From positions 64,001-128,000 of IMG/VR virus record IMGVR_UViG_3300022752_003639: a stretch of 64,000 nucleotides of DNA. One strand, given 5' to 3'. This document shows positions 1 through 64,000 of the stretch, piece by piece. Every line of letters starts with the position of its first letter. Within the stretch, counting starts at the first letter, position 1. The notes under the pieces were generated by a model. That model did not search any database. It was not told the origin of the DNA and saw only the letters and a list, made by a program, of their open reading frames with translations. This stretch comes from a virus. The position numbers and the translations under genes are program-made.

Positions 1-89
1 TTAGATATAATGCCTGTAAAAACTAAAAAACAAAGCGTTACAACGGAAATTGAATAATAATTCAGTGTAAGGAATAACTCTAGGCTGGC

Positions 90-96
90 ATAAATA
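90..96 (+). promoter_or_regulatory. T4-late-like promoter ATAAATA
   Basis: ATAAATA 7 nt upstream of ATG 104; the same motif recurs before many genes. Confidence 0.55.
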
Positions 97-103
97 TCGT
101 ATT

Positions 104-538
104 ATGCCAGCACAGAGTCAAAATCTAACTTTTACAATAAATTCAACTAGTACGGTATCGGTAAACTACCCGAATACTGGTACAGGTGCCCTTACTCTTT
201 TGAGCACAAAGGTCAAAGGAGATGGATATTTCAGTGGCAGTGATGGTAATCACACTGTACAAATTCAAACTACAAATTTTCTAGGCAAAATTGACATAGA
301 AGCTAGTCTAGCGTTCAACCCTGGATCTACTGATTGGTTCCCTGTAACTCTTTACACAAATATTATGAGTGTAGATACAACAGGCCTTATACAAAATGGA
401 AATACTTCAACACTAGTATATAATACAGCAACATCTGAAATAAAGGCATTTAATTTTGTAGGCAATTACGTTTGGGTTAGAGGTAAAATTCATCAGTTTA
501 CTTCTGGATCTGTAAATGGCATCAGGTACAATTATTAA
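104..538 (+). CDS. Hypothetical virion structural protein
   Basis: 144-aa T/N/S/G-rich beta-type ORF after a late-like promoter, next to a fibre gene. Confidence 0.5.
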   Translation: MPAQSQNLTFTINSTSTVSVNYPNTGTGALTLLSTKVKGDGYFSGSDGNHTVQIQTTNFLGKIDIEASLAFNPGSTDWFPVTLYTNIMSVDTTGLIQNGNTSTLVYNTATSEIKAFNFVGNYVWVRGKIHQFTSGSVNGIRYNY

Positions 539-548
539 GGAACGATAG

Positions 549-3218
549 ATGTCAAAGCAAACTATCAATGTAGGATCAGGAGAACTAACTGGAGATGGTG
601 AAAGTCTACGTTCAGCCTTTCAAAAAATAAACTCAAATTTTACAGAACTTTATGGTGAAAAAATAGGTCCTACAGGCCCAATTGGCCCACAAGGACCTGC
701 AGGTATCAGTGCAGATCAACTTCTAAACACTACAAACACTGTAAAGTTTGCAAGTTTAACAGTGACCAATAGTCTCGTTGTAGGAGGATTTCCGTTAAAT
801 GATAAAGGAATTTTCCCTTCAATTTATAGCACTCTGTCAACTACTTTAGTTGTAGGCAATTATAATACAGGTACTGAAGGTGGTTTACTTATAAGAGGTT
901 ATGGTCAAAATAGAACTCAAGGTACCACTTCAACAAACGGCATACCCTTTATACATTTTGAAAGCAGTAGAGGTTTACCTTCTAACCTGTTACCTGTAAG
1001 TAATACACATGTTTTAGGATCAATTTCAGTAGGGGGATACGACGGTAATAAATGGATTACAGAGTACGATAATAACCCCACTACAAACATTACCCCGACC
1101 GGAGCAATATTTTTTGCAGCATCTGAAAACTGGACTAATAGTTTAGGAACAGGAAGCAATACAGCAACAAACGTTGGCACGAATATAGGTATCAACCTCC
1201 AACCTCCAAATATTAGATTAGATTCTACTTCAAGACAACGTATTTTGCAATTAACTTGGGGAGTTGGAACAAACTCGGCGACAGTAAATTCTCCTCCTAC
1301 TTCTAATCTTATTCTAGGAAATGGTAGCCCTATTACACCAACCTTAGTAGGATCTACCGGATCATTTACTCATACTGGATTTGGAACAACATTCATCCAA
1401 GGTGTTAATTCAAATTTCTATCTTTTTTCTACACCAAACAATGAAGTTGCAACATTTGTAGGAGATATTTCAAACTCAACATTAAATGTAACATCTGTGG
1501 TGTCAGGCAGAATAAGCATTGGTCAAAGAATATTCTCCGTAGCAGCAGGAGCATGGGGATCTGTCTTAGTCGGTACTGTTATTACAGGGTATGGAACAGG
1601 TTCGGGATTAACAGGCACATATACAATAAATCAGAGTCAAACTGTTAGTTCAACAACATTATACTCGGGTCCAGATAATCATACATATAGCAGTAACGGT
1701 TCAACGATAGGACACATTACAGGCAGACGAAGTGGAGTAGCTGGTCGTCGTAATGCATTAAAAACAGGCGACAGAGTCGGGTCCTACACCTTTGCTAGTC
1801 AATTTACTGATAATTCATCAGGATCAGGCTCAGTTGTGTCTGAATTTTCGGTATACATGCTTGAAGATGCTACAGCATCAGCAAGAGGATCTAATTTTCA
1901 ATTAAGAACTGTTACAAGTGGAACAACCATATTATCAACAAGACTCCATTTAGATAGCGATGGACACTCGTACAATTCAAATGTACATATATTCGAAAGT
2001 GTTTCATCTGCTACAATAGCTGTACTTACTACATCATCGGCTAGTTTCAATACTCATGCAATTCCGTACACAGATAATAATTATGACCTAGGTAGTTCAT
2101 CTAATACATGGCGAAATTTATATCTTAACGGTTTAAATATTACAGGTTCAGGATCAGATTTATTAATAAATTCTATGCCTGTTAGTAAAGCAGGTTCGTT
2201 ATCCTACGGAACGTATACTATTGCTATTACTACATCGGGTAGTTTAGTATTTCCAGATGGGACTATACAAGATACAGCCTTCAAGAGCAATTATGACATC
2301 ACAGCAGTATCAGTTTCAACATTAACAAATAAAACTATTAATATACAAACCAGTACAGGCAATGTTTTTCAAATTCAAGGTAATTCACTTACAGCATATT
2401 CAGGATCAGGTAATTCAGTAGCACTGACAGTTAATCCTACATTTAACGCCTTAACCTTAGGAAATTCTTCTCTAATATCTTTAGATGGAGGACTAGGTTC
2501 TCTTTACTGGGCAGGGCAAACAGGAGTTGCTCAAGCTGGTATTAGCATGGCAGGATTTTATAGAACTCTAACAGCTTCGACCAATGCCTTGTTTACTTTT
2601 GGAGCCAGTGGCAATGGCAACATGAGTGTTGGAGTAGAAGGTAGTTTATTTGTAGGAACAAATTTACCAAATAACAACGCAGGATTAAATTCAGATTATG
2701 CAGGATGGTTAGTTGTACAAGCAGGCGGAAAGTTCGGAGGTGATATTAACACACTAGGTGCCGTAAAATTTGATAGCACCGTTACAGGATATATGCAGTT
2801 TGCAGATAATACCATACAAAACACTGCGTTTACTACCAGCCCAACTTTAAATATTCTAAAAATTAACGTAGGCGTACATGAAAACTTTCAATCACAGTCA
2901 GGAGCTACCGGAGTAATTACACATAATTGTTCATTAGGACATGTATTTAGACAAAATCTACCAACTTCTAATTATACTGCTAATTTTATAAATCTCAACC
3001 TTAATACAAGTTATGTCACAGCAGTAAGTGTAGTAATTACACAAGGACCTGTTGCTTATATACCTAATGTTGTTCAAATAGATGGTGTTACTCAAACAAT
3101 AAATTGGCAAGGTACTTATGTACCTGTCCCAAGTCCAAATAGAATCGATGTTGTAACTTTTAGTATTTTTAATAACGGTGGAAGTTATACTGTATTAGGT
3201 CAACTTTCAGGATTCTAA
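549..3218 (+). CDS. Tail fibre / baseplate-attached fibre protein
   Basis: N-terminal TINVGSGELTGDGESLRSAFQKINSNFTELY (T4 gp9/gp10-type motif), short [13 protein letters not shown] collagen stretch, S/T/G-rich body. Confidence 0.7.
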   Translation: MSKQTINVGSGELTGDGESLRSAFQKINSNFTELYGEKIGPTGPIGPQGPAGISADQLLNTTNTVKFASLTVTNSLVVGGFPLNDKGIFPSIYSTLSTTLVVGNYNTGTEGGLLIRGYGQNRTQGTTSTNGIPFIHFESSRGLPSNLLPVSNTHVLGSISVGGYDGNKWITEYDNNPTTNITPTGAIFFAASENWTNSLGTGSNTATNVGTNIGINLQPPNIRLDSTSRQRILQLTWGVGTNSATVNSPPTSNLILGNGSPITPTLVGSTGSFTHTGFGTTFIQGVNSNFYLFSTPNNEVATFVGDISNSTLNVTSVVSGRISIGQRIFSVAAGAWGSVLVGTVITGYGTGSGLTGTYTINQSQTVSSTTLYSGPDNHTYSSNGSTIGHITGRRSGVAGRRNALKTGDRVGSYTFASQFTDNSSGSGSVVSEFSVYMLEDATASARGSNFQLRTVTSGTTILSTRLHLDSDGHSYNSNVHIFESVSSATIAVLTTSSASFNTHAIPYTDNNYDLGSSSNTWRNLYLNGLNITGSGSDLLINSMPVSKAGSLSYGTYTIAITTSGSLVFPDGTIQDTAFKSNYDITAVSVSTLTNKTINIQTSTGNVFQIQGNSLTAYSGSGNSVALTVNPTFNALTLGNSSLISLDGGLGSLYWAGQTGVAQAGISMAGFYRTLTASTNALFTFGASGNGNMSVGVEGSLFVGTNLPNNNAGLNSDYAGWLVVQAGGKFGGDINTLGAVKFDSTVTGYMQFADNTIQNTAFTTSPTLNILKINVGVHENFQSQSGATGVITHNCSLGHVFRQNLPTSNYTANFINLNLNTSYVTAVSVVITQGPVAYIPNVVQIDGVTQTINWQGTYVPVPSPNRIDVVTFSIFNNGGSYTVLGQLSGF

Positions 3219-3219
3219 T

Positions 3220-3948
3220 GTGTATAGTAGATTCGTTGCCACAAAAGAATTTGGTAGAGGAAAAACTTCTAACGTAGTCGCATCGGGGTTAGTTTTTTAT
3301 CTAAATGCGAATAACTTATCTAGCTATTCAGGAACTGGTAATGTTTGGAACGATATCAGCGGGCAAGGAAATCATGCTATACTAACTAATGGTCCTGTAT
3401 ACAACTCATTAAATGGTGGCAGTTTTTTATTCGATGGGTTTGATGATATAGCTCCTATAGGTTCAACAAACTTTCCCTATGTAAGTTCACCCTCTACTTT
3501 ATCTGCCTGGGCAAAAACAAATATAATTACTCCTGGGCCAAAATCACCTAGTTCTTTTAGAATAATTGTAAGTTATGGAAGAGCTGTGGAAAATCAGGCT
3601 AGATACATAGGAATTAAAAATAGAGAATTTTATTTTGGTGGGTTTGGTGCCAGTGCTATTTTTTCAGATACTATAGTGCCATTAAATACCTGGTTCAATC
3701 TTACCGGAGTATATGATGGAAGTTATGCCAGTATATATGTAAATGGCGAACTAGTAATAGGTCCAGTTTCAAGATCATGGAGCACAGTGGCGGAAACAGC
3801 CAATGTTGGTAGACAAGTTTATACCGATCCTGCAAACTATGAAAGGTGGGATGGTAACATAGCTCAGGTTATGATTTATAATAGAGCCTTAAATCCAATA
3901 GAAGTCGCTCAAAATTTCAACGTCTATAGATCCACATATGGGCTATAA
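3220..3948 (+). CDS. LamG/concanavalin-A-like lectin domain protein
   Basis: GLVFYLNA..SY.GTGNVWNDISG, WFNLTGVYDGS..SIYVNG, WDGNIAQVMIYNRAL. Confidence 0.75.
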   Translation: MYSRFVATKEFGRGKTSNVVASGLVFYLNANNLSSYSGTGNVWNDISGQGNHAILTNGPVYNSLNGGSFLFDGFDDIAPIGSTNFPYVSSPSTLSAWAKTNIITPGPKSPSSFRIIVSYGRAVENQARYIGIKNREFYFGGFGASAIFSDTIVPLNTWFNLTGVYDGSYASIYVNGELVIGPVSRSWSTVAETANVGRQVYTDPANYERWDGNIAQVMIYNRALNPIEVAQNFNVYRSTYGL

Positions 3949-3954
3949 TTTCAT

Positions 3955-3960
3955 TAAATA
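3955..3960 (+). promoter_or_regulatory. Late-like promoter TAAATA
   Basis: Intergenic TAAATA upstream of ORF 3981. Confidence 0.45.
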
Positions 3961-3980
3961 GTATATTAGGAAAAATTATT

Positions 3981-4472
3981 ATGAGAATAATAGATATTTT
4001 AACAGAAGATAACAATTTAAGAACCGGCGATGTTCTAGCTATAGAATGTGATAATGGACTACTTATTGAATCTACCATAGTAGGATTTATGAACGACGGC
4101 GTAGTAATACAAGGAGACTCTGTTATTCTTTCTTATCTAAAATATGAACCTTTTAATGAATCTATCACAAAGTTTACCAGTATGGAACTGGCAGTTATGG
4201 AAGGCGGTGGTGATATTAGTGACTTATCTGAAGCAGAATATCAAGGTCGTAATGTCCCTTTAGGTAAGCCTATGGCGGGAGATGTCAAAAAGTCTAAAGT
4301 CTATGTTAAGGGACCAAGTGGTAGGGTAGTCAAGGTAAATTTCGGCGACAAGAAAATGAAAATTAAAAAGTCTAATCCAAAACGCCGAAAGAGTTTTAGA
4401 GCTCGTCATAATTGCAAAAATCCCGGACCACGTTGGAAAGCACGTTATTGGTCATGTAGGGCATGGGAATAA
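3981..4472 (+). CDS. Putative internal head protein with basic C-terminal domain
   Basis: MRIIDILTE N-terminus; acidic N-half, then LSE, then K/R-rich VNFGD..RRKSFRARHNC..KARYWSC module. Confidence 0.55.
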   Translation: MRIIDILTEDNNLRTGDVLAIECDNGLLIESTIVGFMNDGVVIQGDSVILSYLKYEPFNESITKFTSMELAVMEGGGDISDLSEAEYQGRNVPLGKPMAGDVKKSKVYVKGPSGRVVKVNFGDKKMKIKKSNPKRRKSFRARHNCKNPGPRWKARYWSCRAWE

Positions 4473-4475
4473 ATC

Positions 4476-4832
4476 ATGTTACTTAACGAATTTTTTAATA
4501 ATCCTATAAATTTACATAGAAAAGAAAACCACGAATCGTCTACATATAAAGATGATTTGTTTCATTATATTTTAGATCATGACAAGCTGCATAAAGATTA
4601 TTTTTTTCCAATTGCAAAAAAATTAAAACATTTAAAAGAAAACACAGATAAAAAAATAATAGAAATTTTTATGCCTATGGTTATTAAGGGCTGTAAAGAA
4701 TATTATCATAATCAAAAAATGGAGGGTAGATTAAGTAAATTATTTCCTCAAGAAATGAGAGAGGAGCTTTGTCAACGTCTATACGATCACTACTATGAAG
4801 ACGTTCGTGCGGGCAAATATAGGCTGGGGTGA
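4476..4832 (+). CDS. Hypothetical protein
   Basis: 118-aa ORF tightly packed in the operon, MLLNEFF start. Confidence 0.6.
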   Translation: MLLNEFFNNPINLHRKENHESSTYKDDLFHYILDHDKLHKDYFFPIAKKLKHLKENTDKKIIEIFMPMVIKGCKEYYHNQKMEGRLSKLFPQEMREELCQRLYDHYYEDVRAGKYRLG

Positions 4833-5722
4833 TTATGTTTCTAGCAGAAGGTGGCAATGAATTTAAACTTGCAGATGGTAGCAATGCCACTAAACAGTCA
4901 GCGTCTACGGAAGAAGTAGATGCAGTCTTAGGTGCATTGAGCAAAGAAATAGGCATAGACTTACTGGCCAACGATCTAGAAAACAAACCTAAATATAAAA
5001 CAGGCAGTGCTATATATCCTGGTGCAGAAACAGGTGACGCAGACACACTGTTAGATCCTGTAGAATTTATACCTGTAGATAAAGGTGCCAAACCTAAAGA
5101 TGTGCAGAATCAATTTAGAGAATTTTTAGCCAAAAAACTACAGACAGCAGGTTATGAATTTCTTGAAAAGAAAGCCACAGTAGACCAACCAGGAAGATTC
5201 TATAAGATATCCGGAGATGGACTCACAGCCTGTGTGCAAATACCAGGCACAGAAGAATGGCTACAAGTAGACCTGGACATAGCAGAACCTGGAGAAGGTA
5301 AGTTTTCAGTATGGAGCAAACGTGGTGAACCTAATGAACCTGGCACACCAAAAGACAGTCGTGCCAAAGGTGCCTTTCGTCATATTCTGCTAGCGGCCAT
5401 AGGTAGTAAGTTAATCAGTCCAGAACATCCACAGGGCCTTAGTTGGAGTTTTAAGAATGGCCTATTTGACCGTGCTACCAAACAGGTAGTTAGCAAAGAT
5501 CCTAATGAAGTAGCCAATATCCTATTCGGTGGCAAGGCCAGCGATCTAGACAACATTAATGCCATACTGGCTAAATTTAAACAGACACATCCTAATCACT
5601 ATAATGATGTTGTACAAAATGTCAATGCTGGACTGGAAAAATATAACACACAGTATAGACTAAAAGAAAGTCATGCTGTGGGCACACCTCAATGGTTTAG
5701 GATCGTCCTGGATCTAATATGA
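4829..5722 (+). CDS. Pol-beta superfamily nucleotidyltransferase-like protein
   Basis: GS..(x)..GDAD motif (KTGSAIYPGAETGDADTLLD) plus a distal VQVDLD acidic strand; EGGN start. Confidence 0.6.
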   Translation: MIMFLAEGGNEFKLADGSNATKQSASTEEVDAVLGALSKEIGIDLLANDLENKPKYKTGSAIYPGAETGDADTLLDPVEFIPVDKGAKPKDVQNQFREFLAKKLQTAGYEFLEKKATVDQPGRFYKISGDGLTACVQIPGTEEWLQVDLDIAEPGEGKFSVWSKRGEPNEPGTPKDSRAKGAFRHILLAAIGSKLISPEHPQGLSWSFKNGLFDRATKQVVSKDPNEVANILFGGKASDLDNINAILAKFKQTHPNHYNDVVQNVNAGLEKYNTQYRLKESHAVGTPQWFRIVLDLI

Positions 5723-6849
5723 GAATTAGGGAACTACTAGAAGCGGCAGCAGTTGGTCGCAAATATCAACACATAGAAGACCTTGTGTTTACCAATGGTA
5801 GTCAAGGTGGACTTCATGCCGCAGAACGCCTGCGCAGCATGGCATCAACTGGTGGCACTGTTGAAATTAAGTGGGACGGTAGCCCTGTTGTCTACTGGGG
5901 GCGTGATGAACAAGGTCGCTTTTCAATGATTCCTAAAAATGCCTGGGAATATCTCAAGCGTGGCAAATCAGAAGTTGCCCCAGGTGTTCCTACTGCGATG
6001 TATAGTCCAGATGACATTAAAAAGTTTGTGTTGGGCACAGGCAAAGTAGAACCCGGTCAAGAAAAACAGCGACAGGCCTTTGCCAACAGCATGGCAGAAT
6101 TATGGCCCTACTTTGAAAAAGCCAGTCCACCTCGAGGTTATGTAGAAGGTGGTATACTGTTCAGTCCAGAAAAACCTGCTCAACTAAATTCTAAAACTAT
6201 GGAGTATGACTTTACTCCAAACATTACCAGCTTCCATATTCATAAAGACAGTGAGCTAGGACAGCGTATTTCCAAGGCCAAACTTATGGTAGCTGTTACA
6301 GGTTATTATGATAGTCTAGGCAGTTCAGATGAAGGACGTTTTCCAGATGCAGAAAAACTATCTACACCAGACGTAATTGTTCAAGGCACTACCTATGTGG
6401 CACAGGCACCTGGCATAGATGATACATTAGTAGATCAAGCAGAAGGTTTTATTGAAAAGAACGGTCAACGCATAGATCAATTCCTAGCACCCAAACCAGG
6501 ATTAAGTAAGGTAGGTGATATACTTTACAAATTCTATAACCAAAATCTGCGCATAGAAGGAACAAAACAAAAGTTTAAGGCTTGGGCAGCACAAAATCTC
6601 AGCCAATCGCAAGCTGCAAAGGTTCTAAACGATCCTGGTCTAGAAACTGTGCTAGATGCTGTAGAGTTATTGAGCAAGGCTAAAACAGATCTAATCACTA
6701 AACTAAGTTCAGGAACACATGCAGGTATTAGACAGACTAAACCAGAAGGTTATGTTCAAGCACATCCAGGTGGCAAATTCAAGAGTGATCTACCTGGGCA
6801 ATTTGTCAAGGCCATAGATCAAGCAACATGGGCACCAAGGAAAGACTAA
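5719..6849 (+). CDS. ATP-dependent RNA-ligase-like protein (DUF6267-like)
   Basis: Ligase motif I KWDGSP, motif III-like VEGGILF, motif IV KPEGYV, motif V FVKAID. Confidence 0.65.
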   Translation: MRIRELLEAAAVGRKYQHIEDLVFTNGSQGGLHAAERLRSMASTGGTVEIKWDGSPVVYWGRDEQGRFSMIPKNAWEYLKRGKSEVAPGVPTAMYSPDDIKKFVLGTGKVEPGQEKQRQAFANSMAELWPYFEKASPPRGYVEGGILFSPEKPAQLNSKTMEYDFTPNITSFHIHKDSELGQRISKAKLMVAVTGYYDSLGSSDEGRFPDAEKLSTPDVIVQGTTYVAQAPGIDDTLVDQAEGFIEKNGQRIDQFLAPKPGLSKVGDILYKFYNQNLRIEGTKQKFKAWAAQNLSQSQAAKVLNDPGLETVLDAVELLSKAKTDLITKLSSGTHAGIRQTKPEGYVQAHPGGKFKSDLPGQFVKAIDQATWAPRKD

Positions 6850-6850
6850 T

Positions 6851-9010
6851 ATGTTATTAAGACAATTATTTGAAAATACGTCAACACCTAAAACCGCAGT
6901 GTTAGGATGGGGTAGAGGTATGGGACACAAAGGTCATATGCTATTGGCCAAAGCTGTACTGCATCATGCTCAAGAAAATCAAGCTAAACCTTTCTTTGTG
7001 GTCAGTAGAACTAGTCTAGTAGATCCTAGCACAGGTCAACCCTGGGCAGATAAACCCACATTTACCAAGACCAAAGATGATCCTCTTACACCAGACGAAA
7101 AACTCAATACTTATCGCAAGGTATTCCCACAAAATGCAGAAGTATTCAGTGTGGCCACGGCAGATGCTACTAAGTTAGAACAGGTCATGGCAAAAATTGC
7201 CCGTGAAGGATTTAATAAAGTCATATTGGTTGTAGGTGAAGACCAAAAAGACTCAATGGGATATCTAACTCGTCCTGCTAAATCAACAGGCGTTCCACCA
7301 TATAAAGAAGCAGGAATAGATCAATTAGAAATTATCAGTAGGCAAGATACTACAGAACCCAGCAGTATGAGAGGCAGTCCAGAATATCAAGAAGGACCTA
7401 GAGCCACACCTATGCGGCAGGTCCTAATGGATCCCTCAAAGAGTGAACAAGAACAATTTGCCATATGGCGCAGAGACATGCCAGATAATTTAAGTGATGA
7501 AGAAGTCATGGATCTCATGCTCAAGGCTAAACAGCGTATGAGCATGGTTCCTGCTGGTAAGCGTGGCGTAAAAGAACGTATGCTACCACCTAGCACATTT
7601 GCAGGCTATCCAAAAAACAAACTTGGCGCTGCTGCTCATTTAAAAGGTAAAATGAAAAGACCTGCCAGAGCAGGTGATCTTGTAGGTGATGCTCAAGAAA
7701 GTATAGAAGAAGATTCATACAAAATTGCCCCCGGAGATAATTTATCCACTTTGGCTAAGAAATTTGGCACAACGGTAGATGCTCTAATGAAGGCCAATCC
7801 ACAAATAAAAGATGCTAATCGTATACAAGCAGGCGCTACACTAAATGTTCCTAGTCAAGGCAGTGATCCTAAAGGTTCAGTAAGATCCGGTCCTAACACA
7901 AATATCAGGCCAGATACAAGAGCAAGAGCACAGGCACAGGTAGCACCTTTAGACAAACCTAAAGCATCAATACCGCAAAAGTCTAATGCCTTACAAGAAC
8001 CTGGATTCATGGAAAAACTAAAACAGGTTGCAGACAATCTACAGATTAACGCAAATGATTTATTAGGTGTAATGAAACATGAATCACGTATGAATCCAGC
8101 AGCAGTGAATCAGCAATCAGGTGCTACAGGACTAATACAGTTTATGCCACGCACAGCGCAGAGTCTAGGAACTTCAACAGACGAACTCCGCACCATGAGT
8201 GCATTAGACCAATTAGATTATGTAGAGCGTTATTTTAAACCTATAGCAGGCAAGGCCAAAGACATAGGTGACCTATATATGTTTACATTCATGCCGGCAG
8301 CAGTGGGCAAACCAGATGACTTTGTAATTGGTGTAAAGAATGGTGACAAACCTTTGTTTGGTCTGAACCAAGGAAAATTATATGCTCAAAATTCAGTATT
8401 CGACAAAGATAAAAAAGGATATTATACTGTAGGTGATATCAAATCTCGTGTATCTGGATTTGCTGAAGGTGTAGAAGAAGGTTGGAAATCTAAACTAGCA
8501 GGACTTGGATTAGCGGCTGCTGCGGCTATGGCGCCAGGTAAATCAGATGCTAGAGTAAACATAGATGACCCAGATAGTTATCGTGCTCCGGCTCCTATAG
8601 CACAGCAACAAAAAATAGACTACACAGCACCCGGTCCTGTTACAAAAGACAGCATGGGACAGAAATTAGAGTATGGTATTCCTGTTACTCCAGACGGCAA
8701 ATTTAAGGCACCTAGTCAAGATTTACCAGACGACGAATATGCTCAACAGTTAAAAGCCTATAAGACATGGAAAGCAGACTTTATGTCTAGGTGGCCTGAC
8801 GCAGTATGGAATAGTGATGGTAGTGCGAAATCTAATATGAAACCAGGTCTAGCACCTATGGCGCCAGGATATAAACCGGGCAGTGGACAAGGACTAGCAC
8901 CTGTATTTCCGGGTGCGGTTAAAGAAGATAAATTTGTACCACTCAGTGAGGATGTAGCCAGTATCTACAAGAGTTTATTAGACACAATTTTAATTAACGA
9001 ACAAAAATAA
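6851..9010 (+). CDS. Fusion of HxGH (cytidyltransferase-like) nucleotidyltransferase, LysM and lytic transglycosylase (SLT)
   Basis: GRGMGHKGH and VVGEDQ; LysM YKIAPGDNLSTLAKKFGTTVDALMKANP; SLT HESRMNPAA..GATGLIQFMP. Confidence 0.75.
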   Translation: MLLRQLFENTSTPKTAVLGWGRGMGHKGHMLLAKAVLHHAQENQAKPFFVVSRTSLVDPSTGQPWADKPTFTKTKDDPLTPDEKLNTYRKVFPQNAEVFSVATADATKLEQVMAKIAREGFNKVILVVGEDQKDSMGYLTRPAKSTGVPPYKEAGIDQLEIISRQDTTEPSSMRGSPEYQEGPRATPMRQVLMDPSKSEQEQFAIWRRDMPDNLSDEEVMDLMLKAKQRMSMVPAGKRGVKERMLPPSTFAGYPKNKLGAAAHLKGKMKRPARAGDLVGDAQESIEEDSYKIAPGDNLSTLAKKFGTTVDALMKANPQIKDANRIQAGATLNVPSQGSDPKGSVRSGPNTNIRPDTRARAQAQVAPLDKPKASIPQKSNALQEPGFMEKLKQVADNLQINANDLLGVMKHESRMNPAAVNQQSGATGLIQFMPRTAQSLGTSTDELRTMSALDQLDYVERYFKPIAGKAKDIGDLYMFTFMPAAVGKPDDFVIGVKNGDKPLFGLNQGKLYAQNSVFDKDKKGYYTVGDIKSRVSGFAEGVEEGWKSKLAGLGLAAAAAMAPGKSDARVNIDDPDSYRAPAPIAQQQKIDYTAPGPVTKDSMGQKLEYGIPVTPDGKFKAPSQDLPDDEYAQQLKAYKTWKADFMSRWPDAVWNSDGSAKSNMKPGLAPMAPGYKPGSGQGLAPVFPGAVKEDKFVPLSEDVASIYKSLLDTILINEQK

Positions 9011-9013
9011 ATA
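9007..9013 (+). promoter_or_regulatory. Late-like promoter ATAAATA
   Basis: ATAAATA 7 nt before the dps ATG. Confidence 0.55.
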
Positions 9014-9020
9014 TATTATT

Positions 9021-9458
9021 ATGAAACAACTAATAGAAATAGCTAAAATTGCTTTTGCCAGTGAATTCAGTTTTTACTTAAAAGCACACCAATTTCATTG
9101 GAACGTAGAGGGTGAAGATTTCTTACAATATCACGACTTATTCGGTAAAATTTATGAAGAAGTATATGGAAGTATAGATGATTTTGCAGAAAAAATTCGC
9201 AGCTTAGGGTCTTACATGCCAGGCAGTTATACACGTTACAGTATGTTGAGTAAAATAGAAGATGAAGATCAAATACTTCCTAAAGATCAAATGGTATCTG
9301 AACTTATGAAAGATAACGAACGAATGTTAATTATTTTCAAACAGGTGTTCGATGCCAGTGAAGCTGAACATGAACATGGATTTAGTGATTTTATAGCAGG
9401 ACGTATGGACGCTCATCGTAAACATGGATGGATGTTAAGAGCATCAATGAAAAGATGA
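9021..9458 (+). CDS. dps: Dps / ferritin-like DNA-protection protein
   Basis: HQFHWNVEG..F..YHDLF..IYEE....IDDFAEKIRSLG, terminal HRKHGWML. Confidence 0.9.
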   Translation: MKQLIEIAKIAFASEFSFYLKAHQFHWNVEGEDFLQYHDLFGKIYEEVYGSIDDFAEKIRSLGSYMPGSYTRYSMLSKIEDEDQILPKDQMVSELMKDNERMLIIFKQVFDASEAEHEHGFSDFIAGRMDAHRKHGWMLRASMKR

Positions 9459-9796
9459 GAGCTAAAGAATTTATAAACGAAGATAAAGAAAAGAAAATTC
9501 GTATGGCATCGAGATTATCTCTACCATATGCGCTAAGATTAGATGGATCTGATCAATATTATGATTTTTACAGATTAGGATTGGCCATGGCAGGAGCTCC
9601 TGAAGACGGAACTCCGAAAGAAGGTCCAGCCAAAGATTCCCCTACTATTTGGCCATATTCCGATGCAGATGCACAAAAGGTAGAAAAAGCACTTAAAAAT
9701 CAAGGTGCGACCGGTAAGGTAATTATAAAAAAAGGTAAGAGTGAAGAACTGCCTTCAACAAACACAGTTAGCCCCGTAGCACAATGGATGAGATAA
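9455..9796 (+). CDS. Hypothetical internal protein, paralog A (start refined to ATG 9455)
   Basis: ATGA overlap with the dps stop; MRAKEFINE...TNTVSPVAQW. Confidence 0.6.
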   Translation: MRAKEFINEDKEKKIRMASRLSLPYALRLDGSDQYYDFYRLGLAMAGAPEDGTPKEGPAKDSPTIWPYSDADAQKVEKALKNQGATGKVIIKKGKSEELPSTNTVSPVAQWMR

Positions 9797-10176
9797 TGAG
9801 AGCAAAGGAATTTTTGCAGGAAAGATCTGCTAAAACACATGGTAAATTTACAAGTTTATCAGCAGACGCAGATGCGGCACTTCCTGGTGTATGGGTACAA
9901 AGACAATTAAGAAATACTGATCCATATATGCAATATAGATATGCACTTGCTGTGGCAGCAGCAAGGGCAGATAAAAGTGGTGAAATAGAATTTAAACAAG
10001 AAAGTCCATGGGCTGAAAATTTAACCATAGTAGGATATACTCCAGAAGATGCAGATGTTGTTTCCATGGCAGATAAATTAATGGGAGTCAAAGGTACACG
10101 TATTGCTGATGATAAAAGTAAAGAACCTAAAGATACAAACACCGTAAGCCCTATACCAAATTGGAATAAATCATGA
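9796..10176 (+). CDS. Hypothetical internal protein, paralog B (start refined to ATG 9796)
   Basis: TAATG overlap; MRAKEFLQE...TNTVSPIPNW. Confidence 0.6.
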   Translation: MRAKEFLQERSAKTHGKFTSLSADADAALPGVWVQRQLRNTDPYMQYRYALAVAAARADKSGEIEFKQESPWAENLTIVGYTPEDADVVSMADKLMGVKGTRIADDKSKEPKDTNTVSPIPNWNKS

Positions 10177-12974
10177 GCGAATATAAGAAAATAACTACAC
10201 CCACTTTAACTCGTTTCGTTCTAGAAACTATGACCGCAGGTGCCACAGGTTCTGCAAATATTGCCACATCGATGGGCACTATAGGCAAGACTATCAAGCG
10301 TCAACAAGAAGCCAAAGATGACAAGGTGCCTCAAAAGCCACGTCAAGGTCCCCTACGCCCACAGACAGGTGCAGGCGCACACAAAGATAAAAAGCGAGAT
10401 CAAAAACAGGGCAAAGAAAAACATCGCAAGCCTTTCTATGAGCAACATACAGATCATGAAGTGGAAATGGCGCAGAGTGATACATACCAGTTGGCCAAAC
10501 AGGCTGCAGAACTACATAAAATTCTAATGCGTGCCAGTGAAGAGCAGGGTCTAGAAGGTTGGCAACAGGCTAAGATCACAAAGGCAGCAGACTATATCAA
10601 TGCTGTCTACAAAAATCTCAATCACGATGTAGACATGGACGGTCATATTGGTGAGCAAGCTCTATCAGAATTAGAAAAACCCAGCGGAACACTTTATATA
10701 ATATTATTAAGAGACAGAACAGAATCTGTTCGTGTAGTAGGAGACTTTGGGACATTTCCAGCAGAAGTGCAGGCCCGTGCCAGCAAGGTAGGTATTAAGG
10801 ATAAAGAAGGTCGCAAAGAGCGTCCTCTAAAAGTTAATTTTCTAATGACTAGTGCCAGCCAGGCTCTAGCAGAATTAGACAAAGCACTAGCAGATGTAGA
10901 TTTTATCGGCGGAGAAAAGGCCGAGTTCGTATTTAAAAATTCTGCTTTTGAAACAGACATAGAAGATGAGGTGAGGGAACTAAATGATCTAATTCGAAGT
11001 GGTGCGGACGAAAGATTTAAGAACTATGAAGAACCAGAAGTAGGTTCCGAACCAGAGACCAAACCTAAAGGTGTAGATCATTTTGTTGTTGGTCCAGATG
11101 GCAAGCGTCGTCGTGTGCCTATACCAGGAAAGCCAAGTAGTCAAATGGGAGGTCATGCTGTAGAACAACCTAAAACATTTACCTACCAACTTAAGAAAAC
11201 AGAACTAGGTCCTAAACTACGCTCAATGGGCTTTAAGGTAGATGGTAGTCAAATTGTATTGAGCAAACAACAGCGTGATCAATTACTGGCAAAAATGGGT
11301 GATCAACAGTTCGGACAGATATTCGGCCAGGGTGGTAAGTTCACAGAAGGTGGCTATGACGATCAGTTTAGCCTCGGAGGCAGACTAGAAAGAGACGACG
11401 ATTTTCGCAATAGAGAACGCAATGCTGGAGTTGAACATGAAAGAAATAACTACCAGGTAAGCATAAATGGTAGGCCTTGGAAAGTGTTTGCCGATCAAAG
11501 GCAAGCTATGAATATTGCTAGAAGTCTTAAAATGAAAGGCAAAGAAGTAGAAGTTTATCCTACAGGAGCTAGGCCCTCAGAAAGCGTGGGAGAGGCAGTG
11601 AAGAAACCTAATGCTACTACTCGTCATTTAAGAGATTATCCAGTTAGTGATAAGGACGTGGCCAAGCCTGTTAAGAAACCTGAAAAGAAAAAACCAGAGC
11701 AAGGTGTGGCGGAAATGGACAAGAGCCAACCCAGCCACGGTCGTGATGGTAAGATTAGCCACAGCACCTATGGTTCAAGAGATAAAGAAGGTTCTGACTA
11801 TTTCAAAGGTAAGGAAGTTTCTGTTAAGCCTATTACCGTAAAGAAGATGGAAAAAGACGCACTTGATATTCTCAAGAAGCAAGGTGTGGCGGAAGGCTCA
11901 TTGGAAACTGACAATATGGTATCACATATTAGTCAGGTAATACAAAGCATTTATCCACGCGGTGGTGATAAAAATACATATATGAAACTGGTAGCCCGAG
12001 AAATGCCACGTATAGTGAAAGCCAATCCTAAACTATTCAGAAGAGCATTCGGTATGGCATATGATAGATTCTTTCATATAGACCAAGACGACGATCAAGA
12101 TGACGATTTTGATTATACTGATCATAGTATGCGTAAGGGTGAGCGTGGTATGGCGGAAGTCAGAGGCAATATTGATGCTGATCAAGCAGGATTTTATGTT
12201 GTCGACGAGGACGGAAACGCAGTTTCTGGTCCATTTGCTTCTAAACAAGAAGCATACGAACGAGCAGCCGAAATGGGTCGTATGTATGATGTAAAATATA
12301 AAGGTGATATAATACCTTTAGATTCGTTAATTAGTAAAATAATAAAGACACTACCACCAGATGTAACAAGTGATGATCTTCAGGACCCAATGGATCTTGA
12401 GCAACAATTAGAAATACTAAGAAGTCCATTAGTAAAAGTATTTTCTAAATTATCACCTTACGAACAAGCCGAAGTCACAGACGAAGTAGCGAATTATTTT
12501 TATGACAGAAGATTTGGTGATTTAGATGAAGGAAAGATCAAAGGTGTGGACGGTAAAGCCTGCTGGAAAGGCAAGCGTTATGCTGGCAAGGTCAAGAAAG
12601 CAGATGGCACCTACAAAGACAAATGTGTAGAGGATGTAGTAGAAGCACTAGAAGAAGTTAAAAAAGGTCTTTACTACTATGTGAACAAGCGTAAGAAGGC
12701 AGGCACCAGTAGACCAGCCAGCCATCCAGATGCTCCAAGTCCACAAGACTGGAAGAACGCTGCCAAGACTGCTAAGAAAGAAGATACCTATTCAGAAAGT
12801 CTGTTGAATCAACTGGATGCACTGTTAAATGAAAAGGCACCTCCAGGTGACAAGTATGAGCGTATGGTCAAGCATATTAAAAAAGGCTATAGCAAAGACG
12901 GCAAAATTACAGACAAAGAACGCAGCATCGCATATGCTACAGCATGGAAGGCTAAAAACAAGGCAAAAAAGTAA
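10173..12974 (+). CDS. Large modular putative internal head (poly)protein
   Basis: 933 aa of unrelated short charged modules separated by x-x-E junctions (QGVAE twice, RGMAE, KFTE, LDE, LNE). Confidence 0.65.
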   Translation: MSEYKKITTPTLTRFVLETMTAGATGSANIATSMGTIGKTIKRQQEAKDDKVPQKPRQGPLRPQTGAGAHKDKKRDQKQGKEKHRKPFYEQHTDHEVEMAQSDTYQLAKQAAELHKILMRASEEQGLEGWQQAKITKAADYINAVYKNLNHDVDMDGHIGEQALSELEKPSGTLYIILLRDRTESVRVVGDFGTFPAEVQARASKVGIKDKEGRKERPLKVNFLMTSASQALAELDKALADVDFIGGEKAEFVFKNSAFETDIEDEVRELNDLIRSGADERFKNYEEPEVGSEPETKPKGVDHFVVGPDGKRRRVPIPGKPSSQMGGHAVEQPKTFTYQLKKTELGPKLRSMGFKVDGSQIVLSKQQRDQLLAKMGDQQFGQIFGQGGKFTEGGYDDQFSLGGRLERDDDFRNRERNAGVEHERNNYQVSINGRPWKVFADQRQAMNIARSLKMKGKEVEVYPTGARPSESVGEAVKKPNATTRHLRDYPVSDKDVAKPVKKPEKKKPEQGVAEMDKSQPSHGRDGKISHSTYGSRDKEGSDYFKGKEVSVKPITVKKMEKDALDILKKQGVAEGSLETDNMVSHISQVIQSIYPRGGDKNTYMKLVAREMPRIVKANPKLFRRAFGMAYDRFFHIDQDDDQDDDFDYTDHSMRKGERGMAEVRGNIDADQAGFYVVDEDGNAVSGPFASKQEAYERAAEMGRMYDVKYKGDIIPLDSLISKIIKTLPPDVTSDDLQDPMDLEQQLEILRSPLVKVFSKLSPYEQAEVTDEVANYFYDRRFGDLDEGKIKGVDGKACWKGKRYAGKVKKADGTYKDKCVEDVVEALEEVKKGLYYYVNKRKKAGTSRPASHPDAPSPQDWKNAAKTAKKEDTYSESLLNQLDALLNEKAPPGDKYERMVKHIKKGYSKDGKITDKERSIAYATAWKAKNKAKK
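11698..11714 (+). repeat. 17-nt direct repeat copy 1, AGCAAGGTGTGGCGGAA
   Basis: Identical to 11878-11894; encodes QGVAE. Confidence 0.85.
11878..11894 (+). repeat. 17-nt direct repeat copy 2
   Basis: Identical to copy 1, 180 nt downstream. Confidence 0.85.
12142..12158 (+). repeat. Degenerate repeat copy 3, AGCGTGGTATGGCGGAA
   Basis: 14/17 match; encodes RGMAE. Confidence 0.65.
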
Positions 12975-13014
12975 GTGAGCAGGAACCAGAAGATCCGACC
13001 ACGGATCCTGCTCA
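12965..13014 (+). promoter_or_regulatory. Candidate -1 programmed ribosomal frameshift signal
   Basis: In-frame A AAA AAG (12965-12971), TAA, then hairpin TGAGCAG/CTGCTCA plus GATCCG-ACCA-CGGATC (12976-13014). Confidence 0.65.
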
Positions 13015-13204
13015 GAAGATAAAACCAGTCGGGCCACAACCTAAACTAACACCTAACATGCCTCTAGATACATGGGTAGATAGATTTAAGAATGAAAAGA
13101 ATGTGTCCAAATATAAACAGTTTAAAAACAAGAGTCCGGAAAAACGTGAACAAATGGCCTGGGCTGCTTACTATGACGCACATGAACCAAAAAGGAATGC
13201 ATAA
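12971..13204 (+). CDS. 77-aa -1-frame extension of ORF 10173 (VSEQEPED...KSPEKREQMAWAAYYDAHEPKRNA)
   Basis: Open -1 frame with no start codon near its 5' end; fills the gap and ends in TAATG overlapping the next start; absent from the ORF track. Confidence 0.65.
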   Translation, partial: VSEQEPEDPTTDPAQKIKPVGPQPKLTPNMPLDTWVDRFKNEKNVSKYKQFKNKSPEKREQMAWAAYYDAHEPKRNA

Positions 13205-13623
13205 TGAGATCATATATTGCCATAGTTGAAGCGTTGAATAAGGGCTGCCCTGTGGCCACATATAATCTAGATGTTAATCTAAAAAATCGTCAAAAGGCCA
13301 TAGATGAATATCATTATGGTCCTGCTAATCCAGATGATGCCGGCGACTACTGGAAGAAGGCTGCTGCAAGATGGAATATCACAGAAAAAACTGCTAAGAC
13401 TATGAAGTGTGGAAATTGTGCTGCCTTTGATGTGTCTGATAAAATGCGTAAGTGTATGGAAGATGGTATCAAGGGGGACGACAAGGCTGTAGACAGTATG
13501 GCCACAATCGAAAAAGCAGATCTAGGTTATTGTAACTTCTTGCACTTCAAATGTGCCGGAACTAGATCATGCACAGCATGGGTCACAGGCGGGGTAATAG
13601 ATAACAAAGATAGAACTGAGTGA
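13204..13623 (+). CDS. Cys-rich protein with HiPIP-like cysteine pattern
   Basis: CGNCAAF...GYCNFLHFKC...RSCTAW. Confidence 0.5.
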   Translation: MRSYIAIVEALNKGCPVATYNLDVNLKNRQKAIDEYHYGPANPDDAGDYWKKAAARWNITEKTAKTMKCGNCAAFDVSDKMRKCMEDGIKGDDKAVDSMATIEKADLGYCNFLHFKCAGTRSCTAWVTGGVIDNKDRTE

Positions 13624-13633
13624 TTAATGCACT

Positions 13634-14248
13634 ATGTTTACAATTTTAAACACACAGTTTGTAAGATATTTAGAAATAAGTAAACCCATAGATGACAATT
13701 TATTTACAGAAGAAAATGTTCGCTACTTTGACAATGACGGTTTTCAATTAAGTTTATTAGAACAAGAATACTACAAGGCTAATCATGTGCCTGTAGTTAA
13801 TACCCTAAATCGTGCAGGTGATAGGCCATTATGGATGACCTGCAATCATACATCATTTTATCTCGACCATAGTATGACTCCCCAGCGTTGGTGCTATGTA
13901 GCAGAAGCCAAGGAACAATTAACGCATTATATCAAAAAGTTTCCTAGTTTAATAAAATATATAAATCTAAAATCTAAATGGGGATTAGACTTTGCCCTAG
14001 AATACTATGATGACACAGAGGCATTAGAAATTCTACACATAGAATTTGACTTTAGAAATTACTACCAAGCCGTGCTTATGAAACAAGAACTTGAACAAAA
14101 AATATCTAGCACAGACTGGGCAGATTTTAAATCACGATTAATCAACAAAAAATCATATTGGGAAAACCTACAGGGCCTTGATCAGAACGACTGGAAAGCC
14201 AAATTCTGGGGTTTACCAAAGGCCGAAAAAACCTACAAAGTTATTTGA
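13634..14248 (+). CDS. Hypothetical protein
   Basis: 204-aa ORF in the operon. Confidence 0.6.
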   Translation: MFTILNTQFVRYLEISKPIDDNLFTEENVRYFDNDGFQLSLLEQEYYKANHVPVVNTLNRAGDRPLWMTCNHTSFYLDHSMTPQRWCYVAEAKEQLTHYIKKFPSLIKYINLKSKWGLDFALEYYDDTEALEILHIEFDFRNYYQAVLMKQELEQKISSTDWADFKSRLINKKSYWENLQGLDQNDWKAKFWGLPKAEKTYKVI

Positions 14249-14272
14249 CTTTACCTATAAAGACTGTATAAT
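14245..14272 (+). promoter_or_regulatory. Sigma70-type promoter TTGACT-N16-TATAAT
   Basis: Near-consensus boxes upstream of RBS AAGGAG (14281-14286). Confidence 0.65.
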
Positions 14273-14291
14273 TAAAACACAAGGAGATCGT

Positions 14292-14567
14292 ATGAGTAGA
14301 GCATTCGGGGCACCGGAACAAGCAAAAATTAAACAGATTGTAGCAGAGGGGGTTACAGTTATGCAGGAAATTCAAGACCTTACAGAAGGCCTAAATGATA
14401 CAATTAAAGCAGTTGCAGAAGAATTAGAAGTTAAACCTGCAATTATAAAAAAGGCTATTCGTATCGCCATGAAAGATCAATGGGATCAAGTATTCAGAGA
14501 ATTTGATGATCTTGAAACTATTGTAGATATCAGCGGACATGCCAATCGAAGAGAAGACAATGTTTAA
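14292..14567 (+). CDS. T4 DsbA/GapR-like dsDNA-binding protein (start refined to 14292)
   Basis: AAGGAG RBS; helical pattern TIKAVAEELEVKPAIIKKAIRIA...FDDLETI. Confidence 0.55.
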   Translation: MSRAFGAPEQAKIKQIVAEGVTVMQEIQDLTEGLNDTIKAVAEELEVKPAIIKKAIRIAMKDQWDQVFREFDDLETIVDISGHANRREDNV

Positions 14568-14664
14568 TTGGATTAAAAAAATTATTGCCGACTATCGTAG
14601 GCGTAGGCAAATAAAGAAACGTATAGAAGAGCTTAAAAAGCGAGATCCGTTTATCTACAAATGA
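14560..14664 (+). CDS. 34-aa basic peptide MFNWIKKIIADYRRRRQIKKRIEELKKRDPFIYK
   Basis: Fills the gap exactly; TGA overlaps the carbamoyltransferase ATG (ATGA); below the ORF-track cutoff. Confidence 0.6.
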   Translation: MFNWIKKIIADYRRRRQIKKRIEELKKRDPFIYK

Positions 14665-16133
14665 TTATTTGGGGAATAAGTGCTAACAGTCACGATGCTG
14701 CCTTGTCTGTGTGGCATGACAAAACAATACAATTTGCTGCTCATAGTGAACGGTATAGCAAGATTAAAAATGACGGCGATCTACATCCCAAACTTATCGC
14801 AGAAGCAAAACAGTATGGCGAGCCAGATCTTGTTGTCTGGTATGAAAATCCTTTACTAAAAACATTTAGGCAATTTACAGCAGGCCAAGGATGGAACTGG
14901 TCTGAGAACAATATAAGACAATATCTTAAACGCTATGACATACACAGTCATGTACACATAGGTTCACATCATCACAGTCACGCCGCTGCCGGTTTTTATA
15001 CCAGTAAGTTTAATGATGCAACAGTCATCTGTATAGACAGCATCGGTGAATATGAAACGCTGACAATTTGGCGAGGTATAGGTAACAATCTCAATAAGTG
15101 GTATACGCAGGGTTATCCTCACAGCATAGGTCTTTGGTATAGCGCAATGACTCAAAGGATAGGCCTCAAGCCCAATGAAGAAGAATATATCCTAATGGGA
15201 ATGGCAGCATATGGCAACCCAGAAAGATTATATCATGTTATTCTAGAAGATTTTTTTAAGAGCACAAAGGCTCCTGGAATAAAGTTTAAGAATAATTTGC
15301 ATAGAGGCTGCAAATGGTGGCGCCCTGATTTAGTTTCCGAACAGGATATGTTCGATATAGCAGCGGCTACCCAGGCAGTATACGCTGACCTATTACGATC
15401 TATTACACAGTATGCAAGAAAAGTATTACCAAGCAGAAATCTAGTGTTAATGGGCGGATGTGCCTTAAACTGTTCTGCCAATAGTCTAATTACTGCCGAC
15501 TGGGATAATGTATGGATAATGCCTAATCCGGGAGATGCAGGCAGTTCCATAGGTAGTGTATGCAGTTATTTTCAAGAAAAAATCTCATGGCCAGGTCCAT
15601 ATCTAGGCACAGACATGGGAGGTCCTTATCCTGTTGAGGAAACTATCAATGTTCTTAGATCTAGAAAAATTGTGGGTATGGCTAATGGTAGAGCCGAGTT
15701 TGGGCCTCGTGCCCTTGGACATAGAAGTTTACTGGCGGATCCGAGGGGAAATGATATTAAAGATAGTGTGAATGAAATTAAACGCAGACAAAAATTTAGA
15801 CCGTTTGCACCTGCTATATTAGAAGAACATGCGGCCGATTATTTTATCATGCCCCAAAATATATCATCCAGTCCTTACATGCAATTTGTAGCAAAATGTA
15901 GACATCCTGATCTGTTTCCTGCTATAATTCATGCAGATGGTACAAGTAGAGTTCAAACAGTTGGAAAAAATGACAGCCCTGGATTTAGGTCTCTACTAGA
16001 AAAATGGTTTGAAGAAACAGGATGTCCTATGTTACTAAACACTAGCCTTAATATAAAAGGACAACCAATTGTAAATGACGAAATTGATGCGTTAGCATTC
16101 GAAGAAAGGTATAATGTTAAAGTTTTTACGTAG
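14661..16133 (+). CDS. Carbamoyltransferase (NodU/CmcH family)
   Basis: HDAALS, HHHSHAAAGFY, GGCALNC, PGDAGSSIG, EFGPRALGHRS, KRRQKFRPFAP, LLNTSLN. Confidence 0.92.
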   Translation: MIIWGISANSHDAALSVWHDKTIQFAAHSERYSKIKNDGDLHPKLIAEAKQYGEPDLVVWYENPLLKTFRQFTAGQGWNWSENNIRQYLKRYDIHSHVHIGSHHHSHAAAGFYTSKFNDATVICIDSIGEYETLTIWRGIGNNLNKWYTQGYPHSIGLWYSAMTQRIGLKPNEEEYILMGMAAYGNPERLYHVILEDFFKSTKAPGIKFKNNLHRGCKWWRPDLVSEQDMFDIAAATQAVYADLLRSITQYARKVLPSRNLVLMGGCALNCSANSLITADWDNVWIMPNPGDAGSSIGSVCSYFQEKISWPGPYLGTDMGGPYPVEETINVLRSRKIVGMANGRAEFGPRALGHRSLLADPRGNDIKDSVNEIKRRQKFRPFAPAILEEHAADYFIMPQNISSSPYMQFVAKCRHPDLFPAIIHADGTSRVQTVGKNDSPGFRSLLEKWFEETGCPMLLNTSLNIKGQPIVNDEIDALAFEERYNVKVFT

Positions 16134-16356
16134 TTTAACATGGCTGTTCTGGTTTGAGTGGTCTTGCACTATAATTTTATTGGCAGGAGTTATTTTAACT
16201 AGTTTTAATATATATCCTACAAATATATGGTTTTTATTAATAGGAAACCTTGGCTGGATCGCCCTAGGATATATATGGCGTAAATGGAGTTTAATTATTT
16301 TACAAGTTATAATAACACTAATCTATATTGCCGGATTAGTAAAGACTTTACTATAA
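16114..16356 (+). CDS. Small multi-pass membrane protein
   Basis: About three hydrophobic segments in 80 aa. Confidence 0.6.
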   Translation: MLKFLRSLTWLFWFEWSCTIILLAGVILTSFNIYPTNIWFLLIGNLGWIALGYIWRKWSLIILQVIITLIYIAGLVKTLL

Positions 16357-16359
16357 ATA
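16352..16359 (+). promoter_or_regulatory. T4 late promoter consensus TATAAATA
   Basis: Exact octamer upstream of the polymerase leader. Confidence 0.6.
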
Positions 16360-16431
16360 AATTTGAGTAAGGTTCGCGAGCCATAAATCGCATAAGTGGT
16401 TGTCCAGCCTTAAGTGGAACAAGGAGAAATT

Positions 16432-19104
16432 ATGAGTTATGTAGATGCCATCTGGGATCGTGATAATGATATTATCAAAGTTGTTGAACGTGATCCTAAA
16501 AAGGGTCGCTTATTTCAAGAATACCCTGCAAGATATATATTTTACTACCCGGATTCAAAAGGTAAGTATAAATCAATTTACGGTGATAATCTTTCTAGAG
16601 TATTAACCAAATCATTTAAAGACTTTCAAAAAGAACAAAGAATACATAATAGTCATAGACTATTTGAAAGTGACATAAACCCCATATTTAGAACACTAGA
16701 AGAAAATTATTTAGGTAAAGAAGAACCTAGACTAAATGTAGCATTTTTTGACATCGAAGTCGATTTTGATCCAGAAAGAGGATACGCTAGTCCAGACGAT
16801 CCCTTTATGCCTATCACAGCTATTACAGTAAACCTACAGTGGTTAAATGTTTTAATAACATTGGCTATCCCTCCAAAAAGTCTTACATTAGAAGAGGCAA
16901 AAGAACAGGTAAAAGATTTTCCAAATACACACTTATTTGAATCTGAAGGAGAAATGTTAGAAACATTCTTAGAATTATTAGATGATGTAGATGTATTGAG
17001 TGGATGGAATTCAGAAGGCTATGATATTCCCTATACAGTAAACAGAGTAACTAAAGTATTAAGTAAAGAAGATACTAGAAGATTTTGTTTATGGGATCAA
17101 TTTCCTAAAAAAAGAGAATACGAAAAATACGGCAAGACCGCCGTGACATATGATCTTATAGGTCGAGTACATTTGGATTCTTTAGAGCTTTATAGAAAAT
17201 ATACCTATGAAGAACGTCACACTTTTAGATTAGATGCTATAGGTGAAATTGAAATTGGAGAAAATAAAACAGTTTACGAAGGAACACTTGACCAATTATA
17301 TAATAACGACTTTCGTAAATTTATAGAATACAACAGACAAGACGTTGCTTTATTAGACAAATTAGACCGAAAACTTAAATTTATCGACCTTGCCAATAAA
17401 ATTGCTCATGAAAACACAGTATTATTACAGACTACTCTAGGAGCTGTAGCAGTAACCGAGCAAGCAATTATTAATGAAGCACATCATCGAGGTATGATGG
17501 TTCCTAGTAGAGCTAAACGCGATGAGCTAGGTGATACAGGAGCAGCGGGCGCATATGTAGCCTACCCTAAAAAAGGACTTCATGAATGGATCGGAAGCAT
17601 TGACATCAATAGTCTATATCCAAGTGTAATTCGTGCATTAAACATGGGACCGGAGACCATTGTAGGTCAACTACGCCCAGAAAAAACTGAAAAATATATA
17701 AACGAACAAATATCTATACATAAAAAAACATTCGCAGGGGCCTGGGAAGGAATGTTTGGAACGCTAGAATACGAAGCAGTAATTAAAAAAGATAGAGCAT
17801 TTGAAATTGTTATAGATTGGGAAAACAACGAAACCAGTGTGTTATCTGCGGCAGAGGTACATAATTTAATTTTTGAAAGTAATAACCATTGGATGCTCAG
17901 TGCAAATGGAACTATTTTTACCTATGAAAAAGAAGGCATAATTCCTGGCCTACTGAAACGATGGTATGCTGAACGTAAAGAATTACAAGGAAAATTAAAA
18001 TTAGCTAAAGATGCGGAAAATATTATAGAAGAAGAGTATTGGGACAAGAGACAATTAGTTAAAAAGATTAATCTTAATAGCTTGTACGGCGCTATTTTAA
18101 ATCCAGGATGTAGATTTTTTGACAAGCGTATAGGTCAATCAACAACATTAACAGGTAGATCTATAGCAAAACACATGGCAGGAACAGTAAATGAAATTGT
18201 AACAGGTGAGTTTGATCATGTAGGGAAAGCTATAATCTATGGTGATACAGACAGTTGTTACTTCAGTGCATACTCTACATTAAAAAGAGATATCGAAAAA
18301 GGACAAGTACCTTGGAATAAAGATATTATAATTCAACTTTATAATCAAATCGCAGATAAAGTAAATCAAACATTCCCAGAATTTATGCTTGCAGCATTTC
18401 ATTGTCCCAAATCTAGAGGAGATGTTATTAAAGGGGGCAGAGAAATTGTTGCAAGCAAAGGTTTGTTTATCACTAAAAAACGCTATGCAGTTCTATATTA
18501 TGATAAGGACGGAAAACGCACAGACGTAGACGGAAAAACTGGCAAAATTAAAGCTATGGGCTTAGACTTAAAAAGAAGTGACACTCCTGAATTTATGCAA
18601 AAATTCCTAGAAGAAATTCTTGGCAAAGTTCTACACGGCGAACAAGAAAAAGAAATTTTAGATAGAATTAGTGAATTTCGAACAGAATTCAAAGCTCGCC
18701 CAGGTTGGGAAAAAGGTTCGCCTAAACGTGCTAATAATATTACAGAATACGAAGCTAAAGAAAAGAAAGCAGGCAAGGCTAATATGCCGGGACATGTACG
18801 TGCAAGCATAAATTGGAATACTTTACGAAGAATGAATGGAGACAAATATTCCATGCAAATTGTTGATGGTATGAAAGTTATAGTTTGTAAAGTAAAAGAC
18901 AATCCATTAGGATTTACCAGCGTGGCCTATCCTACAGACGAATTACGGTTACCAAAATGGTTTCAAGAATTACCATTCGACCATTCAGAAATGGAAACAA
19001 CAATCATTAACAATAAATTAGACAATCTCATCGGTGTTCTAGAATGGGATTTAGAAAGCACTACACAGGATAATACTTTTGGCAAGTTATTTTCTTTTGA
19101 ATGA
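16432..19104 (+). CDS. gp43: Family B DNA polymerase (T4 gp43-like; start refined to ATG 16432)
   Basis: Exo FFDIE; DINSLYPS; KINLNSLYG; YGDTDS; KKRYA; RBS AAGGAG at 16421. Confidence 0.95.
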   Translation: MSYVDAIWDRDNDIIKVVERDPKKGRLFQEYPARYIFYYPDSKGKYKSIYGDNLSRVLTKSFKDFQKEQRIHNSHRLFESDINPIFRTLEENYLGKEEPRLNVAFFDIEVDFDPERGYASPDDPFMPITAITVNLQWLNVLITLAIPPKSLTLEEAKEQVKDFPNTHLFESEGEMLETFLELLDDVDVLSGWNSEGYDIPYTVNRVTKVLSKEDTRRFCLWDQFPKKREYEKYGKTAVTYDLIGRVHLDSLELYRKYTYEERHTFRLDAIGEIEIGENKTVYEGTLDQLYNNDFRKFIEYNRQDVALLDKLDRKLKFIDLANKIAHENTVLLQTTLGAVAVTEQAIINEAHHRGMMVPSRAKRDELGDTGAAGAYVAYPKKGLHEWIGSIDINSLYPSVIRALNMGPETIVGQLRPEKTEKYINEQISIHKKTFAGAWEGMFGTLEYEAVIKKDRAFEIVIDWENNETSVLSAAEVHNLIFESNNHWMLSANGTIFTYEKEGIIPGLLKRWYAERKELQGKLKLAKDAENIIEEEYWDKRQLVKKINLNSLYGAILNPGCRFFDKRIGQSTTLTGRSIAKHMAGTVNEIVTGEFDHVGKAIIYGDTDSCYFSAYSTLKRDIEKGQVPWNKDIIIQLYNQIADKVNQTFPEFMLAAFHCPKSRGDVIKGGREIVASKGLFITKKRYAVLYYDKDGKRTDVDGKTGKIKAMGLDLKRSDTPEFMQKFLEEILGKVLHGEQEKEILDRISEFRTEFKARPGWEKGSPKRANNITEYEAKEKKAGKANMPGHVRASINWNTLRRMNGDKYSMQIVDGMKVIVCKVKDNPLGFTSVAYPTDELRLPKWFQELPFDHSEMETTIINNKLDNLIGVLEWDLESTTQDNTFGKLFSFE

Positions 19105-19113
19105 AAATAATAG

Positions 19114-19142
19114 TTGACATTATCCTTAATTCTAAATATAAT
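19114..19142 (+). promoter_or_regulatory. Consensus sigma70 promoter TTGACA-N17-TATAAT with nested TAAATA (19133-19138)
   Basis: Perfect -35/-10 boxes, intergenic. Confidence 0.85.
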
Positions 19143-19159
19143 TATACAAAGGAAAAATC

Positions 19160-19894
19160 ATGCAAGATATATTAAAAGACATCGTAAGTCATACACATAA
19201 TCTAGGCTTTCTCAATATTGTCAAAGTCACAGGTGACGAATCTAGTACAAAAATCAATAGTATGGCAGATGACAGAACAGTAATTATGTTCGGTGAAACT
19301 GCCAACCCATATCCGGAAATGATAGGCGTTTTTGGAATGCCGCAATTGAATAAATTAAAATATTTGTTAGACTGCCCTGAATATAAAGAAAACGCCAATA
19401 TAAACATAACACACATTAATAAAAATGGTGTAGATATTCCGTCAGGTATTCATTTTGTAAACGAAAATGGTGATTTTAAAAACGATTATAAGTTTATGAA
19501 TACTGAAATTATCAATGAAAAAATTAAAGATATAAAATTTAGAGGCGTAAAATGGGACGTAGAGCTAACGCCTACAGTTCAGTCGATACAGAAATTTAAT
19601 TTCCAAGTTAATGCTAATAATGAACATACAACATTTTTAGCTAAAACAGATGCGGATAAATTAGTATTTTCATTTGGCGATGCTAGTAGTCATAGTGGTG
19701 AATTTATATTTGCAAACGGAATCACTGGTAAATTAAGCAAAAGCTGGACATGGCCTGTTTCATCTGTCCTAGCTATTTTGAAAGCAGCAGATGTGAATAA
19801 TACTAAAATGAGTTTAAGCAATGAAGGTGCTTTACAAATTACTTTAGATAGCGGATTGGCCACATATCAATATATCATTCCTGCAACAATATGA
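19160..19894 (+). CDS. Probable sliding clamp (gp45-like)
   Basis: 244-aa alpha/beta ORF directly after the polymerase; size and position fit, no diagnostic motif. Confidence 0.5.
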   Translation: MQDILKDIVSHTHNLGFLNIVKVTGDESSTKINSMADDRTVIMFGETANPYPEMIGVFGMPQLNKLKYLLDCPEYKENANINITHINKNGVDIPSGIHFVNENGDFKNDYKFMNTEIINEKIKDIKFRGVKWDVELTPTVQSIQKFNFQVNANNEHTTFLAKTDADKLVFSFGDASSHSGEFIFANGITGKLSKSWTWPVSSVLAILKAADVNNTKMSLSNEGALQITLDSGLATYQYIIPATI

Positions 19895-20259
19895 TTAGAT
19901 CAGTCTCGGGAGGGCCTCATATACAGGTAGATGGTGGTCATCCATCTGCCTCGTATATCTATTCTGAAAATGCAAATAAACCCATGGCCGGTATGGTAAG
20001 ATATATCAACAACCAATTTGAAGTATACGACGGTAATACATGGCATCAGATATCAGTCGGACATACTACCGTAAAATTAACAAACGAAGCCAGTAAGGCC
20101 ATTGACTGGGCATTAAGACAAATGCAGGAACAGGCTGACATTGAAAAACTGGCAAAAGACTACCCTGCGGTCAAACTGGCACACGATAATCTTAAACGTG
20201 CTGCCGAACAATTAAAGGCCACTATTATATTGAGTAAAGATGAGCAATCCACCAATTAA
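19891..20259 (+). CDS. Hypothetical protein
   Basis: 122-aa overlapping ORF. Confidence 0.55.
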   Translation: MIRSVSGGPHIQVDGGHPSASYIYSENANKPMAGMVRYINNQFEVYDGNTWHQISVGHTTVKLTNEASKAIDWALRQMQEQADIEKLAKDYPAVKLAHDNLKRAAEQLKATIILSKDEQSTN

Positions 20260-21793
20260 CCTAACACCATTACAGAAAGACTATGCTGTATTTTTACCAG
20301 CAGTTAGTTCTTTTTATTCAACCTATGTAGCCAAACAAAAATTAGAGGAATTCGTTCCTAAGCATCGTATCCCTAAAGGATTTGATCGTGATATTGAAGG
20401 TATGAACTTTCTAAATCCAGAACAAGGCTATTTTACCTACAAATATGCTTTATACTCTGCAGGACATGCACAATTAGACTTGAATAAAAGTATAGTACAA
20501 GAAAGTATGATTCAACAGCGTGATAGAAACGCAACAATGATTCTAGGAGATTCCGGTGGATACCAGATTGGTAAAGGTGTGCTAAAGTTTGATTGGCTAA
20601 ATTTTGAAGGAGCAGAAGCAAACAAGGTTCGTCAACGTATTCTAGAGTGGTTAGAACTAACTGCTGATTGGTCAATGATGCTAGATGTTCCTACTTGGGC
20701 CTGTGATCATATTCATAGTCCAAAGACGGGTCTTAAAACGTTTGATGACTGTTTAGATAAGACCAAATTTAACAATGAATACTTTCTAAAAAATAGACTA
20801 GGTCAAACTAAATGGCTTAACGTGCTGCAAGGATCAGATTGGGATACCGCAGAGAAATGGTACGACGGTGTTAAAGAATTTTCAGATCCTGCCGTATGGG
20901 GGGATAAGGCTGCAGAAGGGTGGGCCTTTGGTGGTGCTAATATGTGTAAAATGGACATTACATTAAAGCGTCTAATGACCTTACGTGAAGATGGTCTACT
21001 AAAAAATAAAAACTGGATTCACTTCTTAGGTACAGCCCAACTTGATTGGTCCTGTTATCTTACCTCTATTCAACGACAAATTAGAAAGCACATTAATGAA
21101 GAAATTACCATATCTTTTGACTGCGCCTCACCGTTTATTGCAACCGCCCACGGACTTGTCTATACAAACGCACAGCACACGCCGAAACGTTGGAGCGTTA
21201 TTATGGACAAGGCCCCAGACAACAAAACACTTGCAAGAAGCACAATCCCATTTCCGTTCGAATCAGAAATAGGTCGCAGGCTTAACATGGGAGATATCTG
21301 CTGGTATGCTCCTGGAGATCTTAATAAAATTAAAAAAGAAGGTAAAACGTCGTGGGATAGTTTTTCATATGCACTAATGATGGGGCATAATGTATACTGC
21401 CATATTGTTGCCGTACAACGTGCCCAGCAATTAATGGATATTGAAGTTGCTAAAACACAACAAAAAATAAATTGGCGTTTTTGGAAAAAAGTAAAATCCG
21501 GCGATATGAGCGACGAATATAGTGACTGGGTTCCTAGAAATGTGCTATACTTCAATAACTTTGTAGAAGATTTATTTAATACAAAAACGAAAAAAGAAGC
21601 ATTTGAGATGATTGAAGAAGCTGGATCATTTTTAAGATCGTTAGAAGGTGCAAGATTACGAGGTGGCCCTGCTCAGAACAATTTCAACACTTTCTTTGAA
21701 TTTGAAGAAGTAACCAAAGCAGAAGAGATTGATTTAGAAAACCCTGATGATGATAAATTAAGGGCTCTTGAAGAAGAAATTATGGAGAATTAA
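20240..21793 (+). CDS. dpdA: TGT-family transglycosylase, probable DpdA (7-deazaguanine insertion into DNA)
   Basis: LGDSGGYQ, MMLDVP, VLQG, AFGG, HFLG, SFDCAS motifs; queD and queE nearby. Confidence 0.75.
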   Translation: MSNPPINLTPLQKDYAVFLPAVSSFYSTYVAKQKLEEFVPKHRIPKGFDRDIEGMNFLNPEQGYFTYKYALYSAGHAQLDLNKSIVQESMIQQRDRNATMILGDSGGYQIGKGVLKFDWLNFEGAEANKVRQRILEWLELTADWSMMLDVPTWACDHIHSPKTGLKTFDDCLDKTKFNNEYFLKNRLGQTKWLNVLQGSDWDTAEKWYDGVKEFSDPAVWGDKAAEGWAFGGANMCKMDITLKRLMTLREDGLLKNKNWIHFLGTAQLDWSCYLTSIQRQIRKHINEEITISFDCASPFIATAHGLVYTNAQHTPKRWSVIMDKAPDNKTLARSTIPFPFESEIGRRLNMGDICWYAPGDLNKIKKEGKTSWDSFSYALMMGHNVYCHIVAVQRAQQLMDIEVAKTQQKINWRFWKKVKSGDMSDEYSDWVPRNVLYFNNFVEDLFNTKTKKEAFEMIEEAGSFLRSLEGARLRGGPAQNNFNTFFEFEEVTKAEEIDLENPDDDKLRALEEEIMEN

Positions 21794-21794
21794 C

Positions 21795-22223
21795 ATGGCA
21801 ATATGGCGTATTACAAATTATCAAAAAAAGTCGGCTGATGAAATTCAAACCTGGCGTAAAGGTGATGATGAATTTCAAAAAACAGAAACATACCGTTGGG
21901 GTGTTTGGGAATGTGAAAGTGATGAAAAGCCTGTAGTTGATTTAAACAACCCAGGTGGCTGGAGTCCAGATAATGCAGATCAAGAAGATTATACCTGGGA
22001 AATGGTTGAAATGATTGATGGTTGTTATGTGGATTGGGATTTTATAGGCTGTCCGGATATGGATGAGGAAGAACAAGAACGTATTCAAGAACTTTGGAAC
22101 GAAAACTATTACGAAGGATTAGAAGGCGAAGACTGGATTAATGACGAAACTGAATATTGGCTTCATGGCCCATTGAAATTAACCAATGTAGATACTGGTG
22201 AAGAATGGCATGGAGAAGACTGA
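21795..22223 (+). CDS. Acidic Trp-rich hypothetical protein (start refined to 21795)
   Basis: GGAG RBS; 40 D/E in 142 aa. Confidence 0.6.
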   Translation: MAIWRITNYQKKSADEIQTWRKGDDEFQKTETYRWGVWECESDEKPVVDLNNPGGWSPDNADQEDYTWEMVEMIDGCYVDWDFIGCPDMDEEEQERIQELWNENYYEGLEGEDWINDETEYWLHGPLKLTNVDTGEEWHGED

Positions 22224-22455
22224 CTCAATTTTAGAAAAACTTATCTACAGGGCAGGGTTCAGCTCAACCTTTGAACGTGTAAGGCTAGAAAGACTAATTT
22301 GGTTAGCTGCCCGCGATATTCAACATATTGTAACAGACGAGCAATGGCAACAAATTGTAAATCATTTATCTATTCCAGAAGATTTTAATAAACGAACCAA
22401 CAATAATTATCTTACAAAAAAATCCGCAGATCAACCAGAAGGATATTTAGAATGA
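22198..22455 (+). CDS. Hypothetical protein
   Basis: Packed ORF; start uncertain. Confidence 0.5.
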   Translation: MKNGMEKTDSILEKLIYRAGFSSTFERVRLERLIWLAARDIQHIVTDEQWQQIVNHLSIPEDFNKRTNNNYLTKKSADQPEGYLE

Positions 22456-22751
22456 AATCTGTTCATGAACTTAGTGATGAAGAATTAGAAAGTTGTATAG
22501 ATGGTTCTTTTCACATTGAAACTTTAAGAGAAATTCTTAGTAAACAGGGTGTAGTAGATTTAGAAGGTTGGGTAGATCCGGAAATTTTTGCAGATTGGTT
22601 CGCTCAGTCTCTCGTAGATATAATAGGCGTAGAAGAAGATACACCAGAATGGACTGAAGCATTTGATAACAATTGGAATTGGGGTTATGACGTTGGTGAT
22701 AATATCAATTCCTTTATTAGTGATAATTTTAAGGATAAAAAAGATGCCTAA
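22452..22751 (+). CDS. Small acidic protein
   Basis: 25 D/E versus 6 K/R in 99 aa. Confidence 0.6.
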   Translation: MKSVHELSDEELESCIDGSFHIETLREILSKQGVVDLEGWVDPEIFADWFAQSLVDIIGVEEDTPEWTEAFDNNWNWGYDVGDNINSFISDNFKDKKDA

Positions 22752-22944
22752 GAAAAAAACAGAACCAACTAGTAAATTAGCAAAAAATAAAAAAACAGAT
22801 GCAAAAAAAGAAAGTAACGAATATACTATTGAGACAAAAGATGAGTCAGGAAAATTATCATTTGATATAGATTGGGATAGGCTTAAAATTCATGTCCAAA
22901 ATGCCTTGACTGACTTTGAAAAAACAAGTAAAATTAAAACATGA
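22744..22944 (+). CDS. Hypothetical protein (start refined to 22744)
   Basis: Overlaps both neighbours as in translational coupling. Confidence 0.5.
   Translation: MPKKKTEPTSKLAKNKKTDAKKESNEYTIETKDESGKLSFDIDWDRLKIHVQNALTDFEKTSKIKT
22906..22934 (+). promoter_or_regulatory. Sigma70-type promoter TTGACT-N17-TAAAAT
   Basis: Near consensus, directly before ATG 22941. Confidence 0.5.
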
Positions 22945-23453
22945 AAAGAAATTATTCCTCTGATTGTTTAGATGATGTTGTTTTCTTTGTAGGAACAGAA
23001 ATCGAACATACTCCTGCTTATGGGTTGAATACACTCTTTGTAGTTGGTATTCAAGGATATGACGAAATTTTGTATAGGCTAGAAAACATAGAACATATTT
23101 TCTTTGGAGCTAATCATAGCTTTAACCCGCAAACTACAGAAGAATGGAACCGCTGGGAAAACATGATTATGTATTTTCTAGAAAAAGATTATTTGTGCTC
23201 ATTAGACATTCCTATTAACCAAGTTGAAGAGTTTCATGAAGGGGGTCTTTGTGAACATAACAACTTTATTCCACAAATTCGTGTGCCAATTCCTTATATT
23301 AAATTATGGAATTACAACACAATGCTCAAAATTGATGATAAAGATTTTGATGCAACTAATCCCGGTGTGTGGTCACACAGTCTACACTCACTAATGGAAC
23401 GTAGTAAATTTACAGACTGGAAACAATATAATAAGGATGTAGTAATAAAATGA
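22941..23453 (+). CDS. Hypothetical protein in the dpdA-queD cluster
   Basis: 170-aa ORF with FFVGTEIEHTPAYG and HIFFGANHSF. Confidence 0.6.
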   Translation: MKRNYSSDCLDDVVFFVGTEIEHTPAYGLNTLFVVGIQGYDEILYRLENIEHIFFGANHSFNPQTTEEWNRWENMIMYFLEKDYLCSLDIPINQVEEFHEGGLCEHNNFIPQIRVPIPYIKLWNYNTMLKIDDKDFDATNPGVWSHSLHSLMERSKFTDWKQYNKDVVIK

Positions 23454-23638
23454 TTAATAGCAAATTAGCAAATCAACTTAGTTCTGAAGAAAAACTTTTT
23501 AAAATGTTAGAAAGCATTGACTGGAAACTTTGGGAAATGTATAACATTTTAAAGGCACAGACTGAAGGAGCAAAGGTATCAACTAAAGCAGTTTCAGCAG
23601 TTAAAAAAACTAAAACATCTGCAAAAACAGACAACTAA
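23450..23638 (+). CDS. Hypothetical protein
   Basis: ATGA-coupled ORF. Confidence 0.5.
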   Translation: MINSKLANQLSSEEKLFKMLESIDWKLWEMYNILKAQTEGAKVSTKAVSAVKKTKTSAKTDN

Positions 23639-23640
23639 AA

Positions 23641-24030
23641 ATGATTATTAAACAAGACATACGACCAAGTAAAATGATCTGGATTACTTTTAGTAAAGAA
23701 GGTATCCATAAATATCCAGCAGCACTAACTGATCCCAACTTAGCAACAGGAGATGAATACGATGTTTCGTTCCTTGGTTATCCGCATCGTCATATATTCC
23801 ATTTTAGGGTGTGGATTAATGTACTTCATAACGATCGCGAAATCGAATTCATACAGTTCAAGAGATTCTGTGAGCGTCTCCTGCGTGAGGGGGTAGTACA
23901 ATTAGATTATAAAAGTTGCGAAATGATGAGCGATGATCTATATGCTCAAATCATCGAAAAGTATCCTGGCCGTGAGGTATGGATTGAAGTCTCCGAAGAT
24001 GGAGAAAATGGTAGTTTCATTAAATATTAA
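23641..24030 (+). CDS. queD: QueD-like 6-carboxytetrahydropterin synthase (T-fold)
   Basis: H(x)16HRHIFH metal ligands, DREIEF, SCEMM, VSEDGENG. Confidence 0.75.
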   Translation: MIIKQDIRPSKMIWITFSKEGIHKYPAALTDPNLATGDEYDVSFLGYPHRHIFHFRVWINVLHNDREIEFIQFKRFCERLLREGVVQLDYKSCEMMSDDLYAQIIEKYPGREVWIEVSEDGENGSFIKY

Positions 24031-24053
24031 TCTTTTTTAGGAAATAGACAAAC

Positions 24054-24278
24054 ATGGCCCTCAGTGCATCTGTTCAAAAAACTCTTCGTATGAAACCAGA
24101 AGTTAGTAAAATCTTTGATGACCTTGAAGCATGGCACGATTATTGTAGAATGGAATTAATTGCATTTAATCCGGCCCATCTTTATAAATCTAGAGAATAT
24201 AAGGAATGGTCTAAAGACAGAAGAATTTCCAAAAACCGTAAACTAAAAAGTAAAAATGGCAAAAATATTTCTAGTTGA
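24054..24278 (+). CDS. Hypothetical protein
   Basis: AGGA RBS, 74 aa. Confidence 0.55.
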   Translation: MALSASVQKTLRMKPEVSKIFDDLEAWHDYCRMELIAFNPAHLYKSREYKEWSKDRRISKNRKLKSKNGKNISS

Positions 24279-25356
24279 CCTAGAAGCTGTTGAAACACGT
24301 TATACAGCACAATGGAAAAGTCATGTTCCCAAAATTCTCAAAGCACAAGGACATCAAGTTCACGTTATCTCTGGTCCTGAAGATATTCCTAGTGCCACTA
24401 CTCCTGGTGCCTTTCTTAACTTTGGGGGGACTAATATCTATAAGTCTCGCCAAGTTGAAGAGATTGCTCGCCTTTTTACCTCCGGAACCATTGTGGCCGG
24501 CGACCATTTTCTTTTTACTGATGCTTGGCATCCAGGCATTATAAATTTAAAATATATGAGTTCTTTACTGAATATACCAGTAAAGATTCACGCACTATGG
24601 CACGCCGGATCATATGATCCCCAAGACTTTTTAGGTAGGCTTATTGGAAACGCTAGTTGGGTAAGACATTCAGAAAAGGCATTTTTTGAAGCTATCGACT
24701 TTAACTATTTTGCCACAGACTTTCATATTGAAATGTTTGTGCGTAATTTATTAAATGACGGACTAAGCGAGAATCCTTGGTTAGATGAGGATTTAGATGA
24801 TGCCTTAAAAGGACGATGGGCTGGGATCGTACGCTCAGGTTGGCCTATGGAATATATGGCAGAAACGTTAGCGCCATACAAAGGTATAAAAAAACGTGAC
24901 CTAATCCTATTTCCACATCGAATAGCACCTGAGAAACAGATTGAAATCTTTTGGGATCTTAGATTGATACTTCCGCAATATGATTTTGTAATATGTCAAG
25001 AACAACCACTTACCAAAGCTCAATATCATAAATTATTGAGTGAGGCTAAGATTGTGTTTAGTGCTAACCTACAAGAAACCTTGGGCATCAGTTGTTATGA
25101 GGGTGCCCTGGTAGATGCTATTCCGATGGTGCCAGATCGGTTATCATATACAGAAATGTACTATGAAGGATTTAAGTATCCCAGTCATTGGACAGAAAGT
25201 TTTGATAGTTATATGAGATATCGTGCTGATTTGGTTCATCATATCATTGTCACTATGACACACTATGAAAAACGTCTGCCGCAGTTGGCTAAACAAACTG
25301 ATGATTTAACAGCGAGGTTTTTCTCATGTCAGGCATTACTGAACAACTTGAATTAG
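24256..25356 (+). CDS. GT-B fold glycosyltransferase
   Basis: FPHRIAPEKQ and SANLQETLGISCYEGA..AIPMVP (GT4-like E-x7-E). Confidence 0.75.
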   Translation: MAKIFLVDLEAVETRYTAQWKSHVPKILKAQGHQVHVISGPEDIPSATTPGAFLNFGGTNIYKSRQVEEIARLFTSGTIVAGDHFLFTDAWHPGIINLKYMSSLLNIPVKIHALWHAGSYDPQDFLGRLIGNASWVRHSEKAFFEAIDFNYFATDFHIEMFVRNLLNDGLSENPWLDEDLDDALKGRWAGIVRSGWPMEYMAETLAPYKGIKKRDLILFPHRIAPEKQIEIFWDLRLILPQYDFVICQEQPLTKAQYHKLLSEAKIVFSANLQETLGISCYEGALVDAIPMVPDRLSYTEMYYEGFKYPSHWTESFDSYMRYRADLVHHIIVTMTHYEKRLPQLAKQTDDLTARFFSCQALLNNLN

Positions 25357-25586
25357 ACTTTGAAGAGGAATGGCCCGTGCGTGATTACTACGATGATGGT
25401 CCTGTGACCATAGACGATTACATTGTAGAATATAAAACATTTGAACAGGTCAGTTGGTGGAGGCTGAAGCAAATGCTGGAACGGTGGCCTGCCATGCGTA
25501 AGAGTTGGGAAGCATTTATAGTTGATTATAATGTATGCTTGGCTACTCTGAAATCAGAAGAAGACAATGATGATATCCCTTTCTAA
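25326..25586 (+). CDS. Hypothetical protein
   Basis: Overlapping 86-aa ORF. Confidence 0.45.
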   Translation: MSGITEQLELDFEEEWPVRDYYDDGPVTIDDYIVEYKTFEQVSWWRLKQMLERWPAMRKSWEAFIVDYNVCLATLKSEEDNDDIPF

Positions 25587-26040
25587 ATTTATCTTAAATA
25601 CATTAGATCGAATGGGTCGAAAACGTATTGTATTGGATAGACAAAGTGCTGAACCATATCTCGAACGCTATTATATTTTTCTCCGCGACAGAAAACGGTT
25701 TCCTTTCAATTTGTTCTTGCACAAGTTTCTTAAATCAGATCCCGATGACGTGCATGATCATCCATGGCCTTATGCTACTCTAATTCTCAAAGGCGGGTAT
25801 TGGGAATACAAACCCGTTTTCAATGAGAAAGGAATAAAAGTTGGAGAACAGAAACATTGGTGCTCACCTGGTCATTTTCGCACTAGCTCTGCTACTAGTT
25901 TTCATCGTATCGAGTTAGAACCAGGTATTGATTGCTGGACATTATTCATGCCCGGTCCTACTAAACGTGAATGGGGATTTCTTGTTAATAATCGATGGAT
26001 TCATAACGAGCAATACCTCCAAGAGAGAGCTATAAAATGA
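25567..26040 (+). CDS. Cupin-like metal-binding protein (HDHPW motif)
   Basis: HKFLKSD..VHDHPW..ILKGGYWE..FHRIEL..WTLF. Confidence 0.65.
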   Translation: MMISLSKFILNTLDRMGRKRIVLDRQSAEPYLERYYIFLRDRKRFPFNLFLHKFLKSDPDDVHDHPWPYATLILKGGYWEYKPVFNEKGIKVGEQKHWCSPGHFRTSSATSFHRIELEPGIDCWTLFMPGPTKREWGFLVNNRWIHNEQYLQERAIK

Positions 26041-26210
26041 AAATAGGAACCAAATGGTATGGAGCCAATGGTGATCTATTTGAAATAGATGACTTAAGAT
26101 CTATAAATGGAGAAACTTGGGTTTTTTATACTAATACCTTTACTATGAAATCTTTTAGTACCCTCCTGCCTGCATTTTTACAGAGATTTCGCCGTTATGA
26201 TGACAAATAA
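26037..26210 (+). CDS. 57-aa hypothetical protein
   Basis: ATGA overlap with the upstream stop; MKIGTKW...; not in the ORF track. Confidence 0.45.
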   Translation: MKIGTKWYGANGDLFEIDDLRSINGETWVFYTNTFTMKSFSTLLPAFLQRFRRYDDK

Positions 26211-26379
26211 AAATGTTTTTGAAACTATCCTTAGTAAGTACAACTCTAAATCCTTAAATGAAATTAGATACGAATTGTATGAGGATATAGTAGAAGAATG
26301 TGCAAGATCAGTGGAACATATACGTGTATGGGACAGTAATCTAGGTGATCATATTCGAAGTAAGATGGGAACTTTATGA
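26197..26379 (+). CDS. Hypothetical protein
   Basis: 60-aa coupled ORF. Confidence 0.45.
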
Positions 26380-27392
26380 GAATAGAAGAGGATATCAAGT
26401 TAGACTTTAGGGATGTTCTGATTCGTCCCAAACGTAGCACACTAGGCAGTCGTCGTGATGTAGATCTAATAAGATTTTACAAATTTAAGCATAGTAGATA
26501 TGAATATGAAGGCATACCTATTATGGCTGCTAATATGGACGGCGTGGGCACAATGGCAATGGCACTAGCTTTAGGTCGGCATAGACTGTTCACCTGTCTT
26601 ATCAAAACATATAATAAAGACATAGAAAACTTTGCTGAATTTAGAGTATGTAAGGATCATTATGCCGTAAGCACAGGTACCAGTTATGAAGACTTTCGTA
26701 ACTTAAACACCATTGTAACAGGCATCGGCGCTCAATTTATCTGTATAGATGTGGCTAATGGCTACAGTGAAAACTTTGGTGACTTTGTTGAAGAAGTAAG
26801 AAATCGTTGGCCAGACAAAACTATTATTGCTGGTAATGTTGTTACTGGTGATATGACACAGGAGTTAATTTTACGTGGAGCAGATATCGTTAAAGTTGGT
26901 ATTGGTCCTGGCAGTGTATGTACTACTCGTGTACAAACTGGTGTTGGTTATCCTCAACTCAGTGCAATCATCGAGTGTGCCGATGCGGCTCACGGTCTCG
27001 GTGGGCACATTATTGCTGACGGTGGCTGCACTTGCCCCGGAGACGTTGCAAAGGCTTTTGGTGCTGGCGCAGACTTTGTGATGCTAGGCGGTATGCTGGC
27101 TGGACACGATGAAGGTGGTGGCACTGTGGAAAACGGAAAGGTGACCTTCTATGGTATGAGTAGTGATACCGCTATGGAACGTCATCACGGAGGCGTAGCA
27201 GAATATCGTAGTTCAGAAGGACGTACAGTGAATATTCCATATCGTGGTCCTGTAACAAAGACTGTACTAGACATTTTAGGTGGGCTGCGTAGTGCCTGTA
27301 CCTATGTTGGAGCAGAAACTCTTAAACAACTGCCTAAATGCACAACATTTATTAGGGTCAATAGACAAATTAATGATGTTTTTATTAAGTAA
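26376..27392 (+). CDS. guaC: GMP reductase
   Basis: [48 protein letters not shown]. Confidence 0.93.
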
Positions 27393-28260
27393 CTGTTAGT
27401 AGGTTTTTATCTTTATCACTTACACAGTAGACCATTCCGCACTTGTGTAGTTCAACAGGATATGCGAATGTTGAATTCCAAATATTACCTAAAGGGCGAT
27501 TCCCACATTCACTTCCTGATGCCCATCCAGTTTCTTGAATATAGATAGTATCTATGCCTGCACTACATAATTGACCTGTATAACTAGGATTTTTTATTTG
27601 TAAAATTTCAATTTTTTCATTAAATGTTTTTTTTGACATTTCTTTTTTTTCTTCCAATACAGACTTACCTAATAATTTTATAATTTGTGCATCGGTATAT
27701 GGTATCCACCCTAACGCTTGTTCTCCGTTTTTGTACAAAAGTTGTTTATTAACAATTATGTTAAACTCATTCTGAATACGCTCTAAACGATACAAATCGT
27801 TATCGAAATAATCAGGTCTTATCGGAACATTTACAACAATATTTTTTTTATTTTTTTGAAACGCCTCTATAATAAACTTGATAAGATTATAATTTTGCCA
27901 GTAATGAAAAGTTAAATGTAGTTTGTCAACATGAGGTTCAATAGCCCACCAATCTAACCACATTTTACCGCCATTGGTAATTAATTCAATATTTCCATTA
28001 TTATCTTTACATATTTTTAAAATTTCTGGAAAATCGTGAAACTCCAATGGTTCGCCTCCATCAAATGTCCAATCGATAAGTCTACCTAAATTGCTGAAAT
28101 GTGTAATTGTATATGATACAAATTTTTTGTATTCTTCTACAGATCTAGGTTCTTCACCACCCCAATACTTGGTAGGACAATATGAACATCCTCCAGAGCA
28201 GTAATTATGTAATGCCCACCAAATCTTAGTTCTTTTTAATTCTCTTCTTGCGATATTCAT
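27385..28260 (-). CDS. Radical SAM protein with SPASM/Twitch-like C-terminal cysteines
   Basis: CSGGCSYC (CxxxCxxC), DGGEP, TNG; CSAG..SECG..CGMVYC. Confidence 0.85.
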
Positions 28261-28261
28261 G

Positions 28262-28290
28262 TTGACAAACTCTAAATAAACATATATAAT
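28262..28290 (+). promoter_or_regulatory. Consensus sigma70 promoter TTGACA-N17-TATAAT with nested TAAATA (28273-28278)
   Basis: Perfect boxes upstream of queE; a divergent TAAATA lies on the - strand at 28292-28297. Confidence 0.85.
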
Positions 28291-28331
28291 ATATTTAAAC
28301 TAATTAGGATTTTAACAACAGTGAGAAAAAA

Positions 28332-29198
28332 ATGAGTAAACTTAAAGTATCAGAACTTTTTTACAGTGTGCAAGGTGAAGGAAGATACATGGGTGTTCCC
28401 AGTGTGTTCCTTCGTGTATTTGGTTGTAATTTTACATGCGACGGATTTGGAATGCCAAAAGGAGAAAAATCCAATGAACGACATATTATCGCCGAAAATA
28501 TTTCAAGCATTACACAATACAGAGATCTACCTTTGGTTCATACAGGGTGCGATTCTTATGCTAGTTGGGATCCTAAGTTTAAGGATCTTAGTCCTGTGCT
28601 CGAAACAGATAGTATTGTGGACACAATCATGGATATGCTCCCTCACAAAGAATGGAGGAAAGAACACCTAGTTATAACAGGAGGAGAACCACTTCTAGGT
28701 TGGCAGCGTAGTTATCCTGACTTACTTAATCATCCTAAAATGAAAGGACTTACAGAAATAACGTTTGAAACAAACGGGACTCAAGAAATTTCACGGAATT
28801 TTAGTGAATATCTTAATGATTGGCTAGCGCCAGATGATCAAACACAATTCGAAAACTGGAGAGAATTAACCTTTTCAGTAAGTCCTAAATTATCAGTTTC
28901 TGGAGAACGTTGGGAAGATGCCATAAAACCAGATATCGTAGTTTATTATGAATCATTTGGCTATACATACTTAAAATTTGTAGTAGCAAGTAACGAAGAT
29001 GTAGCAGAAGCAGAAGATGCGGTAAACGAGTATAGAAAGGCTGGATTTAAAGGACCAGTTTACATAATGCCATTAGGCGGTGTTGAATCAGTATATAGCT
29101 TAAATAATAAAAATGTAGCACTCATGGCTATGAAAAAAGGATGGCGTTATAGTGATAGGCTTCAGGTGCCGCTCTTTAAGAACGCATGGTCGACATGA
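28332..29198 (+). CDS. queE: QueE 7-carboxy-7-deazaguanine synthase (radical SAM)
   Basis: ELFYSVQGEG..GVPSVFLR..GCNFTC...GCDS, ITGGEP, FETNGT, SVSPKL, RLQVPLF. Confidence 0.88.
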   Translation: MSKLKVSELFYSVQGEGRYMGVPSVFLRVFGCNFTCDGFGMPKGEKSNERHIIAENISSITQYRDLPLVHTGCDSYASWDPKFKDLSPVLETDSIVDTIMDMLPHKEWRKEHLVITGGEPLLGWQRSYPDLLNHPKMKGLTEITFETNGTQEISRNFSEYLNDWLAPDDQTQFENWRELTFSVSPKLSVSGERWEDAIKPDIVVYYESFGYTYLKFVVASNEDVAEAEDAVNEYRKAGFKGPVYIMPLGGVESVYSLNNKNVALMAMKKGWRYSDRLQVPLFKNAWST

Positions 29199-29443
29199 CA
29201 CAACCGTTAGATATTCCAGAATTTGTCAAAATATATTTCCTTGTAAAACAGGATGGTATGATGTTTTCCCCTACAGGTAATTCAGGAGGAAATTATTTAG
29301 GCACTGGATTTTATTTGACAAGAACAGAAGCAGAACATACTAGAACAATGGAATACCTAAGAGAAACTGATTCTAAAACAAAGGTTCATATATTTGAATT
29401 AGATGTTCCCAACCCGGCGTATAAACATGAAAAATCTACTTAA
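29195..29443 (+). CDS. Hypothetical protein (start refined to 29195)
   Basis: ATGA overlap with the queE stop. Confidence 0.5.
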   Translation: MTQPLDIPEFVKIYFLVKQDGMMFSPTGNSGGNYLGTGFYLTRTEAEHTRTMEYLRETDSKTKVHIFELDVPNPAYKHEKST

Positions 29444-29822
29444 AAAAATATTCGGCATAACCGAAATGGAAAATGCCATTAAAGAAACCAGAGCCGCCGC
29501 AGAAGCAGCAGAAGTTAAATCAGATTTAACTCCGAAAGATCTAGCTACTCAAAACAAGGAACCCTGGGTAACTGTTATTAATACCCATGTAAATAAAGAA
29601 AATATTAGAAATGGTTTTTTTGAACTTGACTGGAATGAATATTTTGTGCTACAATTAAGGACTGCGGGATTTCGTGGCGACACCGACGAAGACATTGTAA
29701 ATCAATGGTTTACAGAACTTTGTAAAAATGTAGCCGCAGAAGAAGGTATAGACATGAGCCGTAGAAATACAGGCTATATAAACGTAAACAATATTGGGAA
29801 CGGACGTTCAGAGGTTAGCTAA
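29427..29822 (+). CDS. Conserved-type phage hypothetical protein (start refined to 29427)
   Basis: EPWV.VI...GFFELDWNEYF...WF pattern. Confidence 0.55.
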   Translation: MKNLLKKIFGITEMENAIKETRAAAEAAEVKSDLTPKDLATQNKEPWVTVINTHVNKENIRNGFFELDWNEYFVLQLRTAGFRGDTDEDIVNQWFTELCKNVAAEEGIDMSRRNTGYINVNNIGNGRSEVS

Positions 29823-30814
29823 TGGCCAAAACATATCTACTGATTGATACTGCTAATGTTTTTTTTAGAGCAAGGCATGTCATGCGTGGCAACTTAGAGG
29901 ATAAGATAGGACTTAGTATTCATACGGTACTAAGTAGTGTTAGGAAAGCATGGAGAGATTTTAATGGCGATCATGTTGTATTCTGCTTAGAAGGTAGATC
30001 ATGGCGCAAAGACCATTATGAACCTTACAAACGACAACGTACCGAAGCTCGCGCGGCATTGAGCCCTAGAGAAGCAGAAGAAGAAAAAATCTTCTGGGAA
30101 ACATTTGATCAGTTTAAAGAATTTGTAATTAATAAAACAAATTCGACTGTATTGCATCATCCACAATTAGAAGCGGACGATCTTATTGCGGGCTGGATTG
30201 ATTTACATCCTAAAGATAATCATGTAATTATTTCTACCGATGGGGACTTCGCACAACTTATCTCTCCAAATGTCAAACAATATAACGGCGTGATGGAGGT
30301 CACTACTACCCACTTAGGGTATTTCGATTCCAAAGGCAAACCAGTCACAGATAAAAAAACAAAGTTACCTAAAGATCCGCCTGACCCGCAATGGTTATTA
30401 TTTGAAAAATGTATGAGGGGAGATACTTCAGACAACATTTTTAGTGCTTATCCTGGGGTACGAGAAAAAGGAACAAAAAATAAAGTTGGTCTAAGAGAAG
30501 CATTTGCAGATAGAAACTCAAAAGGATATAACTGGAATAATCTCATGTTACAAAGATGGGTTGACCATGAAGGAAAAGAACATCGTGTGTTAGATGACTA
30601 TACAAGAAATAAACTGTTGTGTGATTTGAGAGGACAACCAGAAGAAATAAGAAATCTTATTTTTGATGTAATAAATGAATACATAAACCAAAATAAAGAT
30701 GTTCCACAGGTCGGAATTAGACTTCTGAAATTTTGTTCTACTTTTGATTTACAAAAAATTACAGATCAAATTCAAAGTTATTCTGAACCATTAAATTCAA
30801 GGTATATTGTATGA
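29822..30814 (+). CDS. rnh: RNase H / 5'-3' exonuclease (T4 rnh-like)
   Basis: LIDTAN, EADDLIA, STDGDFAQL, GDTSDNI. Confidence 0.88.
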   Translation: MAKTYLLIDTANVFFRARHVMRGNLEDKIGLSIHTVLSSVRKAWRDFNGDHVVFCLEGRSWRKDHYEPYKRQRTEARAALSPREAEEEKIFWETFDQFKEFVINKTNSTVLHHPQLEADDLIAGWIDLHPKDNHVIISTDGDFAQLISPNVKQYNGVMEVTTTHLGYFDSKGKPVTDKKTKLPKDPPDPQWLLFEKCMRGDTSDNIFSAYPGVREKGTKNKVGLREAFADRNSKGYNWNNLMLQRWVDHEGKEHRVLDDYTRNKLLCDLRGQPEEIRNLIFDVINEYINQNKDVPQVGIRLLKFCSTFDLQKITDQIQSYSEPLNSRYIV

Positions 30815-31287
30815 ATGCTGTTAGTAAAACTTTAATTCCAAATCAAGAATGGATCATAGAAGATCATGGAAAAAAAATAGGTTCTGTTTATAAAAAGAAA
30901 AAATCCTATTATTTTATTAGGAAAGGTAAAACAATTAGTTTTCCTAATTTAGATGAGATAAAAAATAAATTAGGAGTTTCAATTTCTGAAAACACAGCTT
31001 CTAAGAAAAATAATAACGATGACAATACATATTCAATTTATGATTATCCATGTGGAGTAAAACCATATAACACTTTATATAATATAAAAGAAAAATTGCC
31101 ATTGTTTTCTAAGAGCTCTAAAAGCCAAAGTTTGTATTGTGCAGGTTACTATGTTATTAAATTTCGTAAAGGTTGGGTTAAAAGTTTCTGTCCAAAATTA
31201 ATTACTTTAGAAAGATATCCTTATTACGGACCATTTAAACATGAACAGGAAATGAAACAAATGTTATCTACCTTAAATAAATCATGA
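30811..31287 (+). CDS. Hypothetical protein
   Basis: 158-aa coupled ORF. Confidence 0.6.
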   Translation: MNAVSKTLIPNQEWIIEDHGKKIGSVYKKKKSYYFIRKGKTISFPNLDEIKNKLGVSISENTASKKNNNDDNTYSIYDYPCGVKPYNTLYNIKEKLPLFSKSSKSQSLYCAGYYVIKFRKGWVKSFCPKLITLERYPYYGPFKHEQEMKQMLSTLNKS

Positions 31288-31502
31288 AACAATTAAACAC
31301 TATACCTATTGAAAATTTTTTAAATAAAGCTCGATTAGCAGTGAAAAGCAGTCAAAGAAACTTAACTTTGCCAATAGAAGAAGTAACGGAATTGTCAAAT
31401 AGTCTAAGCGTAGTAATGACTAGGTTGGCAGGTGAATTAGATCAAATTAAAGAATCTAATAACCAACCTATACAAATTAGAGTAGATGGTGGCAAATTCT
31501 AA
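31284..31502 (+). CDS. Hypothetical protein
   Basis: 72-aa coupled ORF. Confidence 0.55.
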   Translation: MKQLNTIPIENFLNKARLAVKSSQRNLTLPIEEVTELSNSLSVVMTRLAGELDQIKESNNQPIQIRVDGGKF

Positions 31503-31509
31503 ATTGTAA

Positions 31510-31516
31510 ATAAATA
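31510..31516 (+). promoter_or_regulatory. Late-like promoter ATAAATA
   Basis: Intergenic motif. Confidence 0.5.
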
Positions 31517-31545
31517 TATACGCATTTTAATAGTGCTTATATATT

Positions 31546-31845
31546 ATGTCCAGACCTAAACCACAAATATTATTAGAGTATACAAATAAAAAAAATTTTA
31601 AAACAGAACAAGTTTTAGAATCTCAAGCTATTTGGGCTGTATTCTACAAAGATAAACCAATAAATTTAAAAACTGTGGGATATTTAGGACAATCTCTTGG
31701 TCCTAAATATAAAAAAGTAAGTTTTTCAAATAGTGGACATGCTTTTAATCTTGCAGAAAAATTAAACAAAATGTTTAATACGACTGACTTCACCGTTTTC
31801 AAATTAACCACAGGTGAAAAAGTTACTGATGAATCCGAAAATTGA
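31546..31845 (+). CDS. Hypothetical protein
   Basis: 99-aa ORF. Confidence 0.6.
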   Translation: MSRPKPQILLEYTNKKNFKTEQVLESQAIWAVFYKDKPINLKTVGYLGQSLGPKYKKVSFSNSGHAFNLAEKLNKMFNTTDFTVFKLTTGEKVTDESEN

Positions 31846-32224
31846 ATTAACCAAGTACGCATTAGATACTTTAGAACTTCCTTATAATCAAAAAACGTTT
31901 AGAAAATACATGCACCTATGGTGGTGGAACACCAGGAACAAACAAAAAGGTGGATGGCGCCTTACCGAACTTGGATTTATGCATCTAAACGGGCCTATAA
32001 AATCCTACGAAATTAAATTTGACGAAGCTCCATTTTTAACCAATGAATTGATAATTTGGATTGACCAGAATATAGATTGTCCATTTTATATTCATGGAAA
32101 AAGAATCTGGGTATTCTGTGAAAAAATGGCCGTTCAATTAGTGTTGTTTTCTGGCAACATAGAAAAATTCCATAGAGCATATAAAAAGTCTAAAATCTCA
32201 GAAAACTCATTGACAGCAACATAG
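31829..32224 (+). CDS. Hypothetical protein (start refined to 31829)
   Basis: W-rich ORF overlapping the upstream gene. Confidence 0.55.
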   Translation: MNPKIELTKYALDTLELPYNQKTFRKYMHLWWWNTRNKQKGGWRLTELGFMHLNGPIKSYEIKFDEAPFLTNELIIWIDQNIDCPFYIHGKRIWVFCEKMAVQLVLFSGNIEKFHRAYKKSKISENSLTAT

Positions 32225-32238
32225 ATTTTTCATATAAT
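32210..32238 (+). promoter_or_regulatory. Consensus sigma70 promoter TTGACA-N17-TATAAT
   Basis: Perfect boxes upstream of the AAA ATPase. Confidence 0.85.
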
Positions 32239-32282
32239 AATACTGTAGCAACTAAAACAAATTTTTTTCTTAAGAGAGTAAT

Positions 32283-33365
32283 ATGGCAAAAGAGATTTTA
32301 GCTAATCGCACTGTTACGCCAAATGAAGCCAAAGCGGCTATTCGTAAGGCAATTAAAAAGCAACGTCCAATTTTTATGTGGGGTCCTCCGGGTATTGGTA
32401 AGTCAGATATTGTTAAGCAAATCGGTGCTGAACAAGATCGTGAGGTCATTGATGTTCGTTTGAGCCTTTGGGAGCCCACTGATATCAAAGGTATTCCGTA
32501 TTATAATAGTCAAGCCAACACTATGACTTGGGCTCCTCCCGCTGAACTCCCCTCTGACCCAGATAGTAAAGCTATCTTGTTTTTAGATGAGCTCAACTCT
32601 GCTGCTCCGGCAACTCAGGCTGCGGCTTATCAGCTCATTCTTAATCGTCGTGTTGGCACTTATCGTTTGCCTGATGGCGTAGACATTGTGGCGGCTGGCA
32701 ATCGTGAGGCTGACAAGGGTGTTACTTACCGTATGCCTGCTCCATTGGCTAATCGCTTTGTTCATATTGAACTTCGTGTAGACTTTGAAGATTGGCATCA
32801 GTGGGCTGTTATGAACCGTGTCCATGAACAGGTTGTAGGATATGTTGGCTTTGCCAAACAGGATCTCTACGATTTCGATCCAAAATCTTCCAGTCGTGCA
32901 TTTGCCACACCCCGTTCTTGGACTTTTGTTAGTGAACTTTTGGAAGATGATGATGTTAGCGAAAGCACACTTACAGATCTAGTATCTGGTGCTGTAGGTG
33001 AAGGTCTCGCTGTTAAATTTATGGCACACCGTAAAGTTGCCAAACAGATGCCTAAGCCCGAAGATATTTTGACAGGCAAGGTTAAAAAGTTTGACATCAA
33101 GGAAATCTCTGCAATGTACTCATTAACAATCAGTTTGTGCTATGAGCTTCAAGAAGCCAGTAATAAAAAAGTAAAAGACTGGGATTCTATGGCAGATTAC
33201 TTTTTTGGATTTATGATGGATAATTTTCCAACTGAGTTAGTTGTTATGGGTGCCAAAGTTGCGCTCACCAATTATGCTTTACCGTTCGACGCAAGCAAAC
33301 TTAAAAACTTTGATAAGTTCCATGACAAGTATGGAAAGTATATTATCCAGGCTATGGAAGGATAG
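32283..33365 (+). CDS. MoxR/CbbQ-family AAA+ ATPase
   Basis: Walker A GPPGIGKS, Walker B LFLDE, AAGN, LANRF, TPRSW. Confidence 0.9.
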   Translation: MAKEILANRTVTPNEAKAAIRKAIKKQRPIFMWGPPGIGKSDIVKQIGAEQDREVIDVRLSLWEPTDIKGIPYYNSQANTMTWAPPAELPSDPDSKAILFLDELNSAAPATQAAAYQLILNRRVGTYRLPDGVDIVAAGNREADKGVTYRMPAPLANRFVHIELRVDFEDWHQWAVMNRVHEQVVGYVGFAKQDLYDFDPKSSSRAFATPRSWTFVSELLEDDDVSESTLTDLVSGAVGEGLAVKFMAHRKVAKQMPKPEDILTGKVKKFDIKEISAMYSLTISLCYELQEASNKKVKDWDSMADYFFGFMMDNFPTELVVMGAKVALTNYALPFDASKLKNFDKFHDKYGKYIIQAMEG

Positions 33366-33366
33366 T

Positions 33367-33390
33367 AAAAGGGCCCTTAGGGCCCTTTTT
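33367..33390 (+). terminator. Intrinsic terminator
   Basis: AAAAGGGCCC-TTA-GGGCCCTTTTT immediately after the ATPase stop. Confidence 0.85.
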
Positions 33391-33392
33391 AA

Positions 33393-33421
33393 TTGACAAA
33401 GTGTTAATTAGGCTATATAAT
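33393..33421 (+). promoter_or_regulatory. Consensus sigma70 promoter TTGACA-N17-TATAAT
   Basis: Perfect boxes directly after the terminator. Confidence 0.85.
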
Positions 33422-33447
33422 AGTATATTACATTGTTAGGAGTAATT

Positions 33448-34701
33448 ATGTCATCAGTTATGAAATCAGAGCGCCAAAAAAAACCCAATTGGACAAACAA
33501 AGAATTCTCTAAACATGAAAAAGATAAAATTTTAGACAAGCTAGTAACAGCTCGTGTTGGCTTACTGCTACGTCATCCGTTTTTTGGCAATCTTTCTACC
33601 AGAATGAAATTAGTCGAAGCTAGTGAATGGTGCCAAACACTTGCCACCGACGGTAGAAACTTTTACTTTAATCTTGGATTTGTGGATAAGCTCAGCCCTA
33701 AAGAGTGTGAGTTTGGCTTTGCACACGAGGTTTTACATAATGTATTTGACCATTTAGGCAGACGAGAAGGTAGAGATCCTATCCTAAGTAATATTGCCGC
33801 AGACTACGCAGTTAACCAAATTCTTAAAGATGAGAAAATAGGTGTGGCACCTAGCTGGATTAAAATTTTCCAAGATAACAAATACCGTGGCAAGTCTTAT
33901 GAAGAGATTTACAATGACATCTACGAACAAGCCAAAAAGATTAATGTAGGTGATCTAGGCGAGTTATTAGATGAACATCTAGATGGTGACGGAGACGGAG
34001 AGGGAGAAGGTGATGAAAACGGTAAAGGTCGTCCCAAACTTACTCCAGAAGAGCGCAAGGCTATTCGTGACGAGATTAAAGAGGCAATGGTAGCTGCCGC
34101 ACAGAGTGCCGGTGCAGGCAAGGTTCCAGCAGGAATCGCACGGTTTATTAGTGAATTTACAGAACCTAAAATGGACTGGCGTCAACTTTTGAGAATGAAT
34201 ATTCAAAGTCTCCTCAAAAGTAATTTTAGTTTTGCCCGTCCTAATCGCAAAAGCCAACACTCAGGTGCCATCCTTCCTGGAATGACCAATCATGAAACCA
34301 TAGATATCTGTGCAGGTATAGATATGAGTGGTAGTATTAGTAATGCTATGGCTCAAGATTTTATTAGTGAAATCAAAGGTATCATGGATGAATACATAGA
34401 TTTTAAAATACGTCTATGGTGTTTTGACACTGAAGTTTATAGTTATGCAGAGTTCACAGGAGATAATATTGACGAGATTAGCTCTTATGAATGCAAAGGC
34501 GGAGGTGGTACTGATTTTGAAGCAAACTTTATATATATGAAGGATAATGACATAAATCCAAAAAAGTTTGTAGTTTTTACGGATGGTTATCCTAATGGAT
34601 CTTGGGGCGACGAAGACTACTGTGACACATTGTTTATTATCCATGGTAACGAAAATATTGTTGCTCCATTTGGACAGACTGCCTATTACAAATCTGTATG
34701 A
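33448..34701 (+). CDS. DUF2201-type metallopeptidase-like + vWA protein (start refined to 33448)
   Basis: ATDG, HEVLH (HExxH), MIDAS-like IDMSGS, GGGTDF, FTDG; AGGAG RBS. Confidence 0.85.
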   Translation: MSSVMKSERQKKPNWTNKEFSKHEKDKILDKLVTARVGLLLRHPFFGNLSTRMKLVEASEWCQTLATDGRNFYFNLGFVDKLSPKECEFGFAHEVLHNVFDHLGRREGRDPILSNIAADYAVNQILKDEKIGVAPSWIKIFQDNKYRGKSYEEIYNDIYEQAKKINVGDLGELLDEHLDGDGDGEGEGDENGKGRPKLTPEERKAIRDEIKEAMVAAAQSAGAGKVPAGIARFISEFTEPKMDWRQLLRMNIQSLLKSNFSFARPNRKSQHSGAILPGMTNHETIDICAGIDMSGSISNAMAQDFISEIKGIMDEYIDFKIRLWCFDTEVYSYAEFTGDNIDEISSYECKGGGGTDFEANFIYMKDNDINPKKFVVFTDGYPNGSWGDEDYCDTLFIIHGNENIVAPFGQTAYYKSV

Positions 34702-34985
34702 CTATTAAGAGGGGAGAAGTAAATCCGCTAGGTCTTTTGGGATTAAGGAAATTAACCTTTATCCCAGACCATTTTGCAAAAGTTACGATCGAAAATAGAA
34801 TAGAAACCAAATCTGTAGAGAGATGGATTGAATCAAACTTAAATAGTAGATATGCTATAAAATCCAAAATTACATTGAATAACGAAAACAAATTTATTAT
34901 CGTATTAGAAATAGGACTAGAAGATCCAAAAGAAATTTCAATGTTATCTTTAGGATGCCAATATCTATATAAAGAAAGGACATGA
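34698..34985 (+). CDS. Hypothetical protein
   Basis: Coupled ORF. Confidence 0.55.
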   Translation: MTIKRGEVNPLGLLGLRKLTFIPDHFAKVTIENRIETKSVERWIESNLNSRYAIKSKITLNNENKFIIVLEIGLEDPKEISMLSLGCQYLYKERT

Positions 34986-35230
34986 TAATGGAAGATCAAT
35001 TTAATACTAATGGTCAAGAGGGTGAAGTAACAACTGATTCAAATAATGAAGGGCAAAATCAGATGCCTGAATTGACTATAAACGATTTAATTAATTGTAG
35101 AACAATCATAGATGTTGCTGTAAAAAGAGGAACATTTAGTGCTTCAGAAGTTGCCGGAGTAGGTGGTTTATACAATAAATTAGATCAGTTTATTGCGGCT
35201 ACTACACCTGCAGAAAATAAGGATAACTAA
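34982..35230 (+). CDS. Hypothetical protein
   Basis: Coupled ORF. Confidence 0.55.
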   Translation: MIMEDQFNTNGQEGEVTTDSNNEGQNQMPELTINDLINCRTIIDVAVKRGTFSASEVAGVGGLYNKLDQFIAATTPAENKDN

Positions 35231-35874
35231 TGAAACATGTAGGAAAAATGAAGAATAACTCTGCTAGAATAGCAGTTGTTTATAGAACTGTTCCAAATGA
35301 AGCAACTAATTGCCTTGTTGTAGGGACAAATGGTTTGCCAGATGCATATCACGACTCGTTAATGAGTGTGATTGAAAGTGACAGCGGCCAACAAGCCAAC
35401 GAGTTAGCAGACATTTTGGCAACAAGACGATTTCCGGATGGCGAAGTCATGCTAAACTGGTTACATACAAGAGGACATCTTAAGAAGGTTCCTACTAACC
35501 TTGTATTAATGACACCAAATTCTCAAACACAAGTTCCTTTGAATGAACTCAACAAAATTATTGCTGAACAAAAAGGAGTAAGTATAGAGGACCTAAGCGT
35601 AACAGATGGAAGTCAAAAGAAAACTACTTCACGAAATAAAGAAGAAATAATTGTTCCTCCATCAGATGATCCTTCATATAAGAAAATGGTAGATGAAGCA
35701 CCATATCATCCTGGATACGAAAGTGCTGTTGTAGATAACAAACCAGTAACTGCTTCAGATTTAAGGTCTATGGCAGATAAATTATTTAAAGAAGCACAGG
35801 CATTACGGAAAAAAGCCGAAGAACTAGAGCCAAGTAAAAAGAAATCTAGCTCTGAAAAGGTTAAAGCAGAATGA
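35230..35874 (+). CDS. Hypothetical protein
   Basis: 214-aa ORF, TAATG coupling. Confidence 0.6.
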   Translation: MKHVGKMKNNSARIAVVYRTVPNEATNCLVVGTNGLPDAYHDSLMSVIESDSGQQANELADILATRRFPDGEVMLNWLHTRGHLKKVPTNLVLMTPNSQTQVPLNELNKIIAEQKGVSIEDLSVTDGSQKKTTSRNKEEIIVPPSDDPSYKKMVDEAPYHPGYESAVVDNKPVTASDLRSMADKLFKEAQALRKKAEELEPSKKKSSSEKVKAE

Positions 35875-36053
35875 ATTTCCAGATAGGAGATTACGTTGAA
35901 AAGGTTTCTGGTTACAAATGGCCTGGCGTGGTAATAGCTGTATTCGATACCTTATCCGGTGAGCGAAGAGTAGTTGTAGAATGCACCGTGCCAGAAGTGA
36001 AAGGAGCACTTCATATCTACAATGAGCAACAACTAACCTTAAAAAATCAATAA
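35871..36053 (+). CDS. Small SH3-like hypothetical protein
   Basis: FQIGDYVEK..GYKWPGVVIAVF pattern. Confidence 0.5.
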   Translation: MNFQIGDYVEKVSGYKWPGVVIAVFDTLSGERRVVVECTVPEVKGALHIYNEQQLTLKNQ

Positions 36054-36934
36054 TGTCAGAAAGATCATATCTAAACTTACTAAAAGATATCTTAGAAAAT
36101 GGCGAACATAGACAAGATAGAACAGGCGTAGGTACAATAAGTAAATTTGGCGGGCAATTAGAATTCAATTTACAATTAGGATTCCCTGCTATAACTACAA
36201 AAAAACTTGCATGGAAATCAGTTGTATCTGAATTATTATGGTTTATTGAAGGTAGCGGAGATGAATTTAGGCTTAGAGAAATTCTACATGGTACTAGATA
36301 TGCTGATAAGAAAACAATTTGGTCTGATAATGCCGCGGCATCTTATTGGACTTCTAAAAGAGTTGCAAGACATCCGGGTGATCTAGGTCGCATATATGGA
36401 GTGCAGTGGCGTAGGTGGCGTAAACCTATAATTAGAATTAATAAAGTCGTACTGGCCAATCACGACCAGCTTATTGAACTTGTTGAGTCTCTCAAAAAAG
36501 ATCCATACAGTAGACGTCATATATTGTCTGCTTGGAACCCTGGAGAGCTAGAATTAATGGCTTTACCACCCTGTCATTTACTAGCCCAATTTTATGTGTC
36601 ATCTAATAACGAATTAAGTTGTCATATGTATCAACGTAGTGCAGACATGTTTTTAGGAGTGCCTTTCAATATTGCAAGTTACGCATTATTGACTCATATG
36701 CTTGCTAAAGTTACTGATTTAAATGTAGGGAAACTTATCATATCTTTTGGCGATGTTCACATATATAATAATCATATAGATCAAGTACAAGAACAATTAA
36801 CGAGGACACCGTTAGCATTACCTACGCTAATTTTAAATGAGTCTATAGACGATATAACTAGATTTAGAATGAATGATATAAATCTTGTAGACTATTCAAG
36901 TTACGATGCCATTAAAGCAGAAATGGCTGTTTAA
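36053..36934 (+). CDS. thyA: Thymidylate synthase
   Basis: DRTGVGT, ELLWF, LPPCH, YQRSADMFLGVPFNIASY, GDVHIY. Confidence 0.95.
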   Translation: MSERSYLNLLKDILENGEHRQDRTGVGTISKFGGQLEFNLQLGFPAITTKKLAWKSVVSELLWFIEGSGDEFRLREILHGTRYADKKTIWSDNAAASYWTSKRVARHPGDLGRIYGVQWRRWRKPIIRINKVVLANHDQLIELVESLKKDPYSRRHILSAWNPGELELMALPPCHLLAQFYVSSNNELSCHMYQRSADMFLGVPFNIASYALLTHMLAKVTDLNVGKLIISFGDVHIYNNHIDQVQEQLTRTPLALPTLILNESIDDITRFRMNDINLVDYSSYDAIKAEMAV

Positions 36935-38220
36935 ACCATTATTTCTACTTTACCTCTATCACCTATAAAATCCTGTAGGGCCTTACCAATTACTGCACAA
37001 GGATGATCGCCGTCTTTAGCTGCTTCTGCATAACCTCTTACTGAACTGGTTACTAAAAGTTGCCCTTTGGTTATCGGGCCGATTACTTTGCATGGAACTT
37101 TACCTTTTAAAGCTACAAAAGGATGAGTTTGATTTTCACCAACAGAATCGTTCATTCTATAAGCTGGATTTTTAGATATTACTCCTGCTACAGATGTATT
37201 TGCTCTGATATCTGTTAAGGTAATTTCTTTTTCACCGCCAATTACAACAACCGTACCATACTGATAAACATCATCTGCTTCATATCTTTCTGCTAGATCA
37301 GCATATAAGGCACTACTTGCTATGGTACTTAAAACTCTGGTTACCGGATTATATTGTAACCCGGTATTTGCATATACAACTGCTGAACTTGTACTTGTAC
37401 TCAAAAACGGTACAAACCAATTTTTATTATTCGCTCCTGCTGCCGAAGATATTTCTGTATAACCCATGCTTGAAGCATATGTAGCTGTTGCGGCTGTTAG
37501 AGCATATAGGGATTCCGCTGCTGTTCCCCACAAGTACGTGCTTGTAGATAATCCTGTAATTTCTTTTCTTGTAGAACCTGTAGCAGGATCAGCTCCTAGT
37601 AATGTAATACCCCTTACTAATCTCTTTGTTATAGGATACAAAGGATATTCAGATGGGTTTTGAACTGATTCAGATTGTGGTAAATTATATGTATCTGCAG
37701 AGACTATGGCTATACTTTCTTCCGCACTTCCAATCACAGCCTTAAGATTATAGATAGGTAAGTCAAGAGAACTTACATTATATTCAAAATCTCCATGCCA
37801 TTGCGCTCTTGTATCGGAACCAATAGGAGGACCAACTGTTATATAATCATTTCCATCATATATGTTTAGTTGTTTTTTTGTTGTATTAAACCACAAGTCG
37901 CCTTGAACAGGTGATTTTGTAGACGTAGGAATATTTGTTTCAGAGCTAGATTCTAAATTAGCGACACCTTTCCAATGCAGACTATCGTATGCATAAAACT
38001 TTTTCTCAGTTACATTGAAATAAAGTTGTCCTTCGATAGGTTTAGCAGGAGCTGTGGTATTTGCAAAATTCTCTAATAATTTTAAAAAATTTTCGTTTTG
38101 ATATTCACCATAGCCTGCAAAATTTTTGCCTACAAAAAGTAAATCTGTAGTTTGATCTAAACTTGCATCCTGTACAGTAACTAAAATTGTTCCATTTGTT
38201 TTATTAAGAATATATGGCAT
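36931..38220 (-). CDS. Tail fibre/baseplate protein with C-terminal autocleaving-chaperone-like (peptidase G2-like) domain
   Basis: Shared N-domain VGKNFAGYGE..NENFLKLLENFA; C-terminal ADLAERY..GTVV..GVIS..VALKGKVPCKV. Confidence 0.65.
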   Translation of the reverse strand: MPYILNKTNGTILVTVQDASLDQTTDLLFVGKNFAGYGEYQNENFLKLLENFANTTAPAKPIEGQLYFNVTEKKFYAYDSLHWKGVANLESSSETNIPTSTKSPVQGDLWFNTTKKQLNIYDGNDYITVGPPIGSDTRAQWHGDFEYNVSSLDLPIYNLKAVIGSAEESIAIVSADTYNLPQSESVQNPSEYPLYPITKRLVRGITLLGADPATGSTRKEITGLSTSTYLWGTAAESLYALTAATATYASSMGYTEISSAAGANNKNWFVPFLSTSTSSAVVYANTGLQYNPVTRVLSTIASSALYADLAERYEADDVYQYGTVVVIGGEKEITLTDIRANTSVAGVISKNPAYRMNDSVGENQTHPFVALKGKVPCKVIGPITKGQLLVTSSVRGYAEAAKDGDHPCAVIGKALQDFIGDRGKVEIMV

Positions 38221-38230
38221 TTTTTAATCC

Positions 38231-39436
38231 TTACACTACTATATTAGTCATAGTGAAATTACCTAAATTAACTCCGACTGTTGTAGCAGTATATATCTCA
38301 TATGGAGCCCATCTTGTAGTTGGTGTGCTAATCACTGTGTAATGCCTTACAGACGTTGTAACTGTGCTTAATGCAAAAACAGATCCTGTACTAATAGTTG
38401 AAATAATAGCATTACTTACTGTCATAACAAACGAAGATACTGTAGAAACTATAGTTTCAGGATATAAACTAACAGGACCTTGTACTATAAGTCCAGGCTG
38501 AATCGCAGTGTTTGTTGAAATTGCTATAGTCGTAGTGCCTGTACTTGAAAATCCTGTAGCTGTAGTAATTGCTACAACATTTTTAAAGTCGCAAACTACT
38601 CTGCAACTTGAACCTAATGGGTATTCTACTGCTCCTGGAGGGAATACCTTGGTTATTGCCGCTGCAATCGCAATATTTGCATTATCGTAATTAATCTTAT
38701 TAGTTAAAGAATTAGCAGATACATTATCAACTTTACCAAATCTTGTAATATCATAATAAGAGCTTTCTTGTCTTGCTCTGGTCAATATATTACTATCATT
38801 TTGGTATATATTACCTCTAATATTAATATCGTTGAATATAGTTAATCCTTTTACTATATTCAACGTTGTGTTAACACTGTAAAATACTGTTCCAGAACTT
38901 GCCTGCAGAGTAAAAGCACTTTCTGATATCATCCCAACATAATTTCCCCTAGTATATAATACACTAGGATAATACTGTTGTGCAGAAACTACATTATCAA
39001 ATATTTTAAATGTGGCTGTAGAAAATCCTATTGTTCCGTCTTGAGGATTGGTACCGGGTCCTACTAACCAAAATTGAGTACCATCATAAGCAAATGTTTG
39101 TTTTGTACTATCGTTAAACCAAAATTCCCCGGTTCCTACATTACTTGGCTCTACTGAATCTACATAAGACCCTAAACTTGAATTCCAACTGGCTCCATCA
39201 TATAATTTCAATCTTCCGGCAACGGTGTCAAACCATAGTTGACCTTGTTGAGGACTTAATGGTTGGGTGTCATCGGCGAAATTTGTTAACAATTTGACAA
39301 AATTATTATTAATATATTCGCCATAATTGTTAACATTTTTGCCAAGAAGATCCAAACTTGTAGTAGTGTTGTCTATTTCACCAACATCTATTACTGTTAG
39401 TACTGAATCACCATTTTTATAAATTACGTAAGCCAT
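38231..39436 (-). CDS. Tail fibre/baseplate paralog
   Basis: LDLLGKNVNNYGE..NNFVKLLTNFA..GQLWFD. Confidence 0.65.
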   Translation of the reverse strand: MAYVIYKNGDSVLTVIDVGEIDNTTTSLDLLGKNVNNYGEYINNNFVKLLTNFADDTQPLSPQQGQLWFDTVAGRLKLYDGASWNSSLGSYVDSVEPSNVGTGEFWFNDSTKQTFAYDGTQFWLVGPGTNPQDGTIGFSTATFKIFDNVVSAQQYYPSVLYTRGNYVGMISESAFTLQASSGTVFYSVNTTLNIVKGLTIFNDINIRGNIYQNDSNILTRARQESSYYDITRFGKVDNVSANSLTNKINYDNANIAIAAAITKVFPPGAVEYPLGSSCRVVCDFKNVVAITTATGFSSTGTTTIAISTNTAIQPGLIVQGPVSLYPETIVSTVSSFVMTVSNAIISTISTGSVFALSTVTTSVRHYTVISTPTTRWAPYEIYTATTVGVNLGNFTMTNIVV

Positions 39437-39440
39437 TATA

Positions 39441-41210
39441 TTAAGTCTTTATAAGATAATAAATCGTTCCTGTAGTCAAACTTAGAGTAAAATTAGGCAC
39501 ACTGAAATTAGCTCCAGACCCGCCATAACGATAACCAAGAATAGAAAATAAATTAAATTGGGCAGATGTAGATGTAGTTTGCCCATTGCATAACAGCCAA
39601 GAAGGCTGACCATCTGATTTAACTAATGTTGGTTGAGTTGTAGTGGTCCAAGGTACAATCATGCCTGTGTTAAAAGAATATTCAGGGGAATCTGAAAGAA
39701 ATTGTCTTTTTGAAGTATTTTGTATTACTGGATTAGCAGTTCCTGTATTAACAACCAATAGTGTCAATGTTCCTGTGGTAGAAGTGGTATAAGTTGTACC
39801 AGTAATTAAAGAAGCATTTGTAGTAGCTGTAAGGACCACACTGGATGTACCATTAAATAACACACTGGTACTTGTAATTACACCATTTATACTAAACGAC
39901 CTTAAAGTTGAAAGTTTCTGCGCAGACTCTACTTCACCATAAATGTATACAGATGTTCCTGTAGTTCCTATTCTACTTACATAAAGTTGATAAAAAGGAG
40001 TACTAGTACTACCTATTACACCAGAACTATTTGTTGCTAGAATATTTTTTGTAGTTATTGTGTTAACTACGGATAAAGAATTACCTACCGTTATACTATT
40101 AGTACTGGTAATGCCTCCAATTATGTTTACATTACCCAACACTTCAATAGCCGTTAATGTACTATTAACATTTACTGTTAAGGTTCCTGAAAAACCTGCT
40201 CCTCCGTTAACGGTTAATGTAGGACTAGCAGCAGATAATTGACTAGCTGTTGAATTAATGCCTACTTTTTTATAAATGCCGTTAAAAGATATATACGAAT
40301 TGGCTTCTATTCCTACTCTAAACAGCTGACTAGTTGCTGTGTAACTAATTATGCCGTAAGTTGGATAAACTTGTAACTTTATTTCGGGGCTTGTTGTATT
40401 TCTTCTAACACTAAATCCGTTGGTTGATTCTACAATGAATGTTCCAGTATGTATTTGTTTACTGGTACTGACAATATTATTTCTTAAAACTTCGTGAGAA
40501 CTGAAAGTTACACCATTGGTTAACTGTAAATTAGATGCCCTAGATGCTAAACCTAGAAAGGCCGCTCCGTTTCTACCGGTTAAGTTTGCTCCAATGCTTA
40601 TGGATCCGAATCCATTAATCACAGATCTCGGTGTAAATTCGTAATTACTTATAATTTCAACAACCTGCCCATCTACCCAATTTAATATAACAGGGTAAAA
40701 TTGTCCGGTGGTACTTTCTAAAACAACATTTTCAGGTCCGGTTTTATTTGCATTGATAGATGTACTAGGTCCCACTATGGTCCATCCCGGACCATTTCTT
40801 ATTTTTACCTGCATATTCTGTGTATCTACCCACATGTCACCTTCTACTATAGACTGTGTATACTGAGTAGCAGGATCAGTTGGTTGAGTGTAAATACCAC
40901 TGGCTACAGGCCATCTATCACTTGTCTGATTTCCATTGTTAACTCTTAAAATATTACGATCGGGGTCACTTGTATCATACCATAACTGTCCTTCAATCGA
41001 ATTTTGAGGAGGATTAGGTCCTGCAAAGTTTTCAACCAATTTAACGAAATTCTGAGCTATGCTTTGCCCATATAAAAGATATCCTGGTCCGACTAAATCT
41101 AAGCTAGTATCGTAATTATTAATTCCGGTTCCGTTATTAGTTCCTATTACTTGGATTGGATTTTTAGTAGGATCTGCAAAAGTTAAAGTATAAATGTACT
41201 GTGTAGGCAT
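39441..41210 (-). CDS. Tail fibre paralog with C-terminal tail-collar domain
   Basis: Same N-domain; GMIVPW..WLLCNGQ..LFSILGYRYGG..FSVPN. Confidence 0.7.
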   Translation of the reverse strand: MPTQYIYTLTFADPTKNPIQVIGTNNGTGINNYDTSLDLVGPGYLLYGQSIAQNFVKLVENFAGPNPPQNSIEGQLWYDTSDPDRNILRVNNGNQTSDRWPVASGIYTQPTDPATQYTQSIVEGDMWVDTQNMQVKIRNGPGWTIVGPSTSINANKTGPENVVLESTTGQFYPVILNWVDGQVVEIISNYEFTPRSVINGFGSISIGANLTGRNGAAFLGLASRASNLQLTNGVTFSSHEVLRNNIVSTSKQIHTGTFIVESTNGFSVRRNTTSPEIKLQVYPTYGIISYTATSQLFRVGIEANSYISFNGIYKKVGINSTASQLSAASPTLTVNGGAGFSGTLTVNVNSTLTAIEVLGNVNIIGGITSTNSITVGNSLSVVNTITTKNILATNSSGVIGSTSTPFYQLYVSRIGTTGTSVYIYGEVESAQKLSTLRSFSINGVITSTSVLFNGTSSVVLTATTNASLITGTTYTTSTTGTLTLLVVNTGTANPVIQNTSKRQFLSDSPEYSFNTGMIVPWTTTTQPTLVKSDGQPSWLLCNGQTTSTSAQFNLFSILGYRYGGSGANFSVPNFTLSLTTGTIYYLIKT

Positions 41211-41211
41211 T

Positions 41212-41871
41212 TTAAATTCCGTTACTTAAACTTTGAATCCTTATGGTGTAATCTACCTGAATTAATCTGTTCAGAGATTTTTGTACAGGATGGAAAATTA
41301 CATGTGTTAACAACAAACCTAAATTAGGACCGCCAGGATCGTAACTGCGAAGCCCTATTTCATCAAAAACATAATCACCTTCTGTAGACGTTGCGGTGTC
41401 AAACGCTTCTTGTCCAAATGGTTCACCAAAGTCTAATAAACAACTTACCAAAACATCACTGTATGCTACCCCTAATATATGCCTTGCCTCCATAAAATTT
41501 CTAGCAGGGTCCGTACTAAATGGGCTTCTAGCATCAACAGCTTTAGAGTAAGTTTGATTATAAAGGGAAGATCCGCTACCTATTGTGTTTGGTGTTAGGT
41601 ATGTTATTATCCCTGTACTATCTACCAATGTACCGCCGTTACCAAAACACATTTCCCCTATGGTGCCTTCTCCCTGATTGGCAATACTTTTAGCTAAAGC
41701 TATGCTAAAATTTTCATAATGAATAGCATTTCTTTTATTAACAAATACTTCTTTGCTAATAGGATCGTAAATTTTCAAATGTCCTTGGAGAGAAATAGGG
41801 CTTGTTTCGTTAGGTTTTGAAACAGGCATTGAAGGTTGAACTTGTTTATTAGGAGGAATGTTTTGATTCAT
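41212..41871 (-). CDS. Hypothetical structural protein
   Basis: 219 aa, within the tail module, late-like motif upstream. Confidence 0.55.
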   Translation of the reverse strand: MNQNIPPNKQVQPSMPVSKPNETSPISLQGHLKIYDPISKEVFVNKRNAIHYENFSIALAKSIANQGEGTIGEMCFGNGGTLVDSTGIITYLTPNTIGSGSSLYNQTYSKAVDARSPFSTDPARNFMEARHILGVAYSDVLVSCLLDFGEPFGQEAFDTATSTEGDYVFDEIGLRSYDPGGPNLGLLLTHVIFHPVQKSLNRLIQVDYTIRIQSLSNGI

Positions 41872-41876
41872 AATGA

Positions 41877-41883
41877 TATTTAT
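41877..41883 (-). promoter_or_regulatory. Late-like promoter ATAAATA
   Basis: 5 nt before ATG 41871. Confidence 0.55.
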
Positions 41884-41897
41884 TAAAAAAAATTCGT

Positions 41898-43556
41898 CTA
41901 CGATTTACCATATCTAAAAATCCTAGCCCTGGGATATACTTGACCCTTAGTAGGTCTATTGCCATAATTTGACACAGGTCCTAGCTGCCCTTGCGTAGGT
42001 CTTTTCGGGTAAAAATATAGATACCTGTTAGTACTTCCTTGTAGACTGGTATAATCACTAGGACCTCCACCTGTATCTGTAATTTGAGATACCTTGGCAT
42101 AATTGGTTATATGAGTTACAGCATCAGTTTGTTTCATTGTAGGCCAATTTTCTGCTAGACAAGCTACAATTCCTGTAACTTGAGGACAGGCTTGAGATGT
42201 TCCAGATCTTTTACCTAGCACAAACGAGCCATTTCTATTATCTGTTACATAGGTATCTACTGTTGAATTAACACTACTTATTATTCTTCTACCAGGAGCA
42301 TATACATCTACCCTAGGACCGCAATTACTAAAATTTGTTTTATACTCAACGACCGTTGAATCTATCGCTCCTACTAACAAAGCGTTTGTTACAGCGGTAA
42401 CAGTACCTCTCATATAATAATAATCTATATTATTTGCACGAAAATAATTATTATAATCATTACTTGCTGTAGCACTGTAATTAGCTATCTTGCTATATGT
42501 ATTACCTGCCGCACCTACTACTATAGCTCCGGCATTCATTAAATCGGTTATGTCTTGTTCAATACTAGCATTTCTTACCATGGTATAAGCAAAATTACCA
42601 TCATTATAGATTCCAAAGTTTGTTAATTGAACGCTAGTAAAGTTACCAACATATTGCGTTCCTTGATATACAACACGAGTTATTGTAGTAATGTTAACAC
42701 TAGTTGTTAAACCAATGCTCATATTAACCACAGTTGGATTTTTTATTCCTGTTATTGGATTAATTTGTTTAGTTTGATGCCATACTTTGACATATTGTAA
42801 AAAATAACTCGTATAACTTGGATTAGTAGAATAGGGGTTTATATTGTAAATGCTTGCATCTCGCGCCCAGCCTTGACTATTACCTGCTGCTATACCTGCT
42901 ACATGACACCCATGGTCATTGTCGTAAGTTCTATCAGGAAATCCATCATTATTGAAATCCCCGTAGGAATTATCAATATATGGAGTGTAAACATAGGTGC
43001 TTACAGGACTTTGAATAACAATAGGGTTAAGATCAAACCAATTGTATTGCACAACTCTTGTACCTCCTGAACCATCTGCATTTACAGCAAACTCTGGATG
43101 AGAAGGGTTAAAATGTCCATCTATAATAACCACATCAACATATTTTCCGCTGGCGGTAACATTAATAGAGCCACTTACGTTTGTAGTGCCATTACTACCC
43201 CAATTAGGTCTAGTTTCTCCCTCAACACATCTTAATAAACCCCAATTTACATGTGTATTGCTTATTGTATTACTTTTATTCCATGTAGAACTATATTGAG
43301 TATACAATGGTCGAAATACTAGATTTTGTTCTTTTATACTTAATTCTACCGCCATTACTCTGGGGTCGTTTCTAACCTGTTCAGCTTCTTCATCTGTTAA
43401 CAAATATGTTGTATTTCTGCTTGTAGGTTGCCTTTCTTGAACTGAAATAATTCTGTTAGGAACATATAATGCGCCACCTTCAGTTTCCATATCTAGATAA
43501 AAATTTTCTAGATCTTCAAAATTATGTAGCGTAACTACATATTCTCTTAAAGACAT
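41898..43556 (-). CDS. Subtilisin-like serine protease (S8)
   Basis: Triad VVIIDG / HGCHVAGIAAG / GTSQACPQV; AAGN oxyanion residue. Confidence 0.9.
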   Translation of the reverse strand: MSLREYVVTLHNFEDLENFYLDMETEGGALYVPNRIISVQERQPTSRNTTYLLTDEEAEQVRNDPRVMAVELSIKEQNLVFRPLYTQYSSTWNKSNTISNTHVNWGLLRCVEGETRPNWGSNGTTNVSGSINVTASGKYVDVVIIDGHFNPSHPEFAVNADGSGGTRVVQYNWFDLNPIVIQSPVSTYVYTPYIDNSYGDFNNDGFPDRTYDNDHGCHVAGIAAGNSQGWARDASIYNINPYSTNPSYTSYFLQYVKVWHQTKQINPITGIKNPTVVNMSIGLTTSVNITTITRVVYQGTQYVGNFTSVQLTNFGIYNDGNFAYTMVRNASIEQDITDLMNAGAIVVGAAGNTYSKIANYSATASNDYNNYFRANNIDYYYMRGTVTAVTNALLVGAIDSTVVEYKTNFSNCGPRVDVYAPGRRIISSVNSTVDTYVTDNRNGSFVLGKRSGTSQACPQVTGIVACLAENWPTMKQTDAVTHITNYAKVSQITDTGGGPSDYTSLQGSTNRYLYFYPKRPTQGQLGPVSNYGNRPTKGQVYPRARIFRYGKS

Positions 43557-43557
43557 C

Positions 43558-45426
43558 TTAGGCTTCCAATCCTAATACTACCAACGACACACTGATAGCA
43601 CTTGAAACTGTATTTTTATTTGTAACTGCTAGGTAAATTGTGTTAGTTGTTAAAGCATCATTATTAAATCCTATAACTCCAGGAGTTATTAATTGTGTTA
43701 ATGACCCAGCAGTTGTGATAACTTCTGCAATGACGCCAGATCCAGGTAATGGATCATTACCCTCAGCTCGTGAACTATCCGATGACCTACTTGTACTATC
43801 AGAGTATATTCTAACCCATGCAGGCACAGAAGTTATAACTTTACTCAATACATAACTTTTATAACCAACTACATGTGTACTAGCAGTTGTGCCTGTGGAT
43901 AAGGAGTTGGTAACGGTAGTAGACGTTGTTCTAAATGTAGCTAATCCTCCCCCGCCTGCAGAGTATGACCACCCTGTGTCAAAACTAGCATTACTTAATT
44001 TTACTAATGCCTGGCCTGCTACACCGCCGCTAGGAACACCTGGGCCAGTTGGACCTGTAACTCCTGCTCCAGTTGGACCTGTTACTCCTTGTGGTCCTTG
44101 TGGTCCAGTTATACCTTGTGGTCCACTTGGTCCTTGAGGACCTGTTACTCCACTAGGACCCCCACTTGGACCTGTTGGACCAATAGGACCAGTAATACCT
44201 TGTGGTCCTGTAACTCCGGGATCGCCTGTGAATCCTCTTGGTCCTTGTGGACCTGTAATACCCATTGGTCCTTGAGGTCCTATAGGTCCACCGCTAGGAC
44301 CGGTAGGACCTAATGGGCCGGTAGGACCTGTTGGTCCGCCTGGATCACCTTTGTTACCTGCCGGTGCAAATATTAATGCCATTGTAGCTGTTGAAGGTAT
44401 AGAACCTGAAATATACTGAACTGGTACTTCAATATGATTAGTTTGAATCGTTGAAGTATCTATTACTTTAAATATATTTGTTACAGTTGTTCCAGTAGAT
44501 AAAGCATTACTAATATACAAAAATCCACGTCCAGTTGGGTTTGTTGAATCATCCCATGCCCCTATCCATGGTGATTGATCTATACCATAGGCATCAGTTT
44601 TATGTATATAAATTACGTTTACATTGGCAATAATATTTGTGCTATATTTTATATTTCCCGATCCAGGATTACCGCTACCAAATAACGGTTGGAAATTATA
44701 AATTACTCCAGACCTTAAACCAATAGTGCCGCTTGGTCCACTAGGTCCACTGGGTCCGCTTGGTCCACTAGGTCCTTGTGGGCCTCCTGCCGGGCCTGTA
44801 GGTCCTGGAGGTCCTGCTGGACCGATATCACTTAATGTTATAATCCCTTGCATTGCAAGAGAATTTTCACTTATATAATATAAAGTATTAGGAGCGTTCA
44901 ACGGTGGAGTGAACACCACCGTACCAGTAGCTGTACCATTATTTGATATACCGGAAGTATAACCATTGAGAACACCAATTGATGCTGTAGTCTTAATCCA
45001 AAAAGGCTGTCCTGGCGCATTCACGTTAAAATAATAAGTAAATCCTCTGATCAAACTTATTGTTGGATCATTATTTCCATTTATTACAAAATCGTTAGTG
45101 GCATTATTTGTTATTGTATAATTAATTCCTCCAAGAGGACCAGTAGGGCCTTGCGGACCTGTAGCACCTGTAGGACCTTGAGGACCTCCTGCTGGACCTG
45201 TGGGCCCCGGTATTCCAGATGGGCCTGAAGGTCCAATAGGTCCTGCTGGTCCAGATGGTCCTTGTGGACCAGTGGTTCCAATGTAACCCATTCCAGTTAA
45301 AGAATTTAAAATTTGATTTCTTACTGTATTGAAACTGACTCTTCTAGTCAGTTGGTTATCTACAACAACAAATGTTGTATTTGTAGATGCTGTAGAAAGT
45401 ATCGTTAATTGGGTAACATTAGGCAT
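43558..45426 (-). CDS. Collagen-like fibre protein
   Basis: Three G-X-Y blocks ([10 protein letters not shown]...) separated by globular segments. Confidence 0.85.
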
Positions 45427-45429
45427 ACC

Positions 45430-48400
45430 TTATAATCCTTGTAATAAATCACCATCATTCTCTGCTAGTGGGTCATTGTTTTCATCATATAATTCTAAGT
45501 TTCCTCCATAATAGTATACGCTTGGTAATTCAGCCGGTCCACGACGTAAGAACTTAGCTTGAGTGCTTGTACTAGTCAATATCGAACTGGTTGAAATATC
45601 CCAAATCTTACTGGTTTTCTTAATTACAGTAATTCTAACACCTGGAATAACTTCTTCGCTAATATTTAACCTTAATGTTTGACTCGTGCCCACTTGTATT
45701 GAAAACTCTGGAGGTAAAATTTCATAACTAGCTGTATATACACCATTTACAAATACAGAAGATGTATTATCATAAGCACGACTTATATCATGCACGGTAA
45801 CAGAATCCTTACGTAAACGACGACCTCCATAATATACTTCTACCTGATCTTCGAAAGCAGGTAACACACCATTAGTTGTAGTGGTTAATAAAACTATACC
45901 ATTTCCTACACTAGTTGTTGTATTAACACTGAAAGAACTAGTATTAGTTAGAGTACTAATAATGTAGGTTGTTGTATTGGAACTAGGAATATGTTGTATA
46001 TAACTTCTTTCTTCCGTGGACATATTCTGTCTCATACTCTGATCATAGACTAATGTACCAGCATCTGAATACCAAGGAGTACCAGTACCATAAGTTCCCC
46101 TGCGTAATTGTGTAAGTTCGTTACCGTTTTTCACAAAAAATTCAATTCTTTCACTGTCAATAAACACAACACCTGGTATATTTTTACTAGGATTAGGAGA
46201 AAATAATACACTTCCATCTTCAACATGAATACTTGTATCATAATAATTTAAAGGCTGCGCCAGACGAGTCCTAAAAAATCTTGTTATACGTTGTAGACTT
46301 TGTCTGTCAAAAATATCTTTCCATATTCTGTAGGCTAAAATATTCGTTGAATAATTCACCGGATTAATTGTATTAATTACAATCTTAGATCCTAATACCA
46401 TATCAACATCATTACCAATTACAACCGTTTGCATATCTGACTTCAAATAAAAATCAAATCCTGCAATAAGTGACTGATCATTTGCAGTGACCCAAACGTA
46501 GTTTTCATTGAAAACTGGCAGGCTTAGGTAATATTCGTTGTTGTGACTTAGGTCAAAAGTTTCAGTTCTTATTCCCATAGAATCATGATTTTGGAAATGG
46601 GTTACCTTTAATGATCCGCTGGTAAGTGCAGTTTTTAGTCTAATCTGATTTTCTAAAACAACGTAACCATAATCAACTAGATCCATAATTGTTATGGTAT
46701 CATTATTCCTAAGAATGCCTGTATTAATTGTAACAGTTTCAGCACCTTGATTAATAGTAAAATCAAATCCTGGTCTAATTTCATATCCATTTACATAGAC
46801 TTTTACATTTTGGTTATTATAAATTCTTCCGCTGCGTTTATTGTTAATATCATATGTATTTTGTAAGTTGCTTACCTTGTAATAACTTATATCAGGAGGA
46901 AGCAATCTTACTCTGCTACCATAATTATTACCAGATAAATGTTCTACTATCACCTGACCAGATATTGGTTCTAGCATAAAGGGCGGACTTGCAAATGTCA
47001 GTAAAGAAGTTGTTGTACTAATGACATAGTACTGCTCGACTATACGATTTAGTGATTCAAAATTATTTCTAAAAAACCATGCTAGAACTTCATGCCTACC
47101 AGAAGGTATATTTTTAATTTTTACAGACGCACGTTTGTTGTCTGCACTGACCGGTTCTAATACATATCCTAACGATGTGCCTGTTACATATTGGTTAACT
47201 GATACTCCATCGAGCTCAACATAAGCTCTGCTGACATCGCTGAATGCTAGATCACTAATTAAAATTGTATTAGATGTTGTCACAAAATCAACTGCTGCTG
47301 TTTGACTGTCTAAGCCTGTAGATGATCCTGCTGTTACATAGGAATATCCAATTTTACCTTGTGCGCTTTGAGCTGCTACAGTTAGTTTATTTCCTTGCAA
47401 GAAGTAACTACTGCTGTTTAGTCCGGGTAAAGGATATGACGACGACCTACTTAAAGGTCTTCCGTCAAAAGTTACTAATAATCCTGCAGGTATTTCACCT
47501 GTTATAAAGTTTATTGTGGCCGTTGTCTCTACTCCCGGTTGAGTAAAAATAGCACCATTAAACATTATAGGATTTATTTTTTCAGGTCTAGTGTATACAC
47601 TTAAAGATAAACTATCTTTTGTATCTCCAGGAACAAATTCTTCTGGAGCATAACTTCTAAATGGATTAACTAATCCATCAGGATTAAATGAGGCTGAAAT
47701 TTGTTGACTTTCTGAACTAGCTTTAATGTAATTTTCAACGTCCAATAAAGTCTGATAACCGTCGACTATAGTTTGTACCCAATAATCTAATCCTCCCTGG
47801 TCTGCATGTCTGTATAGGTATTTTAGATAATACCCATCAATAGAATCTGCATAAACTGTAGCAGTTGTGCCTGGAACTGTTGTATTAAGTTTATTGCCAT
47901 AATATTGACCAACTGGTTTAATCCATCCTCCGCCTTGTACAGAAACATCAGTGGCCGTGATTCCAAATGCACTGGTATTCGTACCATTAAAATAACTGCC
48001 ACCTGATAAATTCACTGTTAATAAATCAGGATCATAATTGTACTTCCAAAAATCTATTTCAGTGTATCCGTATATAGTAGCTGTTGCAGTGGTCATCACT
48101 CCTGTGCTTACCCCAGTAACATTAATAACAGCTCTGGTTACTGTGCCTGAACTAGTTGTTATATACCAGGTAGGTGATCCTGAACTAAATTGCACTGTAG
48201 CAGTTGCAACTTGAGAAAATATTGCATAAGTTTGTATAGAAAAAGTAGAAGTTCCTGTGCTCAGCTTGACTACTTTGTCTAAGACTGATGCTGTAGAACT
48301 TACTGTACTAAGAATACTTAATATTCTAACCTGAGTAGCAGTAGTAACCTGCGAAGTAGTTGCACTAAGAACTTGGGTAGCAGTTACCTCGAAAGTTGAA

Positions 48401-51400
48401 TTAGTAGTGGTTAAAATTGAATATAAACTATTGAAAGTATTATTAACAACATTGGTTATTAAAACTTTATCTCCAACTTTGATGTCACCTCTAAACAACT
48501 TAGTAGTCGTAAACGTAATTCTAGAACCAATTGCAGTGGCAGTGGACACTACCTTTTTAATTCTATAAGTAGGACTACTGATAGTTATTTCGTTTGTATT
48601 TGAGTTTATTGCAGTGACAATAGTTTCAGGTCTTATTCTAATAGTACTGGTATTGCCAATAATTATACTTTGCCCTGTTGTGATTCCGGTGGTTGTGTTA
48701 ACTTTTATTATAGTAGAAGTAGTGTATAAATCTTCTTTTAATTTTACAGTAACATATTCTTGAACTAAATCATCCCAAGGAGCAGTATCATAATTTGTTG
48801 TTCCCCAAGGTGGTGTATCTTGAAATATCATTCCTTCATAAGTAGTCAATGGATAGTCTAATCCAGATACCAAATTAGGAACATCTTTTTCTAACATACC
48901 TGTTGTAGGATTGTAATATTGTTCTATTCTTTCTACAGCATTAAAAAGTGAAATGTTCTTTTTATAAACTACTTTGAATACCTGGTTCGCAGACGGTATC
49001 ACATTTAATAAAGTTATACGAGTAAACGATTTTGCATAATACCCTTCATAATCTTGTTTAAAATATTCTAACTTGTAATCTGTAGAATAGATTAACTTTC
49101 CATTTAAGGTAGGAGTAATTGTACTTCTATCTGTGTTTGCTAACCAGGTTAGTACAAATGTATTTTGCTCTCCGTTACAGATAAATTGATCAGTAACATA
49201 GACATCTTCTATTTCAACGTCCTTAGAAATTCTATCAAATTTAAAACCAATTAAATTTTTACGGATAGTATCATTTGCGATTATAACACTAGCCGTGGCC
49301 TGTTGAGTAACTGAGTTTCCTCCGCCGGTAAACTGAATAATCGGCGCAATAAGGTAACCGCTTCCTGGATTTGTAACTGTAATTTTAACAACTTTTCCTG
49401 CACGTATAAATGCTTCTGCGGTTGCACCTGAACCAAAATCACCACTTACAGGTACTAAAGTTACAGTAGGTCTTTGTGTATATCCTTGTCCACCGTCGGC
49501 AACAATTATTTCCTTAACATAATATGTATGATTCTCTGTCCAGTTTTTCCAAGGCAAGACATTTGTTAATGTGTTGGTTAATGTAAATGCTGTGGCAGTA
49601 GATGTACTTGAAATATGCATCGGAAAGTAACCTAGAGTTTCTTGACTATAAACCGGAGGCATATCGAAGTCTGTTATATTATGTGAAAAATATTCAATTG
49701 CATTATATTTTGAAGTATAATTCCTTAATTGACTATGATAAGGTTTAATTTCTTTAATATAATCTTCAAAATATTTTTCGTTTTCTAATTTATAAACTGC
49801 CCGTTGATCTAATACTCCAAGATCAGTAACAAAATTAACAAATGATGTTTTAAATGCCCAATCTAACATCTTCTGTTCGGTTAATGCATAACGAACACCT
49901 GCAAAAAATAATAAATTCCAATAAACTTTTAAGGCATCTTTGAAAATATCATGCTTTAAAGCATTAATAATATTTCTTAATTCAATAACATTTTTTTGGT
50001 CAAATAGAGTATCCGACAAACCTGATTCGTCATAGTTATAAACTGATAATTCAGTATTCCATAGCTTATCGAGAATTTTAATTGTTCCAGATTCAACGTA
50101 TACACTGTTATAAAATGGTGTTAATGTTCCGTTATTAACTCTTTCAACTATAGTAAATTTGCCATTACCGTTGTTTTTCACTTTAATATACGTTCCTAAT
50201 GGAGCATTATTATAAGCAGTTATACTAGATAAGTTATCTAAAACATACAAAGGAGTTTTAAATTCATTGTAATCATCTGATTTCCAATCAATATAATCCC
50301 AAAATTCTTCAGTATTATAACGTTGGGCGTAAACTTTTACCCATTGATTTAATTGCTTGTTATATTCATGAGCTGTCCATCGTCCATTATTTTCTGCATT
50401 ACTTGTTAATATCGCTGTATAGGAACGAACATAAAGTAACGGAGCTGTTACAAATTCATATCCAGAATTTTCAATTAAGGTAGAAATGATTTCTCCGAAC
50501 TCGTTAATAAATGTTCTTATAGTTGCAGGGGTCTTATTTTCTAAAATTACAACATTAGGTGCAAACAAATAACCTTTTCCAGAATTAACGATATTAACTG
50601 CAACTATTTTTCCATTTTCTACTACACAGGTTAATTGTGCCTGTATAAAAGCTATGGTATCTATTTGAGATAATTGTTGAATAGTATCTACTAAAAAGTC
50701 ATATTTTCCTAATGACTCTGACGGTATTTCATCTTTTAATTTTAAGTTGTCTAAGTTATATAAACCTACAATTTCTTCTTTAGACAATCTGTAATTTGCA
50801 AATGATATAATATTCCTTAGAGCTTCTATTCTATTTTTAAATATTGTTTGTTGCGGTCTGATCCCTATACCATATCTATTTCTATAGGTTAAACTAGGAT
50901 CAGGTACTGGATTACCATCTATGTCTTCACCTAATAAGCTGTCAATAAATTTTTTCTCTAGTAACGCATTAGGAACACTATTAGCATCTCCTTCTGTTAA
51001 CAATAACCATTCTGTATGTCTTGGAATAGGATTATTTTTATTGAACGATATATTAGCACTTATGCGATCATCTATTAATAAAGGCTGTACATTTGCAAAC
51101 GCTACAGAATTAGGACTTAGCAAGGCTGCAAATCTAACACCATTTGCCTGTGGATCTGAAATATAGCTAGCAACTTGGTATGCACTTAATCTTCTATTTT
51201 TTACATCAGGAACTATCAATTTATTTTTTACCCAGAAATAATAAACATTTTCAAATATTCCTGAAACGCTATTATAAATTTGTTTGACAGATATAACTTC
51301 ATTATTAGGATATTTAGGTTGCCCGCTTATTCCCGATGTAATACCCTCGTTGGTATCTGCCTGCGCAGCCCATACACTTGGCAATACATTAGATCTTACC

Positions 51401-54400
51401 CATTCATAAATGTCAATGGTAGATCCGGGAAATACTTTACCCCAATTATTCTTTCTAAAAAGATCATCTCCTTGTTCATACCATGTAAACTTAACTGTAC
51501 TTAGATCCCACCATAATTCGCCGACATGCTCATCTAACCAATTATTTTTATCATCTACAATATTGCTAGATCGACCAATTGAATATATTGCAGGATCACT
51601 AGGAGTTTTATATTTTAATTCCTGCTCTGCTAGTCCTGAAATTTTACCCTTTAACGGATCTATCACTTCTAAATATTCTGTAACTTCTTCTTTATGCTTA
51701 TCTATTAGCGCAATTCGTTCTGCACTATTCGTATCTACTAAATTAGGTTGCTGACGTTTTACAGAAAATATAGATGGCATATCGAAAATAAATGCCATGC
51801 TATTGTCTTCGCCTTGTGTAGTTTCAGAATAAGGAGCGCCAACATATGAGTATCTATTGGTAGAAACTACATCATATCCATATCTACTACCTTCAACTAC
51901 AGCATTATCAATTAGTTCGTGTGCCAGTACAAAATATGAACCAAATCTCTGGTAAGCATAGACAACACCTGCATCAGGAACTATTTCAATAAATTTAGTT
52001 GTACCACCATCAAAAGTAGTTTCATTCTCTTGACTGCTCTTATCAAAAATTAAAGTAACAGATCTATTCGTACCTAGCCCGCTGACCAAAAGTTTCGTTT
52101 CATTTCTATCCAATGACAAACTATGACCAAACTTAAGATCGCTAATAGCCACTGGGTTATAAAGACTTTGTAAAAACTGATATTTGTTATTGCTGTTTAA
52201 TCTGTAAATTACTACAGCTCCATATGAAGTGTCGTAATTTCTATATTCTGGAGCACTGACAATTAAGTATCTTCCTGAATACGAAATAATATGATCCTTA
52301 CCGAATTCTCCTACTGGGCCTGCCGGATTGAATAGTGTTTGATAATGAGTAATCAAGGCATTTGTATATCTAAATACCTGTACCACTCCTGAAGATGTAG
52401 AATCCTGATAACCAGGAGCACTTACTGCTACCAAGGATCCTGTAGCACTACCGCTAACTTTATAACCCCACTGGTCACCTACTTTTAATGTTACCGAACT
52501 AGTCGAATAAACTGCAATTCCACTAAAAGGAATACCGATCTGTATTCCTGCGGCTTTTCTAATTCTGTATGCATAGACATTGCCTTGAGTACCAGTTGTT
52601 ATATTAGTTACTGCGCTTACTATTGTTGCAGAAACTGTTGAAGTAGTTGTAGTATTTAAAGCAAATGTAACTTGATTAGGATAAATGTAAAGCCCTAGAC
52701 CTATATTTTTAGTTCCAGGTGCACCTACTAAAAGTAAAGTATTAGAGGTAGTTGTTACTTCATTTATGTACACAGAATGACCAAATCGTATTCTATCTGA
52801 AGATGTGGAAGAATTAGGGTAAGGATTAGTTAAAACTGCTTCTACTATTTCGTCATCATTGTAAGGTCCTATACTACTGATTTTTACAAGACCTTCGTCT
52901 TCGTATATTCTAGGACTTATTGTTAAATATCCTGTACTGGAAGTAATACTACTAGTAGTAGCCGACAATGACATTGTCCATTGAACATAATCAGGGCTTA
53001 CTACAAATCCGCTATTACTTATTGCTCTTCCTGATGCAGAAAGAACTGTAGCACTATTACTAATAAGAATATCTATTCCATAGACAACATCACTAGGTTC
53101 TTCCTCTAATCCTGTAAACCCATAGATGTTACTAGCTCTTGGTGCGCCGACAATTATATAATTTTTGTTATAATCATAAGCCATGCTGTAACCAAACTCG
53201 GTTGGTTTGGTAGCATTAGCATAGGTTAAATTACTGGAATTTAATGTGTATTCGAACAACCTCTTAGGTAGATCATTTTCTCTTGAAAATACTTTTACCC
53301 TACCATAACTGTATGTAGCAGATGTATAAAAATTAGGCGCTGATACAAAAAATTTATCAGTTCCGTCTCCTGCCCAAATAGTATGACCTAGCTCTTGGGC
53401 GGAAGGTTCTGGAATTGAAGTAATATAGTCTGTTGGATAATCTGTTGTTTTTTCGTACACCTGCCATTTGTTATTGATGCCGCTGTCTACCCAAAATAAC
53501 TCACCTTGATCTAGAGTTAATAACTGTTTCTTATTAACAATTTCTAACAATGTAGAATATCTAACAACGTCAAACACAAACAAATTTCCATAGGCAAATT
53601 GTTCTTCATTTTGTATAGAAGTCAAGGACGATTGAACTGTAAACTGATTAACCTGAGGAATAGCTGTTACTATATATACACCATTAACCTGCGAATTAAA
53701 ATTTACTACACTAACTATATCACCTATACTGAGATAATGATGTAAATTACAACTAAACGTAATATTTTCTCCAGGAGAACTTACATATACTCCGGAAATC
53801 TTTGCTATTTTTTTAATGTACCTATAAACAGACCATTGACCGTTTTCTAAAAATCCGGTCCAAATAGTAGATTTATTTTGTATTTGATTGTTACGAGCAA
53901 TATCTAACAAACTGTTTTTATTATAAGCCGTAGCTGTTACATCATCTAATCTTACGTATCCAGCTGTTGGTAAAATTATCCCAGCATCGTTGAATGTACC
54001 AGATAACTCTGAAGCTGATTGTGTGTAGTTAGAATCTGGTACTTGGATATTTTGTACAGTTATAGTCGGAAAAACTGATGTAGATACATAATCTACAGGA
54101 GTTAATAACAAATCATTTGGTGTAATATAATTAATTAATGGACTAGAATCGTTAGGTAACGACTCAACAAAAGTAATTAAGTATGGATTTTCTAAACTGG
54201 TACCTTCTATTAGCGGAAATTCAACTTCATCATAATTGCTGAATCCTCCATAAAACCCTGACCTAAATGCCCATTCTTCATTAAAGGTAATATCTCCTTT
54301 GTTAACAAACTTACTTGCCTTAGATAATTTGTCAATGGCATTTTTTGTACCTTTATCTTTAATATATCCCTGATAAAATTTATATTGGCTGATAGAATTT

Positions 54401-57400
54401 GTAAAAATGTTGTCAAAATAAGTTCTAGGAGTATAACCTATTAAATGTTGCGCTAATTTTTGTTGACTATAATCAAAGTTATCTATATCTAAACTATAAA
54501 AATCTTCAAATTGTCCAATCTTGTAATCAAAATTAGGAAGTAAATCTGGTACAGGTTTTTCATTTAGCAACGTCCATTTGCTAAAAATAAATTTATCTGA
54601 GCTTTCTACTTTATAAGCAGCCTGATAATAAGAACCATTGAACCTTACAATATCTCCTATTTCATAAGTTTTATAAATTTCCCAATCACCAATTGTAAAG
54701 TTATCATATACAAATCCGGGACTATACAGGTCTCCATTCCAGTCTTTGGTTCTGAAACCCGACAATCTAATTCTTCTTTGTTTATAACCTGTTTCAGTAT
54801 CGAAGATAGTATCATTAAACACAGTTGAATTATTCAATATAATCCCATGCTCTTTCTGTACGCTAATAAATTTTACAAAGAAAAAACCTTCTTCTGTATC
54901 CACAGTTTGTAATGTACAATATCCATCCTCTCTTGTAAGGCTAAAATTTTCCTGAGGGAAGGGTTTACCGTCTGCTTTTAACAAACTATATTCATATCTA
55001 TTATCTTTCAAGTTTTCAACAACACTGTTTAAAAAACTATATTTTAATGAATAAGCGAACGGACTTAATGTGATTAAATTATTATCAGCCCAACCTTGTG
55101 TACACCAATATAGAAATTCTTTTCCACTGTACTTCCAGTCCATTACCTGTGAATACTTTGTTGAATAATAATCAAATTCAAACCCTTGACTTTCTAAGTA
55201 TGCACCGTAACCTGTAATAATATCATATACTTCTTGAATAGAATTTATTTCTGTACCATATATGTATCTTGTAACTTCATTACTAAACTTTTTAGTAGTT
55301 TGTACAGTTACTCCACCTTTACTAGGTAAACTAGGTATACTAGTCCAATATGTAATATCAAAAACACTGCCTGGATTGTGACTAATTTTACATCTGTAAA
55401 ACTTATTATTGTATCTAACAACTTGTCCCTGTTTATAAAAACGTGTAGTAGGACTTGTATTAGCAGAGGATGTCTCAGAATTACTCAATTTATAATTTTT
55501 GTTCTGAGTTATTCCCGACCATTCGGTAAAATCTTCAGTAGTTCCTCCTACAGTTAATGCAGGACTACTATATTCCTTAATAGGCAACAGTGTATCAAAA
55601 TATGGTTTTTCTAAATCATATCCTTTAATAATAAATCTACCATTAACCTTTTGTATTATAATTCCGCTTGCAGAAGCTACCTTAACCGGATTGCTGATGT
55701 TTAATATTATATTGTAATCTTCATAAGGTAATACAAGTCCAGGACTATTAGATACAGGATCGATAGAATCAATATTAATTTGTAATTTTTCTTTATTTGT
55801 AAATCCGCCTAGTTTATAAAACAAATTAAAGTTAAGATAATCTAAATCATTCCTCAAATTTGTAATATAATCTTTATTTCGAATTTTTCCTGCTTCAATC
55901 ACAAGTTGACTATAACCGCTACTTTGTGCGTTATCCTCACCATCTAATATAATCTTTTTAGGACTTAAGTATAAATCGTCCTGTGTATAGGTAATCTGAT
56001 TTATCACATTATAAGAAAGTCTACTAGTATCGAATAACGCAGACAAATAATCTGCTGGATTTAATAACAGACTAACAATGTTTACAGCGTATGGCCAATA
56101 ACTACTATTTTTCCATGCAGTTTCTGATGGACTACCATCTCCAAAGTTCCAAGGGCCGGCACGAGCTCCTAAACTATTTTCTGTAACGAGAGTAGAGGGG
56201 TTAACTAAATTACCAGATAAATCTACAGGAACAATGGTACTAAATCCAGTACGAGCATAGTTTAGATCATACTTAGCAGCCTGAGACGGATTAGATATTT
56301 TCCCCAATGTAATAGCATTTATTAATGCTGCACGTTTAGGTACGTTTGTCCAACTGTAATATGAATCCCACCATGCAGGTTTTTTTGAAAATCCTAACAT
56401 TACCCAGGGTTCGGTATGAGGATGGTCAGTATCGTAAAAATAATTAAAAAAACCTCTCCAATGTTTAGGAATCTGAGTATTATGAATTTTATCTATAGAA
56501 TCTTTATAATTCCAAGTAAAGGAATCAGCGGCATCATAGATTGAATTTGTCCTTACGTCAACGGTATTAATTCCTGCCCAATATGAAAAGTCTTGATTTA
56601 AAATTTCCGTAGCTTGTTCGAATTTAGATCTATTTCTAAATAACCCAGGATAACCTGCTTTAACATCAAATATATTAGATTGGTATGAAACCTTTATATT
56701 ATTATATACCCTCTTTTCATATTCTAATATAATAGCATCTCTATAATCACCAAAAGCAACTAATAAACTACCGTCATGACCTCTGATCATTTGTACAGGA
56801 TTTATAAAGGTGTCATCTGTATAAATTTTAGGTTCATACTTGGGATAGAGTCCTAACTTACTAGGTGTCGGAGGAACAAAGGATCCTTGTGTATTACTAA
56901 ATGTATGAATTTCTATAATATCATTAACAGCCAATGTAGCGACAAATGAAATTTCATCTATATTAATAGTATAATCCGTCTCATAAACACATTGAGTTCC
57001 GTTAAGATAAATGTATAACGATTTAAAACTAAGACTTGTTAGGTTAAAGTCAAACCCAATAGGATAATCGGTAATTGCTGGATTGGTAACTTTATAAGAT
57101 TTAACAACTCTAGTATCTCCGTGGCCTAACATATCTGATCTATAATACGCAGAGGTAAAATCTTTGGTAACGTTAATTTCTTTTAATATTGTATCAACTG
57201 CATCATATACACTTGCATTAGATGATATACCTGATAACTTTCTAATAAAATTTTGTTTAAATTGCTGATAATGATTACCCACAGTTCTTAGAGCATCTAC
57301 TACATTATGTTCTTTTTTACCTATGAATAAATCAGTAAACGCTATTGGATTAGCATTGGTTACAATACGAGTACCATATTTTGTATATCCTGTAATATCT

Positions 57401-59388
57401 CTAAGATTGGTCCCATCATAATGAATATCGGTAATATCATCTAACATGGTATTAAGATGATCTTTTAATTCAGACAATGTAAAATCAGTAACTGGACCAT
57501 TTAACGGATTGTTACTTAAACTTAAAGGAGTTTCATAATATCCATTATTATTTGGTATTTGATCGGTAACAATTTTGATAGATACGAGATCATTTTCTGC
57601 TAAGTTTTCTTCCAAAGTAATATGAGTCGAGGTTGTGGTTGCAGTAAAAGAAGATTTTAAAACAACATCATTTTTAATAACCTTAACTGAATCTATCCCA
57701 GATACATCTATAGGTACATCTAATGATTTCAATGATAAAGAAGAGGTTGAATTAGTAACTGTTTGAATTTCAATTATTGGTAATTTGTACTCACTTATAT
57801 TCTGCCAAACATTAAAAGCCTTTTGAGTTTCTATATTTTTTAAGTAGCAAATACTGACGTTCTTGCTTGAACTTAGATTATTTTCTTTTATAACAAATGT
57901 GTCTGTCATAAAATAATTTTTAAATAAGAAACTACCTATCCCTGCACTGTTTTGGTATTTTAAAGGAAATCCTAAAACTGTATCATTGGCACCTGTGCCT
58001 ACATCATAACCAAAAACTTTAGTTCCTTGAAAATTAGTTTCATATGTTGAAGTATTTGAAAAACTTATTAAATCTTTATCATAGGCATCAAATAAAGGTG
58101 CCTGGTTTAAAGATTTACGTTGTTGTCCAAATTTCCATAAACTAGACCCTGCATCAAAATACCATGTTGTTCCGCTATATTCGTCTCCAAAATTTACAGA
58201 AATTGCATAACTTAGAGTACTGGCAACCGTTACAGTGGTTAAAACTATTGTCGAAGTAGTACCTGTAGTAAATCCTACACTGAAAATTTTATTTTTATTA
58301 TTGGGGTCTGCGTTGAAAATTACTCTATGACCTGATTGCAATAAAACATTATCTATGTAATATCCATAAGAACCATGAACTGTTTTAAAAGCATCTACGG
58401 TGTTTTCATCTATAACATCTACATTCTCTAACCCAACTTCGCCGTGGTTGTATAATTTTATGTTTGCCCTAAACTCTATAATAGGTCTTTTCGCTCTTGA
58501 ATCAAATTCATAATTTACTGCAATGTTATTAATGATAGAAGAAACTTTAATTACATCTTTATGAAACCATCTATTATATCTTGACCACGAATTTAAATCT
58601 TTACTTGCTCTGTTAATTGTAATATATTCGTGTTCAGTTGCAAGTTTTCTATCTCCATCAAAGGGATAAGAGTCAAACTTATCAGAGTCAAATGTTTCAT
58701 TATAGGCTGTAGATAACCCGTCGTAACTTTCTAGTAATCTTATTTCTATTAGTTTTATAGATTCTCCTACACCTTCTACAAAAAATAATTTTTCTCTATA
58801 ACTGCTTGGTGTTACTTGGTCGCCAAATGCCACTTGCATTCCGTTAGATAATTCATAAGCTATTTGGTTGCCGACTGAATCAGTATAATAATAGGGTAAA
58901 CTATAATTTGAATTTCCTATAATTTCATTATCAACATTTAATCCAAGCTCATTAATAACAATGGTATTAGGCCCTTCAGGTAGCCAAAAGTAATCATAGT
59001 AATTAACTAGTTTATCCCAATCTATATAAGGATCATATGCGTAATATTTGGATCTCAACAAACTATCTATATTAGAAACATTTACTTTGTAAACCTGTAA
59101 TTCATTTAATAGATCCTCAAATGAAATTACATCAGTTACATCTCCTGAAGAATTTTTTAATATTAACGCAGGTTCTAATGGATAAGTTTTCCTAAATTTT
59201 GTACCATTATCAAGATAAAAGTCAGTATTCGAATTATAGTTAGGAGTAAGTTTTGTTCCTACATATCCGTCTAGTCTTTCTAATTCCGGTGTTTGAATTA
59301 AATGATCAAATGTACTAGCTAAAAACTTTTTGTTTTTATCAGTTTTTAAATATTCAGGTAAAAAATTAGCAGATTTTTTCTTAGCCAC
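45430..59388 (-). CDS. Giant (4652 aa) baseplate wedge-like structural protein
   Basis: Follows gp25/gp6-like genes; gp7-type G.GY..P.V repeats, FG-GAP-like propeller repeats, CBM-like W..Y..G.VVRY motifs, DUF4214-like insert. Confidence 0.7.
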   Translation of the reverse strand: MAKKKSANFLPEYLKTDKNKKFLASTFDHLIQTPELERLDGYVGTKLTPNYNSNTDFYLDNGTKFRKTYPLEPALILKNSSGDVTDVISFEDLLNELQVYKVNVSNIDSLLRSKYYAYDPYIDWDKLVNYYDYFWLPEGPNTIVINELGLNVDNEIIGNSNYSLPYYYTDSVGNQIAYELSNGMQVAFGDQVTPSSYREKLFFVEGVGESIKLIEIRLLESYDGLSTAYNETFDSDKFDSYPFDGDRKLATEHEYITINRASKDLNSWSRYNRWFHKDVIKVSSIINNIAVNYEFDSRAKRPIIEFRANIKLYNHGEVGLENVDVIDENTVDAFKTVHGSYGYYIDNVLLQSGHRVIFNADPNNKNKIFSVGFTTGTTSTIVLTTVTVASTLSYAISVNFGDEYSGTTWYFDAGSSLWKFGQQRKSLNQAPLFDAYDKDLISFSNTSTYETNFQGTKVFGYDVGTGANDTVLGFPLKYQNSAGIGSFLFKNYFMTDTFVIKENNLSSSKNVSICYLKNIETQKAFNVWQNISEYKLPIIEIQTVTNSTSSLSLKSLDVPIDVSGIDSVKVIKNDVVLKSSFTATTTSTHITLEENLAENDLVSIKIVTDQIPNNNGYYETPLSLSNNPLNGPVTDFTLSELKDHLNTMLDDITDIHYDGTNLRDITGYTKYGTRIVTNANPIAFTDLFIGKKEHNVVDALRTVGNHYQQFKQNFIRKLSGISSNASVYDAVDTILKEINVTKDFTSAYYRSDMLGHGDTRVVKSYKVTNPAITDYPIGFDFNLTSLSFKSLYIYLNGTQCVYETDYTINIDEISFVATLAVNDIIEIHTFSNTQGSFVPPTPSKLGLYPKYEPKIYTDDTFINPVQMIRGHDGSLLVAFGDYRDAIILEYEKRVYNNIKVSYQSNIFDVKAGYPGLFRNRSKFEQATEILNQDFSYWAGINTVDVRTNSIYDAADSFTWNYKDSIDKIHNTQIPKHWRGFFNYFYDTDHPHTEPWVMLGFSKKPAWWDSYYSWTNVPKRAALINAITLGKISNPSQAAKYDLNYARTGFSTIVPVDLSGNLVNPSTLVTENSLGARAGPWNFGDGSPSETAWKNSSYWPYAVNIVSLLLNPADYLSALFDTSRLSYNVINQITYTQDDLYLSPKKIILDGEDNAQSSGYSQLVIEAGKIRNKDYITNLRNDLDYLNFNLFYKLGGFTNKEKLQINIDSIDPVSNSPGLVLPYEDYNIILNISNPVKVASASGIIIQKVNGRFIIKGYDLEKPYFDTLLPIKEYSSPALTVGGTTEDFTEWSGITQNKNYKLSNSETSSANTSPTTRFYKQGQVVRYNNKFYRCKISHNPGSVFDITYWTSIPSLPSKGGVTVQTTKKFSNEVTRYIYGTEINSIQEVYDIITGYGAYLESQGFEFDYYSTKYSQVMDWKYSGKEFLYWCTQGWADNNLITLSPFAYSLKYSFLNSVVENLKDNRYEYSLLKADGKPFPQENFSLTREDGYCTLQTVDTEEGFFFVKFISVQKEHGIILNNSTVFNDTIFDTETGYKQRRIRLSGFRTKDWNGDLYSPGFVYDNFTIGDWEIYKTYEIGDIVRFNGSYYQAAYKVESSDKFIFSKWTLLNEKPVPDLLPNFDYKIGQFEDFYSLDIDNFDYSQQKLAQHLIGYTPRTYFDNIFTNSISQYKFYQGYIKDKGTKNAIDKLSKASKFVNKGDITFNEEWAFRSGFYGGFSNYDEVEFPLIEGTSLENPYLITFVESLPNDSSPLINYITPNDLLLTPVDYVSTSVFPTITVQNIQVPDSNYTQSASELSGTFNDAGIILPTAGYVRLDDVTATAYNKNSLLDIARNNQIQNKSTIWTGFLENGQWSVYRYIKKIAKISGVYVSSPGENITFSCNLHHYLSIGDIVSVVNFNSQVNGVYIVTAIPQVNQFTVQSSLTSIQNEEQFAYGNLFVFDVVRYSTLLEIVNKKQLLTLDQGELFWVDSGINNKWQVYEKTTDYPTDYITSIPEPSAQELGHTIWAGDGTDKFFVSAPNFYTSATYSYGRVKVFSRENDLPKRLFEYTLNSSNLTYANATKPTEFGYSMAYDYNKNYIIVGAPRASNIYGFTGLEEEPSDVVYGIDILISNSATVLSASGRAISNSGFVVSPDYVQWTMSLSATTSSITSSTGYLTISPRIYEDEGLVKISSIGPYNDDEIVEAVLTNPYPNSSTSSDRIRFGHSVYINEVTTTSNTLLLVGAPGTKNIGLGLYIYPNQVTFALNTTTTSTVSATIVSAVTNITTGTQGNVYAYRIRKAAGIQIGIPFSGIAVYSTSSVTLKVGDQWGYKVSGSATGSLVAVSAPGYQDSTSSGVVQVFRYTNALITHYQTLFNPAGPVGEFGKDHIISYSGRYLIVSAPEYRNYDTSYGAVVIYRLNSNNKYQFLQSLYNPVAISDLKFGHSLSLDRNETKLLVSGLGTNRSVTLIFDKSSQENETTFDGGTTKFIEIVPDAGVVYAYQRFGSYFVLAHELIDNAVVEGSRYGYDVVSTNRYSYVGAPYSETTQGEDNSMAFIFDMPSIFSVKRQQPNLVDTNSAERIALIDKHKEEVTEYLEVIDPLKGKISGLAEQELKYKTPSDPAIYSIGRSSNIVDDKNNWLDEHVGELWWDLSTVKFTWYEQGDDLFRKNNWGKVFPGSTIDIYEWVRSNVLPSVWAAQADTNEGITSGISGQPKYPNNEVISVKQIYNSVSGIFENVYYFWVKNKLIVPDVKNRRLSAYQVASYISDPQANGVRFAALLSPNSVAFANVQPLLIDDRISANISFNKNNPIPRHTEWLLLTEGDANSVPNALLEKKFIDSLLGEDIDGNPVPDPSLTYRNRYGIGIRPQQTIFKNRIEALRNIISFANYRLSKEEIVGLYNLDNLKLKDEIPSESLGKYDFLVDTIQQLSQIDTIAFIQAQLTCVVENGKIVAVNIVNSGKGYLFAPNVVILENKTPATIRTFINEFGEIISTLIENSGYEFVTAPLLYVRSYTAILTSNAENNGRWTAHEYNKQLNQWVKVYAQRYNTEEFWDYIDWKSDDYNEFKTPLYVLDNLSSITAYNNAPLGTYIKVKNNGNGKFTIVERVNNGTLTPFYNSVYVESGTIKILDKLWNTELSVYNYDESGLSDTLFDQKNVIELRNIINALKHDIFKDALKVYWNLLFFAGVRYALTEQKMLDWAFKTSFVNFVTDLGVLDQRAVYKLENEKYFEDYIKEIKPYHSQLRNYTSKYNAIEYFSHNITDFDMPPVYSQETLGYFPMHISSTSTATAFTLTNTLTNVLPWKNWTENHTYYVKEIIVADGGQGYTQRPTVTLVPVSGDFGSGATAEAFIRAGKVVKITVTNPGSGYLIAPIIQFTGGGNSVTQQATASVIIANDTIRKNLIGFKFDRISKDVEIEDVYVTDQFICNGEQNTFVLTWLANTDRSTITPTLNGKLIYSTDYKLEYFKQDYEGYYAKSFTRITLLNVIPSANQVFKVVYKKNISLFNAVERIEQYYNPTTGMLEKDVPNLVSGLDYPLTTYEGMIFQDTPPWGTTNYDTAPWDDLVQEYVTVKLKEDLYTTSTIIKVNTTTGITTGQSIIIGNTSTIRIRPETIVTAINSNTNEITISSPTYRIKKVVSTATAIGSRITFTTTKLFRGDIKVGDKVLITNVVNNTFNSLYSILTTTNSTFEVTATQVLSATTSQVTTATQVRILSILSTVSSTASVLDKVVKLSTGTSTFSIQTYAIFSQVATATVQFSSGSPTWYITTSSGTVTRAVINVTGVSTGVMTTATATIYGYTEIDFWKYNYDPDLLTVNLSGGSYFNGTNTSAFGITATDVSVQGGGWIKPVGQYYGNKLNTTVPGTTATVYADSIDGYYLKYLYRHADQGGLDYWVQTIVDGYQTLLDVENYIKASSESQQISASFNPDGLVNPFRSYAPEEFVPGDTKDSLSLSVYTRPEKINPIMFNGAIFTQPGVETTATINFITGEIPAGLLVTFDGRPLSRSSSYPLPGLNSSSYFLQGNKLTVAAQSAQGKIGYSYVTAGSSTGLDSQTAAVDFVTTSNTILISDLAFSDVSRAYVELDGVSVNQYVTGTSLGYVLEPVSADNKRASVKIKNIPSGRHEVLAWFFRNNFESLNRIVEQYYVISTTTSLLTFASPPFMLEPISGQVIVEHLSGNNYGSRVRLLPPDISYYKVSNLQNTYDINNKRSGRIYNNQNVKVYVNGYEIRPGFDFTINQGAETVTINTGILRNNDTITIMDLVDYGYVVLENQIRLKTALTSGSLKVTHFQNHDSMGIRTETFDLSHNNEYYLSLPVFNENYVWVTANDQSLIAGFDFYLKSDMQTVVIGNDVDMVLGSKIVINTINPVNYSTNILAYRIWKDIFDRQSLQRITRFFRTRLAQPLNYYDTSIHVEDGSVLFSPNPSKNIPGVVFIDSERIEFFVKNGNELTQLRRGTYGTGTPWYSDAGTLVYDQSMRQNMSTEERSYIQHIPSSNTTTYIISTLTNTSSFSVNTTTSVGNGIVLLTTTTNGVLPAFEDQVEVYYGGRRLRKDSVTVHDISRAYDNTSSVFVNGVYTASYEILPPEFSIQVGTSQTLRLNISEEVIPGVRITVIKKTSKIWDISTSSILTSTSTQAKFLRRGPAELPSVYYYGGNLELYDENNDPLAENDGDLLQGL

Positions 59389-59390
59389 AA

Positions 59391-62300
59391 TTAACTTCCT
59401 GTTGATGTAACAATATTTGTAGTTTGAAGTTGGCTAGATGTAAGCGCATCTATCACTTCAACATCATTGACTGTGGCGCCACTGATTAATATTTCGTTAG
59501 ATAAACAAGTTATTTCGTAAAAACTTCCAAAACCATTTTCATTTTTTGGAAGTATAACAAAGTTAACAATATCAGGTGAAAGTAAATTCATTACATAGGC
59601 ATTTAATTCACTGAAATAAAAACTTTGTCCGAAGTCCCAATTGTTTAAACTAAAAAAAGAATTTATTGCACTTATGATTCTTGTTTTAATATCATTATCT
59701 GTTGTAACAATCTTACTATTTCTTACTGCTTTAAACTTAGCTTGCAGATTACTTGAGGCTTTATCGCCAAATAAAACTTTATATTTTACCGGATTAAAAA
59801 TAATTTCATCACTTATTGCTTTTATTTGAATAAGATATGATTTATAATTTTGTTCTAATTCTTGACTAGTAGGAGGCATTGGTTCAACAGTTAAATCTCC
59901 TTTTAAATAACTTCTAAAATTATTATCATAATTTGTCGTTAACATATAAATGTCAATTAAATTCGTCTTGCTAGGATCTATTCTACGTTCTCTTCCGCTG
60001 TTATGCAGATAATGGAACTTAATGTCGCTTCTTCCTACTCTAGCAAAATATTGATCAGTATATATAAAAGAAGCGGTTGCACTATCATAATACTTTACAA
60101 CATTAACATCTATATCATAAAAATAAAATAATTGTCCGTTAACTTTATCTGTGTCATTTACTAAACTTTCATTAGGTAAAGAAATAAAATTAGCAGAATC
60201 TTGTAAAGAATAACGTAAACCATCGGATAGTTTTTTAAAATATATGAAGTGTTCTCTATATCCGGTAGTACCTAATTCATCTGGTAAAACTATAGCATTG
60301 AAACTTTCTGGATCATCTAACTGTCCAGTATTATTATAGTCATAAAACGAAACTTTAACTTTTTTAGGATTAGCATAGCCGTCCGATTCAACAACAGCAT
60401 CATCTATTTGAAATAATCTATCATAGCCTAAACTAGATGTGCCAGCGGTGTTAATTGATAAAACTTCAATTTTATCTTTTATAACTTGATTAGTTACATA
60501 GTCAAAATTTATACTTGTGCTGTCAATATGGAACGCCGTTTGAGAGAGACTTTCAAATATATAATTCAAGTTTCTAAATCTTACCTTATAATATTGTCCT
60601 GTCCAAACAAAGGCTACAAACCAACTTGAATCAAAACCGGAATCGTCTATGTTTCCTTGTTTATCTAAACTAAACTGGTTTAATAAATTGAGGTTAGAAC
60701 TTAATATTATATCCCATTTTCTTGTAAGCTGATCTATCGTTAATCCAAAGTTTTTTTGTGTCATACAAATATTAGATATTTCATTTTCAATAGTGTATTC
60801 TAATAATTTCGGATACTTTGGAATTATAACATTAGGTACTGAACCCTGGGGAACCCTACAAGAAAATATAACAGGGCCCGTTCCATCATCTAAAAGACCA
60901 TTGCCATAATTAGAGCCATCACCTATTATCTGTTGAACAAGTGCCCAAATATACGATCTTCCTCCTTGAGGAACTGTTGCACTTGCTTTTAAATTATTTT
61001 TCTTATCGTAATAATATCCACTAGGAGCTGCAAATTGTATTAATGCACCTGTAGAAATATACTTCATATCGCTTTGACTAAATTGCCCTACAGACACTGG
61101 CAAATTATTAATTGTGAAATATCCTCTGCTCTGTGAAACAACTTTATTTGTTTCATTCCATGAAACACCTAACACAGATAAACTTAAATTTTCATATTTT
61201 TCAATATAAAAGTTTTTCATAAAACTGCTAGCGATTATATCTGCTAAAGAAGTTTTAACAAAGGCCAATACTTGATTTCTATTAGTAAATGTAAGCTCTA
61301 CAATATTTTCTGTTTCTTCTTGGTAAAGCATTCCGTCGTCTGCAAATATATTTGTTTTACTATAGGCACCACTGACATCAGACAGTTCAAAATATCTACT
61401 GACTCCGCTAGCTATTCTATTAACCGACTTGACCTTTAATATATCGCTACCAGCATTTAATGGCGCAATATTGTAATCTTCCCCAGTTATCATTCTATTT
61501 TGTAGATAATAATTTTGAGGAGCTTTTAATTTTATATTAGCATTACTCTCTGGACCGCTACTATTGGATACTGTATATTGTAAACTTAATGTTAGTTGTA
61601 ATTGATGTGATTGTCCTAAACTATTTACATATGGCAAAGATATTGTAACTCCAGAAAACTGTTCAGGTTTTAATACATACGATGAACCGTTACTTTGCCT
61701 GTAAAATAACCTAAATTGTCCTTTTGGTAAATCTCCAAAAACGCCATCACTAAAATTTAGGTCAATTTGATCGTCTTGTCTAGAACTTATTGCATAAAAT
61801 GTTCTTAAACTTTTACTCAAACTATTGTAAATTACGTTGTTATTCTGTGTTGCAGAATTAACCTTGGTCCATAATGTATTATAATTTCCCGATTTATCTT
61901 TCTGCCATAACCAAACGTCTGTATCATTAATGTTTGTAGTATTAACTGCTATGATTTCATTTGGTACTGGATTGTCAACAGTGAAATCTGCAAAATTTAG
62001 TTTTCCCTGTCTGAAATGAACAAAAAATCCTGTATTTGCACTGCCCGATCCTTGATTATCGTTCTTATAGATAAAACTGAATACATTTTCTGGTTTAGGT
62101 GGATCTTCGTAAATATAATCTTCCCCTGTAAATTTACAAGGAACTATTTCAAAATTCATTTGCACACCGTTAACAGAATTATAAAAATTGAATAACGGAA
62201 CATCTAAATTATCACTGTTTATAGAATAATTCTCTGTACTAACTCCATCGATAACATTTTTATCTACTGGAGTACCGAAATTACTAACCATTGCACTATT

Positions 62301-62777
62301 TAAAATACTAAGGAACTGTGAATACCAATTGGCATTTGTACTGTCATTCCATAATATTGGAGTATTGGCAAGATTTATACCGCTACTATCTATTACATTA
62401 TCTGTTGTGCTTATGCCTGTAATTTTTAAAAAGCCTGTAGCAGGAACATTTCTTTTAGGCGTATAACCTATTAACTGAGCTAGTCTGAGAATACTGTCTC
62501 TACGCTCTGCTGTTTCTAAAAAATTCTCCCTTGCGTTTAGGTCAATCCTAAAACTTAAATTCTGTCCTAAAAACGCAATTAGGTCTATTAAAGCTACATA
62601 TTCGCTACTGTCAATATAATCGTTAAAATCTTCAGGAAAATTATCACGAAGATATGAAATCATTGTTCTTTTAAGAGTTTCAAAATCATAACTCTTAAAG
62701 TCAGCGTTTTTAAAAGATTGATAAACTTTTGTCCAATCTTCTGTTATGAATAGTTTGTTTGAAGTGTTAGGTATCAT
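59391..62777 (-). CDS. Baseplate wedge subunit (gp6-like)
   Basis: DFETLK..DYIDSSEY..NARENFLETAERRDSILRLA..GYTPKR; ITGEDY. Confidence 0.8.
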   Translation of the reverse strand: MIPNTSNKLFITEDWTKVYQSFKNADFKSYDFETLKRTMISYLRDNFPEDFNDYIDSSEYVALIDLIAFLGQNLSFRIDLNARENFLETAERRDSILRLAQLIGYTPKRNVPATGFLKITGISTTDNVIDSSGINLANTPILWNDSTNANWYSQFLSILNSAMVSNFGTPVDKNVIDGVSTENYSINSDNLDVPLFNFYNSVNGVQMNFEIVPCKFTGEDYIYEDPPKPENVFSFIYKNDNQGSGSANTGFFVHFRQGKLNFADFTVDNPVPNEIIAVNTTNINDTDVWLWQKDKSGNYNTLWTKVNSATQNNNVIYNSLSKSLRTFYAISSRQDDQIDLNFSDGVFGDLPKGQFRLFYRQSNGSSYVLKPEQFSGVTISLPYVNSLGQSHQLQLTLSLQYTVSNSSGPESNANIKLKAPQNYYLQNRMITGEDYNIAPLNAGSDILKVKSVNRIASGVSRYFELSDVSGAYSKTNIFADDGMLYQEETENIVELTFTNRNQVLAFVKTSLADIIASSFMKNFYIEKYENLSLSVLGVSWNETNKVVSQSRGYFTINNLPVSVGQFSQSDMKYISTGALIQFAAPSGYYYDKKNNLKASATVPQGGRSYIWALVQQIIGDGSNYGNGLLDDGTGPVIFSCRVPQGSVPNVIIPKYPKLLEYTIENEISNICMTQKNFGLTIDQLTRKWDIILSSNLNLLNQFSLDKQGNIDDSGFDSSWFVAFVWTGQYYKVRFRNLNYIFESLSQTAFHIDSTSINFDYVTNQVIKDKIEVLSINTAGTSSLGYDRLFQIDDAVVESDGYANPKKVKVSFYDYNNTGQLDDPESFNAIVLPDELGTTGYREHFIYFKKLSDGLRYSLQDSANFISLPNESLVNDTDKVNGQLFYFYDIDVNVVKYYDSATASFIYTDQYFARVGRSDIKFHYLHNSGRERRIDPSKTNLIDIYMLTTNYDNNFRSYLKGDLTVEPMPPTSQELEQNYKSYLIQIKAISDEIIFNPVKYKVLFGDKASSNLQAKFKAVRNSKIVTTDNDIKTRIISAINSFFSLNNWDFGQSFYFSELNAYVMNLLSPDIVNFVILPKNENGFGSFYEITCLSNEILISGATVNDVEVIDALTSSQLQTTNIVTSTGS

Positions 62778-62793
62778 AATTTTATTATACCAA

Positions 62794-62800
62794 TATTTAT
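62794..62800 (-). promoter_or_regulatory. Late-like promoter ATAAATA
   Basis: Intergenic, upstream of the gp6-like gene. Confidence 0.5.
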
Positions 62801-62819
62801 TGTAATTTTAAGTACCTAC

Positions 62820-63257
62820 TTATTGAACTTGTAACCCTAGTTTTTGATCGAACAAAAGTTTTAAAATTGATGTTTGATCTGTATTTTTTAAGGCTAAGGT
62901 AACTTCTACTAAAAAACCTTGTTCATATTCATTTATAGCAATTTGTAAAGGGTATGACCTAGGATCGAAACTACATATTTCTTTTATATCGTTAAACAAT
63001 AACTGTTTAATGTTTTCTGTCATAGGTTCCATAATTAAATCCCAAATTATTGTTCCAAACTTAGGATTCATTACCCTTTCACCCTTACGAGTGTTAAAAT
63101 GATTTAAAAGATTTTGTTTAACAAGATCGAAGTCATAGAGTTGACTTGATCTATTAGACGGATTCACCGTACTGAACCCTCTATAAAAACGAGTTCTAGC
63201 ACTGGTAAATTCTCTGCTATAAGGTGCAGGATTTAATTCTATGTTTTTGTAAGGCAT
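62820..63257 (-). CDS. gp25: Baseplate wedge protein gp25-like
   Basis: LVKQNLLNHFNTRKGERVMNPKFG..DPR. Confidence 0.85.
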   Translation of the reverse strand: MPYKNIELNPAPYSREFTSARTRFYRGFSTVNPSNRSSQLYDFDLVKQNLLNHFNTRKGERVMNPKFGTIIWDLIMEPMTENIKQLLFNDIKEICSFDPRSYPLQIAINEYEQGFLVEVTLALKNTDQTSILKLLFDQKLGLQVQ

Positions 63258-63261
63258 AATA

Positions 63262-63268
63262 TATTTAT
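63262..63268 (-). promoter_or_regulatory. Late-like promoter ATAAATA
   Basis: 4 nt before the gp25 ATG; overlaps the upstream stop. Confidence 0.5.
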
Positions 63269-63999
63269 TGACTACCTGATCCTGTCTTTATTGGGTTACC
63301 GCTGCTATCTGTTACAATACCTCCTGTACCCGAACTGACTATACCACCTTGCAATTGGGCTAGGAAACATTCATAGTAACCCCGTTTTTTCGCCTTGATA
63401 TCCGGTGTATTGTATCCTACCGCACTACATGCGGCTTCAAAATATCCTGGATCTGTCTGGCTTGCCTTACAACGATCTAACATATACTTAACACTTACTT
63501 CTGCTGCTATAGTTGGACTGTTTAGTTTTTTAGGATCTGCAATTAAATCTTGTCCTATCATAGTCCCATATTTTGAATAATTGGCTCTGCCTGTAAGTTG
63601 AATATAACCTCTGCCGATAAATTTACCACCATCGCCTGCTTGTGTATTACCTAATCCCTTGCCTTTGGCGGTGCTAGATCCATATAAAAATTCAGGTAAA
63701 CTATTATTAGGGTTACCTGCATATTGTTGGGCTAAAGCTCTATCACCTTTAAACACGCTAGGAAATACCTGCAACAACCTATCAGCACTGTAATTAAAGT
63801 TTTCTTCAACTAATTTCCAACGGCACTCACCACCTGCTATTCCTAATAATGCCGCCACAGCGTAGGGACTTGTAAGCCCATATTTTTGACATGCTGTTTT
63901 CAAGGCATCTATTCCTCCCTGAGCAGATGCATTGTTTATATCTTTTGAATATTGTACATCGCATGATCCTGGAGGTATTTCAGGACTATTAGCACTTTG
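63265..63999 (-). CDS. C-terminal part of a gp5-like hub/needle protein with GH19 muramidase domain (truncated by window edge)
   Basis: Frame is open to the window end; GGEC, GDGGKFIGRGYIQLTGRANY; sits just upstream of gp25. Confidence 0.75.
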   Translation of the reverse strand, partial: QSANSPEIPPGSCDVQYSKDINNASAQGGIDALKTACQKYGLTSPYAVAALLGIAGGECRWKLVEENFNYSADRLLQVFPSVFKGDRALAQQYAGNPNNSLPEFLYGSSTAKGKGLGNTQAGDGGKFIGRGYIQLTGRANYSKYGTMIGQDLIADPKKLNSPTIAAEVSVKYMLDRCKASQTDPGYFEAACSAVGYNTPDIKAKKRGYYECFLAQLQGGIVSSGTGGIVTDSSGNPIKTGSGSQ

Positions 64000-64000
64000 T

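Follow-up and report, generated by a model that had tools for sequence, protein, structure and literature searches.

Closest described systems

By analogy, we take the DNA base-excision repair systems of ASFV and Phaeocystis globosa virus to be the best precedents (PMC5537341) for the trio of phage genes described here. In ASFV, Pol X (174 aa) and a DNA ligase act in viral base-excision repair with the fill-and-seal logic that we propose for the trio, and in both cases a minimal family-X polymerase of palm and thumb is paired with a virus-encoded ligase. ASFV Pol X has no detectable sequence similarity to the predicted phage enzyme, however, and the ASFV ligase is an OB-fold DNA ligase whereas the phage partner is an Rnl-like protein of family DUF6267 with a helical insert. 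The trio further differs in having a third, HIGH-motif enzyme, in its bacteriophage setting, and in that no AP endonuclease is seen adjoining it. PgVPolX of Phaeocystis globosa virus 16T joins a Pol X to an NAD+-dependent DNA ligase for base-excision repair, and its polymerase and ligase activities repair gaps in concert (PMC5537341). It is like phage relatives of ~620 aa in being one polypeptide with the polymerase followed by the ligase, but its Pol beta-like core is complete, it shows dRP lyase activity and its ligase is of the LigA type, while the phage enzymes are shorter and unrelated to it in sequence. Bacterial LigD, which brings polymerase, phosphoesterase and ligase to NHEJ, resembles the trio in having three catalytic modules, which serve to process ends, add nucleotides and seal, and which are fused or split between genomes. 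In LigD the polymerase is an archaeo-eukaryotic primase-type enzyme, a phosphoesterase makes up the third module, the ligase includes an OB domain, and homology to the phage modules is limited to the ligase NTase core.

As to delivery, T4 IPI-III and Alt, which are packaged in the head and injected, have a short leader ending in hydrophobic-x-Glu, as do ORF2 and ORF3; the genes are clustered and variable in both cases, and the lineage of the trio likewise has a T4-type prohead protease. The T4 cargo is restriction inhibitors and an ADP-ribosyltransferase, whereas the cargo predicted here is three nucleic-acid/nucleotide enzymes and a cell-wall hydrolase. Cultured cyanomyoviruses have the ligase and NTase as an adjacent pair; S-SZBM1_140/141 and S-WAM1 P090810_166/165 are homologous to the pair found here (HMM E = 6e-10 and 1e-42) and keep its order, with a cytidylyltransferase that has the same leader type. 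They are unlike the trio in that no Pol X gene lies in the 3-5 kb flanks examined, the DUF6267 protein is without a leader, the location is in the replication module, and there is no fusion to LysM and SLT domains.

Layout and conservation of the locus

The window is the whole stretch of DNA analysed, 64,000 nucleotides from a 138-kb contig of an uncultured giant T4-related phage (positions 64,001 to 128,000 of IMG/VR record IMGVR_UViG_3300022752_003639). The contig covers ~35% of a genome; genes for a protease, portal or capsid are not found on it. The trio consists of 3 consecutive ORFs on the plus strand with near-zero spacing, set in an island of similarly packed genes.

3981..13623, plus strand: island of tightly packed genes, most of which start with the same leader, including a Dps/ferritin-like gene and a 933-aa modular ORF
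4835..5722, plus strand: ORF1, 295 aa, predicted minimal family-X (Pol beta-like) polymerase, palm and thumb only; leader absent
5719..6849, plus strand: ORF2, 376 aa, DUF6267, predicted ligase-type enzyme (covalent nucleotidyltransferase), with 8-residue leader MRIRELLE
6851..6874, plus strand: ORF3 leader MLLRQLFE, similar to the T4 capsid-targeting sequence and kept in orthologues
6884..7555, plus strand: ORF3 residues 12-235, predicted HxGH (HIGH-motif) cytidylyltransferase-like NTase domain
7718..7852, plus strand: ORF3 residues 290-334, LysM peptidoglycan-binding domain (PF01476, E = 2.2e-12, 47.2 bits against a cut-off of 20.9)
7988..8455, plus strand: ORF3 residues ~380-535, SLT-type lytic transglycosylase, extent as given by PHROG
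8456..9010, plus strand: ORF3 C-terminal tail module with the hydrophobic stretch LAGLGLAAAAAMA, from the translation
9021-9458, part of the island: Dps/ferritin-like gene (PF00210, E = 9.5e-17)

All three are genuine genes, coupled in translation. ORF1, with its start at ATG 4835 (a longer alternative is GTG 4829) and its end at 5722, overlaps ORF2 by ATGA, and ORF3 starts at 6851, one base past the ORF2 stop. The first-pass annotation had indeed described three consecutive, tightly packed genes. It had closed the block at 7560, which is wrong, as ORF3 runs to 9010 for 719 aa and carries the LysM and SLT domains. The island is syntenic in a relative (G001).

Hundreds of phages carry members of the trio side by side or as fusions. 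Neighbourhood conservation had been named as a check on the trio, and among 80 related IMG/VR loci the order PolX-ligase-NTase is kept almost everywhere. The three may be encoded separately, or two of them may be fused (PolX+ligase, ~620 aa; ligase+NTase, 999 aa), and in L060 all three form a single protein of 984 aa. Distant members have DUF6267-PF01467 fusions in either order, and in some homologues a Zeta/AAA_33 kinase-type or HD domain follows the NTase. With moderate confidence we read the trio as one conserved functional unit, and that grade covers the explanation as a whole: a so far uncharacterised fill-and-seal nucleic-acid repair unit, partly head-packaged, as suggested by models, sequences and analogy taken together. 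Gap filling and nick sealing is the first suggestion because a Pol X is paired with a ligase. The polymerase (ORF1) would add nucleotides at a gap or recessed 3' end, and the ligase (ORF2) would self-adenylylate on Lys51 and seal the remaining nick.

The predicted polymerase, ORF1

The AF2 model of ORF1 (pLDDT 92.6) predicts a minimal Pol X-type polymerase of palm and thumb, similar to ASFV Pol X. VIA-align against 48,161 chains gives Pol X enzymes in all of the top 10 places, with Z = 9.2-10.0 for the best nine and 7.0 for the tenth; these include TdT (Z = 10.0 over 181 aa), Pol beta (Z = 9.9) and ASFV Pol X (5hr9, Z = 9.6, 164/176 residues aligned). NTases that are not Pol X score Z = 6.9 or less and over only ~100 aa. 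Foldseek finds Pol mu and Pol lambda (E = 5.6e-5). The thumb is present, with alignments covering ~10-245 of the model, equivalent to Pol beta 139-335 and to nearly all of ASFV Pol X. The fingers and 8-kDa dRP-lyase domains (helix-hairpin-helix) are absent from the 295-aa ORF1, whose alignments begin at the palm, and ASFV Pol X is likewise without them. G57-S58, D68-x-D70 and D146/D148 are invariant in 36 homologues, and the S-to-D spacing is 9 residues, which we take to be the same as in Pol beta. At the sequence level, Pfam, including PF14792 and PF14791, has no match to any of the 36 family members at E up to 10, and no match came from a six-frame search with family-X profiles or from the ORF1 profile against PDB sequences.

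The motifs that had been picked out for the three proteins (GS/DxD/distal D; KWDG/EG/K; HxGH) are present and invariant in 36, 61 and 21 homologues, respectively, apart from a detail given below for ORF2, and the fold calls made from them were right in kind for all three. Structure prediction, which had been suggested as a check, agrees with this, the AF2 models matching Pol X for ORF1 and, at lower Z, ligases for ORF2. The generic CCA/NMP-adding NTase that had been offered for ORF1 is set aside, as a Pol X-type palm and thumb matches better.

The predicted ligase, ORF2

ORF2 belongs to PF19782 (DUF6267, E = 1.7e-17), and in the literature searched no paper mentions DUF6267, in agreement with the earlier remark that the triad has no functional description. 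From its AF2 model (pLDDT 94.9), ORF2 is a predicted ligase-type enzyme with intact KxDG, EG and K motifs. K51, D53 and G54 (KxDG, motif I), E343-G344 and K364 do not vary among 61 diverse homologues that are 23-79% identical to the window protein, and W52 hardly does; E343-G344 and K364 are assigned as motifs IV and V by order and structural match, without residue-level superposition. The top 50 re-aligned PDB chains are all ligases, at Z = 4.8-6.6 over 160-200 residues, where Z of 5-6.6 is a range for which the tool warns of a common arrangement. The best match is NgrRnl (Z = 6.3-6.6 over 180 aa), followed by TbREL1 (5.8-5.9) and Trl1 (5.4-5.7); T4 Rnl2 and Chlorella virus DNA ligase score 5.2 and the ASFV ligase 4.1. 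The best Foldseek match has E = 6.8e-3. The model has a helical insert at ~235-330 and no obvious OB barrel. A 591-aa protein of S-PM2, named cytidyltransferase-like, also matches the ORF2 model structurally.

That ORF2 comes closest in structure to RNA ligases (NgrRnl 6.6, TbREL1 5.9, Trl1 5.7) suggests another reading, an RNA repair kit against host ribotoxins modelled on T4 Pnkp and Rnl1 after anticodon-nuclease attack, in which the Pol X-like enzyme would restore the ribonucleotides missing from cleaved tRNA or rRNA, either untemplated or with the paired strand as guide, and the Rnl-like ligase would reseal the RNA. The trypanosome editosome, where a Pol beta-type TUTase is paired with REL ligases, offers a parallel, the Zeta/AAA_33 kinase-type or HD domain of some homologues recalls end-healing enzymes, and delivery with the DNA would suit pre-emptive counter-defence. 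Yet RNA and DNA ligases are ~1 Z unit apart on ORF2, which the tool counts as tied, and ORF1 is far nearer to family X DNA polymerases than to CCA-adding enzymes or TUTases (Z = 10 versus 5.5-6.5). The conserved core is also without a kinase or phosphatase end-healing enzyme, and we consider RNA repair unlikely.

The predicted HIGH-motif enzyme, ORF3

Under the preferred reading of the trio as a fill-and-seal repair unit, the HIGH enzyme would belong to the same pathway and most plausibly would make or regenerate a dinucleotide cofactor such as NAD+, or activate a 5'-phosphate. The N-terminal 235 residues of ORF3 are, as judged from sequence and model, an HxGH cytidylyltransferase-like domain, a predicted NTase. 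G25-H26-K-G28-H29 is invariant in 21 aligned homologues, as are SRQ and GPRAT.MR, and GHKGH or GHTGH is found in all of the ORF3 homologues listed. RATPMR, the second motif, which reads SASKMR in cyanophage, resembles ISxTxxR. The domain has no direct match in Pfam; its link to PF01467 is transitive through the S-WAM1 cytidylyltransferase, which hhalign matches to the domain at 95.6% and which itself scores 30.4 bits to PF01467 against a cut-off of 21. The domain HMM matches cyanophage cytidylyltransferases (E = 6e-10), the ESM Atlas places the domain with viral PF01467 clusters (feature score 0.93, structure TM 0.7), and two fused relatives (P0389, P0399) are above the PF01467 cut-off. By hhalign, probabilities to E. 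coli NadD, NadR and CoaD are <1%, and NCBIfam has no match for the domain; neither search gives a specific NMNAT match.

The first-pass annotation had offered RNA repair, NAD rebuilding and a nucleotide signal as roles that the trio could have. Ligases are able to make dinucleotide polyphosphates, and the phage routes known for reconstituting NAD+ run through other enzymes, for example NAMPT and Nudix. The former speaks for, and the latter against, a reading in which the trio would act against NAD-depleting or nucleotide-signalling defences by building or rebuilding a small nucleotide, be it NAD+, a dinucleotide polyphosphate or, for instance, an immune-signal mimic. In its favor, the HIGH domain is in the superfamily containing NMNAT and its cyanophage version is called an NMNAT homologue by the authors who described it (PMC10665884), and CD-NTases (cyclic-dinucleotide synthases) are among the weaker ORF1 matches at Z = 6-7. 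The Pol X thumb architecture of ORF1 and the ligase architecture of ORF2 are those of polynucleotide enzymes, however, and together with the want of a specific NMNAT match they make this chemistry a very improbable role for the trio.

Leaders and probable head packaging

A capsid-targeting-like N-terminus had been claimed for each of the three proteins. On the sequences, the idea holds for ORF2 and ORF3 and not for ORF1. There MFLAE already belongs to the enzyme domain, as its conserved beginning (xLxEGGN throughout the homologues), and fails the leader pattern; many ORF1 orthologues have an added leader, MLLREVL or MYLREVL. Leaders of ORF3 orthologues include MLLKNLFE, MFLKNLFE, MRLRQLFE and others. 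The pattern, set post hoc after examples had been seen, occurs in 6/10 genes of the island and 0/158 other ORFs of the contig (Fisher p = 7e-9), and in an independent relative it occurs in 12/380 ORFs versus 0.3% at internal Met residues. [LIVFM]xE sites are present at 65/69 PolX|ligase and 49/49 ligase|NTase junctions versus 10-14% of random windows. Two triad-bearing relatives (G001, G002) encode a Peptidase_S77 (T4-type prohead protease, E = 5.6e-27) and gp23, and in G001 MILRELF opens the small gene located where T4 has gp67, and MLDALKSLFE opens the scaffold gene.

Mass spectrometry of cyanophage homologues bears on the same question. In the portion of the S-SZBM1 virion table covered, the S-SZBM1_140 cytidylyltransferase is detected by LC-MS and its leaderless DUF6267 neighbour is not found (PMC9146016). 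The leader of S-SZBM1_140, MRFRQFIIE, is of the same type as that of ORF3. The S-CREM2 cytidylyltransferase is also in virions by LC-MS, and such detections amount to 2-3 peptides, for which the authors allow for contamination (PMC10665884). By analogy and sequence, the trio is probably carried at least partly in the phage head, with the case weakest for ORF1 because it has no leader in this genome. The first-pass annotation had proposed a virion-packaged, injected module; the leader island, the S77 protease of relatives, the [LIVFM]xE junctions and the homologue detections, within the part of the data covered, give that proposal real though indirect support. Overall, its observation is partly confirmed and its interpretation partly supported.

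The cyanophages are also the source of a reading with no packaging. In S-WAM1, S-RSM4 and S-SZBM1 the pair has gp41/MazG on one side and gp61 on the other, within the replication module, DUF6267 begins straight at the enzyme domain without a leader, and these complete genomes have no PF01068 ligase; in the window, the trio block is 7 kb upstream of the gp43 polymerase gene. The enzymes would then be cytoplasmic ones of replication and metabolism, with DUF6267 a nick-sealing ligase for the lagging strand or recombination, the HIGH enzyme an NMNAT-type NAD+ auxiliary gene, and the shared N-terminus something other than a capsid signal. We find this doubtful. G001 has a canonical ATP-dependent ligase besides DUF6267, so DUF6267 is not its sole ligase. 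The leader is clustered, is common to head-core genes and coincides with the virion detection of the cyanophage homologue, and fusion of ORF3 to a cell-wall hydrolase makes little sense for a replication enzyme.

For the partly head-packaged repair unit, we propose from the T4-type leader ending in [LIVFM]xE that in this phage lineage the prohead core would take up the ligase and the HIGH enzyme, that the T4-type prohead protease would trim them and that both would be delivered along with the DNA. A bolder version, to which we give only a slim chance, is a capsid-preloaded, injected repair machine in which the mini Pol X would fill gaps, DUF6267 would be a new class of dinucleotide (NAD+)-dependent ligase and its NMNAT-like partner would remake the cofactor from the by-product and ATP. 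If true, incoming DNA could be mended before phage gene expression, even with host defences draining NAD+.

The cell-wall module of ORF3

In this genome the predicted HIGH enzyme is also joined to a LysM-lytic transglycosylase cell-wall module, and carrying a lytic transglycosylase would suit a protein that acts at entry. The SLT domain matches PF01464 at residues 394-444 (E = 2.3e-9, 37.3 bits against a cut-off of 21.3), and the region matches phrog_13530 at 2.1e-36 and phrog_196, annotated 'baseplate hub', at 2.8e-32. Its translation contains the HES (catalytic Glu-Ser) and GLIQF motifs. The C-terminal module has no family match and recurs as a cassette in a homologue (P0264) without LysM-SLT. 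The LysM-lytic transglycosylase is one of many alternative C-terminal cargoes of the HIGH enzyme.

Gene layout of the trio

The contig holding the window is 138 kb long and ~35% complete by CheckV. It carries the T4-type genes for a gp43 DNA polymerase (16414-19104), a gp6-like baseplate wedge protein and a CobS-like ATPase, and the nearest relatives of the polymerase are in jumbo myoviruses of 350-490 kb, such as Phosso, Atu_ph07 and the 121Q/PBECO4-like E. coli phages. The genes of interest are encoded as follows.

ORF1, 4835-5722, + strand: Pol X-like, 295 aa counted from the ATG, as in the record of the same protein in the collection
ORF2, 5719-6849, + strand: DUF6267, ligase-type, 376 aa, its ATG overlapping the ORF1 stop as ATGA
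ORF3, 6851-9010, + strand: 719 aa, starting one base past the ORF2 stop
ORF3 residues 290-334: LysM
ORF3 residues ~380-535: SLT lytic transglycosylase, Glu-Ser motif present
ORF3, downstream of SLT: tail module of 180 residues

Judging by the spacing, the three are packed for translational coupling. The interval originally annotated for them stopped at 7560, which is the end of the first domain of ORF3 and not of the gene. In the window, the T4 late-promoter octamer TATAAATA is found a single time, at 16352 ahead of the DNA polymerase gene, versus 13.3 occurrences expected from shuffles, with none upstream of the trio block; depletion this marked suggests that the lineage has another late-promoter motif. 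Elsewhere in the window, a single - strand ORF at 45430-59388 spans 4652 aa (4469 aa if counted from its first ATG), with tail-fibre-like genes on one side and the gp6-like baseplate wedge gene on the other.

ORF1 is a predicted miniature family-X polymerase

ORF1 has no sequence match in Pfam, PHROG, NCBIfam or the PDB, and tblastn against 50,697 phage records returns 0 matches. PDB sequence searches with ORF1 and ORF2, both single and profile, gave nothing meaningful. An AlphaFold model was built from a 36-sequence alignment with pLDDT 92.6, and in an exhaustive structural search of 48,161 chains the best ten are all Pol X enzymes: TdT at Z = 10.0 over 181 residues, Pol beta at Z = 9.9 and African swine fever virus (ASFV) Pol X at Z = 9.6 (164/176 residues), with Pol lambda, Pol mu and Thermus PolX (21% identity) also in the group. 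The remaining nucleotidyltransferases, including CD-NTases, TUTases and the CCA-adding enzyme, score no higher than Z = 6.9 over ~100 residues. Foldseek is concordant, with E = 5.6e-5 for Pol mu and Pol lambda. The matched region is palm plus thumb, lacking fingers and 8-kDa domains, which is the same architecture as in ASFV Pol X. Residues G57-S58, D68-x-D70 and D146/D148, for which the comparison is the Pol beta motif GSFRRGAESSGDMDVLL, are invariant in the alignment, and so the catalytic centre looks intact. By its model, then, ORF1 is a miniature family-X polymerase.

ORF2 belongs to DUF6267 and has a ligase-type fold

ORF2 is a member of Pfam DUF6267, a family with no mention by name in the literature searched. 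There are 424 ORF2 relatives among 1.84 billion cluster representatives, and tblastn matches in the 50,697 phage records are confined to cyanomyoviruses. A 61-sequence alignment has K51-x-D53-G54, E343-G344 and K364 invariant, corresponding by their order and the structural match to ligase motifs I, IV and V, and also H18 and K322. The model (pLDDT 94.9) finds polynucleotide ligases almost without exception as its best structural matches, with Z = 6.3-6.6 to Naegleria RNA ligase over ~180 residues, 5.8-5.9 to trypanosome REL1, 5.4-5.7 to fungal Trl1 and ~5.2-5.4 to T4 Rnl2, Chlorella virus DNA ligase and T4 DNA ligase. Such Z values are modest, for which a helical insert at about residues 235-330 is the probable reason, and RNA and DNA ligases are effectively tied. 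The model thus makes ORF2 a predicted member of the covalent nucleotidyltransferase superfamily, placed in no known ligase family.

ORF3 joins a predicted HIGH-motif nucleotidyltransferase to a cargo that varies among relatives

Residues 12-235 of ORF3 have invariant GHKGH, SRQ and GPRAT.MR motifs. This N-terminal domain has no direct Pfam or NCBIfam match, and it gives 0 tblastn matches in the 50,697 phage records. In the ESM Atlas it falls among viral clusters of cytidylyltransferase-like proteins (features 0.93, structure TM ~0.7); hhalign joins it at 95.6% to the S-WAM1 "cytitidyltransferase", which itself scores above the PF01467 cut-off; its HMM picks up cyanophage enzymes at E = 6e-10; and distant fused relatives of the domain pass PF01467 directly. 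Its profile gave no match by hhalign to E. coli NadD, NadR or CoaD. With the PF01467 link coming by the four lines above, the domain is, on sequence and model comparisons, a predicted HIGH-motif nucleotidyltransferase.

The first-pass annotation had called the trio a Pol-beta-type nucleotidyltransferase, a ligase-fold protein and an HxGH nucleotidyltransferase. All three calls are borne out, the first by ten best structural matches that are all Pol X, the second by invariant motifs and ligase matches of modest Z, and the third by the invariant GHKGH and indirect links to PF01467.

What follows the nucleotidyltransferase domain varies among ORF3 homologues (P0196-P0315), being LysM-SLT, a ParB-like N-terminal domain, a Zeta toxin/AAA_33 kinase, an HD_4/RelA-SpoT-type domain, DUF6321, DUF6886 or PG_binding_1. 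This swapping of C-terminal domains resembles a polymorphic-effector layout and suggests a modular delivery scaffold, worth separate study.

The three genes are kept together

Many matches in the search with the nucleotidyltransferase domain also contain DUF6267, and some begin with the ORF1-type MxLxEGGN. We scanned 80 IMG/VR loci around DUF6267 with HMMs of the three domains, and the order PolX-ligase-NTase is retained nearly everywhere that flanks exist. The genes are found as three separate genes, as a PolX+ligase fusion of ~620 aa, as a ligase+NTase fusion of 999 aa and, in one locus (L060), as a triple fusion of 984 aa. Distant members have DUF6267 fused to PF01467 in either order. In cultured cyanomyoviruses S-WAM1, S-RSM4 and S-SZBM1, DUF6267 adjoins the cytidylyltransferase, and a 591-aa S-PM2 protein named cytidyltransferase-like is a structural match to the ORF2 model. 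No Pol X match was found in the cyanophage loci examined, and hhalign of the Pol X profile with the gene upstream of S-WAM1 DUF6267 was negative. Within the trio, the deepest bond is ligase-NTase. Conserved order, varied fusions and adjacency together are strong comparative evidence that the three enzymes act in a shared pathway.

Leader sequences and possible head packaging

All three proteins had been noted as having capsid-targeting-like N-termini. That description stands for ORF2 (MRIRELLE) and ORF3 (MLLRQLFE) but not for ORF1, in which MFLAE is the conserved start of the enzyme domain, with no added leader in this genome. Many ORF1 orthologues start with MLLREVL or MYLREVL, and the fused protein of the trio-bearing jumbo relative G001 starts MLLRELFRSVKKPLLE-GGN. 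Neighbouring genes of the window start MRIIDILTE, MLLNEFF, MRAKEFINE and MRAKEFLQE. A 7-residue leader pattern, written post hoc from these examples, is found in 6/10 genes at 3981-13623 versus 0/158 other ORFs of the contig. In G001, an independent genome (345 kb, 94% complete), the pattern begins 12/380 ORFs, versus 0.3% at internal Met residues, and 4 of those 12 fall within the syntenic block.

Both G001 and a second trio-bearing relative, G002, encode a prohead protease of the T4 type (Peptidase_S77, E = 5.6e-27) together with a gp23-type capsid protein. The G001 head cluster is in T4 order as portal, small protein, core protein, protease, scaffold and capsid; at the gp67 position, the small protein starts MILRELF, and the scaffold starts MLDALKSLFE. 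In T4, the protease gp21 cleaves (L/I)xE sites behind the Glu, the cleavage site of gp23 being the comparison used here. In natural fusions, an [LIVFM]xE site lies just upstream of the enzyme domain at 65/69 PolX/ligase and 49/49 ligase/NTase junctions, versus 10-14% of random windows, these junctions coming from related sequences and so not being independent counts. The leader and junction pattern of the trio lineage fits the capsid targeting of T4 internal proteins, a diverse set with nothing in common but the capsid-targeting sequence by which they are loaded into the scaffolding core (PMC3012670).

Virion proteomes of relatives lend experimental support. For Synechococcus phage S-SZBM1, the portion covered of the virion LC-MS table includes cytidylyltransferase S-SZBM1_140, which starts MRFRQFIIE, and the next gene product, _139, and does not include the adjacent DUF6267 protein, _141 (PMC9146016), which starts MAKNTHLEHLED and is without a leader. 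S-CREM2 virions likewise hold a cytidylyltransferase; its authors consider it an NMNAT homologue, describe cytidyltransferases as frequent in cyanophage virion proteomes, and allow for contamination (PMC10665884).

Proposed function

The combination of Pol X with a ligase is the hallmark of short-patch gap filling and sealing. Eukaryotic giant viruses are known to have such repair pairs, ASFV using its own ligase alongside a minimal Pol X, and none is known from bacteriophages. In Phaeocystis globosa virus, Pol X is fused to an NAD+-dependent ligase and base-excision intermediates are repaired (PMC5537341). Given this hallmark and both precedents, the reading we favour by analogy is that the trio would fill gaps and then seal nucleic acid, would be loaded at least partly into the head and delivered together with the DNA, and that the HIGH enzyme would act in support of the ligase step, supplying a cofactor or activating an end. 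The trio is on this reading a known kind of viral repair system, newly built from three families without assigned function.

A cytoplasmic role for the enzymes is kept alive by the cyanophages, in which the DUF6267-cytidylyltransferase pair lies inside the replication module of genomes without a canonical PF01068 ligase. Since PF01068, the ATP-dependent DNA ligase domain, has no match in complete S-WAM1 (KU686210.1) or S-RSM4 (FM207411.1), DUF6267 may be their only ligase-type enzyme, as far as that profile tells. The proposal that DUF6267 merely stands in for a missing replicative ligase may hold there and is weakened for the window's lineage, because G001 also encodes a canonical ligase.

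Should the trio be a fill-and-seal unit, DUF6267 would be a new ligase family, hundreds of aquatic phages would have a predicted repair capacity, and the widespread cyanophage "cytidylyltransferase", treated in genome papers as an auxiliary metabolic gene (PMC9146016), would be explained. If it is also head-packaged, it would exemplify nucleic-acid repair or processing enzymes delivered along with a phage genome, with a bearing on phage survival of UV damage, restriction and ribotoxin defences.

Neighbours of the trio

Right after ORF3, inside the leader-bearing block, 9021-9458 encodes a Dps/ferritin-like protein (PF00210, E = 9.5e-17; phrog_3636 "DNA binding protein") without a clear leader, possibly a head protein that coats DNA; G001 has it at the same position (locus L047, 9377-9814). 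Downstream of the trio or pair, genes of cyanophages S-WAM1 and S-RSM4 and of G001 share a small module with Cys residues, KACWKGYK...DNCV or NPCWTGYHP...PNCV (loci L001 7248-8813, L082 7001-7600 and L047 12218-13564). The corresponding position downstream of the S-SZBM1 cytidylyltransferase is that of the virion-detected _139. A few kb upstream of the block, G001 has putative genes for a J-domain (DnaJ-like) protein and a ClpA/ClpB-like AAA+ chaperone (L047 1999-5207). On the window's own contig, a J-domain-like gene was recognized by eye at contig positions 60462-64057, preceding the window, and a putative ClpP-like N-terminus lies at 37328-37912.

Follow-up and report, generated by a model that had tools for sequence, protein, structure and literature searches.

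An uncultured giant T4-related phage carries a gene for a 933-aa modular protein that ends in the heptamer A_AAA_AAG directly abutting the stop codon, and the -1 frame stays open beyond that stop. This locus raises the question of whether translation always ends at the stop, or whether a fraction of ribosomes moves back one base and appends a C-terminal extension. The locus lies in the window, by which we mean the whole stretch of 64,000 nucleotides that was analysed, and its features are the following.

10173 to 12974, + strand: body gene, the zero-frame ORF for the 933-aa modular protein, with the C-terminus K-K-stop
12965 to 12971, + strand: slippery heptamer A_AAA_AAG in the X_XXY_YYZ register (gcA AAA AAG)
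12972 to 12974, + strand: zero-frame stop TAA, abutting the heptamer
12971 to 13204, + strand: -1 frame extension, 77 codons plus TAA, for a predicted trans-frame product of 1010 aa
12976 to 13014, + strand: candidate stimulatory hairpin, with an outer stem at 12976-12984/13006-13014 and an inner stem at 12994-12997/13002-13005
12995 to 13032, + strand: possible pseudoknot, loop CCGAC (12995-12999) with GUCGG (13028-13032)
13037 to 13201, + strand: tail module, 55 aa, basic, predicted to fold as two helices and assigned to no known family
13058 to 13060, + strand: internal ATG, a conserved Met codon; the -1 frame has no other start codon
13204 to 13623, + strand: next gene (139 aa), its ATG overlapping the -1 frame stop as TAATG

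The 3' end of the zero-frame ORF reads GCA AAA AAG TAA, with the A run at 12965-12970 and the G at 12971, while the -1 frame starts VSEQEPED and closes with TAA at 13202-13204. The layout is thus as the original prediction had described it from the letters: an ORF ending in A AAA AAG and then TAA (12965-12974), a -1 frame open for 77 codons and coupled to the next gene by TAATG, and a new x-x-E junction, here V-S-E. Stop/start overlaps (ATGA, TGATG or TAATG) are found at the end of the tail in many relatives too.

We read the site as a genuine programmed -1 ribosomal frameshift that yields 933-aa and 1010-aa forms of a modular polyprotein, and we put the probability of this reading at roughly 0.85. 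With lysyl-tRNAs on AAA-AAG, a ribosome would meet the adjacent UAA and, 4 nt downstream, a stable hairpin; a fraction of ribosomes would then re-pair in the -1 register, with A_AAA_AAG read as AAA_AAA, and translate 77 codons there. The predicted 1010-aa product has the junction A-K-K-V-S-E-Q-E-P, and the shift would add a Pro/Ala/Gln-rich linker, within which the hairpin is encoded, and after it a helical, basic module of 55 aa that is predicted to fold. Observed are the signal, its conservation, the -1 frame's coding constraint and the existence of in-frame relatives, whereas we infer the shift and its efficiency. By itself the heptamer is unremarkable, with 30 copies in the window against 32.2 expected, and the 19-nt string of heptamer, stop and hairpin arm occurs there once, while its preservation in other contigs far exceeds chance. 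The case for a frameshift is carried by the comparative evidence.

Conservation of the slip site among relatives

Relatives were drawn from IMG/VR contigs and from a larger protein collection. The heptamer, the stop and the hairpin are near letter-for-letter identical in about 55 related contigs from about 47 metagenomes; an exact 20-mer is present in 33 IMG/VR contigs, each of which has at least 73 open codons in the -1 frame. A search of IMG/VR by the tail module alone, blind to the slip site, recovered 65 loci. Of these, 53 have the tail in the -1 frame, past an A_AAA_AAG or A_AAA_AAA and its TAA; in the other 12 the tail is in frame, and no third layout was seen among the 65. Altogether the heptamer is in register in 89 of 89 frameshift-type loci (A_AAA_AAG in 83, A_AAA_AAA in 6), and the stop is TAA in every one; read in the -1 frame, this TAA dictates the first new codon, GTA or ATA (Val or Ile). 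The dnaX/IS3-type shift originally predicted, with products of 933 and about 1010 aa, is strongly supported by the full signal in 53 of 53 out-of-frame relatives. Since the signal is kept near letter-for-letter in so many contigs, some ribosomes very probably slip back one base.

Downstream of the slip site the -1 frame is open in all frameshift loci, over 73-287 codons. The distance from the slip site to a conserved Trp varies from 13 to 41 codons and is never out of frame, the linkers of frameshift loci differ in length by whole codons only, and the other two frames contain 1-8 stops. Column identity, about 0.5 upstream, reaches 0.9-1.0 across positions 0 to +18. The alignments thus have an open -1 frame and the pattern of protein-coding constraint from the slip site on. 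Junction DNA in these modular genes may also be kept for recombination, which could explain part of the nucleotide identity. A metagenome scan with a degenerate pattern, which proved too loose, added only 2-3 new junctions, and 112 of its 119 loci were chance matches.

Homopolymer runs are prone to error, and the locus could be an assembly or sequencing error in a gene that is truly in frame, or a decaying gene whose tail is dead. Because the out-of-frame layout with its abutting stop recurs across the contigs and metagenomes above, and does so in three heptamer variants, an assembly error is excluded. Furthermore, the tail is open, is conserved at the protein level and has a predicted structure with a mean AlphaFold2 pLDDT of 84.6, and the in-frame relatives have a different linker and not an A7 run. 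We consider error or decay extremely improbable.

In the larger protein collection the tail is an in-frame C-terminal module in 107 of 120 longer relatives, where it sits behind an [LVIM]-x-E/K-L linker, and the N-terminus is common to P0001 and the in-frame-tail proteins. In-frame fusions without the hairpin, which the original prediction had named as evidence against a shift, thus do exist in more distant homologues, yet they do not refute it; instead, they indicate that the tail belongs on the 933-aa protein. The N-terminal 157 aa of the body are 43% identical (E 2e-30) to P0030, in which the tail is in frame, and the body has modules in common with the in-frame relative P0068 in a shuffled order. 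The body protein matched no Pfam family, and the tail module matched no Pfam family and no fold in the PDB; PHROGs and ESM Atlas were uninformative for it. Among isolated phages, megablast with the locus and tblastn with P0068 gave no match, and tblastn with the body matched only a 36-aa module, in genes of Synechococcus phages that are without the slip site. No cultured model with the cassette was found among isolated phages, and no description of the cassette, DUF6321 or DUF7230 was found in the literature.

The downstream hairpin and the possibility of slippage by RNA polymerase

The hairpin begins 4 nt past the heptamer and comprises 13 bp by RNAfold; a spacer of 4 nt is among the shorter ones of known bacterial signals. 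The 7+6 bp hairpin of the original prediction was recovered at this position, the RNAfold pairing being an equivalent register. The region 12960-13040 has a minimum free energy of -21.8 kcal/mol (z = -3.7), and none of 200 shuffles folded equally well. Of 33 distinct junctions, 31 have the arms GAGCAGG and CCUGCUC, which begin 4-6 nt past the heptamer, with minimum free energies of -15 to -27. Within the arms the codons GAG and CAG are each used in 32 of 32 cases, whereas the body genes prefer GAA and CAA (82%, against 18% for GAG/CAG), and 64% of the Pro-Ala pairs in the linker are written CCT-GCT. The arms are thus under constraint at the RNA level, being invariant against the opposite codon preference of the body genes. 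Alignment of homologues had been proposed as a check on both conservation and covariation of the signal. It showed the conservation of slip site and hairpin; there is no variation in the stem core among the junctions compared, and the inner pairs are often mismatched. Because the core is invariant, covariation speaks neither for nor against the hairpin.

Other RNA features were less regular. All 8 sequences of the window's clade pair the possible pseudoknot stem, and among them are a compensatory change from G-C to A-U (L017) and one G-U pair; support for this stem is weak because 28 of 500 shuffles match the pairing, and we regard it as suggestive only. The DnaX frameshift element has a Shine-Dalgarno-like stimulator about 10 nt 5' of its heptamer. 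Comparison of relatives by eye revealed none that is conserved here: GGAAGG lies 12 nt upstream in the window, and relatives have GAGGA, AAGGA or none, at varying distances. Rfam gave a single match in the region, to this DnaX element (RF00382), at 12946-13015 and model positions 1-65, which scores 19.3 bits (E 0.066) and lies below the gathering score of 35; we take it as similar architecture without evidence of homology. The hairpin was also considered as an intrinsic terminator and rejected, as no T run follows it and the terminator scan lists none on the + strand.

The hairpin bears on a second way of joining body and tail, namely that RNA polymerase adds one A within the A6 run and thereby places both in frame in the mRNA. 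Insertion of one A would yield the same K-K-V-S-E junction and an identical protein product, and the slip site is a homopolymer run, although six A residues are few for efficient polymerase slippage. Moreover, slippage by the polymerase needs neither a hairpin 4-6 nt downstream nor the strict X_XXY_YYZ register nor an adjacent stop, all of which typify ribosomal shifting. The hairpin is absent in two lineages, L079 and L108, and in both the A run is extended to A9G, which we also count towards the frameshift reading. In other systems, runs of this length let the polymerase slip efficiently (Atkins et al. 2016, PMC5009743). Overall, we consider transcriptional slippage a very unlikely explanation of the conserved cassette.

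The internal ATG

Gene callers place the tail in a separate small gene; on that reading it would be translated from the ATG at 13058 or by re-initiation past the stop, and never be joined to the 933-aa protein. The 48-aa ORF that they call here begins Met-Pro-Leu-Asp, as do P0005 and P0013, and the internal Met is conserved in most lineages. Four distinct lineages (L082, L088, L091 and L022/L098), however, have no ATG, GTG or TTG in the -1 frame at all, and L086/87 and L108 have a start codon only downstream of the conserved Trp. The 13-41 codons upstream are open and include the [VI]-x-E triplet and, 4-5 codons before the Met, a near-invariant Lys-Leu pair that is at least 90% conserved. A GTG past the stop lies in the zero frame and opens just 5-15 codons, and in the 107 relatives described above the body ends in the covalently joined module. 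The internal ATG is also without Shine-Dalgarno pairing (+1.8 kcal/mol, where gene starts have a median of -2.9); this result points the expected way and weighs little, because weak Shine-Dalgarno sites are found at many genes of the phage and many real starts are without a good one. Thus, the suggestion that the tail might be translated only from ATG 13058 does not hold, given the lineages without a start and the conserved residues upstream. The ATG is probably not the start of the tail, and a separate, never-joined gene is improbable.

Possible role as head cargo, significance and comparison with known systems

In a T4-type phage the polyprotein may serve as head cargo, and a gp21-type prohead protease may cut it at [ILVM]-x-E. 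The trans-frame junction is [VI]-x-E in every frameshift type, so that a putative protease site is always recreated. The N-terminus of the body is conserved in relatives and has V-L-E at residues 16-18, and the cyanophage homologues of the last body module are small proteins whose N-termini resemble the T4 capsid-targeting sequence. Peptidase_S77 (the T4 gp21 family) is encoded by 3 of 5 large related contigs with the cassette; no gp21 homologue was found on the 138-kb fragment, which CheckV rates as 35% complete. [ILVM]-x-E is not enriched in the 933-aa protein (16 observed, 14.2 expected).

As head cargo, the polyprotein would have the amount of its last module set by the shift relative to the rest. 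A tentative and rather doubtful extension is that the frameshift acts as a dosing valve for virion cargo at a module boundary, a dsDNA-phage counterpart of Gag-Pol. With the protease site recreated at the junction, such a valve would hold one or several downstream modules (up to 287 aa in relatives) at a set copy number against the constitutive modules; its output could depend on host lysine tRNA and translational state, and the cassette might also move from one module junction to another.

For annotation, recognition of the recoding would correct a call that divides the locus between a 933-aa gene and an orphan gene of 48 aa, a mis-annotation that is repeated in dozens of contigs of uncultured giant T4-related phages. 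The relatives also form a natural series (A6G with hairpin, A7 with hairpin, A9G without hairpin, in-frame linkers) that is useful for studying the origin of frameshift signals and which stimulators they need. If the polyprotein is head cargo, the site would reveal a phage way to set the stoichiometry of one module within a polyprotein.

The closest known signals are those of E. coli dnaX gamma/tau (RF00382) and the IS3 family (IS911, IS150 orfA-orfB), which likewise combine A_AAA_AAG with a stem-loop a few nt downstream and give two products with a common N-terminus. Here, in contrast, no conserved Shine-Dalgarno-like element was seen upstream, the heptamer runs straight into the zero-frame stop, and the shift would lengthen the protein by a folded module, whereas that of dnaX truncates it. 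T4 internal proteins, Alt and core proteins, which are processed by gp21, resemble the proposed cargo in that gp21-family proteases are encoded on related contigs and the linkers here are [ILVM]-x-E, such as Q-G-V-A-E/G. T4 cargo, however, consists of separate genes with one targeting peptide each, while many modules are strung in one gene here, and we know of no recoding in T4 cargo. Frameshifting to -1 near the 3' end of late genes also occurs in T7/T3 gene 10A/10B, in genes with Ig-like domains and in lambda gpG/gpGT, and in phage virion extensions some of the molecules gain a C-terminal module, as proposed here. Ig-like domains on phage capsid and tail proteins are in frame in some relatives and reached by a shift in others (Atkins et al. 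2016, PMC5009743). Unlike gene 10A/10B and gpG/gpGT, the protein here is a modular polyprotein of giant T4-related phages and not a coat, tail tube or chaperone protein, and unlike in the virion extensions the added module is without a known fold; with a putative protease site recreated at the junction, this module may be released and not displayed. In retroviral and totiviral Gag-Pol, a -1 shift located where a protease-processed structural polyprotein ends sets the ratio of the downstream module and brings it into the particle (PMC5009743). Gag-Pol is a system of eukaryotic RNA viruses in which an enzyme is added, whereas here a dsDNA phage would add a 55-aa domain, with putative proteolysis and packaging. 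Thus, the mechanism is a classical one of the dnaX/IS3 type, and it is the gene context and the cassette family that are new.

A probable recoding site of the 933-aa gene

We analyzed the 3' end of the gene encoding the 933-aa body protein, which lies on a 138-kb IMG/VR virus fragment of ~35% completeness (CheckV); because 138 kb is rated only about 35% complete, the phage is very large. The original prediction of a slippery heptamer at the end of this ORF, a hairpin starting four nt downstream and an open -1 frame coupled to the next gene was borne out by the following features:

10173..12974, + strand: body ORF, 933 aa, 3' end GCA AAA AAG TAA
12965-12971, + strand: heptamer A_AAA_AAG, in X_XXY_YYZ register
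12972-12974, + strand: zero-frame stop TAA
12976-13014, + strand: hairpin beginning 4 nt past the heptamer; 13 bp, two equivalent registers
12971 to 13204, + strand: -1 frame extension, open for 77 codons, ending as TAATG overlapping the next gene

A_AAA_AAG occurs 30 times in the window against 32 copies expected, and thus the heptamer alone means nothing here. The minimum free energy of 12960-13040 is -21.8 kcal/mol compared to -12.2 ± 2.6 for shuffles (z -3.7), and in a search of 12800-13300 against Rfam the sole match was the DnaX frameshift element, covered over its whole model at 19.3 bits, below the threshold of 35. We consider hairpin-stimulated -1 ribosomal frameshifting, giving precursors of 933 and 1010 aa, to be very likely (probability about 0.85). 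Ribosomes would slip in tandem by -1 on A_AAA_AAG, or in the P site at the adjacent stop, and the hairpin would stimulate the shift. As the next gene starts in overlap with the -1 frame stop, part of the translation of this gene may be linked to ribosomes that have shifted; its N-terminus (13204-13230) reads M-R-S-Y-I-A-I-V-E, like a T4-type targeting peptide ending I-V-E.

Just upstream of the body gene are a 719-aa protein with cytidylyltransferase-like, LysM and SLT lytic transglycosylase parts (6851-9010) and a Dps/ferritin-like protein (9021-9458), both of them unusual genes to find beside a structural polyprotein. Elsewhere in the window, the - strand carries an uninterrupted ORF of 4652 aa (45430-59388) and, next to it on the same strand, one of 1128 aa (59391-62777).

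Distribution of the layout and coding constraint on the -1 frame

Of the full-length relatives, the closest (L002, 61% identity) has the same string of heptamer, stop and hairpin arm, as do two loci found by searching with the 77-aa extension (L008, L009). The string is retained even where the end of the body protein differs. An exact 20-mer was present in 33 IMG/VR contigs, with the -1 frame open for 73-287 codons in every one. To avoid circularity, another search used a tail-only alignment (A1; the tail is the basic two-helix module within the extension) that omitted the hairpin-encoded part. The tail motif could be placed at 65 loci: in 53 it lay in the -1 frame after a heptamer (A_AAA_AAG in 47, A_AAA_AAA in 6) followed by TAA, in 12 it lay in frame within a long ORF, and a third layout was seen at none. 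By a tally of contig names from the 20-mer and tail-only searches, the frameshift layout recurs in ~55 contigs from ~47 metagenome datasets, which excludes an assembly artefact; together with the 53 loci of one type, it makes the view that the split gene reflects artefact or decay extremely improbable.

In five relatives (L011, L014, L016, L019, L040) the -1 frame continues over 131-287 codons, with two to four extra modules added and x-x-E|N-F junctions between them, so that the shift can gate a whole module set rather than one. One such module, present in protein P0013, resembles DUF6886, with a match just under the Pfam cut-off.

Alternatively, the tail could be a separately initiated gene, starting at the ATG at 13058, the sole start codon within the window's -1 frame. 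This ATG is without Shine-Dalgarno pairing, which is weak evidence, as good sites are missing from many genes here. Across 35 distinct junctions, the slip site lies 13-41 codons before the conserved tail Trp, a spacing that varies without ever breaking the frame, and the remaining two frames carried 1-8 stops over the same stretch. Furthermore, in frameshift and in-frame forms alike, conservation is at least 90% for a Lys-Leu pair located 4-5 codons before the internal Met (alignment A3), and some lineages have no ATG, GTG or TTG in the -1 frame before the tail (L082, L088, L091, L022/L098) or a start codon only past the conserved Trp (L086/87, L108). Thus, the tail is not in general a separately initiated gene.

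A tail profile search of 5.8 billion proteins also bears on this alternative. It returned 192 longer proteins, and in 107 of the 120 listed the tail is an in-frame C-terminal module; a further 12 of the 120 start at the internal Met and are gene-caller versions of frameshift loci. In-frame fusions had been named in the original prediction as evidence against a shift, but they show instead that the tail belongs on the body protein. In these proteins the tail is preceded by a conserved linker ending [LVIM]-x-E|K-L; they match the window's protein over its N-terminal 157 aa (43% identity, E 2e-30), and share its modules in shuffled order. Where P0027, P0032 and P0069 read M-[VML]-E|R-Q-L-E-P in frame, locus L079 reads V-S-E|R-Q-L-E-P through the shift; the trans-frame junction therefore restores the continuity of the relatives, and we regard separate initiation as very improbable.

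Conservation of the RNA signal

Mean column identity was ~0.5 over the 60 nt preceding the heptamer, rose to 1.0, 0.89 and 0.98 in three 6-nt bins from the heptamer on, and decayed afterwards. In 31 of 33 distinct junctions the arms GAGCAGG and CCUGCUC pair in a stem that starts 4-6 nt past the heptamer, with loops of ~11-40 nt and energies of -15 to -27 kcal/mol. Its 5' arm encodes Glu as GAG and Gln as CAG in 32/32 cases each, whereas body genes use GAA and CAA at 82%, and in the 3' arm the frequency of CCT-GCT for Pro-Ala is far above that expected from codon usage. As the core stem is invariant, it carries no covariation signal; among the inner pairs, one G-C/A-U/G-U exchange and many mismatches were seen. 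An H-type pseudoknot is possible from the sequence, with 12995-12999 pairing to 13028-13032 in 8/8 members of the window's clade (28/500 shuffles did equally well). The candidate loop CCGAC faces GUCGG in the window, CCAAC faces GUUGG in L017, a compensatory exchange with both changes at synonymous third positions, and CCGGC faces GCCGG in other clades.

At L079:1482-1500 and L108:1485-1503 the site reads CTA AAA AAA AAG TAA (A9G) and the GAGCAGG hairpin is missing. The longer slippery run looks like compensation; alternatively, it marks a move toward transcriptional slippage. Slippage of the polymerase would yield the same protein product in the window too; however, A6 is short for it and it leaves the downstream hairpin, register and stop unexplained, making it a very improbable rival to ribosomal frameshifting.

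Modular proteins, a possible head location and known systems

No Pfam family matches either the body or the tail. Relatives carry DUF7230 and DUF6321. The tail is predicted with confidence to form two helices (pLDDT 84.6) and matched no solved fold. The relatives are strings of short modules separated by Q-G-V-A-E|G-type linkers, three of which occur in the window's protein (residues 510-514, 570-574 and 658-662), together with V-L-E at residues 16-18. The frameshift junction is invariably [VI]-x-E (VSE, VIE, IKE or VKE): the stop codon forces the Val or Ile, and the Glu is retained even without the hairpin. T4 gp21 cleaves after Glu in [LI]-x-E. Processing of T4 core and internal proteins has been reviewed (PMC5694885). 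Peptidase_S77 was found on 3/5 large contigs carrying the cassette (heptamer, TAA, hairpin and tail) and not on this 138-kb, ~35%-complete fragment, and [ILVM]-x-E triplets showed no overall enrichment in the window's protein. Small proteins of Synechococcus phages are homologous to the last body module, and their N-termini are similar to the T4 capsid-targeting peptide. On this evidence, head location and cleavage of the window's protein are plausible inferences.

In the cultured T4-like cyanophages S-RSM4 (L114:1309-1650) and S-WAM2 (L115:1306-1845), these small proteins begin M-K-T-F-K-Q-[FL]-R-E-E, much like that peptide, and S-WAM2 also encodes another module of the window's protein in this form. 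They could offer a tractable system for asking if the modules are head cargo.

Literature searches found no published description of the cassette or these proteins, and no cultured phage carrying the cassette was found. We regard the cassette as a probable new and widespread case of a known type of recoding, which genes of this kind are not known to employ. Its signal would work like the dnaX and IS3-family sites, and the outcome would be similar to that in phage capsid and tail proteins with frameshift-added C-terminal modules, which, as here, are in frame in some relatives (PMC5009743). If proteolysis holds here, the logic would be similar to that of Gag-Pol.
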